A DNA stretch of 64,000 bases from Marsupella aquatica (GCA_973895155.1 OZ316896.1:62001-126000); one strand, 5' to 3'. Numbered from the stretch's first letter, positions 1 to 64,000 are shown. The notes: generated by a model from the sequence alone, not told the origin. Translations and numbers: made by a program.

Positions 1-2138
1 TTATAGATGATTTTTGTGTTTATGGATCAGCCACCCAACACCTGGATCACTTAAGACAAACGTTCCAACGCTGTAGGGAATCACAGTTGTGTCTACATCC
101 TGAGAAATGTTTCATTGGTATGAAGGAAGGTATTCTGTTAGGACATGTTATCTCCCAAAGAGGAATCGAAGTGGATGCAGAGAAAGTTCGAATTATTCTG
201 GCATTACAACCCCCTGGAAATTTGAAGGCGTTGCGAGGCTTCCTAGGCTATGTGGGGTATTATAGAAGATTTATACGGAAGTATGCTGACCTTGCCATGC
301 CTTTAACCCAGCTCCTTAAGAAGGACGTGGCATATGTATGGACTGCAGCAAGGCAAACAGCCTTTGAAGTTTTAAAAACCAAACTAACTGTTGCGCCCAT
401 TCTACAACCACCGGATTGGCAGAAACCTTTTCATGTGTATATTGATGCCTCAGCTTTTTGTGTGGGCGCTGCCTTAAGTCAACTGGATGATGAGAAGAAA
501 GACCACCCTATATATTATGCCAGTAGGCAAATGAATAGTGCTGAAAAGAATTATACGGTCACAGAGAGGGAGGCCTTAGCAGTCATTTTCTCTTGTAAAA
601 AGTTCCGGCACTATCTTCTGGGTTATAAAACTATTTTCCACACGGATCATTCTTCTTTAAAATACCTAGTGAATCAGGCAGATTTAAGTGGGCGCATTGC
701 TAGGTGGGTACTTCTTTTACAAGAATATGATTATGAGGTACAAGTTCGAGCCGGGAAACACCATGAGAATGCAGATTTCCTATCACGATTGCCTGGAGAT
801 CCTAGTGCCGAACCTTTGTCTGATCAATTTCCGGACGAACAGCTATGGCATTTGGAAGGAGAAGAATCAAGGTACTTTGACATTGTTCAGATGCTTACTC
901 ACGGAATTTATCCACCAGGGTTGAATGCAGAAGAAAAAGCTGTTTTCCTCTACAAAGTAGGACCATATACTATTGTGAGGGGTGTTCTATTTAAATTATT
1001 GCCAAATCAGAGACTTCACCGTTGCTTGGAAGCTCAAGAAGTTCCAAAGGTCATTTCAGCCTTACACACTGAAGCCTCCGGTGGACACTATGCCGTAAAT
1101 ACAACTGTTAAGAAAATTAAGGACGCTGGATTTTGGTGGCCTACCATGCATAAGGACACTTATAACTACATTCAAAGCTGTGACCCTTGTCAGCGAATAG
1201 GGAAGCCTACTGCAACATCAAAATGGCCTCTAACACCCATTTTGCCTCTAGCTCCATTTGAGAAATGGGGGATAGACTTTATTGGCCCCATTTCCCCTGC
1301 TGCTAGACGAAGTAGAAGCAGATATATCATTCTTGCTACGGACTACCTCACCAAATGGGTGGAGGCTAAGCATACTAGGAAGAATGACGCTGCCACAGCC
1401 GCCAATTTCTTATTTGAAAACATTATTACCCGGTATGGCTGTCCCTTGGAATTGGTAAGTGATCGAGGCCTGCACTTCCTTAATGAGACAATTGAGCTCA
1501 TCACTGAGAAATATCTGATTAAGCATCGAAAGACCACCCCTTATAATCCCCGAGCTAACGGATTGACTGAAAGAGCTAATGGGTTAATGGGAAAAATATT
1601 GAATAAAATGGTGGAAGCACATAAAACGGATTGGGACATCAAACTCCACTCTGCTTTATGGGCTTACAGAACTGCAGAAAAGATTACTACCTTGAGAACG
1701 CCCTTCTACTTAACTTTTGGTATGCATAGTGTTACCCCCATTGAATTTGAACTACCTACTGAACGGCTTCTGATCTCTGAGAGGTTACCTGAACTTGATA
1801 GTTTCCACACTAGGTTGGAAGTTCTGGATGAATTAGAAGAACATAGACTTCTAGCGTTACAGCATACCATACAACAACAGGATAAACGGAAGATGGCCTA
1901 TGATAAGAGGTTAAAAATACCGACACTACAGCCAGGAGATTTGGCGCTTGTGTATGACTCTAGGTATATGTTCTTCCCTGGGAAGCTTCACACTCACTGG
2001 ATCGGCCCTTACAGAGTTGTTACCGTATGGCCTAATGGGTCTTTAACTTTGGAAACCTTGAATAGAGAACCTCTTGATACCAGAATCAATGGATCCAGAG
2101 TGAAGAAATATTATATACCCCACTCCAATGGCTTGTGA
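1..2138 (+). CDS. pol: Ty3/Gypsy pol, 3' part (RT end, RNase H, integrase), family A, non-chromovirus Athila/Phygy-like
   Basis: IDDF at window start (frame from nt 3); RNase H motifs YIDAS, EREALAV, TDH, NADFLSR; integrase HHCC (LH...GGH...CDPCQR), WGIDF, VSDRG, NGLTER and GPY/R motif; no chromodomain and no extra RNase H. Confidence 0.95.
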   Translation, partial: IDDFCVYGSATQHLDHLRQTFQRCRESQLCLHPEKCFIGMKEGILLGHVISQRGIEVDAEKVRIILALQPPGNLKALRGFLGYVGYYRRFIRKYADLAMPLTQLLKKDVAYVWTAARQTAFEVLKTKLTVAPILQPPDWQKPFHVYIDASAFCVGAALSQLDDEKKDHPIYYASRQMNSAEKNYTVTEREALAVIFSCKKFRHYLLGYKTIFHTDHSSLKYLVNQADLSGRIARWVLLLQEYDYEVQVRAGKHHENADFLSRLPGDPSAEPLSDQFPDEQLWHLEGEESRYFDIVQMLTHGIYPPGLNAEEKAVFLYKVGPYTIVRGVLFKLLPNQRLHRCLEAQEVPKVISALHTEASGGHYAVNTTVKKIKDAGFWWPTMHKDTYNYIQSCDPCQRIGKPTATSKWPLTPILPLAPFEKWGIDFIGPISPAARRSRSRYIILATDYLTKWVEAKHTRKNDAATAANFLFENIITRYGCPLELVSDRGLHFLNETIELITEKYLIKHRKTTPYNPRANGLTERANGLMGKILNKMVEAHKTDWDIKLHSALWAYRTAEKITTLRTPFYLTFGMHSVTPIEFELPTERLLISERLPELDSFHTRLEVLDELEEHRLLALQHTIQQQDKRKMAYDKRLKIPTLQPGDLALVYDSRYMFFPGKLHTHWIGPYRVVTVWPNGSLTLETLNREPLDTRINGSRVKKYYIPHSNGL

Positions 2139-2154
2139 GGGCACGGCGCCGTTT

Positions 2155-2167
2155 GAGGAGAGGGCTA
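2155..2167 (+). promoter_or_regulatory. Polypurine tract of family A
   Basis: GAGGAGAGGG-CTA directly followed by TG at 2168, 17 nt after the pol stop; same PPT-CTA|TG layout as family B at 49534-49546. Confidence 0.7.
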
Positions 2168-2274
2168 TGTAGATAGGCAGTAATTCCAAAGTCATGAAGA
2201 AAACCGGAAAATTTTTAAATTTTTGAAGTAGTTAAACTATATTTGCTGATAACTCGAGTAAACTAAACTCTGCC

Positions 2275-2430
2275 GAAGATTAAGAGTTTAAGAGTTTACG
2301 GGTTTACGAGTAAACCCTACTTTAATAGTTTAAGAGTTTAAGAGTTGAAGAGTTGAAGTGTTTAATAGTTTAAGAGTTTAAGGGTTTACGAGTAAACCCT
2401 ACTTTAAGACTTTACGACTTTAAGAGTTGC
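2275..2430 (+). repeat. Degenerate 8-mer array (TTTAAGAG and variants) with two GGGTTTACGAGTAAACCC palindromes
   Basis: Read directly from the sequence. Confidence 0.85.
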
Positions 2431-2631
2431 GACTTGCGAACTGGCGAGCCCCGCGATTGTGACAGGCTACGGCTAACTCCAACGGGACTTTGCAACAAAA
2501 CGAGGAGCAGGCCTTGAAGGGGGAGGAATCCAGAACATAGGCGCTCACTCCTGACTTCTCTTCCGCTGCATCTTTCATCGCTCTCGACTCCAAACAATTC
2601 TTCGCGTAGCTCAGTGAGCAGAATTTGAGCT

Positions 2632-5028
2632 ATGGCTGACTTGAACGCTGATGCACAGTATCGTGTTCAAACTCTGGCAATTCCTAAGAGTGTGGTCGCT
2701 CGAATTCCTTTGGCGCCCGACAGTTGTGAAAATTTGAGAACATCGTTACAGCAGCTCGGATTGGAACATCTACTCGCAATCCCTTGGAATGTGGAGCTCG
2801 ACTCTTATTTACAGGATTTTGTGAGAGGATCACTGATTGCCCCTGAATTTCGACAAACCATTCGAGCTCGGCCAAGTTTATGGACAGTTGAGCAAGTAGC
2901 TCATGCCTTCCGCTGCCCCTTAGATGGAGAAGGATTATATTCAAAGAAAAAAGATTTGTCCACTCCTTACTTTTCAGGGATTCGCCATCCTACCAATGGC
3001 TGGAATGTGACACAATGTACCTATCCGGATTTGAGGATTCTTTTAGAATTTCTAGTGCCCATTCTCCATCCGAAGAGACCAACTATCTGCCCTGTGGCAT
3101 TGGCGAATACTATCGTAGCTTCTCACAGTGGAGCTATTCAAGTAAATTGGGCGTTGTTACTTTTCAATGTGATGCACGATCAGGTGAGAAGTATGAAGGC
3201 AGGCAGACCTACTTGTCTACAAGTCTATCTATCTCAGCTGTATCAAGCACATGACTGTTTACATCCGGAGGAGAAAACAGAAAGGGGATTACTTCTGATC
3301 GAGTTGGACATTGAGGAAGAAATTAGTGTAGCAGAATCAGAACAGGACATTCTGCTGAATTCCACTGATCAGGATGTTAATATGGAGGATGTCTCGATAG
3401 ATGGTTCAGAATTTCCCCCTGAACACAACATGGAGGTCATTTTATACTCTCCAAGAGAAATCAGTGGAGCAGATCAACTTGAAGCTGAAGGAGACGAGAT
3501 TTTTCCTGAGCAACAAGAAGTCGTTGTTGAACCAACTATTACTGCCATACGAGGAGTCACCATGCCCCCTTTTTCGAAAGCAGAGTCAAATCAGCAGCTT
3601 ATTGATAAGTTAATCTCTCTCTTCGGTTGCAGTGATGTTGAACTCTACGATGTTGTCTGTGATTTGAGATCCGAGGCAGTTAGCTTATCCTCTCCATTTC
3701 CAGATCAGCTAACCCCTGTCAGGACCGCTTCTCCCATTGAGAGGTCAGCACCAGAAGAATTTGTTGCTCTCACTCCTACTGTCCCACAGAATCTACCTCC
3801 AGAGCCAAGTGAACCTGTCTCAAGGATAGGAAACACAAGTTGTGTTGCAATTGTAACTGACCTACTGGAATTGCTTCAGTGTGAACCTGAGGAGATAATC
3901 TCTGTGGTTAGTGACTTAATTCCGAAGTACACAGAATTCAAAGGCCCTTCCAACCCGGGTGACTGCATTTATAGTCCAGATTCCAATTATGAGCCAACCG
4001 AGGGACCTATTTATACCCAACCACAGTATGAACATCCTTCTGTTAGACAGGATCTTCCTGAGGATTCTGATCCACCCTCTGATTTTGATTCCATCCGATC
4101 TTATGACAACTCTGTCGAGTCGTCACCAAGGCAAGGATTTGAGGATGTTGACACTACCTTAAGATCTGATCCAAATTTAGTGGCAGTTGTCACCTCCTCT
4201 ACTCAAACACCCCGGTATTCTGTCATTGAGAAAAGATATACACGACATCCAGAGTCTCAAGTGCAGAGGTACGTGGAGACTTGTAAGATAATGCAGGCCA
4301 ACAGACCCCCAATTGGAGAGTTTTGGAGATACTACTACCTTAAGAAGACTGAGGCCAGTTACATATTTGACCTCAGAAGTTTCGGAACTTCAAGAGTGGA
4401 GATGGCTCAATTTGATGAGTTCTGGGCTGACTCAATCTACTTCCGACCCATCCTTGCTATGATGCTACTTCAAGGGGATGTAGAAGTAGAAGATCCAGAT
4501 TTGGTTTTGGCCTATTTCGGGAATTTTGCAGCTTACGCTCTGGACTTTGTGATTTCTTTTCTCATGCAGAGTAAGAAATCCACTTCTCACCAGAACTCTT
4601 ACATCCCACGAGAGCCGAAGGTTGTCCTTGTTTCCACCAGTTCCCTAGCTGAGAAACAGAGGATCTGGAATAATGTCACTACTCAGACCCTGGCTCATTT
4701 CAACCGATATTTTAAGGATGTCAGATGGAGACTTCGACCCTTCTATTCCAGGATGATGAATAGTGATGAGTTTCTGCATCACTATCCCCAAGTATATGCT
4801 GCCACCTGCAACAACTATGATGTACTAGGGATATACAGAGAAGCTCTTCGTATAGATTCTTGTTATTTGATGAAGCGAATGCCTTTGATGTATCCTGAGA
4901 GACAACTAAGGTGCCTACCCTACTCTCGAGGATCACCACGTCAGACTGAGCTGATGGAGGTAACACAGAATCGGACTGTCACCTACGTGGAGCTGCTCGA
5001 ACCCGATGATATTCGACAACAAGCTTGA
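2632..5028 (+). CDS. LTR-embedded accessory ORF (798 aa): N-terminal PMD/plant-transposon-protein-like domain, acidic and Pro-rich middle
   Basis: Intact ORF; GLEHLLAIPW...DFV...VAHAFRCP...NGW..TQC..P....LEFL...LHP...VNWA aligns by eye with the ORFs at 43698 and 55003. Confidence 0.8.
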   Translation: MADLNADAQYRVQTLAIPKSVVARIPLAPDSCENLRTSLQQLGLEHLLAIPWNVELDSYLQDFVRGSLIAPEFRQTIRARPSLWTVEQVAHAFRCPLDGEGLYSKKKDLSTPYFSGIRHPTNGWNVTQCTYPDLRILLEFLVPILHPKRPTICPVALANTIVASHSGAIQVNWALLLFNVMHDQVRSMKAGRPTCLQVYLSQLYQAHDCLHPEEKTERGLLLIELDIEEEISVAESEQDILLNSTDQDVNMEDVSIDGSEFPPEHNMEVILYSPREISGADQLEAEGDEIFPEQQEVVVEPTITAIRGVTMPPFSKAESNQQLIDKLISLFGCSDVELYDVVCDLRSEAVSLSSPFPDQLTPVRTASPIERSAPEEFVALTPTVPQNLPPEPSEPVSRIGNTSCVAIVTDLLELLQCEPEEIISVVSDLIPKYTEFKGPSNPGDCIYSPDSNYEPTEGPIYTQPQYEHPSVRQDLPEDSDPPSDFDSIRSYDNSVESSPRQGFEDVDTTLRSDPNLVAVVTSSTQTPRYSVIEKRYTRHPESQVQRYVETCKIMQANRPPIGEFWRYYYLKKTEASYIFDLRSFGTSRVEMAQFDEFWADSIYFRPILAMMLLQGDVEVEDPDLVLAYFGNFAAYALDFVISFLMQSKKSTSHQNSYIPREPKVVLVSTSSLAEKQRIWNNVTTQTLAHFNRYFKDVRWRLRPFYSRMMNSDEFLHHYPQVYAATCNNYDVLGIYREALRIDSCYLMKRMPLMYPERQLRCLPYSRGSPRQTELMEVTQNRTVTYVELLEPDDIRQQA

Positions 5029-5232
5029 AGGAGACTATATTTTTAGCTAGTATTGAAAAGTATAGTACTTTTACCAATTTTTCTAAATGTGTTCTAGAGC
5101 TTTAGAAGCTGTCATACTTCTTTAGGCTGTAGTCTGTACCTAGGAAACCCTGCTGGAAAAATTTCAGAGTTTTCCGAACCAGGAGTAGAAAGTTAAAAAT
5201 AGTTGAATCTACTCAATTTTTAGTATACTGAA

Positions 5233-5300
5233 ATTAAGAGTTTAAGAGTTTAAGTTTTTACGTTTTTAAGAGTTTAAGTTTTTAAGAGTTTAAGAGTTCA
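5233..5300 (+). repeat. Second TTTAAGAG-type 8-mer array, downstream of the 798-aa ORF
   Basis: ttaagagtttaagagtttaag...tttaagagtttaagagtt. Confidence 0.8.
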
Positions 5301-6174
5301 TACTTAGCCATTTTTTTCCGGCTTTCCACTTATTGAATCGTCGTTTTGACTTTTTGAGGGTTATGAAGAGGCATGTCTCTTCGACCCTGTGACCTCTTAT
5401 TCTGTAGTTCATCACTATTTATACCTCTTCCCCTAGTGTAGAGAGATGGTTAAGTTTTGCAGTTTTGCCTCTCCCTTGTGTTAAACTAGTTGATCATGAA
5501 TCTATGAGTTCGAGATCAGGTTTAACATTTGGAGAGACTTACCTCCTTCTTGTATTTTGGAACCCAAATACTTGAAGTAAAACCTCAGTTATGAATCTCG
5601 TGAATTATAATGTCAGATTCCGCTTTGGTGACACATTGTAATCTCACAAGTTCTTAGAGTTAACTCATTGAGTTTAAGTTACATTGGAAATGATGTTTTC
5701 ACCTTCATGTTGCTTAGTACCATCTAAATGCTGAAGTATTTATCCTTTTAGATCTTGACTAAGTATCACTTAGGAAGAAAGGTCAAGACATGTTGCCGGC
5801 ATTTTAAAAGGATACTCTAGTATGCAGTTTAGATCTGAAAAGCCGTGTGGATTTGGATTTCCTTTAAAGTCATTCCATTATTACTTATGTCTAAGGAGTA
5901 ACCTTGGTCTATTCCAGACTCCCTTAAGCATACTCTGAGAGATTTTTCCTTGTGTTTTGTTAATTGCAATCTTTTGCTTAATTGAAGGTTATCTGATGTT
6001 GAGTTATCATCAAAAACTACTCACCGCTGTGGAGCGATCTTCAAAGTACCTGATTAAAGTAGTCAAGATTGATTACTATGTGTGACACAAGAGCTTAAAA
6101 CTTTGTTTTTAGTTTATTACATCAAACCAACCCCATCTTGTTCTTAAAGGGAACGAATACCGAGTTTAGAGACT

Positions 6175-7155
6175 TTAAAATGTGATTTTTGGTTCTCTAT
6201 GGCAAACTACATTGACTTTCGTCTTCCCTCTCCTTCTGCCCTTCCTTTTCCTAGTTTTTTCTTCTTCAGAACTAGAAGATGACTCACTCTTGCTACTCCC
6301 ACTATCCGAGCTTGACTTATCACTTCTAGACTTCTTGGAATGTTTCTTCTTCTTATCTTTTTTCTTATGGGGTGATCCCTCCTCTGATGAGGAACTCTCA
6401 GACTTAAGCTGTTTCTTCCGGCTTGTGATATCTGCATTAATGTATAATTGAATATCCTTAATTGCTTCGGCTAAGGTCTCCGGGTTCTCCTTCCTAATTG
6501 CAAAACTCATCTTCTGTGGCAAAGCATTCACCAACCATTGAAGTTGCATACCTTCAGATGCATTGGTCTTTGTACGTCTTACCAGTTTCTGAAAGCGTTG
6601 CAAGAACTTCCTGAAGGATTTGTTCTCCTTGAACCGAAGTTGTCCCAACTTCAGCACTGCTAGTTCTGAAGTTCCAATGGGTCGAAACTCCTTAACAAAG
6701 AGTGTTTTGAAGATATCCCAGATGGCTTGATCTTCCACATCTAATGCTCTGTACCAAGGCCTAGCCTCACCCTTGAACAGGCCGGGAAGAATCTGCATCT
6801 TGATGGCCGATTCTCCATTTGCTGCAGCAGTTCCCTCGAAATCATCCAACCATTCGTCCGGATCCTCATCTCCTCTCCCATGAAATGCCTTGTAATGTAT
6901 GCGCGACCGCTGGCTCAATCTGGTCCCTGGCCTCTCGTCTGGCCGTGCCTCTGGTTCCCCCATGTCGGTTGGAGACTCACTTCTCCTTACCGACTCTTCT
7001 TCTGGTATGTCTTCTTCGACGCCACTTCCAGTTTCGGAGCTACCAGCTCTTTCTGCCCCTCTCAGTCGCTATGTATCATGCCACCCGGCGAGCTGCTGCA
7101 GTCGAGCTCTCTCCCGTTGAATCACTCTTTCTTCCCTCGGCGTAAGGTCAGTCAT
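6175..7155 (-). pseudogene. gag: Family B gag, N-terminal part, truncated; nonsense at 7069-7071
   Basis: Retrotransposon gag motifs F.G...EDPDEWLDDFE, GEARPWY, W..FK..F..EF; near-identical to 63473-64000; TAG where the other copy has CAG. Confidence 0.9.
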
Positions 7156-7202
7156 TACCTACGCTTCCGTTCTAACTTCATATCTCACGGCTTAAGAAAT
7201 GC

Positions 7203-7220
7203 CCCCTCCATCTAGCGCCA
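7203..7220 (-). promoter_or_regulatory. Primer-binding site, tRNA-Asn-like (TGGCGCTAGATGGAGGGG)
   Basis: 4 nt after the LTR CA end; matches the reverse complement of the plant tRNA-Asn(GTT) 3' end (TGGCGCTAGAAGGAGGG, recalled from memory) with one mismatch. Confidence 0.8.
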
Positions 7221-7224
7221 AAAA

Positions 7225-8686
7225 TGTGGTGCGTCCCATGGCTCCCTAAACCCAAGAAACCCCCCAGCTCAAGCCGATTCCCGCAGGTTTCGTGCTTGGC
7301 GAGGCCGTTTCCGCGGCTTAGCGGCATGGGACGCTGCTAACCTTCTACTACTACTATTAACATTTTACACACATATACTGGACAGATCCTTCATCGGGTC
7401 ATGAGATACGTAGCCGGCCTAATATAGGCCTTCCCCTGTCTTCCCCTGTCTTCCCCTCCGTCTTGTTAGGTATGTTTGGATTCCGCCGCCGGAATGATCC
7501 CCAATAGGCTTGGTTAAGCCGCTAAGACCTCTCTCAGCTCGACACATCCAACTCTCACTCCCCTGCTTACTTTCCTTCCTTCTGTTGATGTGGGCACTCT
7601 TCACACAAGTTAATGCGACACACAAATAGCAAAATGACTCATTCTGACTGAGTCATACCATGCACTTGCCATACAAACAGTACATCTCATACACAAGTTC
7701 TGCGAACTAAGCCGTGAGGCCAACTCTATTCAGCTCTTAGGCATGAGGAAACATGAATATACACAAGGGTCACTGTATGACTAACCGAGAGCTTCTCGTA
7801 CTACTTGATCCCAGCCCGGCTGGTGCAAACTAAAAACTTGCTAAAGAAGAGGCCCTGAGCTCCCCGCTGCCCAGGTACTTATCCTGGTAGTGGATCCGCC
7901 ATTCTTTGCATCGTAAGCCTAATCTACTTCACAGTAATCTACTTGCCCGAATCTACCTATGTACAGCAAGGCAGGAGCACAAGTGTTGCTCCTACCAGTG
8001 GGACCGCAATCCCACTAAGCTAAGTGTCAGGGCCGCTCCTGGTTCTGATCCTAATCCTAAACGTGGAGATCCGTGCCCGCCCTGCCCACTCACGCCTCCT
8101 CCCTCCACGTCCGCCCTCCCTAAAAGGAACGGCGCCCTTGCACCGTCACGACACCGGTGGTGGATCCTCAATGGACGCCCCCAACACTTCCTCCTCAGCC
8201 ACTGCCGTTGGCCCGCCTACTGACAGATTACCTGCCCTTGACCGAGTCAACTCTCCATCGGCCTGACTGGGTCCACCTTCGGCTTCAGCCTCGACAACTC
8301 CCACGGCTTCGGCTTCAGCCACCCCCACGGCTTCGGCTTCAGCCAACCCCACGGCTTCGGCCTCAGCCAACCCCACGGCTTCGGCCTCCCGTAGTCGTCT
8401 GCCTAGTTCGTGCTCGCAAATGAGCCACCATCTCCTGCAAGCGCTCCTTACCCCTCTCCTCTGCTGGTCCTTCTTCCCGTTGATCCTTCCTAGCCGCCGA
8501 CGCTTAACGCGCCCTAACCCTAATCGGGTTTTCACCCTTAGCCTTACCTCCGGCCTCTGCCCGGGTTCCATGGTTGCCCCTAATTGTTTATATTTTCCTT
8601 GTTTTGTCACTATACTAAGGTGTTCCTAGGGTGCCTTCCTGCTTTACCCACTTAACCGGCCGAGTGATTCCTGTCTAGGCATCACA
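7225..8686 (-). mobile_element. Family B short 5' LTR (1462 bp, ORF-deleted)
   Basis: TGTGATG...CACCACA on the minus strand, followed by PBS and gag; same length as and nearly identical to 48072-49533. Confidence 0.95.
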
Positions 8687-9240
8687 CAGCCTCATACCGT
8701 AGTTTTCACCCTTGTGGTGTGCTCTTTCCTCTATCACTTCCTCTATTGCTACAATTTCTGTCACCCCGAGGGGTTTCATTTCTGCCTGTCATTTGTATGT
8801 GCTTTCTTTTGTTATAACTTGCGTCTGTGGCTATCTTGTCTATGCCTGGTTTCATAGCATATATCTTAAGAAGTAAGCAGTATATTGCTCAACCTGCAAG
8901 ATCCAATGGCGAGTGGTGAAGAAGAAAATATTATGAACCTGCTTCGGGGAACTATTCATGACGAAACACAACTGCGAGACGTTGCTGCAAAACTATGCCT
9001 TGGCTGGGTCAGAGTAACTATGTTGCTAGAGTCGTCGGAATTGGAGCTCGAAGCCATAATCCGGCGCGTGTTCCCAGTGGCACCTGACATATTGGAAATG
9101 GCAATTAAGTTTGCAATTCGGCTTCAAAAAGGAAACTCTACGGATGGTAATTCCAACTGAATTTCACAGCAATGTGTTTCTCGTCAGTATCTTCTGGTTC
9201 TTGTTCTGATTTGTCTTTTTGTTGAGTTTTTTCCTTTGAG
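8687..9240 (+). pseudogene. Duplicated 5' segment and orphan exon 1 (8906-9146) of the Crinkler-like kinase gene
   Basis: Diverged direct copy of about 11903-12455 (MASGEEEN...QKGNSTD, same GT donor); no exon 2 follows. Confidence 0.8.
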
Positions 9241-10269
9241 TAGTAGATGGATAGTATTCTGCAATTCTAGGAATGGGTCCAAAAATCATGAGGTGTCGGA
9301 TAATGGTTCAAGCATATTGCCAGAGAGAGTTTGAAACCTGAATTTAGGGTTTAGGGCCTCGCGCTGTGTGACATCTACCTTTGGTTGTGGTGGAGACTTC
9401 GCTGGTAGACCTGACTTTGGTGGCGTTGGTGTTCGCCTCAATGATGATGATGATCCAACAAATTGATCTTTCTGACCTACTGCGGTTGGGACACTGCTAT
9501 CTACGGAGACCTTGACAGTGTCGACATTGGTTTGACGCTTCGGCGGAGAGTCGTCTTCTAGAGGGCCATCCGTTGCCGGGTTGAAATGACGGACCTCAAG
9601 TCGTCATTTCCCATTAGGAGGAATGGTTGGAACCCCTGACATGTCTCTGCACTTACAAGAACCAAACAGTGATTAAAAATGAACGCCATTTGTGAAATGA
9701 AAAGCCTTTCCACGCTAAAAAACAATGAATGCCTTGACGCAGAGTTCTTCACTGAAAAAAGATCAGAGAGGCACGTACCTGAACTTGATCTGGTGAGCGT
9801 TGAGGACTTGTAATACTAATAGCAGTTCCAAATCAACGAGCTCAAGACGGAGGCGGTGGAAATGATTGGGAGAACGATTCCAAAGACTGGAGGTTTTAGG
9901 GTGACTGGCTTTGTTTAAGTGGAGGGTTCGCCTTGCATTCGCCTCTGGTTCAAACGGTAATTGTCCCGTTTACTCGCAAGTGACTTGATTAGGTTCCAAA
10001 CGGCCTTAATCACCCTTGACTCGTCAGTAATGAGATGCGGATTCTTGTCACGCGGGAATTGCGCTATACTTTTCCGTTTTTGCTTTGCCTCGGGTGGGAA
10101 TTTTCACGTGTGGGAGCCTGTATCTGGAGCCCGTACTCGTGTGAGTGGCCCAAAGTGTTGGTGTGATTGGACTAGCAATTTCGCTGGCCTGAAGCAAATG
10201 TCATTTTGAATGATCGGACATGGAGGTAAAAACAGGTGGCTAGAGTTGCCTCGTAAAAATTGGTCCAAA

Positions 10270-10910
10270 TGTTTTCTCCCAGTACATTCAAGGGACTAGA
10301 ACATGCTCATGTTTACTCATTTCCTATGTCATTATCTTCTCCTTTTTTGATGATCAAACGGGATCTTCATGCTAGCGAGGAAGATTCCGGACCTGATTTT
10401 GGGGCCCAATACAAGGGGAAAACTTGTCTGTGCAAGCAAAAATTCTACTATTTGCTCGCATGTTACAATTACCCTCTGAGAGGTGCTTTCTATTCCCTGG
10501 TTAGAAATATATTAAGATTTAGGATTAGGATATTCCTGCCTTGATTGTAGGTGCTTTGCTCCTTTGGCTGGGGCTCGGTTGTCTTTGGGTATGCCTGGAT
10601 GGGTCCCCTGGGCTCCTTTGCCTGCGACCTCAGTGTGTCACTTACCTATGACACAGATGAAGTAGGCTTTTTGTCTTCCCCCTCACTTTGGGGCTGACTC
10701 GAAGTTAGTTTCAGGTTTTTGCTTGGCCATGATTTCACTTGACTTTGTCTTCGCTTGACTTTGTCTTCGCTTGACTTTGGTGCTGGCCACCTGGCTTTCT
10801 TTCCCTTTTGGGGCTTTGTGGGCTTTGCCCTGGCCTGTTTGGTCCTCCTTTCCCGCGGGGTTTCGCGGGTTTTATTGAAAAAAAGGGAAAAAAAGAAGAA
10901 GAAAAAAAAG
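10270..10910 (+). mobile_element. Probable LINE 3' end with A-rich tail
   Basis: T/G-rich 3'-UTR-like sequence ending in an A-rich run at 10878-10910; composition resembles the LINE end at 21296. Confidence 0.35.
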
Positions 10911-11447
10911 AGCAAGCTGAGTTGCGCTCCAACTGTCAACGCACAGCCGAACCCACATTCACCGCAGCCGGTCATCCTGAGCCCAGACAAAACACCCGAA
11001 TCTACTCAAGCTCTCGATGAACATGGAATGAGAGGCACGAAGAAGAATGACTAGAATGCGAGAGAAAGCTCATCCCGGCCGAGACGGAAATGGCTCCTGC
11101 ACAGACGACAAACTTCCAGCCTGACGGCGTTTCCAGAAAGTGAAATGGGAAGTGGCCACATCCTGCTGCTCTCCTAGATTAACGCCCGCCCAGGAAACCA
11201 CCGGCCCATTGAACAAAATCTGGGCCGTCCAATAGCAGCTGTCCGTTGGATGGCGATGCAGGAACGCCCTCAACCCTAACAATCTGGGCCGTTCATTTTT
11301 AAATGGAGGGCAGAGATTAGCCGCGGATTGAGCGCCCTGAATGGACGGCCCAGATTGGCCGCGGGTAGAGCAGCCTGAATGAAGGACCAAGATTTGCATC
11401 ATGAAGGGCAATCCCGAATGGAGGGCTAAGTACCAATACATCGTTAA

Positions 11448-11655
11448 GGAGTAAGGAAGGACCATAAACACATACATAGGGGTTCTCAAATATAGACCCG
11501 GAGTAAGGAAGGACCATAAACATATACATAGGGGTTCTCAAATATAGACCCGGAGGTTACACAAGGCACAACAGGTCGGCAACGGATAACATTGGGAGGT
11601 CTCAAATATAGGCCCGGGGGTTTACACAAGGCACAACTGGTCGGGAACGGATCAA
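11448..11655 (+). repeat. Short tandem duplications (about 52-bp and 64-bp units) sharing a TCTCAAATATAG(A/G)CCCGG core
   Basis: Core occurs three times; GGAGTAAGGAAGGACCATAAAC twice; TTACACAAGGCACAAC twice. Confidence 0.8.
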
Positions 11656-12120
11656 CTCCTTGTCTGCCGACCGAGGCGGCCGTCGGCATAAAGAGTCCGA
11701 GCATTCGGTATACTGGTCTGTTCGGCATACCCTCAAGTGAGGCGGATTCGCTAGCAGTCTGGTTTGGAAATTTTGAGGTGGTGAATCGTTGCATGTTTAA
11801 TTGATTGTCATGATACACTGCGGATCAAATGGCCTTACATCGTGCGTTTGCAGGATTTGGACTGGGTTTTCGGTGATCCAGGGTTTGGTGGATGGTGAGT
11901 TTCACGGCCTTGTACCGTAGTTTTCATCCTTGTGGTGCTCTTTCCTCTGTCGCTTCCTCTGTTGCTACGATTTCTGTCAACCCGAGGGTTTCGTTTCTGC
12001 TTGTCATTTGTATGTGCTTTCTTTTGTTATAACTTGCGTTTGTGGCTGTCTTGTCTCTGCCTGGTTTCATAGCATATATCTTAAGAAGTAAGCAGTATAT
12101 TGTTCAGCCTGCAAGATCCA

Positions 12121-14235
12121 ATGGCGAGTGGTGAAGAAGAAAATGTTATGAACCTGCTTCGGAGAACTATTGATGACGAACGGCAACTGCGAGACATTAC
12201 TGCGAAATTACGCCGTGCGCTGGTCGGAGTACCTTTGTTGCTAGAGTTGTCGGAATTGGAGCTCGAAACCTTAATCCAGCGCGTGTTCCCAGTGGCACCT
12301 GACGGATTGGAAATCGCAATTAAGTGTGCAATTCGGCTTCAAAAAGGAAACTCTACGGATGGTAATTCCAACTGAATTTCACAGCAATGTGTTTCTCGTC
12401 AGTATCTTCTGGTTCTTGTTCTGGTTTGTCTTTTCGTTGAGTTTTTTCCTTTGAGCACCCCTCTGTTGCTGCTTTGTTTTCTTTGCTGAAAAGTGATCAA
12501 GGGTATCATGGACAGCAGCTGTCGCCCTTGCTCTGGCATTTGTTTGGAAAGCACTTTTGCAATTACAGGTGTCCTGTGTCTTCCTGCTTTGCTAACCGAT
12601 AAAGCATTTCTGCCGGAATCGTGCCAAATTTGTAGACTCCTTGCTCGAGTGATTATTGGATGACTTTCCTGTTTTTCTCTTCCTCTTCAACACTTCGTGA
12701 TTGGTGTGTACGCAGAGGGAGCGCGACTTTCAAAGAAGGCAAAACTTTCAAAGAAGGCAAAAGCTAATATTGAAGCTAGAGAGCGCTATTTTGGGAAACT
12801 GTTGGAACCACCTCCGACGCTCCCACGAAGTGCCCTTGAACTCTCGGAGTTTTTGTCCCAGACACCAGTACCGCTCCCAATTCGCAATCTTGTAAAATTC
12901 AAGAAAATATGCTCTTCTGAGCTGGTGGAGCTTGATATTCCCGCAGTGGCGGGAGAGTTGGCAACCTTCTGCGACAGTGCGTTCGGAGAGATAATGCGTC
13001 ATTGTCCAGGCAATGAGGCCACGAGCTCACATGAATTGGCTAAACTCACTGGAGATTTCATCTCATTATTAAATGACGAGGCTCCAGCAAACGCAAAATT
13101 ACAAGGTTTGGTCTGGTTACTGGATTCACCCAATCCCTCGACTACTACTCCAGCATCGCGACCACTAAAACCGCTTTTAAGACCAGATTTTCAGCTGTTT
13201 GTGAGGGATTGTCTCATTCTCCGATGGGAGAATAAGACAGACCCGGCACTTCGGCACGAGGCTGCAGGTGAGAACACCTCAAAATTAAAGGCATGGAGCC
13301 CTTTGTTCTATGGTAAGCTCCCTTATGTGATTGGTGGTTGCTCCGGTGGAAGGCAGTTTCAATGGCTGAAGCTCTATCCGCGAGGCAAGGAAATTCTTTG
13401 TGAAAGTATCTCACAACTCTATGACTTGAATATGTTGAGCGATGTAGCCAAGTTCCTACATAGCACCATTCGGATGCACTGTCTCCTACAGAAACTACAG
13501 GAAGAACTGGATAGTGACATCCCCTTGGCATTATATAAGCCAATAGCAAGAGTTTATGGTGGAGCAGTGACGATCTATCCTGACTGCGTGACGAAGGAAA
13601 TCCCAGGATTGACGAAAGAGAAGGTGACCGCGATAGAATGCCTGTATGAAAAAATCGCTGGCTCCAGGTACCTGATCCAACTTATATCCGTCCGACGATC
13701 CAAGGCTAGAACAGTATTGCGACTACAACCTGTTGGTGACCCATATGCAAAGCCTAAGGATTGCAAGGATTTAGTAAATGCCACGCATGACATGTTATGC
13801 GGCCTTGCGGACTTGCACATGAAAGGCTACACCCACAGGGACATAAGGTGGCCCAACGTTATCAAAGTAAATGATTTGGATGAATGGAAATGGGTGATCA
13901 TAGACTTGGAAGCTGCTGGAGACGACAATGAAGTATGGGTTGGTGAGGACTTAACGGGTTGGGATGCGGAAACGTTGGAAGAAGACAATGACAAAAGGAA
14001 AAGGAAAAGGAAAAGGAAAAGGAAAAGATACACCAAGGGATCGGACATGTACCAACTCGGGAAACTTATAGCTGAATGGCTCGATGACTTTTCTAACGGC
14101 GGTAAGGAAGAACGTCAATTGATGAGATCCCGGGCAAAACAAATGCAGCAGGAACGTACAGCAGCAGCGAAGATGCTTGAGGATATCTGCAAGAAACGTT
14201 GCGAACGATGTCGCGTGTTTGGCAGAAAGCTGTAG
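12121..14235 (+). CDS. Two-exon Crinkler/RHS-type protein: helical header, PD-(D/E)XK-like REase domain, protein kinase (exons 12121-12361 and 12716-14235, about 586 aa)
   Basis: Phase-1 GT donor at 12362 matches the AG acceptor at 12714-12715; LRPDF...RWENK nuclease-like motif; W.PLFYG.LPY; kinase HRDIRWPNV, IIDLE, SDMYQLG. Confidence 0.8.
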
Positions 14236-14455
14236 ACAGGATTCTGATACTCGTAGCAGTAACTCATTGGAAGGTGATCTGCTTTCCCTGAAATTCGTGT
14301 TCTTCCATATTTGTTGAGTTCTGTCAACTCGATTGCTGTTGATTGGCATCAACTGTCTCACCTTGGCGAAGAGGAGACTGCCCTATGTTTTTTCTTCTCC
14401 AAATCTTCATTGACAGACAGATGCAATAACAAAACCCAATTGTAGACTTCCGCAG

Positions 14456-14770
14456 GTTTCAAAGGCGAAAGTGAAGCCGCTTTACATCTACTCTGATAGC
14501 ATGCTGCTCATCCGCTCCATGACTGAATGGATTCCGGGATGGATAGCACGAGGATGGGTCAAAGCTGATGGAGCCCCCGTTTTGAACAGTGATTTGTTGA
14601 AGTGGTTGCTGAGGGAGCAGGGTGAACGACGCATCTTCTGGACGCATGTCCTGGCGCACACAAATGGAAGAGACTGGAAGTCGAAATGGAATGATTTAGC
14701 AGATCAGATGGCCAAGGAACAGGCGCATCAACAGACGGGAGATAGTTTATGCTGTGGAGCTGTGATGTAG
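14456..14770 (+). pseudogene. C-terminal half of a type-I (cellular-like) RNase H, as an orphan exon
   Basis: IYSDS, W...W...GW....G.PV.N.DL, HV.AH, WNDLAD.MAK motifs; CAG acceptor at 14453-14455. Confidence 0.75.
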
Positions 14771-15671
14771 TCGATTTTGCTGTATGACAATCATCGAGCT
14801 GAGCATCGGGGAGCAATGAGGCGATTGGGCCAGTTAACAAAGTGTGAACTGTGCGTCTGCATTCGATTGCAAAGATTTCCTTTTTTTGGCGAAGCGATAC
14901 GTGTATCATGTTTAGCGCGATGGTATGATCGAGTCGAAGGGATAATATTGGAGCTCCCTTAGTGTTTGGATAACTTTTAGGACTCATCCTCGGGATATGA
15001 AATGTAGATAACGTAAAGAGTAGGACTGACTGTAGAGGTCTCGCGATTGTGTCGTCCAGAACAATCTTCCAGAAAATGCTTCTTCTAAACGATTTCGTTT
15101 ACTTTCTTTCGTCTTGGGCTCACTCATAGAATCAATACCGACTGCACCGATGTGGGTATCATTCCCATTTTGATATCGATGATTTATTGTAAAGTTTCGA
15201 TCGACTTTGTAGTTTCCAACTTGCAAGTGTCGAGAATCTCGGGTTGGTCACTAGGCGCATTGTGTGATGTTTTTACAACTCACTAGACCTGAATTAGATA
15301 GGCGCCCATGGAGTCTTTGCTAGGAAGTGGTTGTTTTTACATGATTCTTGACCAAAATGCATTCCCATGTCCAGAGAATGCATTCTCAAGTAATTCGTTC
15401 GAATGAGCGGTCACGTCACACTTGCTTGGTATGAAAATGGTGCAAAGCTTGGAGACAACAATTGGAATACCATCCATAATCCAATGCGCCATTCTGGGTC
15501 CAGACCAATGACAGCTTTCAAGAAGGAAAGGGCATAACATAAACAGCGCACTCAGATAGATATCCTGTCAATCTGAAGACAAGATGCTCACAAGGATGCG
15601 ACAGATTAGAGAATGTAGAATGCAAAATTCTCATTTAAAAAATTATGAGAGAAGGCCATTAGGCGAATTCT

Positions 15672-20961
<5,290 letters not shown>

Positions 20962-21295
20962 TATAACAAGGTGAGAAGAAATTCACTACATTTGGAATTA
21001 TCCTTGGGTTTTTCTAGGCCGCCAGATTTTCCAGAATGGACCTAGAAGCCTAAGTTGAAAACTCATGAGAGCTCAAACAGTTGGACCTGATGAAGTGAAG
21101 CATGCAATTAATAGAGCACTGGCTAACAAAGAGGACAGTGCACATTAATGGTCACAAGGCAAGTTGCAAACCATCGAATTGCTTAGATTGACGGATGGAA
21201 TCAAATGTTGATAATTATCAGGTTGTACTGGAAGTTTGTCAGACTTTCATTTAGCATTTCATAGTGGCACCTCTGTGCTACTAGGGATCGCCATC

Positions 21296-22870
21296 TTCTT
21301 TTCTTTTTCTTTTACAACCAAGTGCCCCACAAGGGTGGCGCCAAAATGAGGGAGGTGCACCCCAACACACCACTCCAGGGACAAACGCCACCCAGGGAGG
21401 AACACACCAAGGCCCAGGCAGGACAAAAAGTCCAACCCGGAAAGTCCAAGACTAGTCATGTCAAGCAATCAAAAGCAACCACCAAACCATGGCCAACTCC
21501 TGATCCCAGCGGCTGGTACACCCCGGGTACACCAGGGCTCTCTGCTACTACTCTCCCTAAGATGTATACCATACCTGGTCAGCTGCAAGATCCTATCTAC
21601 TTTCCTCATCTTCAACTCCAAGCGAGACTGGACTATGAGTCTGTTCCCGAGGTTTCAGCACGACCTGGAGTAGCTCAATGACATCTTTGACCTGCTTAGC
21701 TTTCTTAGCAGAATGACAGAAGCCTATCATGGATTCCAACGTCAAGTTAGTGTTATGGAAGACCACCCAATCCGGACATATCCCAAGAAATTGAGAGTAG
21801 GTGGGTTTGTTTGTTTCTTTCCATATGTTGTGGCATAATTCCATGATTCCATTCATACTTCAAAATTGCACTGTCAATGGCCTTAAACATTGTACTGGTA
21901 GTCACCTTAAGTGCAGGAGAACCTAGCACTAGTTGTTGGATCTCTCTCCACCCTCGTCTCCACCTCTTTGTAACTTTGTTTCAACTGAAGAAAAGGTGTT
22001 GAGTATGCTCAAAGCATGATATACACCTGGAGAAGATACCATCACACAACTTCCAATGGCTTCCCCTCCCATTTGTGAAGAAAATGTGATTCAATAAGAG
22101 CCAAAAAATGAACCTCACCTTAGGCATGGACCAACCTCCCTACAAATTCTTCCATTGTGTGTGTCAACATTTCGATATGCTGAATTGTTGATGACCAAGA
22201 TGGGAAGCTTGTTGACGACCAAGATGGGAAGCGAGCAGTTCACACAGGTCATATTGGGGAAGCACCAACCTCGTTTCTGCCTTTCCATTCCCACTGCCAT
22301 CTATCACACTCCTGTAGGCTGTTTGCACTAAGGCCAGGGCCAACATATTTTTTAGGTGTGAATTTTTGCCAAAGCCACCTCCCCAAAACTGTTTGCCACT
22401 GTTGGCAAAAACTTGTTAGATTTTGTGTCTTTCCTTCGCCACTTTCCCACCAAATCATGGACCCCATTTGCTAGAATCTAACTGTTGTTCATAAATAGAG
22501 GGAAATTTGACAGTCAGGAAATAATCCTGGAATTTTGATAAAGAATATTCTTAGCATTTCTTCCCTTAGAGAGGTTGACATTTGCCACATTGGCTAAAAA
22601 CAAAAAACCTTAAAAAGTAGGCTGACCAGGGCACAACTTGACCTTACAATAGAACCTAATAAATTAAGCCTACCCATTGGGTCTGTTGTTTCTCACCTTG
22701 CTATGAATAATCTCCTCATCAATCCAACCAAGCTATGGTGAGCACAGGTCAGTGATCTTCTTGATGCATCTAGGAGGGCGTGTCAAAGCACAGTTGTACA
22801 TGAGTTACGGCTCAGGACATAAAAGTCACTTACCGTTAGGACATAATGAGCTGGTGATTGCTTTTGTATT
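21296..22870 (-). mobile_element. Degenerate LINE 3' fragment (region C-terminal to RT) with A-rich tail
   Basis: Broken frames with WLWQ, C..IWKE.N and zf-RVT-like residues; T-rich tract at 21296-21313 on the + strand. Confidence 0.5.
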
Positions 22871-22919
22871 AGCTGGTGACATCACAACTACATTTCTTGA
22901 GGGTTTAACATAATCTGAG

Positions 22920-23290
22920 TTGACGCTTTACTCGACGTAAACTTGCCCCGAAGCAAAGTCGATTTTGGCGACGTGAAACTGGGCACGTTAAGAGCCCAGA
23001 CCCAGACGATCTCATTAATGTCGTCTACCACGACGTTAGTTACCTCATTTTATGCGACGTAATCTGATGGACGTAGTAAATAACAACGTTCCAATGGGAA
23101 GAGTTTAGTCAGACAATTCCAGTAATTTACGTCCGTAAATACGACGTTATACTTAATAACGTCCTGTATAATGTGTTTACACGAGGCCTTAAAAAGGACG
23201 TTTAGGCTAGCGTGTGTCTTTAGTCAGGACGTAATGTTGGTCTTTTGGAAAGACGTAATTAATTCAACATTGCCAAATAAGACGTCTGCT
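22920..23290. repeat. Cluster of more than 10 (G)ACGT-core motifs, resembling DNA-transposon subterminal repeats
   Basis: Repeated gacgta, gacgtt and aacgtc in both orientations. Confidence 0.55.
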
Positions 23291-23558
23291 TCTTCCCATA
23301 GACGAGGTATATATACTAACATTATCTGGCTTTTGTGGGGTTATACTGACCTATGATATTGTTTAGGGCTCCATGGTTATGTGGGAGGGTTGTGCATTTT
23401 AGGGGGTAGGGAATACATACAACATACACAATCAAGTGTTCAAGATCAATACATGCCCATTGTACACAATTCAATCCTGGAATGTGGCACCACTACATAT
23501 GGGTGAGATCAAAATTGAATTGGGAGATTTACAAAATTCAGGAGGAAGTCCTGCAAAG

Positions 23559-23952
23559 AAACCCTAAACCCTAAACCCTAATGTCGCTGAGAGTGGCTCC
23601 TGTTCCGTCCAGACCTACGAAGGGACCTCTCTTGCGCACCTCCTGACTGTCCGCCTCGACTGCGCAACTCAAACCTCTGCTCATCCTCATTTGAGCTACT
23701 ACTACTGGAGGACAAAGGATCTGTCTGCTCCGCACCCTTGCCTCTAGTGTCACGGGATCTCCTGGTGGAGTCCCTGTGGACATGGCTCCTCGTCCTCCCT
23801 CTCTCTCTCTCTCCTTCCCTCATCTCTCTCTCTCCCTCCCTCTATCTCTCCCTCTCTCCCTCCCTCTATCTCTCCCTCCCTCCCTCACCTCTCTCCCTCC
23901 CTCACCTCTCTCTCTCCCTCCCTCTATCTCTCCCTCCCTCACCTCTCTCTCT
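23559..23952 (+). repeat. (AAACCCT)-like telomeric-type run (23559-23581) and CT microsatellite (23795-23952)
   Basis: Read directly from the sequence. Confidence 0.85.
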
Positions 23953-24919
23953 GTCACGAGCCTGTGTGCCTGCACTGCCCTGTTGCCCACAAGTTAGAGG
24001 TGTCTCCTCCTGGGTACCCTCCTCATTGGGTACAATGTCCGTCTGCTCATCCTCTATGATGGCCCGTGCCACTAACCCCTCAGGAGGAGTCCAATCCACC
24101 TGCACATGACATATTGCTTGTATCAATACATGCCCACACAATAGAGCTTATACAACTAGCATTGCCAAGGAATGTTTTTGGATTCCTACTTACAGGGAAC
24201 TCTTCTGGGGTGGAATCCAACTTGGCCCACAATGCCGCAGGGCCATACCGCTTGGAAGTCGCGGAACTCGACTACCTCAACACTTAGCTCCGGCGTCGTT
24301 GACTCCGACGCCGAGCTCCCTTATGGTCCAGGCCCGAATAGGCCATCCGGGGAGGACTTAGCATGGGGAGACTAGTGAGCATTGGGAAGTGGCACTGGCG
24401 AAGGCATGGCGTCAAGCTGGTGACACACACTAAGGACCTTGGCGAGCCGAGTGCTAGCCGGGTCAAGCGGGATAAGGGTTGGGCTCAAGGTCGACCGTCC
24501 GGGCCACCGGACGGACTTTGAGTTCTGAGGGCTTGAGTATGAGCTCCTCTCGGGCCCAAGGCCAATGGAGTTGACTCCAGTGGTAACGGACACTTGGGGC
24601 GCAAGTTATGGCCCAATCCGGGTTGGGCCGATCGGGGGCCCCGAGCGGCAATCAGACTTGAGGGCCTAGGCATGAGCACCAGGTCGGCCTGGTCACAATG
24701 GGCTAAGGCACTCCATTTGCGGATGCCTAACAAGAAAGTTATGGGCGTTGCCAGTTGGTGGCGCGCCCGCTATGCGAAATAGGAATCGGGTTGTATGCCA
24801 AATAATGAGGACCAAAGCTGGTCTGGGGGTGGCAGGTCCCCAGAAGCATATATGAGGGGAGTGGTGTCTCCCTGGGGGCCAAGGGCGAGCCCAAGTCGTG
24901 AGCCACGGCGGTCGCAACA

Positions 24920-25732
24920 CTAAGGGGAGACGCCAAACGGAAACGACGATATCTTCCCAACGGGAAGTCCGTTGGAGGACTTCTTGGGTGCGTTGGAAAG
25001 CTCTTGAGGTGGGCTACGACCTCCTGAGCTCAGCTGGGTCTGGGGGCGCCATGGGTTCTCGGGGAAAGCGGGTGTTAGTTCGCCCGCTTGCCAAATCCCA
25101 CCGAACAGCAGCCAAGCCGCGTTCAGTCTCCCTAGGGAGCTTGCGTTGGCAAGGCAAGGCCAAGTAGGTGGGAGGTTGAGCCCCAATGGTGTTTGGCCCC
25201 TAGACCATCAACGGGGCGATCGGGAGTTGGATGCTAGAGTTGGGGCCATTCTGGTCCTGGCGCGTTGGGACAAGCTTTGGGACAATTTTGGGCCATGAGC
25301 ATGTCCTGAGGTCAGGGCGGTCAGTTGGTGATGGATAGGTATGAGGGGTAACCCGGGCCGCGCCCAAGGAAGGAGCTGTTCTGGACGAACAGTGGGCGTG
25401 GGTTCTGGTTCCGACTCATGGCATCGGGAGGACCTATCGCTGACCTACTTACCAAACGTCTGTTGAGCTTGAGTTAGGATGCTAGACTTGGTGAGTTCTA
25501 GATCCTGAAGGGTTACTTACCAAAGTGCTTGGTTGGTGGTGCAGACTGTGAGGACCGTTGAGTAGCGGTCGTATTAGAGAGCAAGTGCGGCTTCGTATGG
25601 GAGTGGCCGCGGGTGGTGCAAAAAGGGCACTAAGGTGCTTGCTTGAGGTATTCCGTGGAGGCGTTCGGGCACCAGGGGCACTTAGGTGTGAGTGTCGGGA
25701 TTGGTGAGGGCGTCGGGTGGCAAGGTCCACCA
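24920..25732 (+). mobile_element. 5' LTR (3' portion; start undefined) of a chromovirus-type Gypsy element
   Basis: Ends CCACCA, followed by a Met PBS; inverted homologue at 42771-43231 plus 47229 to about 47490. Confidence 0.75.
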
Positions 25733-25736
25733 CTTG

Positions 25737-25748
25737 TGGTATCAGAGC
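25737..25748 (+). promoter_or_regulatory. PBS for tRNA-iMet (TGGTATCAGAGC)
   Basis: Canonical sequence, 4 nt after the LTR end. Confidence 0.9.
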
Positions 25749-25873
25749 GATTGCTGGCATAGACATCGGGCCGGGGTTGTATTAAGTCGGAATCCAAAAA
25801 TCTTAACTGATTTTTGCGGGGACTTAGTGCTTCAACGTGCCCGGCGGGTCGACTGCGGGCAGATTCGGTCACT

Positions 25874-28427
25874 ATGGACATGGCAAAAAACACTCGTTCA
25901 AAGAGTGGCAAACAGGCTCCCCCCACCAAGGGGAGAACCCAAGTTCCAGAGGAAATAAAGGAGGACGGGTCAACTTCCCTAGATGAGCGTTATAAGCAGG
26001 ATGATGAGGATGTGGCGGCCGAACCGTCGGCTACCACGGCAAACACGTCAAGCGAGGAGTGCCATCAACTTAAAGGGAAGGAGGTGGCCGAGCCTTTAGA
26101 GGACGGGTCGAGCAATGACGACACCGACTCAAGTGCAAGTGACGACGATGCGGATGCAAAATCGAAGGAAGAGGGTCAGGACCTGGAAGAGGAACTGGTC
26201 CCAGCCTTGAGAGGGTTGAACGCGGAACCAAAAGATGATGTTGAGTCGGACGTCATCGTGGATAATTTGACTAAGCAGAACCAGGGTGGTAAGGGTGATG
26301 CCTCAGCCCCGGGAGGTCATGGTGCTCACAAAGCGCGGGGAGTATCACCAAAATCCACAAAGGAACCTAAGGATAGGCGACCCGCAAAGGAAAGACGGTG
26401 GGAGGACCGTCCTCACACAACCCGCAAGGGCCCAGCCGCTGACGAAGGATTGGGTCCGTTGACCCAAGACCAGCGACTCATTTATGAGCAGCTGGAACAC
26501 AACAAGGGGGCCCAGATTAAGTATTTACTTAGTCTGGGTAGTCAGAGTGCAACACGTCCCAAAGGGGGAATGGTAGTTGGACGGAGTATGTTCCAAGTGA
26601 ACCAGTTACCGACTCCTCCAACTTATGACGGGGCCTACGAGCAAAGTTGACAAAATTTCCTGAGTTGGCTCTCACGATGGAGATTCATCTCCAAGTGTGC
26701 GTTGAGCGATCCACTTGGGCTACCGCAGCTGCTCCTTACCTGAAGGATCGATTATGCCTTGACTTGGTATAAGTCATGGAAGAAGTCGAGGGAAGACTCC
26801 TCCTTGCCTTTATCTTGGGAAAACCTGGTTGAGGGTCTCTGTGCTCATGTCACCACTAAGTACCCAGAGCGGCACGCTCAGAAATGTGTAACGGAGATGA
26901 GCTTCAGGGGTGATATCCAAAAGTTCATCACCTATTACCAGAATCAGTTGGCGTGTATCCCGGCGGGGCAAGAGACCCTACATACGCAGCTTCACAACTT
27001 TATAGTGAAGCTCCTGCCGTTGCTCAGGGAAAAGTTGCAGGAAAAGCGTCAGGAAAAGCGTCATGACTTTAAAACGCTTTCTGACGCCTTTGACAAGGCC
27101 ACTACGTTGGTTAATAACCGGCCGGACTTGGCGAAGGTGGGTGGCAAGGGATCCGAGGGGGAAGCTGGGAAAGCAAAAGGTCCCGGGAATAAGCGCAAGC
27201 AACCAGAGGGGGCGGGGGCCGGTGGTTCGGATCCCCAGCCCTAGAATGGAAATGCAAAACACAACCGGAAAGCCAGCAACTTCAAGAAGGGATCCTCATC
27301 GGCACAGAGAGAAAAGAAGTACGCGCTCACGGAGCAGAGGCGGGCCGAAGGGTCATGCTTCACGTGTGCCGCCATGGGCCATCAAAGTAAGGATGGCACC
27401 ACGAAAGGTGGCAAGCCGAACGGAGATGGGGGGCAGAAGAGCATCAAGGTAAGTATCGCTCTAACCGAACCCTTAGTAACTGACGAGGTCCCTATAGAGG
27501 ATGTTCCTGCCGGTGTGAAAGGGTTGTTGCCAGAGATAGTACCTAAAGTTAAGACAAAGGGTCCTGAAAAGCTGATTTTTGTGAATGTCACTTCTAACGG
27601 TAATCTGGGTGTTGCATTGGTTGATACAGGCGCGACCGCCTGCTTCATAAGTGGGCAGGCGGCGGCACGTCTTGGAGTGGATGTGCAAGAGTTGCTTCAA
27701 CCGTTAGTGTGCAAGTTTGCCAACGACACAAAAGGCATAGTGTCTAGAGTGGTACATAGACTTCGAGTAGAGGTCATAGGCGAACAGCAAAATTTTGGTA
27801 GTCAGGAGATGTTCTACGTTCTAGACGGTCTAGCCGTAGACTTCATTTTGTCGGTAGGCTATCTCAGAAAGCACAATGTTACCTTGAAACCGGGGGATGA
27901 AGTGCTTCATTTTCCCAATAAGGGCGGTGAGCCCATCGTTGTACACGAAATTACCAAAAATAAATAAAGATTTCTTAAAGTAAGTAAAGTGTCGTGGTTG
28001 TCTCCGTGTGTATCGGCGAAGCAATGGTGGAAAGACTTTAAGGGTGGGCATGAATGTTTCTTCTTTCATCTCCACCCAGTCAAGGGGGCTGCTTCGCAGC
28101 CCAAGGCTAAGTCAGCTAAGGTCGGGCCCGACTGCGGTAGAATCCCTGAAATTTTAGAGGAATTCAACGACGTGCTCTCGCAAAAGCTACCTAAAGGTTT
28201 ACCCCCGGGAGAGAAGTGGATCACCAGGTTGAGTTGGAGCCGGGATCGGCTCCTCAGGCTAAAGCTCCTTACCATCTGAACCTGAACGAACGAATGATGT
28301 TGAAGAACGCCTTGGAAGAGTTGATCGACCAAGGGTTCATTCGTCCTAGTAAGAGTCCTTATGGGGTGCCCGCGCTGTTTGTGTCCAAAAAGGATGGTAC
28401 TTTGAGATTGTGCGCAGATTACCGGGC
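25874..28427 (+). pseudogene. gag-pol: Chromovirus-type gag, protease and RT start; frameshifted and truncated
   Basis: CFTC...GH knuckle remnant; ALVDTGAT protease; RT start [31 protein letters not shown], then abrupt loss of homology. Confidence 0.9.
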
Positions 28428-29249
28428 CGGTGGAAAGCATGATTGAAGGGTACCAAAAGGTGCAAAAAGGATTGGGATTTGGCATGGCAGTCCTCAAAAT
28501 CTTTGGCACATGAATGGTCGAGATTAAAAGGATCGTGAGCCGCCAAGGACGTTTTGAATCACTTAGAGACAAAATGTACTTAAGAGTATTTAACGTTATT
28601 GGTGGGCCAAGACTTTATGAGGACTCCAAAATGCGCGGAGTTAGACTCTGCCAATTATTTGAATCCCTCGAGAAGAAGTGCGGCCACGCAAGAAGTGCAG
28701 CCACGCAAGTTTAGTTGTTGCCATTTGACTTGAAGACTTCCCGCTCAGAGAAAGCTTGGGCCACGCATTTCTCCCATTTCTCACTTGTAGCAGTGCTGGT
28801 TTCACTTGGGCGGAGCCCTATCCGCCCACTTCTCTTAGTGCTTCAAGACCTGGGCGAAGCTCGATCCTTTGCTCAACCTTCTCAAGTGCTCAAGTTTCAC
28901 ACGCCGGGAGCGAGCTCTATTCGCAAAGCGCATCATGTGGTAATGGGGGTACTAACGTACTCGATTTGCGAATTGCATCAGGGATTGCTACGCGTTGGGG
29001 GATTCACGAGCTAGTTCAATGCGGTGGAGGATTACTGCTGGTTGGTAGCTGGTTGCTGCTCAGAGGAAACATTGGTGAGTTGAAAGCAGACATCAGAGCC
29101 CGGGACTTGATTTTGTTATCGTGGCTAGAAGGTATTTAGGCTATTGCTCCGTGTAATTTAGTCCATCTTGTGAGGCGTACCTTTACATGTTGTCGGCAGA
29201 GGTCTTATTGAGTGTTTAGTCACAGTTTTTTTGTTTATTCAGGACGAGT

Positions 29250-31957
29250 TTGATGGATACCACTTCTCCATTGACAGTTGATGGAGGGGTGGATGTCAAG
29301 TCGATACAGCCAGTATCCAATGTCCTGGCAAAAGCTGAGACATGCATCACGAAGGATAACACCAAAGCTCAACTGCCAAGAGCAGCTAAGAAAGCGAAAG
29401 GCCAGAGCTCTGATGTAACTTGGTCTCCGACCGAGTTCTACAAGGATGCGGCCTGGTTTGCGACAAACTGTGGTCTCCCCAATGAGGGCAAATTTCCCCA
29501 CAAGATTTTGGATCTCACCGAGGAACAACTAAGTGCATGCTTTGGTGAGGTAACAAGGAACGGCTACAAGCTAAGTACTTGCACGGGTATTCCTCTTGAT
29601 GAGATTTTAGCACTGTCTCAAGTGGTGGATGGGTATGACAAGCCTGTTAATGGAATTCTATCTCATACATTTGTCAAAGGTGCCTATGCCGAGCGGGTGC
29701 TTCATAGAAAGGTAAACTGGGCAGCTTATGCATCGACAAAGCTGAAGGGTCAAGTAACTCAGTGGTCACGAGATGGGAAAGGTAGGCCTGATGGCCCTCC
29801 TTGTGTTAGAAAGCCTCAACTGTATTCAGCTCCAATGTCTATGTCGTCAACTCCAAAGTCTTTGTCAGAGACTAAACCCGTCGTCTACAACGGACAATTA
29901 GCACTTTTTGAGAGCCCTAAAAGTGCCGTGCCCAAGGAGCGTGGCAGTTGCAGCTTGACTAAGGTTAGCACAGTACCTCCTCCCACACCTATTCTATGTG
30001 TTCGTCCATCGAAGAAGAGACAGATTCCCTTGAAAGTGAAGAACGTTCTGGTATCTGCAATAGAAGCAGAGATATCTAAGATGAGGGGTTAGCTCGTGTC
30101 TGTGAACAAGAGGTTTGACAAGGTCCATTCTACCATGGACAAGCTGAAGGTAATTTAGTCGGGACGTGATGATGTGGAGAGCTCATTACAACAAGAGATT
30201 GAGAACCTACGACTTCAAGAAGAAAAAACCTCCGCTGAAATTGATGCAGAAGAAACTGCAGTGGAAGAAGTAACGACCGACATTGAGTTGGAATCCAACA
30301 AGCCGGGTGATGGAGAGGCGATTCAAGAGGTACTTTGAGGTTTCCTCCTTCATCTTGCTAGGATCATGTACTTTCTCTGTTCAGGACCCGTTTGTTTGCG
30401 GTTGTGGACTTCAATGTGGGCTTTAGGCGATGGGGTACACAATATCATCAGTTATCAGCCACTGATAACTGATATCAGCGGCTGATATCAGTTACCTCAA
30501 AAAAATTTGAATCTCAGCTAAGGAGCTAAGATTGGGACCTTTGTACGTCCGCGCATCTCAGCTAGGCAGCTGAGATTGTTCAATCTTGGCTGACCTCGCT
30601 GAGATGGGTGTACGGACCGAAAAAAATCGGGAAAAAAAAAAACTTAAAATTAACTGATGAGATTACTTATCTCTTAGGCGATGGACCTTGTGGCAAGACA
30701 TGTGATTGATTGAAATGTTGATATTGCAGATTAACAACGACTTGTTGGCCTTGATGGGGACAACACTAAGAACTCACGAGAGTACAATCATCCAGCTTTC
30801 TAGCCTGTTGGAAGCCACCCGACGGGATTTGCATAGTGTGAAGGAAAGATTACAGAGAAAACGAGAGTATGACGAGAGTGTGCCTAAAATGATGTCCCGG
30901 TTGTTTGACTTATCTAACAAGTTAGCAGCAGAACGCCAAAAGATTGAATATAATTTGAAGCATCAAGAAGTAGAGCTTGCGATTGTGGCAGACATTTTAT
31001 GCAACCCATGTCCTGCAGTGATGCCACGTTATACCCTTACGTCCACTGAAACAGTTTTTAGCAGAGTTTCTGTATCAAGTTGTCCAATTTGTTGCAATGG
31101 ATACCATTGCTACAATTGGATCCCAGCATCCTGTGGGCACACATATCATCCTGCATGTTTGTTTACTTATATTCATTCATGTACGGGCGGCCCACAATGC
31201 AAGGCATGCGGGGCAATTTTCAGTAATGGCTGGTTACAAACTTGGGGTTTAGATGATGAGCAAGGCTACAAAGAGGGCACTCATATAGCCCTGGAGCATC
31301 ACCCAATGGCCATGGAAGTGGAGGACCTATATGGGAAGAACTGTAGGCGATTGGCCCAGAGGCGACACTTGGTGAACAATATGGTCTCAATTGAAGGAAA
31401 GGTATCCACACTGGTCTGCACTTTAATTGCTAGTTGGCTTTCAATTGATGAATTTGCAATCTTTGGAGATTGATGGGTTACGAATGGATGTTGAGCACTG
31501 TTCACTGTGTACTGCTTCTTATGGAACATGGTCTGCTATTGTGGAGCAGGATCTGCAAGAGATTGTTGAGCGGTGCTTGGCTTCTAGAATACCTTCTTCC
31601 ACGGTTTAGGATGTAGCTACTGAGGGTTGCGATGGTGAAGACAGATCATCCAAGATGGTCATGTTGTCACCAAAGGTTGAGGATGAGGATTCAGGGAAGA
31701 AACGGAAGTGTGATGTAGATTCTAGCAGGAAGGTGAAATTAATACCGTTGTTGAGTGCTAAGCCTGGTCAAGATGTGCTAACGCCTAGTGCCACTCTCCC
31801 ATTTTCCCCAGAGGCAGATATCACCTTTAAGACATACTCTTCATTGAAGACTCCAAGCCCTTCTCGACCAACAATACCTCCACCAAATTGCGATGGTGTA
31901 GATGCTAGGCCAAAGAAGAAGCTTTACAATATGCGTATGCCTCAGATAACGTTTTAA
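29250..31957 (+). pseudogene. TE-associated multi-exon gene: NGY..C/VNWA domain, coiled coil, RING finger; internal stops
   Basis: NGYKLSTC...KVNWAAYA; heptad-rich 30731-30990; CPICC...SCGHTYHPACL...CKAC RING; stops at 30090 and downstream. Confidence 0.6.
30432..30673. mobile_element. Mutator-like MITE in a putative intron
   Basis: 9-bp direct repeat TTAGGCGAT at 30423-30431 and 30674-30682; G...C ends; imperfect TIR (AAT.TCATCAGTT); internal palindromes. Confidence 0.6.
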
Positions 31958-32412
31958 GTGGTAGCTTCTTTGGATGTTGAAGATCTGGTCTGCATTTTGC
32001 AATCCGCATACCGTGATTTTAATGCCTTTTGTGGTTAAAACTTCCTCCATGCTCTTTGTGCAGCTTCGAAAGACCAGCCGCAAATCATATTTTTGAGCAA
32101 TTCTCAGTTTCTCACTGGTAAGTCTTTTGGCAAATGGCATCTGCAAATGATCAGTCCTGCCTTTTGCAATCTCTACTTGGTAATAGCATGCTCACTCTCT
32201 AATCCGAGTAATCTTAGATGAGGGTCTGGTCCTTTTTGAAAGGAGTGTACGCAGGAGCGAGTCTTGTAGAGTCCTTCACTTAGTTCATGTCTTGTGTCAA
32301 TTTTAAACGAGTTCAATCTTCTCTGTCAAGGACTGAGCCCCTGTCAACCATTTTTTAACCTCTTAGTCCTTCTTTGTTAAGGACTGGGTGGCAGTTTTCA
32401 AGGAGTCCATCT

Positions 32413-32710
32413 CCATTGTGAAAGGAGCATGACTCCTTTGTTAAGGACTCTAAGTCCTTATGAAGGAAGTACATGTCCTTTGTCAAGGAGTGTCACTCCT
32501 TTGTTAAGGAGTGTATGTCCTTTTTAAAGGACTGATCGTCCTTTGTAAAGGAGTGACACTCCTTTACCAAGGACATTTGGTCCTTGACAAAGGAGCACTC
32601 TTCCTTTTGTAAGGACTCTCGGTCCTTGACAAAGGAGTATTAGTCCTTTTGAAAGGACTACAACGTCTTGACAAAGGAGCAATAGTCCGTTCACTCCTTG
32701 TAAAAGGAGT
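32413..32710. repeat. 21-bp-period array of palindromic TCCTT-N4-AAGGA units with variable 7-bp spacers
   Basis: TCCTT at 32434, 32455, 32476, 32497, 32518, 32539, 32560, 32581, 32602, 32623, 32644. Confidence 0.9.
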
Positions 32711-32927
32711 GTTCGTTTAGTCCTGAGTGATTCTCCTTTTTGAGGAGTGGGTGTGATTCAAGTAATTTGTATGAAGTTGATCGAGTATGTGCTTTGAGTG
32801 GATCTTGACTATGTCCTTAAGGAGTGAATGTGGCATTCAGTACTTCAATAATAGCATTAGTGCAGCATATATAAGATTTTTATTAGCAGTTTCTAAATAC
32901 TTAGCCTCTCTGTTTGATTTGCTGCAG

Positions 32928-33400
32928 ATGGCCAAGAATGAGAAGTTTGTCACCCTCCATCTGGCCAAGATTGAATCCATGTGGGGACTTTGTGCTGGCT
33001 CTTATGTTTATGAAGGTTGTTCAAACCTGTTGAGTGATGGTAGACCCTGTGCTTTGGGCAAGCACAAGCGAAAATTGAGAAGGCAAGATGCAAACTCTCC
33101 AATGGGACCCCATTTGCGAGGCAGAACCACACACGAGTGTTGTCTTGATGGGGCTGGTACACAGATGTACTGCTTTGCTGTGCAGATTGGCGATGAAGTG
33201 ATTCAGTTCAATGAAGAGAATGGGGAGAAGCTAATGGGTGTGCCTGGTAAAGTTTTCAAGGACGAGCTTGATGGTTACCCTGACAAGATCAGGAGACCCT
33301 ATCGGATGTGTTCAGGCGTTGGCAGGAGCCTGTGAAGGTTGTAAACAAGCTACTTCTTGGGAAAACAAAGCCCACCCAGGTAACCGGGAAGGACATGTGG
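32928..33400 (+). pseudogene. RPA1 C-terminal-like OB-fold/zinc-ribbon fragment
   Basis: YVYEGC...C...C, then FAVQIGD...FNEENGEKLMGVPG resembling RPA70 C-terminal OB fold; frameshifted. Confidence 0.4.
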
Positions 33401-33719
33401 GTGTACTGGGCTTCCTGGTGGAGTACAATCCCGGAAGAGGTTCGGGCCCAGGATGTGGAATGTCCAACTTTCAAGCCAGACTAGGCTCATTTTGTGTGGG
33501 ACTGCTTGAAGGGTGAGATAGTGGCGTTGAGGAAGCATTTGTCAGATGATAAGCTTCCGAGAATGAAACGTTATCCCTGTTACTGTGGCACGGCTGTAAC
33601 GCGATTGCTCCTTCACAGTGGGTATTCCATGAGGGATCTACTTCAAAAACCCAGGAGTGCAGACGAAAGTGAGACGCGCAGTAGGCAGAGTGCTAGTGAA
33701 GCAGAGATGCAGGGTCAGA

Positions 33720-34431
33720 GCGTCAGAGAAGAGTATAGTATTTTCCCAATGGATGTCTGCTTTGGACCTGTTACAGCCACACCTGGAGAGAGCTGGCATC
33801 CAGTACAGGAGGTTTGATGGGTCCTTAGGGCCACTGGGGTGCCACGGTGATGGAGGAGTTCAGGACGCGCCCGGAGGTGCGTACGTAGGGCAAGTACACC
33901 ACCGTACTTCAGGGTTTAGGGTCGTTCAAATTAACTATCGAACCAACTCAATTGACCGGCCTGTTTCTTACATGCTTCTTTGCCATGCAGGTGAGTGTCA
34001 TTCTGATGTCCTTGCTTTCCGGAGGTGTTGTGTTGAACATCGAATACGCCAATCATGTTTTTTTCCTGGACTCTTGGTGGAATCCAGCAATGGAAGACCA
34101 GGCCGTTGGTTGAGCACATCGAATAGGACAGAAGAAAAAAGTGTACGTGACACGAATCGTTCTAGAGGACTCGGTCGAGGAGTCGGTTTTGGAGCTGCAG
34201 GTACGTACCGGTTTCTTAAGAAGCTTTCTTCAACAATATGTTAGCTTGTATACATAGTTTGCCGAAACCCTAAACCATTCAAACTCTCTACCTTATTGTC
34301 CCACTCTTTTGACTGCAGGATATGAAGCGTAACATGGCTCAACAGCTCTACGAAGGAGGTGGGGCCGCATTCAGACCTAGTACACAATCTGACGGCGGTG
34401 TTTCGAGAGATATTGAGTACATATTTCGCTA
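33720..34431 (+). pseudogene. SNF2 (RAD5/RAD16-like) helicase C-terminal fragment
   Basis: EKSIVFSQW..LDL...L...GI...RFDGS; [38 protein letters not shown]; broken frames. Confidence 0.85.
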
Positions 34432-34531
34432 GTCTCGCTAAGCACCGACGGGCTTTGGAGTTAGTTGGCCGTGCACTCGCAATATCACTTGAACTGTAAA
34501 AGTTGCTGCTTGCACAATCAGGCCACAGGTT

Positions 34532-34830
34532 AATCCCTGGCTGTGTTGGTCTTATCGATGGTTCTTTGCTTCCCTTACCTAAACGTCCTTTTGCCCATGG
34601 GGAATGCTACTGTGGGGAAAGAGTAGATACTCAGTCAATGTGCAGGTGGTCTGTGATAATAGGCGGCGGACAATGAAATGAAATGTTTGCCTTTCCCATT
34701 TTCAAGGAATGCCTGGCTTAAGGAAATGACCTCTTTGGAAGTTCTGCACAGATGTAAACAGTAAAATCTGGTGGGTGACACCGGGTACCAGGCTTTACCT
34801 CATGTAGTTTGTGCATTCAAGAGAGCAGAC
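34532..34830 (+). mobile_element. PIF/Harbinger DDE transposase fragment
   Basis: PGCVGLIDGS...KSRYSVNVQVVCDNRRR...LVGDTGY; frameshifted and internally deleted. Confidence 0.8.
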
Positions 34831-35876
34831 ATGGTACATGACAAAGAGGATTTCAGCACTTGGTGTGGCAGAGTGCCGTGGTACATGACAAAGAGGATTC
34901 CTCCCCTGAATTCATCTGTCCACGGTTAGATTAGATATTCAGCGACTGGAGACATCCAGACAATTGACAATTCGGAAGAAGTAAGATGTGCTTAGACATC
35001 CTTGCCTCTCTACTCTCGCATTTGACACGGAAACTTAGGACTGCTTTGATGCAGATGTTCCGAGAGGGAAGATTGAATTTGAGACGCCCTAGCAGTAGTA
35101 GAGCCAAGGCTAGAAAGAGCTACGGTGGCATTTTTAGATTGCAGTAAGGAGAGGAGTAAGAGGACGGCCCCCTTCTGTTTTGGCTTCTTTCGGGTGGTTC
35201 TGTTCCAGTGTGCTATAAAGCCCATTTCAATTAATCTAAAAAAAACTCAATTAATTGAAAATAATACCTCATGGCCTTTTGGTATACATGCCCCCATTTG
35301 CTTGTAGACGGGCTACCGTAGTATCCTTGAATTCTGCCTTGTTGGGAGTCTGTTTCCACGCTTTGCTGTCCGTATACTGCGCGACTCTCGTGTAGAGCCT
35401 TAAATAAATCTTTAGTGTGAAAGCGATATGAAAACATAATTTTACAATGAAGCCGGAACACGGCACGCGACTGGACACGGACGACTTGTTCCCGGTGCAC
35501 ACTTGGCCACGCGTTTGGACTAACACAATATAGACGCATCCGTTCCCAACTTCTATGACCTCTGTGTCCTATGTATCCTGTATACACTCTGTACCCTCGG
35601 ATTTCAACTGCAAAACCCAGGTTTTCTTATGATGCAAGTTTGGCTATTCGGTTAAATCAACTAATTCCTACATGGAAGCTGGCCCCCTGTCTCGGTGGCA
35701 AACCCAGAGCTGAGTTGCTTGCTACCCCGCTTTGAACCCTGTGGTTCTGATTCTTCTATGTGGTAGCTGAAGGAAGGCAAATACGATACTTCTACACGGT
35801 GGTCCACAGAACAAATCCAAGCCACACAATGTACTATGATTCCCAAAACTCGAACTGTCGAAGTCTACATCAATAT

Positions 35877-38800
35877 TCAGACAATCAATTTCCTAAATAG
35901 GCTCACAACAATTCTTCTCCTAGCAGAATCCATGTCCTGAGCCGTGAAATCAAAAACCATGTCTAAACTACGGTACTCAGCAAATTTCATGACAAATACG
36001 CCACAGTTGTAGCTGTCGGTTTGGCGAGGAATGTCCTTGCGTGCGTGCCTGGGCCACTCACGAGCCCAAAGGTGCTTCTGATTTTTGGTTCTCAATTTGT
36101 CGTCCATGTATTTCGCTAGGTTTTTCAGAACATCCGGCTCTTCACCATGAAGGGAATCCAGATACTCTAGGCATTTCTCATTCTTGTCAATGACGACCAA
36201 CGCCCAATGGCTTCCGCCGTCAACGTGAATAGGGACAAAAATACGATCACAATCAAGCAGGAAATACGTCAATTTCGAGGTCCCTGACTCCACCGCCGCA
36301 TAATTATAACCATTCTTTGTGAGTACCGAGTAGAACCAGGTATCAAAGAAATGGCACTTGAAGACTCTCGTCCGTGATCTGTCTTCCATCGCTTTGATGA
36401 GACCGAAATACGCGTTCATAACCTCGGAAGTTATCCATTCTCCTGGAGAGAGGCATCTCATTTCTTTCCGGGTTATGACGCAACCATTAGTGGTGCTGAC
36501 TAAAACTGCGTCTTGATCCAAGTCAGGGCTCAGGCAAAAGTCTATGACGCCGTGGTCGTCCACCTGGTCCGGTGGAGGGTTTTCTTTTGGTGACTCATTG
36601 ACAGTAGTAATGGATTTAGTTTTTTGGACCCGGGCGCCTCTTTGAATCGCATGCTCGACGATAGTGCTATCCGATACTCCTCCTGGATGATGAACATGAG
36701 CCGCGACGACGGACTTTTCACCCCGAACTGGGGTGCTATTATTATTATCATTGGAAAGATGATAACGCGGACGATCGATATCGCGGACGATCGATACTTG
36801 CGAGTCTCTTAACAAGGACTGTCCGGATAATAGCCCCGCCGGCACTACTGCCCCGTCAAACGACTGAGGCACGTGGTGGTCATGACCGGCTTGCATCGCA
36901 CACGAGAGCGAAGGCAGAACCGCTGTGTCTCCTTGGAGACCCTTGTCCACAGCGCTGTCCATTCGCATACTCGCAGGATAGTGACCAATGGCTGCCCTGG
37001 CATTCAAATCTTGTGTGGAGCAGCCCGGTGGTCTCCACAATGACTTTGCGAAGCTCGACACCTTGTCCAGAGACTTCAAGTTCTCGGCATACGCCGTGAG
37101 GTCCATGACGTCCTCCCTGGCGGAGCAGAATGAGAAGCACTCGCGTTCCAAGAGTAGTGCATGCTTCAGAACCTGCCCCCTTGTAAAGAAATCGAGCACT
37201 ATTTCCTCTTTTTTTGAGAAAACTTCTATTATAGCTCGGATTATTCGCCCGGGCTTGATATTGGTAGTGAAGGAGCGGCCACTGGGCGATCTGAACGGAA
37301 CCCGATTTTCCAGCCTAACTTTCATCGCCGCTTGTTTGATGCTAGCCATCTCCCCATTGGGACGGTCTGTCGATTGTTCCTTGCTTGCCTTCCGGAGCTC
37401 CACTCGGTCTCCGTCTTCGAAGCTGAAATGGCCGCTGAAATTCTTGAAATGCGCTTCCCAATCCGGTTCCCTGTCTTGGGAAACGCCGAGAAAAATCACA
37501 GTTTCCACCACACCTCTCATGTGCTGCCGCGGGAGAAGCTCAAAGGCATTCTTGAAATAGGTGCCATATTCAAGATGGGCATTATAGTTATCGGGGAGAC
37601 ATCGCGCCGCCTCAATGATCCGTGCTAGAAGTATTCCCGGATGCACAAAAAAGGCGAGGGTCAGTGACTCGTTGGCCGGAACATTGACGACAATTTTCAG
37701 AAAATTCAATATTTCTGATTGTGTCCACGTATTGCCCCCGGTGTGTGTCAAGTCCACGATCGCAAGAGATGCCACAATACTCTCACTACAGCTAGAGCAA
37801 TCGAACGGCGGCTCGGCCGAAGCGAGAAAATTTCCAGTGTAGAAAATTCTGTAGGGATCCATCCTCGACCGAATATGTCCGCCAAACTTCTTCAGATACA
37901 GATTTCATAGCCTATTTTTCAAAGCCTCCGGCATGTCGGCCCTCTCGGACACCTTCACCAGGCTCTTGAAATATCCGGCATCGACCAATGCGCAACAGCG
38001 ATCGAGTTCGTCATTCGTAAAATCAAACGTCCGAACGACGTCCGCCCAGAGAGCACCGGCTGAAAACAATCGGTCATAGTTTGCGCGATAGAATCGCAGG
38101 ATTGTGCCTTTCAGTTTGTCCGTATACTTTGCCTTTGCTGCCAGGTCGGACATGGTCGGAAGATCAGTTAAAGCGTGTTTCTTTTTAATCAACAGCACAT
38201 CACCCGAAAGGACTTTCATTAAGATGTCGGTGATGTCGGATTCCCGCGCGCCCTCAAACACTCGGAACGTACTTCCGTTTAACCTCTTTGCTTCCTTTGG
38301 TTTGTAGGTAACCTCTCCAATGTTGTCGGGCAAATGTCCTTTCAACCAACTGTTGCAAACCGCTCTCCACAGTTTGTACAGGTCTTCCGAGGCGAACAGG
38401 ATCCAGTTATACTCGCTGATGGTACTCACCTGCAGCGTGAGTTTTGCAAGCGCCTCGTACTCCTGATCATTATCAATCATAAATATGTGAATCGAAGAAT
38501 TACACACGCTGCGTACACTACATACCCTGCATACCCATTCAATAAAATACTTAAAAATGTAGTCATGATTTTCTGCCCACCCATCATATACATAAACACA
38601 AATCCTCCATATACTACCTGGAATTCGGTGGACTTCCGCCCAGAAGGAAGTGGACGAGCTGGACGACCCATTTCGCTGTACTGCAACCGGGCGTGCTCCA
38701 CCTGATCGATGAATGGAGATGAAAACCTGTGTGCTTCGGCTTGCATGTTGTTTGCATGGGAAATCTCCACCAGAACTTGGGCAGGGATCGAACCCTTCAG

Positions 38801-40573
38801 GATTCGAGCCCGTCGATATTTCAGTAACTTGGCTGTTTGCATCAACGCCGGTTGGGTTTGCGCACTCCTAATTATCCTCTTTGCAGCCATTGCCAAGTGT
38901 TGTCCACTGATTGCGAAATATTTTAATTCGGACAACTTGTCGGAATCAGAATTGGAAACAGATAGGTCGATGAGTTTGTAAGCCCCGTCGATGCCAATGC
39001 TGTAGGCAACCAGATCTGCAGGTAGTGGCTCCTGACCAGCGTTGGTAATCATGAGTTCGACGAGGCGATTGACGTGATTGTCATTCAGTAAACGCTCGTT
39101 CATCTTGGCTGGCGGAGTGTGGATATTGTCCACTGGAACCGCGCAAAGCGTAGATAGTCCAAAGGAATACCAACACTTGTACAACTGCAAAGTCCTCTCT
39201 ACATTTTCGAGACGAGAACGATTGACCAACAATGTCGAACTATCATCCACATTCAGCTCGACGGTGTTGATTGACACCCTTTTCTTCTTCGAGACCCTGC
39301 TCGTGTGCCCTTCCTCTGTCTTTGTTTTCGCTCCACATGCTTGTTCAATGTTCTCCCCTTTGCTTCTTTTCCCCGTTTTTTCTGCCATCGCCTGAGGTTT
39401 CTGTTTTCCCGATGCCTCCACTTTTCGTGCTTCCTTTCCTTCTTCCCTGGCTGCTGCTGCTGCTCTCTCTCTCGTGACGACCTTTCTTTCGGCTGCTTTC
39501 CTAGATGTCTCATTCTCCGGCCCGGTCTTCGTTTGGGGTTCCTTGTCTTCGCTCCTTTCAACTTGCTGCCTCCCTCGCGTGCTTGGCACCGTCAACTGTT
39601 TATCGTCCCTATTTCTCTTTTTGCGATTTATGAACTGATCCGGCCGTAATACCACTTCAAGCATTTCCTCCGGCACACTGCATGTACCTTCCACAACCTC
39701 ATTACCCTCGAATCTGCCTGAATGAGATGGATGACAAGGTTCCAGCTTCCTCGTTTCTGGCCCTGATTCGGACAAACGTCCAGCTTGACGAAGAACTGGA
39801 TGCTTACGGATCCAAGTTTTTACAGAATCGCGACTGAATTCGTTTGTGAAAATTACAGCTTTGTCGATAGTTATCCTCTCGCGAAGCTCATCGTCACCTA
39901 TGGTACGCGCCATGATGTGTGCCACCTCTCTGGTTCGGGACAGGAAAAGTCCATGCCTGTGATTCAATAAGAAGTTTACCCTTCCAAGCCCGTACAGTAT
40001 ATCATCACAACATATGTCATGATCCTCATCCATGAACGACTCACAAGTGGGATCAAAGAATCCGTGCGATGTGATGTTCATCCGGACATCGTACGGTTCG
40101 AGGCAATGTGCACAGCAGAATCTTCCAGCAAGTGCGACAAATTGCTTGAAACTCAAACCTTCAAGATCCTCCACCGTTATGATGAGCTGCCTCTCTCCCG
40201 GCCGCCACTTAGGATTGGCAGTTACACAGCAGTCCGCGACAGCACCAAAAGTGACCCAGCGTTTATGCTCCTTCTCGGTTGCTATGCCTCGAAGGACACA
40301 CCGCCACACGCCCGTCACTTGCATCAATTCAAAAGACCATGATGGAACCGATTCAGAGATACGAGCATATCCCTTCACTTTAGGTGTCTGTAGCGCCAGA
40401 TGGCTCAAATCGCAGAGAAGCGGTTCAACTCCTACGATCGAGCAACAAGCGAAGTATTTAGACTTTAGCACCACAAGAACACGGATGAAGGTGTTTCGAC
40501 ACGGCAAGCCATCTAGAAAAATTGACGACTCTAAAGGATAGCAGAGATGCAAACAAACCCAAAAATGAGCCAT
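35877..40573 (-). pseudogene. Large TE-type gene: ParB/Srx-like domain, degenerate beta-class amino-methyltransferase-like domain, Ulp1/C48 SUMO protease; in-frame TGA at 37905-37907
   Basis: NERLLNDNHVNRLVELM...FAISGQHL (ParB-like); KPGRIIRAIIEVFSKKEEIVLDFF...ALLLER (MTase motif X/I-like); HWALVVID, YLDSL, QTDSYNCGVF (Ulp1 His-Asp-Cys). Intron near 38510-38617 not resolved. Confidence 0.7.
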
Positions 40574-42097
40574 TTCAAACCCTAAATCCTAAAGCCATTC
40601 CCATTGCCGACGATCGCCACAATGGAATACAGTGTGCAAATATGACATAGACAACCCTAATGGGTGAGAGCTGCCTCCGCGGGCTGGAAGAAAGGCTGAC
40701 AACCCTAAAACATCGCGCGTTGTATATCATCTCATTTGCATCGCCGCCCATGGTTCTCTGCAAAAGAAGTCGCATATCCTACCAGAGAGTCGCGTAGGGT
40801 AAATGACAGATGGGGGTTTAAGACCCTACCTTCCAGTTGGATGAAAGCTTCGGTTGCCAATGCCAGAGCATCCGACGCCGACAGAGTTGTCGTCATTCAT
40901 TCGCGTGATCTCCCTATTCACTGGCGAGGGTGCAGAGAGAGCACAGACACGGGCGAAAGTACGCTACGGTAGGGAGCAAGCCTCAGGAAATCCACCGGAG
41001 GATGCTGTTTAAGTAGTGTTGTTTCTTACTCTCGGGGTGGGCGAACCGTAAAGTGTGGCCGATGGTTAGGTCTTTCGTGCAGCAGAAGCTGGGATGCTCC
41101 TCATGACTGCTACCAGACTAGCAATCCGCAACCTTGTAGGCTCCATCCATCTTGGATCGCCATCGTACTCTCAATGCCCTCTTAATGCCGAGCCTGGCTT
41201 CCCGTCCGCTTCACGTATGATCTCTCATGAATGACGGCCGAGGATAAGTTACTCCTCAGGTGCCGCCTCCCAATTTTCAAGATCCAAGTACCATCAGTAC
41301 TGTTCAAGGCTCCTACTTACTGTCCCTGTCACTACCTAAAGCAGCGAGCCCAAAGTAAGTACCACGAAGTGGCAAGTAACTCAGCATGAAAAGCCGAGGC
41401 ACGAGCCATCAACAGGGCATCAGCCATCATCATTAATTTCAAGGTTTAAGAGCCTGTGGGATCTGATAGTTCGCTCATGTCTTATTAAGAACCTCATGGA
41501 TCTCATTGACAGCCAATCTGAAGTTGATGTGCCTTCTCCAAGTGGTCACCATTTTTTAAAACATAGAATACCTTCTTATAACGTCCTGTAAAAAAGAAGT
41601 AACCCAATAAAAAGAAAGACATAACACCAAAAGTGAACAGAACATAGCCTAAACCCTATGGGACTGTAATATGAATGATAAGCTTCCCCCCCCCCCGCCC
41701 ACATATCTTACACCACTTGGGGGCCGGGGGGCGGGGGGGGGGGGGTGGCGGGGTATAGGTTGGTGGAGCAAGCGCATTCTCTCCTCCTCATTCTTCACTG
41801 ATGCTCTCATTCACTATGTTTCTTAATCGGTGGTATCTCGTTAGTGTAGCGTGTGATCGAGTGTTACACATTTGCTGCCTAGCCTGAGTTTAATTGGAGC
41901 GGGCATGAATGGCCATAAAATCATGTCCAAAATCATCGCGCATAAAATCATTTTCATTCCATCTCGACCACCCTAAAAGGTTGAAAATAGCGGGTGCAAA
42001 GAATGTAATTACTTCTCAACAGTTATAAGAAAAAATAATCCCCAATGGGATTCTAATGGGTATAATCCTTATACCGAGCTCATCTGAGACCGCAATA

Positions 42098-42324
42098 TGT
42101 GACTCATTTTGGCTCAAGTGACTTCATTGTGACTCAACGTGACGTGAGCCGGGCTGTGACCCTTGGTGTTTCAAAAGTTGAGACCAAAAAACAAAAGTCA
42201 CTATTGATACTGGACATTGCGACTTGCTTCAATGATACCCATTTGTGACTGATCTGTGACTCCATTATGGAGTCCAGCCTTGTTGATACGTGACTGCAGT
42301 GTAACTTTAATTAGTCACAGGGTA
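42098..42324. repeat. Cluster of GTGAC(T) motifs ending GTCACAGGGTA; probable DNA-transposon terminus
   Basis: About 10 GTGAC/GTCAC cores in both orientations. Confidence 0.45.
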
Positions 42325-43589
42325 AGAATTTAGGGAAGTTGTAACCATGACCGATCCAGTAATGGATTATAGCAATTGTGTAAGAGTTCATAAGGAGAGA
42401 TAGTCAATTCAAGAGCACTCCACATTACAATACATAGAAACCCTAAATCATCACTTTAGAAATATATAACATATTAAATACAAGAAATAAACAGAGCATG
42501 AATGACATCCACATGAAACAAAGCATGATATAAGGAGGTCCTACATAAAACATTCATAAGAATTCAACATAATCACAATATTGCTGAAAGATGATGATCA
42601 ATTCAATTACAATGGAACAGTTTACAATGTCGTCAACGTAATTCAGAGAAAACAGGAACTTGTAAACTGAAAATTGTTTGAAATAATTGAAAGCAAATGC
42701 ATGTTACTATCAATTATCAAGCATGATAATGCATTGCTTCTTGAATTCTAAAATCTACAAAACATGACAGTGGTGGACCTTGCCACCCAGCACCCTCACC
42801 AATCCCAGCACTCACGCCTCCACAGAATACCTCGAGCAAGCATCCTAGGGCCCCTTGCACCACCAGCGGCCCCTCCCATACAAAGCCGCACTTGCTCTCC
42901 TACACGACCGCTACTCAACGGTCCTCACTGTCTGCACAAGCAAACAAGCACCTCAGTAAGTAACCCTTCAAGATCTAGAACTCGCCAAGTCTAGCATCCT
43001 AACTCAAGCTCAACAGAAATTGGTAAATAGGTCAGCGATAGGTCCTCCTGATGCCATAAGCGAGAACCAGAACCCACACCCACTGTTCATCCAGAACAGC
43101 TCCTTCCTTGGGCGTAGCCAGGGTTCCCCCTCGTACCTATCCATCACCAACTGACAGCCCTGACCCCAGCACATGCTCATGGCCCAAATAGTGTACCTTG
43201 TCCTAAAGCTTGTCCTAAAAGCTTGTCTAGCTGTGACGCCGCCGGTACGGCGGTTAATGAGTGATTCAGTCTAACTGCGCTCGGCACGCGCGTTAGGTGG
43301 GTCTTAGGCCGCTATTATTAGCATAACGACAGTATTTAGGTAATCATTAGGGGTAGGACATCATTAGGCAATAAGGGGGACTTCAGGTTCGGGCTGGCGG
43401 CGGGTCGCTATTCGCACACCCGGGTTATGAGCATGGAGGGGCCCCTCCCTCGGGTCCGTATAACGAACTTAAGGAAGCGGCCACTGACGCACGCTGACTC
43501 AGACCGGCGGAGTGGCCGGTACACCACAAGCGTGAGCGGTTCAACCTATGGGCGTCGAGGAGACGTCGGGGATCGACAAGCCCTCAAAG

Positions 43590-43597
43590 TATAAAAG
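43590..43597 (+). promoter_or_regulatory. Candidate TATA box (TATAAAAG) of LTR C
   Basis: About 108 nt upstream of the ORF ATG, followed by a pyrimidine-rich leader. Confidence 0.55.
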
Positions 43598-43697
43598 GGG
43601 AGCCAACCCTTTGTAGTGCACCAGTCCATCAGTCCGCGCGCCAGCTTCGACCCCAGCTCTCTCGTTCTCTCTAGGTCGCCACTACTATCTCCTCTGA

Positions 43698-46328
43698 ATG
43701 TCGCACACGATCCTCTCCAGCTCGGCCATTCGATTCTGGACGCAGTTCCTATCTACCGGAAGGCACTTGGCCGATTCATTGAAACACGCCAACCCGCGCC
43801 GATATGAGATCGAACGCGAATACGAGAGAGCCATCCGCCTAGCAGGACGACACCACTACGTCCTTAACTTTGACTACCCGTCTCAGAGCGAGCTTTACCG
43901 ACCAGCTGAGGTATCTGGGTACTTCTTTGACGGAGACAAATATATCGGGTTCTGGGAAGCATTGCTTCGGCTTCCGGACGAGGTCTTCAATATCCCGGGT
44001 ACAATCGACCTGCAGCGACATCACTTCGACCACATCCCTGCCCAGGTTCGGGCAATCATTAACGGCGAGTCCAGTACCAACCGTTCGACAAGGGCGTCCG
44101 CACTCGCTTCGGAGAACTTCTACCAGCACCTACAGAGCTTCATGGGAACTCGGCCATCAACCAACATGACCAACTCAGCCGGACCCGTACCCGTGCCCAT
44201 GCAACCTCAGCTTCAGCTTCAGCCTCAGCCGCAGCCTAGCCAAACCCCACCACCTATCACCCAGCCAGCACAGGTACGCTCCATCATCAACGCTGTGGAT
44301 CTTAGCGATGACGACGAGGCTACCCCACCCTTGACCAGGCGGCCCAGAGGAACAAACGCTCGGGGGCCCGACACTATACCGTCCCCACCCCCTGCTCTGA
44401 CCCCAGGAGCGGCCCCAGCAGACAACATGGTGACCGTGGCCGCCCCGGGCCCGTTACCAACCGCAGTGGCACTCCCCAGGCCCGATCGGGAGGATGGGGA
44501 AGTATCACCTTCCCCGAGTCAGTCACGGGGAAAGAAGAGAAAGGAATCCGCCAGTGCATCCGGGTTACCGTTAGCCACGGTAGCCGTAGCCAAGGTAACG
44601 ATGCATCGCATGGGGGAAAACGTTCACAGCAACATCCTCCATCCCAAGCATGCGGTGTACCTAAAGACTCAGGGATTTGAGCACCTCGCCTCTCTCCCCT
44701 GGAACACTTGCAGGTACTACGGGGAGGACATGACAGAATTCGTCAAGAATTATGACGACGTACGTCAACAGACTCGGCTGCGGGGAAGGAATATGTCCCT
44801 CACAAAAGAACGGCTCAAGATGATCTTCGGGTTACCCGAAGGTGACCATCGAGTCGAATCACGGGCTCCCGGGGGCAAGGGGGCCAAGTACCAATCTTCA
44901 AGTTTTCCCTCAGAGGGATCAGTAGACAACGGGTTCGTGATGAGGACCTGCCTCATGCCCGAGATAGCTGAGCGGCTGGAGTTCCAGAGGTACGCTCTCC
45001 ACTTGATGGAACCCCGGGGGGAGATCTCCGCCGCCTAGGTCATCCAGGTCGAGAACTATCGACCTAGGAAGTGGGCGTCGTACTTCGCTAAGAAATTCCA
45101 TGAAGAGATGGAGCGGCGAAGGAAGACGCTGTACATTGGCGGGAAGGCGTATTTCGCTAGCCACATCGAAATCATTCTTGAGTGGTATGCCCGGTTTGAT
45201 CGACGAACCCTTCCCCGCATCAACGTTACAAAGCTGGTCCCAGCTAGGTGGGTTTTTCCGGCATTGGAGAGACGACCCCAACCCGAGGCCCGAAGTCCAG
45301 TGGACACGCCAGCTTCACCCACCCCACCTCCACAAATAGCTGTAATCGTAACCGAGGAGGCGCCGGAGGGGTCGGTCGTCGCAACCGTTGATGCGACCCA
45401 ACTAGCCGGGCTAAGTACAGAAGTTGGTACGGCAGAGGTCTTACCCGAACCCGGGTCTCCCAAGGACCCGCCGGTGGCAATTCCGGAGAACCGGACATCG
45501 CTGCAGGAGGATACTCCGGCCCCTTCCAACGTTATGTCCCCAGGGCTGGACGTCACTGCCCCGGCCCCTGCGCGTGTTGATGTCTGCCCGTGCCCAAATC
45601 CGGACAGGCACAACTTGGACCACCCGGAACTCTTCGTACAGGGTACGTTTCTGAACGGGCTTCTGGGAGATTTCTCTCATCAAATTGCCCGGGATACCGG
45701 GGAGTTCATGGCTCGGAAGGTAGCCTGTTTCTTCAATCAGGAGTTGGTTGCCGCCGTAAAGGCAGGGCGGGCCCAGTCGGAGGCCCTTCAGAGGATAGAG
45801 CGGTACCGGGTGGAGTCCGTGTACCTAAAGAACGAAGTGGCGGCTCAAGAGGCTGAGCTTATGCAACTACGACCCAAGGTTGCAGCCGCCGATGAGTTGT
45901 TAGCAAAGGCGTACGCTCTTACCGCCCTAGCCGAACAGGCCAAAGCTGGGAACGAGGCCGAGATTACACGACTCCGGAACCAGATTGACAGTTTGAAGAA
46001 ACAAGCTGTCACCTGGCAGAAAGACCTGGAGGAGGCCGAGGAGCGAGCCCAGCGGGACGCGACGGAGATAGCCACACTGCAGGCCGAGATGGCGCGGCTC
46101 CAAACTGAGGCCGAGAAGCAGGACCAGCTGGCGAGTAAACTGGCGAGCGACGCCCAGCAGCTGGAGGAGGCATGTCAGGAGGCAGCAGAGGAGACGGACG
46201 CGGCGAGGCGAGAGAACGAATCTCTGCTAGACCAGGTCCAGCTCCTCAAAGCGGACAATGATAGGCTTCGAAGACAGCGGGATGGCCGTTCCCATTCGGG
46301 CGGCTCTGGCAAGCGTGCCAGGCATTAG
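43698..46328 (+). pseudogene. LTR-embedded ORF (about 876 codons, one TAG at 45036-45038): PMD-like domain and C-terminal coiled coil
   Basis: ORFs 43698-45038 and 45108-46328 are in the same frame; GEISAA*V aligns to AEIGKAQV of the family B ORF. Confidence 0.85.
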
Positions 46329-47859
46329 CGGCGGAGTAGGAATAGATTAGGATTAGGATTGGCTTAGTCAGGCTCTTGGGACAGGCACCTGTCTTAGGTA
46401 CGGCAGCGCTGCCCTGCTGTCCAGCCTGCGTAGATTAGGATCTTCTAATAAGACACAGCCGTTTTCCGGCCTGACTGTCAGCTTAGTTAGGACCTTGGTC
46501 AGCGAATCTTCGGCGGGAGGACGCCCCGTTCCTCGGCTCTTAGTATTTAGTGCACCCCTCGGTAGAGGGAGGGGGGGGTTTTTAGTTTCAGAGTCGGCCA
46601 TCCGCGGGACATGCGGGGAGTCCCGACCTCTGGGAATGACAGAGTACCAAGGGGAGGGGGTAGGACTAAGCTTGTCGGGCGAGTGCGGAGCCGGACTCCG
46701 TTGTAGTGTGCACCCTTGGCCTTGAACCTGTGCATTCCAGGGCTGTCGTGTCAACTAAGTGTACGCATATGTTCCCTTTGTAGTAAAAATCCTTTCCCAT
46801 CATTTTTCCTTCGTGTAAATCGAGATTGTATGCATGTGTGCGCATATGTGTGTGGGTTTCTCGTATATGGGTGGCAGCGCCGGGCCGAACGCACTACCCG
46901 AGACGTGCACAGGGTGCAGCCTGCGGGTAAGTGGTTGCGAGCACGGGTTGAGGACCTGTATCATCGAATCCGGATCGAAGGCGGACAGCACGAAGGCTTA
47001 GAAGCCCTTAAGCCGGGGTCGATCCTGCTATCGACTAAGGTACGTTCCGGCGGCGGAACACAAACCATACCTAGGAGGTGTCCGTATTTAGCAGTATGCG
47101 CACTTAGCGCTAGTTTACGAGAATAAGGTGCATTACGTGCTTCCCTTCCTGCCCGAACCCTCAGATTTACGAGGGATGTGCCCGTCTAAGCTGAAGTCTG
47201 AGTTAAGGCTGAAGCCTACGACGTGACACTAGCAACCAACTCCCGATTCGCCTCACTAATGGCCTAGGGACCGAGTACTCTTGGAACTCAACCTCCACAC
47301 CTACTTGGCCTTGCCTCCCCAACACAAGCTCCCTTGGGAGACTGAACACGGCTTGGCTGCTGTTCGGCAGGATTTGGTAAGCGGGCGAGTTAACACCAGC
47401 AAACCCCAAGAACCCATGGTGCCCCCAGACCCAGCTGAGCTCAGGAGGGCTACAGCTTTCCAACGCACCAAAGAAGTACTCCAAGAAGTTGTCATTTTGT
47501 GGTCGAGGCATTTGGTCTGCATACAATCAAGATACTCAAGGCCCTAACCCTTCAATAACAAATTTTTTAATCAGAACGGAAAAAGATGTTCAATTCCTCT
47601 TTTTTTCTAAAATTCTCAAGCATTTTTTAAACACAAATCGAGATGTTTGTTTCAGTCAGCATAGAAGGAATAGGTTGTGTGTACTTCTTACTTAGGTACG
47701 TTAGGCGCGATATTAATTAGGAACTTATTACGTTATGGACCCAAAAATGCCTCCAATAGTTTTTCTTCACAAGGTACTGTGCAGATCATTTGTATCGTGC
47801 CCAGATTTATATTGTGGTTTGACACACCTAGTAGCGCGCCGTGATGAGAATTATGCGGG

Positions 47860-48071
47860 TAGCTATGTGTTTCATGCCGGGTGGAGGTTGTATCACCTAC
47901 AATTCGACAACTGCATGTGGTGTTGCATCGTCTACTACCGAGGCCGAGTACACGCCTGCCTGTGAGGCAACTAAGGCACTGATCTGGCTACGGAGATTGG
48001 AGAGCCGTGGTGTTTGTATGGCAGTCAAAGTGCATTGCACTTGGCAAAGACACACCGTGTTCCACGCCAGG
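47860..48071 (+). mobile_element. Ty1/copia RNase H fragment
   Basis: VASSTTEAEY...CEATK..IWLRR. Confidence 0.8.
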
Positions 48072-49533
48072 TGTGGTGCGTCCCATGGCTCCCTAAACCC
48101 AAGAAACCCCCCAGCTCAAGCCGATTCCCGCAGGTTTCGTGCTTGGCGAGGCCGTTTCCGCGGCTTAGCGGCATGGGACGCTGCTAACCTTCTACTACTA
48201 CTATTAACATTTTACACACATATACTGGACAGATCCTTCATCGGGTCATGAGATACGTAGCCGGCCTAATATAGGCCTTCCCCTGTCTTCCCCTGTCTTC
48301 CCCTCCGTCTTGTTAGGTATGTTTGGATTCCGCCGCCGGAATGATCCCCAATAGGCTTGGTTAAGCCGCTAAGACCTCTCTCAGCTCGACACATCCAACT
48401 CTCACTCCCCTGCTTACTTTCCTTCCTTCTGTTGATGTGGGCACTCTTCACACAAGTTAATGCGACACACAAATAGCAAAATGACTCATTCTGACTGAGT
48501 CATACCATGCACTTGCCATACAAACAGTACATCTCATACACAAGTTCTGCGAACTAAGCCGTGAGGCCAACTCTATTCAGCTCTTAGGCATGAGGAAACA
48601 TGAATATACACAAGGGTCACTGTATGACTAACCGAGAGCTTCTCGTACTACTTGATCCCAGCCCGGCTGGTGCAAACTAAAAACTTGCTAAAGAAGAGGC
48701 CCTGAGCTCCCCGCTGCCCAGGTACTTATCCTGGTAGTGGATCCGCCATTCTTTGCATCGTAAGCCTAATCTACTTCACAGTAATCTACTTGCCCGAATC
48801 TACCTATGTACAGCAAGGCAGGAGCACAAGTGTTGCTCCTACCAGTGGGACCGCAATCCCACTAAGCTAAGTGTCAGGGCCGCTCCTGGTTCTGATCCTA
48901 ATCCTAAACGTGGAGATCCGTGCCCGCCCTGCCCACTCACGCCTCCTCCCTCCACGTCCGCCCTCCCTAAAAGGAACGGCGCCCTTGCACCGTCACGACA
49001 CCGGTGGTGGATCCTCAATGGACGCCCCCAACACTTCCTCCTCAGCCACTGCCGTTGGCCCGCCTACTGACAGATTACCTGCCCTTGACCGAGTCAACTC
49101 TCCATCGGCCTGACTGGGTCCACCTTCGGCTTCAGCCTCGACAACTCCCACGGCTTCGGCTTCAGCCACCCCCACGGCTTCGGCTTCAGCCAACCCCACG
49201 GCTTCGGCCTCAGCCAACCCCACGGCTTCGGCCTCCCGTAGTCGTCTGCCTAGTTCGTGCTCGCAAATGAGCCACCATCTCCTGCAAGCGCTCCTTACCC
49301 CTCTCCTCTGCCGGTCCTTCTTCCCGTTGATCCTTCCTAGCCGCCGACGCTTAACGCGCCCTAACCCTAATCGGGTTTTCACCCTCAGCCTTACCTCCGG
49401 CCTCTGCCCGGGTTCCATGGTTGCCCCTAATTGTTTATATTTTCCTTGTTTTGTCCCTATACTAAGGTGTTCCTAGGGTGCCTTCCTGCTTTACCCACTT
49501 AACCGGCCGAGTGATTCCTGTCTAGGCATCACA
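48072..49533 (-). mobile_element. Family B short 3' LTR (1462 bp)
   Basis: Preceded on the minus strand by PPT AAGTGGGGAG-CTA (49534-49546); near-identical to 7225-8686. Confidence 0.95.
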
Positions 49534-52500
49534 TAGCTCCCCACTTAATTGTGAAGCGTCCTCGCGAACAACTTCATCTTCGTCCATATAGTATTTCTTG
49601 AGGCGGTCATAATGGATGCGAACTGGATATACCTCTCCCGTAATGTTGGCCAATTGTACGGAGCCATTGGGGAACATCATGGTTACTCTAAAGGGTCCTA
49701 ACCAGCGAGTGTAAAGCTTTCCTGGAAACCTACTATACCTACTGTCATAAAGTAGCACAAGATCACCGGTATGAATACTAACTACTTTTAACCTTTTATC
49801 ATACTGCTGCTTCATGATATTCTGTCTATATTCTACTCTCTCGGCTGAAATCATTCTCGCTTCCTCTAAAGCTTCTAACCTATATTCTCGCTCCTTTAGG
49901 CTCTCCTCCGCTGAGGCTCTTTCCTCAATTGTAACTTGAAATGTCGGTATCTCAAGTTGCATGGGTACCAGGGCTTCTTGTCCAAAGGTTAAGAAGAAGG
50001 GTGTATGACCGGTAGTGGATTTATAGGCAAGATTGTAAGCAAAAACAGCAGCAAACAATTTATCATCCCAATCGAGTTTGTTCTGAGCTACTGTCTTGTT
50101 CAATATCTTTCCTATGATTCCGTTTGCTCGTTCTGTCAACCCGTTTGCCTTTGGATGGTAGGGAGTAGTAGGCCTATGTTTAACTAAATACTGCTCATTT
50201 AAACGACTAATTATATCATTCAAAAAATGGGTTCCTCTATCACTAACTAATTCTAGGGGTGCTCCATACCTGGTGAAGATCTGCTCATACATGAATCTAG
50301 CCGTAGTAATTGCATCATCCTTCGTTGTTGGTCTGGCCTCTACCCATTTAGTTGCATAATCCGTAGCCAGGATTATGTACTTGTTCCGTCGAGGGTGGGT
50401 CAGTGGTTTCAGAGGTCCAATGTAATCAATACCCCACTTCTCGAATGGTGCCAGAGGTAGAATAGGGTGCAGTGGATGCCTGGTGGACGCCCTTGGTCCT
50501 CCCGCTCGTTGACAAGGATCGCATTGTTTGATAAACTGATAGACATCTTTGTGCAAGGTGGGCCACCAGTAACCGGCATTTAATATCTTCTTAGACGTGG
50601 TTACTGGGGCAAAATGTCCTCCGGCCTCCTCTCCATGCATGGCCCGTAGGACTCGTTTTACCTCTCTCTTTTCCAAACATCTTTGAATCGTGCCGTTGAT
50701 TCCATGCTTGTGCAGTATGCCTTTAATGCACTGATACTGTCTAACCTTCCGCACAAAGACTGCGGCTTGCTCTCGGCTTAACCCTGGCTGTAATCTGGAA
50801 GTGCTGAGAAATTGTAAAATCTCAGGGTACCATGTACCAGCTATTTCCACAACGAATAGCTCCTCGTCGGGGAATCGATCATCGATGCAATCCGTGGCAG
50901 GTTTACCTGTGATCCTTGAAAAGAAGTCGGCATTGGCATGTAACTTTCCCGGCTTGATCCTCAGCTCATAGTCAAACTCCTGTAATAGCAAAATCCATCT
51001 TGCTACTCTGCCTGTAAGGTCCGGCTTATTGACTAGGTACTTCAAACTTTCATGATTAGTATGAAAGATTACCTTGTACCCTAGTAAATAATGCCTAAAC
51101 TTTTTACAAGAATAAATGACTCCTAATGCTTCTCTTTCCGTGGTAGAGTAGTTCCGTTCGGCATCGGCAAGCTGACGGCTTGCGAAGTATATGGGATGGT
51201 CCCTTCCTTTCTCATCCAACTGACTTAGTACTGAGCCAATACAGAAGCCCGAGACATCTACAAAAACATGAAAATCTTTGTTCCAGTCCGGTGCTATCAT
51301 GACTGGGGCCTCTACTAACATCTGCTTCAATTCTACCACCGCTGTGACTCGTTCGGGTGTGGGTTCGAAGTCTGCTCCTGCCTTGAGCATATTGGTTAAT
51401 GGTAAAGCCAGCTTGGCAAAATCCTTGATGAACCGGCGATAGTAACCAATGCATCTTAGGTTGCATGATATCTAGCCATACTGCTAGCTTACCTTTGTCA
51501 ATCTCAATGCCCTTCCTTGATACCTTGTGACCTAGTAGCACCCCCTCGGTTACTGCAAAAAAACATTTATCTGGGTGTAACTTGAGACCCACCTCTCTAC
51601 ATCTCATGAAGGTTTTCCTGAGGTATTTAGCATGTTTCGATGCCTTCCCGAATACTGCAAAGTCATCAATGAAGATTTCCATGAACTTTCTCAAGTAATC
51701 ATGAAAAATGTTCACCATTAATCGTTGGAACATAGCTGGTGCGTTGCAGAGTCCAAACGGCATACGATTGAAGACATAGATCCCCCATTCCGTGATGAAG
51801 GCCGTCTTGATTTGGTCTTCCTGCCGAATCCTGATTTGGTTATAACCAGAGTATCCATCCATGAATGAATATAGTTCATGACTGGCTACCATGTATAGTA
51901 CCATATCAGTAAACGGTAAAGGAAAATGGTCTTTTAATGTTGCTTCATTCAGCTTCCTGTAATCCTGACAAACCCGGATCTTGGGTTTACCATCGGGTCC
52001 AGCTTTCTTGGGAACTATCACAATTGGAGACACCCAGTTTGAATGCAGGACTGGAGTGATGAATCCAGCTTCAACTAGTTTGTCGATTTCTGTTTTGACC
52101 AGCAGGGAATACTTCGGGTTCATCCTTCGAATTGGTTGTCAAAATGATTTGGCTCCTAACATGAGATCAATTCGATGTTCCCCTAGTGTTGGATCTACTC
52201 CCTTTAGATCTTGGTGACTCCATGCAAACACATCCTGAAATTCAATCAATAAGTCACTGATCTCTTTCTCGAGCTCAGGTGCTAGGTTTCTCCCTAAGTT
52301 CAGTTCTCTTCCCTCTCCTAAGTCGAGCTTCCGATATTGCCGTGCTTGGATCATATTAATTTGCTTCTTCAAATTCGGGTCCAGTTCGGCTTCCAGTCTC
52401 TCTAATCTCATACCTCCATAAACTGGGATCTCGGCTGGACTAGCCGAGTCGGTCCCTTCCTTGGTGTCCATAGATTGTCCCCTTACCGGTCTATTCGGTT

Positions 52501-54629
52501 TTGAATTAGTGGTCGGCTCCCCTTCCTGCCTTGGCTCTGGATCGTGTCTGTCCATCTCATCCACTTCTTGCTCCTGAGAGTTAGGCCGCTGTGCTCTCTC
52601 GGCTTCTAATAGGGCCTCAATTTGTTCTGCCCTCGTAATCGGCTTGTATGCCGATCCCTTGGTATTTAATTCCTTGCCGATGATCGATGGCGTTGTGGAC
52701 CCCGTCGGCTCTGCCACAACGCCTGCAGAAAATCCACTGTCCCTGCTACTGCTCCCCACTTAGCCGTTTCATCCAATTGGTCTACATCCTTTACTTCCTC
52801 CGGAATTGCAGCTAAAAAGGTGGATTCTATTGTAAAGCAGTCCTCGACCTCTTCGTCTTCTTCTTCCAAGTCACCTTCCATTGGTTCTTGCCATAATCCG
52901 CTGGGGGTACCTCTGGTCCAAAGACACCTTCTTCGGTTAGGTTAGTGAGGCATTCTAACCAACGTACTTCATCGGCTGACTCCAGTCCACTGTCGTACCC
53001 ATCTACTTCCCTTATGCTTTTCCTACGGTCATCCTTAGTGTCCCAGGATACCGTGATAGAGGGGGTCCCGAAAGTGAACTGCTTTTTACCCCAATCTTCT
53101 ATTACCTCGGCTAGGTACAGCCATGGCCTACCAATCAATAGCCGGAATGACGTAGGATTTACCGGCTTCATTACTACATAGTTAATGCTAAAGAAGATAC
53201 CTCCTATCTCTGTCTTGATGCCGGTTAACACTCCCGTCGGAATGACCTGATATCCATTGGCCATGTTCAACACTCTTCCAGTCATCTCCGGTGTTAGACC
53301 CCACCCTTTTGCTGTTGAATCAATCATAATACATACCCCTGATCCTCCATCGATGGGTACCCGTAGTAATAATTCTCCTTGAATCATTAATGGTAATGCT
53401 GGGGCTCCTTGATCTTCTTCTATCATTAGTACGTCGGATCTGGTTGCTACCTTGGGTAATCTCGGCTTGCCGAGAATAGCCTTCCTTAATTGCTTCCGGA
53501 AGTACGGGCTATTTTTCAATAGTTGACCTACTGTTGCCGAGACTCTAGATTCTAGTACATCTTTAGCCAGGTCATAGGGAACAATCGGCTTCTCTTCTGG
53601 TGGTGTTTCCGTCTTGGATTTGGCCAGTTTTGCCACGCTAGTCTCCACAGCTGTTGGGTCTTCCGAAGCAAACAATGCTTTTGCTCGTTTTACATCCTTG
53701 GTAATGGCTTCGGTATTCTCCAGGGTTTCTAATTCTCTTAGTTGTTCCTTAACACTAGCCGTAACAGAGGGGTAGAACAACTTAGGATGATCTCGATTGA
53801 AGTCGCTATCTTGTGAAGGATTGGTTTCACTGGTGGGCTCATGGCTTACCTGTATTGCCGGAGCCCTCCCTTCTCCTTCTGTTGATGTTGACGAAGAGTC
53901 GATCCTTTCCTCCGTAACCTTCCCTTTATTTTTGGCCAGCCCATCCCACCTTTCCTTCCTTCTGGTAGATCGAGTAGAGACCCGGTAGCAATCATGATCT
54001 AAATCCTCCTCTGAGAAGGTTGATAGGGCTTCGGCCTCATCATCAGATGGTACAAACTCTGCCTCGGCATCCTCTTGCCATCCTAGTTCGATGTGGTTGA
54101 TTTGAACTCCTCCGGGGGTAGTACCTGGCGGTAAGATCTTGATCGGCAAAAGCTTATGATTTGCGGCCAGGCCTGCCAACCAAGTAGGACATTGCCCTAG
54201 CATATGACCTTCCTGTCGGCATCCCATACATAGCTGAGCTGGTTGTCCATCACCCTGTTTGCGTGCATTCGGGCATTCTCTAGCAAAATGGCCAGGTTGA
54301 CCACAATTATAGCACGCCGCAAATCTTTGCACATTCGGCCTAGGAGGTACTGACGGGTTCTGAATAATCCGAGGATACATCTCTCCTGGATTGTTCCTTA
54401 ACCCTGACCACAGAGATGCAGGTCTGTTGGATAGGTCTCGTGCTCCAGTCTCACTGATGCCGAAAACACTATCAGCGGCATCTCCCAAAAAGTACTCTAC
54501 TTCTCCCTGACATGGTCTGACCTCGGCCACATGCCAAACATGATTAGTATTAAGCTTAGGACACGCATCTTTATGGTGTCCGGTTTTATAACATAAGGCA
54601 CACCATACAGAGCTATCCTCCTGTACTAC
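49522..54629 (-). pseudogene. gag-pol: Family B gag (C-terminal part), protease, RT, RNase H, integrase; several frameshifts and stops
   Basis: Three CCHC knuckles; IDGGS protease; RT CQDYRKLN...FGLCNAP...FIDD; RNase H FVDVS; integrase WGIDY, VSDRG, NGLTER; TGA at 52139; frameshifts near 52870, 52750 and 51455; pol stop lies inside the LTR. Confidence 0.95.
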
Positions 54630-57600
54630 TGTGATGCCTAGACAGGAATCACTCGGCCGGTTAAGTGGGTAAAGCAGGAAGGCACCCTAGGAACACCTTA
54701 GTATAGTGACAAAACAAGGAAAATATAAACAATTAGGGGCAACCATGGAACCCGGGTAGAGGCCGAAGGTAAGGCTGAGGGTGAAAACCCGATTAGGGTT
54801 AGGGCGTGTTAAGCGTCGGCGGCTAGGAAGGATCAACGGGAAGAAGGACGGGCAGAGGAGAGGGGTAAGGAGCGCTTGCAGGAGATGGTGGCTCATTTGC
54901 GAGCACGAACTAGGCAGACGACTACGGGAGGCCAACTACTGTCAGCTGCTTAGGCAAGCACTCGGGGAGAGAGTAGATACCGACGATCAACCTAAGGAGG
55001 GTATGAGCAACGTCAATCAAGCGGCACATTTCTGGGGATGCCTGTTCGAACGGGCAACTGAGTACATCAAGACTTACGAGGACGAGGAGTCAGAAAGGGC
55101 AGCTCGAGAACGGCAGGAGCTCGCTCGATTGTGGGAGCTGCAGAAGACGGCTTTCTTAGGAGGCGAACTCATCAAGGACGAGTTCCTGTGGACGCCTACT
55201 TCCAATCAACTCGACGATCTTCTGTTTTGCAAAGACAGCGTCGTCGGCATCCGAGAGGCCATCAAGAACTGCAACGACATACACTGGGAATTAAAGGGTA
55301 GCACGGAAAGGTGGACCCAGGCAACGGTGCTAGGAGAAACCTCCACGGCAGCAGAGATGAAGAGGAAGGGGGCCGTCAACGATGAAGCCACCCCGGCAAA
55401 AAGAACGAGGTCGGCGGCACCAAAGAGGCCAGCCGAGCAGCAGAGCAGGAGGCAGGGAGAAGCCGAAAAGGAGGAGGTCGATCCCATCAAGGCCATTCCA
55501 ACCAGGGATGACACCTGGAAGGGCTGGGCGGCAACCCTACCAGTGGAGGTGCAACTACATTTTGCACGGGAGGAGGATGCATGCTTTACGGCCATGCAGA
55601 CCAAGAAGTACCAAGGCTTCATGGCCGGATCCGGCTTGGAGGCCTTTGTAAGATTACCATGGCTGAAGCCGGAGGTACCAGAGTCAGACCTATTAGAATT
55701 CGTGGGGTCATGGGAACCCGAGACCAATTGCACGAGGATATATGGGAAGGATTTCTATCTTACTCCCAAGGTAATTGCCGAAGTGTTTGGCTTGCCGATA
55801 GGCAATAAGACCAAAGTTGATACCAGGAAGACCCTGCCTGACAAGGAGTTCCGGTCGTTCCCCGGGCCATCAACGAAGAATGGCTTCTTCCGGAACACCT
55901 GCACCAACCCGCACATAGGAGAGATGATCGACTTCTTGCGGGTGACCATGCATTGTAACTTGCCGAGGGCAGAGATCGGCAAGGCACAGGTCTATCTGGC
56001 AGAAAGGCCAGACCCAAGCCGGGACTACAACGGGTACCTCCTCAACAAATTGAAGAAGATCTTAAAGGAGGAGCAGCAGGTAATCGGCATGGGGAGCGTG
56101 TCGCGGCTTGGCTATCACATGCCGCTGTTGTGCCGGTATGCCAGAGGTCAGACTTTTGCCCCGGTACTTCCCCTGCAGGTAAGGGCACCCGAGGAAGCTC
56201 CAACACCAAGGCCGTTGGCTGAGAAGCCTCAACCACCTGTTAGTCCTACGATCGAGCAGGTGTTTAGGCCCAGGAAGGAAGACTTGCCGATGCAGCAACC
56301 AGGCATGCAGAGTCTGCTGAAACTACTGGAGAAAGAAAAGAAATCGGCATCGGCAACAACAACAACAACGGCAACGGCAACAATGCAGGACACTACTACA
56401 GAGGTAGGCCTACACCGGCTCACAAGAGAAAACCCCTTTGCTGGAGACAAGGAGAGAATCAGGCCGGAATCCAAGCCAGGTGTTCGAATGTACGTGGGAA
56501 CCTCAAGCTCCGAATCTGAGGCAGAATTGCCTGAAGCTCCTACCGAGGAAGAGGAGAGGGAGAAGCCGGACGTCCAAGAGGTAGAGGAGGCAGTGGAGGA
56601 CTACAGCCATGATAATTCCGGCTATGGGTCGGACCATCACGTTCCAGGAGTAAGGACCTGTGGCCGGTTTGTCCCCACACTTCCAAGGGTAGTGCGAGGG
56701 GACCCCAACCAGCAGAGTAGCCCTGAGTCTCCCCCACCAGATGTTGCTCCCCCGAGCTTCGACGGCATAAAACAGACGGTGCAGGAATTTCAGGAGCGAA
56801 TCAAGCAGGAGGAAGAGGCCGCCCTGGCTAAGGAAAAGGATTTACCAGGAGGAGATTGGCCGGAGGACATCAGGCGGCTAGCCGAAAAAGGAAGCAAACC
56901 TCTAGCCACGATTGAAGAGATCCGCAGGACGGCTTGGGAGCAGAGGCCACGATGGGCGATGCCGATCACTTCTACTTACTCCACCTACGCTAAGAATGGA
57001 GCCATGGAGTATGGTGAGATGTGTGGGGAACTTGCGCTCGGCATCTTTGGAGAGGAGTTGGAGATAGGACCCTTTTTCCATAGGGAGCAGTTGGAGAAGC
57101 ACCAATTAGAAGAAGCGGTGGCTTTAGAGAGAAGCAAGAAGGACGAGGTCATTCGGCGGCTTAGGAGGATGGGAGCCGAGATTGAAGATCTAAGGGCGGC
57201 CAAGAAAGCCCAAGATGAACTGCGGATTAAACGACATGAGCTGAACATCATGCAGGGGCAGTTGGACGCCGCGCAGGCTGATAATCAGAATATCAAGGAT
57301 AAACTGACTCAGACGCAGGAAGAGTTGGCCGACACGATCAAAGAGAGGGAAAAGTGGAAGCAAGAGCTGAAGAATACAGAGGAGGCCCACATAACAGCCA
57401 ACAGCCGGGCCATGGCGGAGACCCAAAGAAAGGAATGGGCGTTGAAAGGGGAGCTCGAGAAAATCCGCGGAGCCCTTGAGCAGAAGGAGGTCGAGTTAGG
57501 GAAATCCTATCAAGGGATTATGGCGCTGCAGCAGGAGCTTGCGTCCCTGACGGCCAGCTTCAAGGCCGACCTAAGGGAGAAGGATGAGATGCTCGAACAG

Positions 57601-59324
57601 ACTTACGCCAAGATGAACCAGATGGAGTCTGTCATCATTGCAGAGCTCGACAAGGAGCTAAGAGCAACCCAGGAGGAGAGGGCTACCTTGAAGAAGGAAT
57701 TGGAGGAAGCCCACAGGGAGCAGGAGGAGGCCAAAAACGAGCTGGAGGGGGCACGTAAGGACCTGGATGAAACCCAAGAGGAGTTGGAGGAAATCACGAG
57801 GAAGATGGAGAACCTACAGCGGCGGGCCGACAACCAAACAGAGCGGCTGAAGAAACAAGCCGCAGTATTTAAATGCTTAGCTGCAGCAGGTCCATCTCCC
57901 GTTGGGACAAACCAGTTACCAGGGGTGGTAATTGCCGAAGGACAAGCCGCGTCAACTGCACCAGTGCCGGAAGTAAGTGGGAAGGGGAAGGGACCAGCTG
58001 CCGAGCCACCAACGAAGAAGAAGCGGAAACCTCCAGGGTCAAGGAGTAATACGACTTCACAGGCCGTGGTGATCAAGGAGGTAGACCCAGCACCGACCCC
58101 AGACAGGGTCACGGCTAAGGATCCAACTACCCTAGGGGAAGGGGAGGCCGAAGCCGAGGGAGTGGCTGAAGCCGAAGCCGTGGGAGTGGCTGAGGCCGAA
58201 GCCGTGGGAGTGGCTGAGGCCGAAGCCGTGGGAGTGGCTGAGGCCGAAGCCGTGGGTATTGCCGAGGCCGGTGTCGAGGCTGAAGCCGAAGGTGGACCCA
58301 GTCAGGCCGATGGAGAGTTGACTCGGTCAAGGGCAGGTAATCTGTCAGTAGGCGGGCCAACGGCAGTGGCTGAGGAGGAAGTGTTGGGGGCGTCCATTGA
58401 GGATCCACCACCGGTGTCGTGACGGTGCAAGGGCGCCGTTCCTTTTAGGGAGGGCGGACATGGAGGGAGGAGGCGTGAGTGGGCAGGGCGGGCGCGGATC
58501 TCCACGTTTAGGATTAGGATCAGAACCAGGAGCGGCCCTGACACTTAGCTTAGTGGGATTGCGGTCCCACTGGTAGGAGCAACACTTGTGCTCCTGCCTT
58601 GCTGTACATAGGTAGATTCGGGCAAGTAGATTACTGTCAGGTAGATTAGGCTTACGATGCAAAGAATGGCGGATCCACTACCAGGATAAGTACCTAGGCA
58701 GCGGGGAGCTCAGGGCCTCTTCTTTAGCAAGTTTTTAGTTTGCACCAGCCGGGCTGGGATCAAGTAGTACGAGAAGCTCTCGGTTAGTCATACAGTGACC
58801 CTTGTGTATATTCATGTTTCCTCATGCCTAAGAGCTGAATAGAGTTGGCCTCACGGCTTAGTTCGCAGAACTTGTGTATGAGATGTACTGTTTGTATGGC
58901 AAGTGCATGGTATGACTCAGTCAGAATGAGTCATTTTGCTATTTGTGTGTCGCATTAACTTGTGTGAAGAGTGCCCACATCAACAGAAGGAAGGAAAGTA
59001 AGCAGGGGAGTGAGAGTTGGATGTGTCGAGCTGAGAGAGGTCTTAGCGGCTTAACCAAGCCTATTGGGGATCATTCCGGCGGCGGAATCCAAACATACCT
59101 AACAGGAAGACAGGGGAAGGCCTATATTAGGCCGGCTACGTATCTCATGACCCGATGAAGGATCTGTCCAGTATATGTGTGTAAAATGTTAATAGTAGTA
59201 GTAGAAGGTTAGCAGCGTCCCATGCCGCTAAGCCGCGGAAACGGCCTCGCCAAGCACGAAACCTGCGGGAATCGGCTTGAGCTGGGGGGTTTCTTGGGTT
59301 TAGGGAGCCATGGGACGCACCACA
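54630..59324 (+). mobile_element. Family B full-length LTR (4695 bp), solo, inverted inside another family B copy
   Basis: TGTGATG...CACCACA, the same ends as the PBS- and PPT-defined short LTRs; flanks ACTAC and CTTCT do not match. Confidence 0.93.
55003..58422 (+). CDS. LTR-embedded ORF (1139 aa from ATG 55003; frame open from 54781): PMD-like domain, acidic/Pro region, long coiled coil, NLS-like KKKRK, EAVGVAEA repeats
   Basis: Intact frame; LLEFVGSWEPETNCTRIYGKDFYLTPKVIAEVFGLPIG resembles the PMD W..ET...T..DV...LGLP.G motif; MS...A.FW start resembles the ORF C start. Confidence 0.85.
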   Translation: MSNVNQAAHFWGCLFERATEYIKTYEDEESERAARERQELARLWELQKTAFLGGELIKDEFLWTPTSNQLDDLLFCKDSVVGIREAIKNCNDIHWELKGSTERWTQATVLGETSTAAEMKRKGAVNDEATPAKRTRSAAPKRPAEQQSRRQGEAEKEEVDPIKAIPTRDDTWKGWAATLPVEVQLHFAREEDACFTAMQTKKYQGFMAGSGLEAFVRLPWLKPEVPESDLLEFVGSWEPETNCTRIYGKDFYLTPKVIAEVFGLPIGNKTKVDTRKTLPDKEFRSFPGPSTKNGFFRNTCTNPHIGEMIDFLRVTMHCNLPRAEIGKAQVYLAERPDPSRDYNGYLLNKLKKILKEEQQVIGMGSVSRLGYHMPLLCRYARGQTFAPVLPLQVRAPEEAPTPRPLAEKPQPPVSPTIEQVFRPRKEDLPMQQPGMQSLLKLLEKEKKSASATTTTTATATMQDTTTEVGLHRLTRENPFAGDKERIRPESKPGVRMYVGTSSSESEAELPEAPTEEEEREKPDVQEVEEAVEDYSHDNSGYGSDHHVPGVRTCGRFVPTLPRVVRGDPNQQSSPESPPPDVAPPSFDGIKQTVQEFQERIKQEEEAALAKEKDLPGGDWPEDIRRLAEKGSKPLATIEEIRRTAWEQRPRWAMPITSTYSTYAKNGAMEYGEMCGELALGIFGEELEIGPFFHREQLEKHQLEEAVALERSKKDEVIRRLRRMGAEIEDLRAAKKAQDELRIKRHELNIMQGQLDAAQADNQNIKDKLTQTQEELADTIKEREKWKQELKNTEEAHITANSRAMAETQRKEWALKGELEKIRGALEQKEVELGKSYQGIMALQQELASLTASFKADLREKDEMLEQTYAKMNQMESVIIAELDKELRATQEERATLKKELEEAHREQEEAKNELEGARKDLDETQEELEEITRKMENLQRRADNQTERLKKQAAVFKCLAAAGPSPVGTNQLPGVVIAEGQAASTAPVPEVSGKGKGPAAEPPTKKKRKPPGSRSNTTSQAVVIKEVDPAPTPDRVTAKDPTTLGEGEAEAEGVAEAEAVGVAEAEAVGVAEAEAVGVAEAEAVGIAEAGVEAEAEGGPSQADGELTRSRAGNLSVGGPTAVAEEEVLGASIEDPPPVS

Positions 59325-60921
59325 CTTCTCAGCCAACGGCCTCGGTGTTGGAGCTTCCTCGGGTGCCCTTACCTACAGGGGAAGTACCGGGGCAAAAGTC
59401 TGACCTCTGGCATACCGGCACAACAGCGGCATGTGATAGCCAAGCCGCGACACGCTCCCCATGCCGATTACCTGCTGCTCCTCCTTTAAGATCTTCTTCA
59501 ATTTGTTGAGGAGGTACCCGTTGTAGTCCCGGCTTGGGTCTGGCCTTTCTGCCAGATAGACCTGTGCCTTGCCGATCTCTGCCCTCGGCAAGTTACAATG
59601 CATGGTCACCCGCAAGAAGTCGATCATCTCTCCTATGTGCGGGTTGGTGCAGGTGTTCCGGAAGAAGCCATTCTTCGTTGATGGCCCGGGGAACGACCGG
59701 AACTCCTTGTCAGGCAGGGTCTTCCTGGTATCAACTTTGGTCTTATTGCCTATCGGCAAGCCAAACACTTCGGCAATTACCTTGGGAGTAAGATAGAAAT
59801 CCTTCCCATATATCCTCGTGCAATTGGTCTCGGGTTCCCATGACCCCACGAATTCTAATAGGTCTGACTCTGGTACCTCCGGCTTCAGCCATGGTAATCT
59901 TACAAAGGCCTCCAAGCCGGATCCGGCCATGAAGCCTTGGTACTTCTTGGTCTGCATGGCCGTAAAGCATGCATCCTCCTCCCGTGCAAAATGTAGTTGC
60001 ACCTCCACCGGTAGGGTTGCCGCCCAGCCCTTCCAGGTGTCATCCCTGGTTGGAATGGCCTTGATGGGATCGACCTCCTCCTTTTCGGCTTCTCCCTGCC
60101 TCCTGCTCTGCTGCTCGGCTGGCCTCTTTGGTGCCGCCGACCTCGTTCTTTTTGCCGGGGTGGCTTCATCGTTGACGGCCCCCTTCCTCTTCATCTCTGC
60201 TGCCGTGGAGGTTTCTCCTAGCACCGTTGCCTGGGTCCACCTTTCCGTGCTACCCTTTAATTCCCAGTGTATGTCGTTGCAGTTCTTGATGGCCTCTCGG
60301 ATGCCGACGACGCTGTCTTTGCAAAACAGAAGATTGTCGAGTTGATTGGAAGTAGGCGTCCACAGGAACTCGTCCTTGATGAGTTCGCCTCCTAAGAAAG
60401 CCGTCTTCTGCAGCTCCCACAATCGAGCAAGCTCCTGCCGTTCTCGAGCTGCCCTTTCTGACTCCTCGTCCTCGTAAGTCTTGATGTACTCAGTTGCCCG
60501 TTCGAACAGGCATCCCCAGAAATGTGCCGCTTGATTGACGTTGCTCATACCCTCCTTAGGTCGATCGTCGGTATCTATTCTCTCCCCGAGTGCTTGCCTA
60601 AGCAGCTGACAATAGTTGGCCTCCCGTAGTCGTCTGCCTAGTTCGTGCTCGCAAATGAGCCACCATCTCTTGCAAGCGCTCCTTACCCCTCTCCTCTGCC
60701 GGTCCTTCTTCCCGTTGATCCTTCCTAGCCGCCGACGCTTAACGCGCCCTAACCCTAATCGGGTTTTCACCCTCAGCCTTACCTCCGGCCTCTGCCCGGG
60801 TTCCATGGTTGCCCCTAATTGTTTATATTTTCCTTGTTTTGTCCCTATACTAAGGTGTTCCTAGGGTGCCTTCCTGCTTTACCCACTTAACCGGCCGAGT
60901 GATTCCTGTCTAGGCATCACA
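59325..60921 (-). mobile_element. First 1.6 kb of a family B long LTR, truncated
   Basis: Reverse complement of 54630 to about 56224; TGTGATG start at 60921. Confidence 0.93.
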
Positions 60922-61801
60922 GTGACACTTTTGATGCTAACGGAGTCCAATGGTTTCAACATGAATGTTATAGCTGCAAAAGACTTTTATTGGAAATGTT
61001 ATGGGAGTGCGGGACTACAAGTGAGTCACAATGAATGCTAGTGGTGTATGAACACTTAAAAAATAATGTTATGGGAGCCTACGGCAACCACCCGTAAGTC
61101 ACCCTAATCAATACTAGCGGAGTTTAAAGGTTTTAATACTAATGTTGTGGGAGTCCAAATGTTGAAACGTCGAGACCGTGCATTGCATGTAGGAAACCAT
61201 GCACCGCGCTCCCTAAATACCCTGAAATGGCCTGAAGACCGGCCTCATTGCACGCGCTATGCAGAGAAGATATATACAGGCCTGAAGACCGGCCTCATTG
61301 CACGCGCTGTGCAGAGAAGATATATACAGGGAATTTGAAAGTGACGAGCACGTTAAGGAACCAGGTTGAAGGCTGGTACAAGAATTCTAGAAGCATTGAC
61401 CAAGCTTTGTTTCCTTTGTATTTCTCACGAACCTAATTGAATGGTGACACTTTTGATGCTAACAGAGTCCAATGGTTTCAACATGAATGTTATAGCTGCA
61501 AAAGACTTTTATTGGAAATGTTATGGGAGTGCGGGACTACAAGTGAGTCACAATGAATGCTAGTGGTGTATGAACACTTAAAAAATAATGTTATGGGAGC
61601 GTACGGCAACCACCTGTAAGTCACCCTAATCAATACTAGCGGAGTTTAAAGGTTTTAATACTAATGTTGTGGGAGTCCAAATGTTGAAACGTCGAGACCG
61701 TGCACCGCATGTAGGAGACCATGCACCGCGCTCCCTAAATACCCTGAAATGGCCTGAAGACCGGCCTCATTGCACGCGCTGTGCAGAGAAGATATATACA
61801 G
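60922..61801 (+). repeat. Tandem repeat, 522-bp period (about 1.7 units) with an internal 50-bp duplication
   Basis: GTGACACTTTTGATGCTAAC at 60922 and 61444. Confidence 0.9.
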
Positions 61802-63403
61802 TCTGTCATCATTGCAGAGCTTGACAAGGAGTTAAGAGTGACCCGGGAGGAGAGAGCTGCGTTTAAACAAGAATTGGAGGAAGCGCAAAAGGAGCTGGAG
61901 GAGGCGCGCAAGGACCTGGACGAAGTGCAGGAAGAGTTGGAGGAAAGCACGCGGAAGCTAGAGAACTTACAACAACAAGCCGACAACCAAACGGAGCGGC
62001 TGAAGAAACAAGCCGCAGTATTTAAGTGCTCGGCTTCATCAGGGCCAACTCAAATTGAGGCCACTAAGTTACCAGGAGTGGTACTGGCCGAAGGACAAGC
62101 CGCGCCATTTGCACTAGTGCCGGAAGTAAGTGGGAAGGGGAAGGGGCCAGCTGCCGAACCAGAAAAGAAGAAGAAGCGAAAACCTTCAAGGTCAAGGAGT
62201 AATACGGCTCCACAGGCCGTGGTGACCAAGGAGGTAAACCCAGCACCGACCTCAGGCAGGGTTACGACAGAGGATCCAACTACCTTGGAAGAAGGGGATG
62301 ACAAGGCTGAGGCCGTAGCCAAGGTTGATGTTGAAGCCGATGCCGTTGCCGAGGGTGGACCCAGTCAGGCCGATGGAGAGTTGACTTAGTCAAGGGCAGG
62401 TAATCTGTCAGAGAACGAACCTACGGCAGTGGCTAAGATGGAAGCGTTGGGGGCGTCCACTGAGGAACAGACACCGCTGCCATGACGGTGGTGGAGGGCC
62501 GCTCCACTCAAGGAGGGCGGACGTGGAGGGAGGAGGCGTGAGTGGGCAGGGCGGGCTCAGATCTCTAAGTTTAGGATTAGGATCAGGACCAGGAGGCGGC
62601 CCTGACACTTAGCTTAGTGGGATTGCGGTTCCACTGGTAAGAGCAACACTTGTACTCCTGCCTCGTTGTACATAGGTAGATTTAGTTAGGTAGATTCAGT
62701 GAGGTAGATTAAGCTTACGCTGCAAGGAATTAGGCGGATCCACTACCAAGATAAGTACCTGGGCAGCGGGGAGCTCAGGGCCTCTTCTTTAGCAAGTTTT
62801 TAGTTGCACCAGCCGGGCTGGGATCAAGTAGTAAGAGAAGCTCTCGGTTAGTCATATAGTGACCCTTGTGTATATTCATGTTTCCTCATGCCTAAGAGCT
62901 GAATAGAGTTGGCCTCACGGCTTAGTTCGCAGAGCTTGTGTATGAGATGTACTGTTTGTATGGCAAGTGCATGGTATGACTCAGTCAGAAGGAGTCATTT
63001 TGCTATTTGTGTGTCGCATTAACTTGTGTGAAGAGTGCCCACATCAACTAATAGAGGAAGGAAAGTAAGCAAGAGAGTGAGAGTTGGATGTGTCGAGCTG
63101 AGAGAGGTCTTAGCGGCTTAACCAAGCCTATTGGGGATCATTTCGGCGGCGGAATCCAAATATACCTAACAAGACGGAGGGGAAGACAAGGGAAGGCCTA
63201 GATTAGGCCGGCTACGTATCTCATGACCCGATGAAGGATCTGTCCAGTATATGTGTGTAAAATGTTAATAGTAGTAGTAGAAGGAGGTTAGCAGCGTCCC
63301 ATGCCACTAAGCCGCGGAAACGGTCTCCCCAAGCGTGAAACCCGCGGGAATTGGCTTGTGAAGGGGGGTTTCTGGGGTTTAGGGAGCCATGGGATGCACC
63401 ACA
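61802..63403 (+). mobile_element. 3' part of a diverged family B long 5' LTR, including the ORF C-terminus
   Basis: Homologous to about 57628-59324; ends CACCACA, then PBS. Confidence 0.92.
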
Positions 63404-63407
63404 TTTT

Positions 63408-63425
63408 TGGCGCTAGATGGAGGGG
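63408..63425 (+). promoter_or_regulatory. PBS, tRNA-Asn-like
   Basis: TGGCGCTAGATGGAGGGG, 4 nt after the LTR end. Confidence 0.8.
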
Positions 63426-63472
63426 GCATTTCTTAAGCCGTGAGATATGAAGTTAGGAAAGAAGCGTAGGTA

Positions 63473-64000
63473 ATGATTGAACCTACGCCAAGGGAGGAAA
63501 GAGTGATTCAACGGGAGAGAGCTCGTCTGCAGCAGCTCGCCGGGTGGCATGATACACAGCGACTGAGAGGAGCAGAAAGAGCTGGTAGCTCCAAAGCTGG
63601 AAGTGGCCTCGAAGAAGACATACCAGAAGAAGAGTCGGTAGGAAGAAACGAGTACCCAACCGACATGGAGGAACCAGAGGCACGGCCAGACGAGAGGCCA
63701 GGGACCAGACTGAGCCAATAGTCGCGCATTCATTACAAAGCATTTCATGGAAGAGGAGATGAGGATCCGGACGAATGGTTGGATGATTTCGAGGGAACCG
63801 CTGCAGCAAATGGAGAATCGGCCATCAAGATGCAGATTCTTCCCGGCCTGTTCAAGGGTGAGGCTAGGCCTTGGTACAGAGCATTGGATGTGGAAGATCA
63901 AGCCATCTGGGATATCTTCAAAACACTATTTGTTAAGGAGTTTCGACCCATTGGAACTTCAGAACTAGCAGTGCTGAAATTGGGACAACTTCGGTTCAAA
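63473..64000 (+). pseudogene. gag: Family B gag start (nonsense at 63719-63721); runs off the window
   Basis: Homologous to 6175-7155. Confidence 0.9.

Follow-up and report, generated by a model that had tools for sequence, protein, structure and literature searches.

Within the 64-kb stretch of DNA analysed here (the window), a 4.7-kb unit, copy Y, represents the complete LTR of a Ty3/Gypsy family outside the chromoviruses, and most of its length is taken up by an intact ORF under purifying selection (Table 1). The gene is almost certainly a part of the LTR. We lean slightly towards the full reading that it is a selected accessory gene in U3, whose product combines a VANC21-like DNA-binding fold with a coiled coil and keeps the family transcribable.

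Table 1. Features of the window
Feature	Position	Strand	Remarks
Z, third family: post-pol purine tract to LTR end	2168-6211	+	from sequence
Homologous ORF of Z	2632-5028	+	intact, 798 aa; homology to Y ORF
X5, short 5' LTR	7225-8686	-	then PBS (7220-7203) and gag; 3 differences from X3
S, second family: solo LTR	43232-47228	+	3997 bp; 5-bp TSD CTAGC
Homologous ORF of S	43698-46328	+	876 codons, one in-frame stop; BLASTP to Y E 2e-17
X3, short 3' LTR, deletion form with ORF tail	48072-49533	-	1462 bp; contains pol stop
3' gag, protease, RT, RNase H, integrase of Y family	49522-54629	-	interrupted by stops and frameshifts
PPT with conserved upstream cassette	49534-49569	-	inside last pol codons
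Y, long LTR	54630-59324	+	4695 bp, TG...CA
TATA-like motif, candidate ORF promoter	54724-54730	+	LTR position 95; 280 bp upstream of ORF
Left 8-bp microhomology of short-LTR deletion	54926-54933	+	right copy 58142-58149
Intact 1139-aa ORF	55003-58422	+	LTR positions 374-3793; 73% of LTR length
Conserved globular domain	55501-56190	+	aa 167-396; predicted VANC21-like fold
Probable coiled coil	57100-57867	+	~aa 700-955; from sequence; weak coiled-coil Pfam match below cut-off
24-bp tandem repeat	58144-58256	+	4.7 copies; codes acidic Ala/Glu/Gly tail
V, first 1597 bp of other long LTR	59325-60921	-	99.1% like Y
W, 3' 1.6 kb of diverged long 5' LTR	61801-63403	+	then PBS (63408-63425) and gag

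Copy Y starts with TGTGATGCC and ends with GCACCACA, and 7 of its 8 terminal bases are inverted. Both ends also delimit the 1462-bp copies 8686->7225 and 49533->48072; the 3' end recurs at 63403, where PBS and gag come next, and the 5' end at 60921. As in Ty3/Gypsy LTRs generally, the TG...CA ends and short inverted repeat are common to several copies, PBS and gag lie behind the 3' end (PBS at 7220 and 63408), PPT and pol lie ahead of the 5' end (PPT at 49534), and the family has the order RT-RNase H-integrase. The original prediction that the unit is an LTR, made from this match of its termini to PBS- and PPT-bounded copies, is thus confirmed. No Pfam match to an extra (archaeal-type) RNase H or a chromodomain was found in four gag-pol frames. 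The PBS of the Y family is TGGCGCTAGATGG, which we take to be Asn-type, and those of Z and of the relatives L004, L006 and L009 are presumably Asp-type. The pol stop was also expected inside the 3' LTR and lies 12 nt into it, leaving no 3' internal region; therefore there is no internal position that the 1139-aa ORF could occupy.

Copy Y adjoins gag on its left and an LTR fragment on its right, and its flanks (ACTAC and CTTCT) form no TSD, unlike those of a plain solo LTR. Pieces of gag lie at 6212 and 54629; that they are halves of one element was considered and rejected, as contigs continue the gag at 54629 with other sequence. The window showed neither a full element with a long LTR at each end nor a long-form LTR of the Y family directly behind a PPT. 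Copy V carries ORF codons 1-408, with one premature stop near its end. Copy W had been put forward as a long-form 5' LTR; it does have the ORF tail followed by PBS and gag, but it is truncated, with only codons 876 to the end of the ORF and a premature stop in the tail.

The short LTRs clarify how the ORF relates to the rest of the unit. In them the two 8-bp microhomology copies are joined in frame, and the last ~78 codons of the ORF are retained together with its stop. The 1.46-kb LTRs are therefore in-frame microhomology deletions, not empty sites, and the deletion product was itself later copied. One of the 3 sites at which X5 and X3 differ is common to X5 or X3 and Y. The short-form joint was absent among 15 joints listed of 169, which is weak evidence. 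Alternatively, the true LTR could be 1.46 kb long with the 3.2-kb ORF segment inserted separately, or the ORF could be internal, between two half-LTRs. The LTRs that adjoin a PPT, or are complete and bear a PBS, are indeed short ones only, and the relatives L006 and L012 do have the ORF internally. However, the ORF segment is not bounded by separate termini or a separate TSD, the long form is present in three copies (Y, V and W), and the PPT cassette is absent from Y and S at up to 4 mismatches. The contig depth of the ORF also equals that of the LTR ends, with ratios of 1.19, 0.76, 0.70 and 1.13 in the 4 of 4 runs, a rough measure that is not a copy number. The ratios of ORF to gag-protease in the 4 of 4 runs, equally rough and not a copy number, were 5.1, 5.3, 2.5 and 3.1. 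Both forms of this alternative are already largely refuted, and we regard them as highly improbable.

The ORF lies wholly within the LTR, as does the U3-borne ORF of the MMTV sag type. Its predicted intactness was verified: 1139 codons run without an internal stop, which has a chance of ~3e-21 at the local GC. Across copies dN/dS was 0.37 (226 codons; 95% bootstrap interval 0.26-0.55), not near 1. The strongest purifying selection in the compared part was on the coiled coil (dN/dS 0.14, 79 codons), and the last 130 compared codons gave 0.75-0.81 with intervals that include 1. Between Y and V the ORF has 3 synonymous changes, 1 missense change and 1 stop, numbers too small for a test. The claim that this lineage keeps its accessory gene in the LTR thus withstood both the independent-insertion and the neutral-evolution test. 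A start at the ATG at LTR position 116 would lengthen the ORF by 86 codons at its 5' end; this extension is open in V, X3 and X5 and closed in Y, and with 2 synonymous against 6 other changes it was left out of the coding sequence.

The protein has a KKKRK motif at aa 1006-1010. No Pfam family scored above the cut-off for Y or for the 55 proteins scanned among 150 homologs listed, and PF03078, PF10536 and PF04195 did not match the ORF protein. A PDB profile search matched coiled coils and acidic tails only. A single-sequence protein search gave 0 of 829 candidates; among longer proteins, a profile search gave 2 of 7261. The named homologs, in liverworts, are annotated 'unnamed protein product'. 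Rfam over 54000-64000 and ARAGORN gave no match.

Two further families in the window carry homologous ORFs. S is a TSD-bounded solo LTR with the same domain as the Y protein. In Z the LTR end and PBS are confirmed, with a loose end at 6212; the 5' part of the ORF has 2.2 and 1.15 times the depth of pol in the two deepest runs, depth rises at ~4280, and further TGTAG sites lie behind the ORF. Z was not accepted as a proven 4-kb 3' LTR, as the two deep runs do not both show a step in depth at 2168. Of 11 metagenome loci that are related and encode the domain, seven have the gene behind the PPT and two have it internally. In L006 and L012 the ORF is ahead of the PPT cassette, between pol and the 3' LTR. 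In L004 and L009 the post-pol PPT is followed by a TG that pairs with the LTR end ahead of the PBS on the same contig (inverted-repeat match of 9 nt and 7 nt, respectively), with the domain downstream. The gene therefore occupies both positions among relatives. The closest named relatives of the Y family are from liverworts, and in the integrase tree the window elements group with proteins of liverworts and fall outside the seed-plant cluster (97/94). The loci with the gene behind the PPT lie together on one side of a branch whose support is only 48/74. We infer that the internal position is ancestral and that the gene moved behind the PPT cassette through rearrangement.

Within the LTR, the ORF region probably belongs to U3; R would be a distinctly weaker candidate, and U5 a very improbable one. 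For a gene in U3, a promoter near the LTR start would drive the ORF and a second promoter near the LTR end would start the genomic RNA. Motif scans found TATA-like motifs ahead of the ORF in Y, S, L004, L005 and L009 and, in L006 and L009, ~100-150 nt before the LTR terminus; no clear TATA was found near the 3' end of Y. None of the 16 runs listed was an RNA run, which speaks neither for nor against transcription. It is also conceivable, although rather unlikely, that a very long R contains the ORF, with one promoter at the LTR start and a poly(A) site behind the ORF. The genomic RNA would then carry the ORF twice, and gag-pol would need splicing or re-initiation. This layout is consistent with the position of the best TATA, upstream of the ORF in Y and in S (TATAAAA at LTR position 359, the sole TATA of S), with no clear second TATA in either, and with the TGTA- and T-rich stretches behind the ORF, as is typical for 3' ends. 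The TATA-like motifs near the LTR end of L006 and L009 argue against it, a 4-kb R would presumably require a very long strong-stop DNA, and an ancestral internal position 3' of pol turns most simply into U3. With the gene in the LTR, reverse transcription would place it in both LTRs, and LTR-LTR recombination would leave it in every solo LTR.

AlphaFold models of the domain (pLDDT 88 and 94.5) both had VANC21 as best structural match, and the two overlap largely in alignment. Model 1 gave Z 8.0 (rmsd 4.4, 206 of 230 residues aligned), VANC21 being the sole chain with Z of at least 2 among 48,161; model 2 gave Z 7.4 (rmsd 4.0, 198 of 223 aligned), the next best match having Z 4.2. Scores of Z 7-8 fall in the range regarded as common. 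Identity was 8-13%, and the Foldseek E values of 0.71 and 0.75 were not significant. A BFVD fold search returned nothing at E<=0.001, its best match being an unnamed 805-aa protein at E 0.03. VANC has a fold in common with MAIN, and VANC and the Athila domain are both modelled as coiled-coil oligomers in the account cited (PMC13547354). The match suggests a DNA-binding, possibly anti-silencing protein. A VANC/PMD-type fold is very probable, and a role as chromatin or DNA-binding regulator is likely; true anti-silencing activity is a tentative proposal. If active in this way, the product would likely work in trans on the chromatin of its own family and keep it transcribable, and ORF-less short-LTR copies would depend on protein from other copies.

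An equally tentative alternative keeps the gene in the LTR but gives it no anti-silencing activity, its VANC/PMD-like domain and coiled coil serving particle assembly, nuclear import, RNA handling or the steering of integration towards chromatin. A common fold does not show function, domain-less short-LTR copies still got copied, and the review cited leaves open what extra ORFs do in plant LTR retrotransposons (PMC7264820). VANC targets are described as often being tandem repeats (PMC5735166), and Y has no motif array: no short motif is over-represented in the non-coding LTR sequence of Y, W, S and L006 (52-60 of 60 shuffles reach the score). Against this alternative, such motifs are present in six of the ten units (Z, L004, L005, L007, L009 and L010; 0-1 of 60 shuffles), and the sole solved structure matched, over nearly the whole domain and twice, is a sequence-specific DNA-binding anti-silencing protein. 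An Env-like membrane protein, as proposed for Athila, is most improbable. Relatives do have a sense ORF 3' of pol, and the presumed PBS type and the 5-bp TSD are as in Athila. However, the ATHILA ORF-1 Pfam match is absent and the Y protein has no transmembrane stretch: the highest 19-residue hydropathy is 1.11 for Y, and none of the 7 proteins examined exceeds 1.53.

Athila elements have a two-PPT layout. In REXdb, 47% of Athila elements carry an extra ORF after pol and ahead of the 3' LTR, which is not obligatory; an ORF at this place is absent from the Y family, which shares with Athila the lack of a chromodomain and of an archaeal-type RNase H. Further likenesses to Athila/OTA are the non-chromovirus pol without extra RNase H, the 5-bp TSD and the presumed Asp/Asn-type PBS (as described in PMC6317226) and, in L006 and L012, the sense extra ORF 3' of pol (as described in PMC7264820). 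In contrast, their extra ORFs are internal, whereas here gag-pol alone is internal and the ORF is behind the PPT. Tat/Ogre/Retand elements differ in having an extra archaeal-type RNase H. Phygy/Selgy are likewise non-seed-plant non-chromoviruses with a polyprotein occupying the whole internal region, but the account cited gives them 4-bp TSDs (NCGN in Phygy) and Trp or Ala primers and reports no extra ORF (PMC6317226). Here the TSD of S is 5 bp, and NCGN was found in 0 of 5 family flanks. Retrosat2/RIRE3 and Diaspora have multi-kb LTRs, Retrosat2 has an ORF0 and the pol stop of Diaspora is near the PPT, but ORF0 is upstream of gag-pol, and an LTR-borne gene is not described in these accounts (PMC3485330, PMC1142308).

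The literature searched held no LTR-borne gene in plants. The nearest parallel is MMTV sag/naf, an accessory ORF inside the LTR, present in both LTRs and located in U3 with its own reported U3 promoter (according to PMC9412291); MMTV is a vertebrate retrovirus and its protein is unrelated, whereas here 1139 codons lie in a 4.7-kb plant Gypsy LTR, at a probable U3 position. The likeness to VANC21/VANDAL21 and MAIN/PMD is a predicted fold over ~200 residues (PDB 9lnk/9lnj), together with an origin in a transposon, fast evolution and the pairing of a globular domain with a coiled coil (PMC5735166, PMC13547354). The two differ in that, at 8-13% identity, no sequence homology or common Pfam family was detected; VANC belongs to Mu-like DNA transposons (VANDAL) of eudicots and the Y ORF stands in a Gypsy context, with an LTR that has no target-motif array and a protein whose corresponding activity is hypothetical.

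More speculatively, and on present evidence unlikely, a non-seed-plant Gypsy clade moved a VANC-like, sequence-specific anti-silencing gene to U3 and exploited solo-LTR formation. If true, each insertion would have two copies of the gene, each solo LTR that host purging leaves behind would be a self-contained anti-silencing gene, and such solo-LTR genes would keep the family unsilenced, ORF-less short-LTR derivatives included. The usual view is that plant LTRs do not code for protein and that a solo LTR is a dead scar; in Y a selected gene makes up nearly three quarters of the LTR. The VANC21-like fold offers a direct test of extra-ORF function, an open question in the review cited (PMC7264820). 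It would also take the VANC/PMD fold back as far as retrotransposons of non-seed plants, with a bearing on the MAIN-like host origin of VANC proposed in PMC13547354. A clade with the gene inside and outside the LTR is a system for studying shifts of LTR boundaries. LTRs of 4-4.7 kb are likely overlooked or mis-split by LTR finders, and LTR-borne genes likely swell orphan-gene counts in liverwort annotations.

The observed/expected CpG ratio of the LTR (0.66-0.78) is similar to that of pol and gag (0.62-0.64). A purine-tract-like motif lies behind the ORF stop in Y, X3 and X5 and is absent from W. It resembles the post-pol motif of L006 and L015, a pattern that was defined after the fact.

Self-comparison of the window and a check of termini revealed that both ends of copy Y, the long LTR copy, are also the ends of two 1462-bp repeats (X5 and X3). 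These termini are common to copies bounded by a primer binding site (PBS) with gag and by a purine tract, and identify the unit as an LTR, as the original prediction had claimed. Its further claims of an intact 1139-codon ORF inside the unit, of a long-form copy (W) serving as a true 5' LTR and of a pol stop inside the 3' LTR were likewise borne out. In the Y family, the internal region starts with PBS and gag and closes with a pol whose end falls inside the LTR, which leaves no room for the ORF between the LTRs. The order RT, RNase H, integrase in the pol frames is that of Gypsy elements, and neither a chromodomain nor an extra RNase H was found in them. Y differs from a plain solo LTR: on the left it cuts into a gag (flank ACTAC), and on the right into the partial long copy V (flank CTTCT). 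At these joints the TG and CA termini are intact to the base, as integrase would leave them, so the simplest explanation would be a recombination between two insertions that removed the intervening DNA. The surroundings are nested truncated elements. The stretch between the LTR fragments V and W (60922-61800) holds 1.7 tandem copies of a ~520-bp unit that includes a 51-bp repeat and ends in CA.

Positions of the LTR copies and of the ORF in the window
Feature	Position	Strand	Description
Copy Y	54630-59324		4695 bp
Open frame in Y	55003-58422		1139 codons
1462-bp repeat	8686->7225	minus	followed by PBS (TGGCGCTAGATGG...) and gag
1462-bp repeat	49533->48072	minus	preceded by purine tract; overlapped by pol stop
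Copy W	61801-63403		3' end as in Y, then PBS and gag
Copy V	60921->59325		first 1597 bp of long LTR, 99.1% identical to Y
Family S, solo LTR	43232-47228		3997 bp; TG...CA ends, perfect 5-bp target-site duplication

The short LTR consists of the first 304 bp and the last 1.18 kb of the long LTR, joined through an 8-bp microhomology whose only two occurrences in the long LTR are at positions 297 and 3513. Had the ORF segment been inserted into an originally short LTR, an ORF-free empty site would be expected; instead, the reading frame continues across the joint, and the acidic tail and stop of the ORF are still present in the short form, which argues against an insertion. Deletion forms of the LTR thus exist. 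Three sites distinguish the two short copies, and one allele is shared with Y, so this form has probably been propagated as a subfamily. Part of the unit was detected in public contigs of 14 of the 16 runs listed (at least half of its words in 6; 10 studies in all). Contigs of 4 runs were mapped to pol-gag and Y, and median summed depth was compared. The segment absent from the short LTR had 5.1, 5.3, 2.5 and 3.1 times the depth of gag-protease and 1.19, 0.76, 0.70 and 1.13 times that of the shared LTR ends; summed contig depth is not copy number, so these ratios are a rough check, which fits a family having mostly long LTRs.

The gene that forms part of the LTR is under selection. For one pair, Y versus W, over 226 codons (one fifth of the gene), dS was 0.39 and dN 0.145, giving a dN/dS of 0.37 (bootstrap 0.26-0.55) rather than the value near 1 that would have spoken against a functional gene. 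The ratio was 0.14 (0.07-0.28) in the coiled-coil part (79 codons), 0.75 and 0.81 in two later parts, with intervals including 1, and 0.14 in the gag control.

Two further element families of the window carry homologous ORFs. The frame of the solo LTR of family S has 876 codons and one stop, its middle domain matches the Y domain (E 2e-17), and a TATAAAA box lies upstream. S sits in a repeat whose uninterrupted relative is at 25020-25664. An unrelated Gypsy-like element with gag, protease and an LTR of ~700 bp occupies 25020-28450 and 42814-47448, with a TGGTATCA-type PBS at ~25739 in the former; S is inserted into a relative of its LTR. Family Z has an intact ORF of 798 aa, internal or possibly inside the LTR, that lies between a purine tract after pol and the LTR end at 6211; other copies have a PBS behind this end. 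Arrays of 8-bp tandem repeats flank this ORF (2280-2430 and 5234-5298), and a contig joint (2422->5279) removes it between the arrays, a loss comparable to that in the short LTRs of the Y family. A fourth, more distant domain member (29253-31473, plus strand) has a 279-aa ORF followed by broken frames, the last part of which is a RING-like Cys/His stretch. This member leads its own cluster of 25 database proteins and may come from another kind of element; no LTR ends or pol were found around it.

Sequence searches found no named family. The Y protein has a long charged helical stretch and a basic motif, and no membrane segment. The AlphaFold model of residues 167-396 (124 sequences) reached pLDDT 88 and pTM 0.85, and DNA-bound VANC21 was the only chain with a Z-score of at least 2 among 48,161 PDB representatives (Z-score 8.0, rmsd 4.4, 206 aligned, 8% identity). 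Foldseek also placed VANC21 first, yet with E 0.71 and TM 0.42. VANC21 was again the top match of the family Z domain (pLDDT 94.5; Z-score 7.4, rmsd 4.0, 198 aligned; next match 4.2; Foldseek E 0.75, TM 0.48). VANC proteins are reported to cause sequence-specific methylation loss on the transposons that encode them (PMC5735166); their fold recurs in the host regulator MAIN, and models show them as coiled-coil oligomers (PMC13547354). The Y protein would bind DNA of its own family and might oppose silencing in trans. Repeated motifs were present in the non-coding LTR parts of 6 of 10 units and absent in Y, W, S and the metagenome locus L006. CCGG-containing 7-mers, candidate binding sites, were strongly over-represented in L004, L005, L007, L009 and L010 (up to 19 copies; 0-1 of 60 shuffles). 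CpG depletion in the LTR was similar to that in the rest of the element; this and the units lacking a motif weaken a direct VANC analogy, and a structural or targeting role of the product is a live alternative to anti-silencing.

A profile of the four window domains matched 208 proteins (E<=0.001) among 1.84 billion representatives. None of 55 homologs scanned passed the Pfam cut-off; one of 20 looked up was named, from the liverwort Calypogeia fissa, and another search named one more. The closest named pol relatives were from Calypogeia (55-64%) and Riccia (42-54%), with seed plants at about 34-43%, which makes a liverwort or some other non-seed plant the likely host. An integrase scan of metagenome contigs yielded 78 loci; 11 of them carried the domain, which in every case was sense-oriented and lay 3' of integrase. 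A conserved cassette sits before the functional polypurine tract (PPT) and the TG of the LTR. The relatives show both gene layouts. In seven loci (L002, L004, L005, L007, L009, L010, L011) the cassette directly follows pol and the domain lies behind it. The LTR end is seen for only two of these, L004 and L009, where the TG start behind the cassette is a 9- and 7-nt inverted repeat, respectively, of the same-contig LTR end before the PBS; L005, L007 and L010 showed no second cassette in 215-1103 bp beyond the ORF stop. The ORF is internal in L006, an element that is complete, assembled as a circle and has an LTR of ~990 bp, and in L012, with the cassette 87 and 30 bp after it. The L003 and L021 contigs terminate within the ORF. 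The primer is presumably of tRNA-Asn type in the Y family and Asp in family Z, L004, L006 and L009. An integrase tree with 42 rows (19 of the 78 loci; L020 and three short proteins left out; long branches for L024, L019, P0216 and P0229) placed L006 and L012 in separate clades; a branch supported at 48/74 and present in 78% of bootstrap trees had the behind-PPT group on one side. An internal ancestor and a single move of the gene would be the simplest reading of these sequences. A PBS-start-like motif joined to a purine tract occurs in L006 (3742-3769), L015 (3092) and the window (2140-2167 and 58435), after pol in internal-ORF relatives and after the ORF stop in Y; it is not conserved in W. 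L008, L013 and L014, the sister clade of L012, have a long post-pol ORF (801 aa, coiled coil in L014) that the domain profile did not match.

The two LTRs of a new retrotransposon copy are identical. The gene would therefore be present twice in each insertion and once in each solo LTR, of which S is an example. TATA-like motifs precede the ORF in Y, S, L004, L005 and L009; in L006 and L009 such motifs lie 100-150 nt ahead of the LTR end. Their positions suggest that the gene lies inside U3 with its own promoter and that genomic RNA begins within the last few hundred bases of the LTR; an ORF within a very long R is the live alternative. Extra ORFs of plant LTR retrotransposons are placed in the internal region by PMC7264820, and MMTV has its sag ORF in U3 (PMC9412291). 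The LTR-borne gene is real, and as in MMTV an accessory gene is carried in the LTR, here of a Gypsy element. Distinctive of this case are the size of the gene, its predicted fold and a clade with both layouts. Full-text literature searches, with passages of PMC6317226, PMC3485330, PMC1142308, PMC12844716, PMC12885004 and PMC11728184 and a term search of PMC3601003 (no matches), turned up no account of a protein-coding gene carried within the LTR of a plant retrotransposon; subscription papers are sparsely covered there, so this is not proof of novelty. Elsewhere in the window, a long-ORF cluster (35877-40588, minus strand) with a Ulp1 (C48) protease and a weak DNA-methylase match is probably another mobile element, and a 523-aa frame (12664-14235, plus strand) contains a FunK1-type (Pkinase_fungal) kinase domain.
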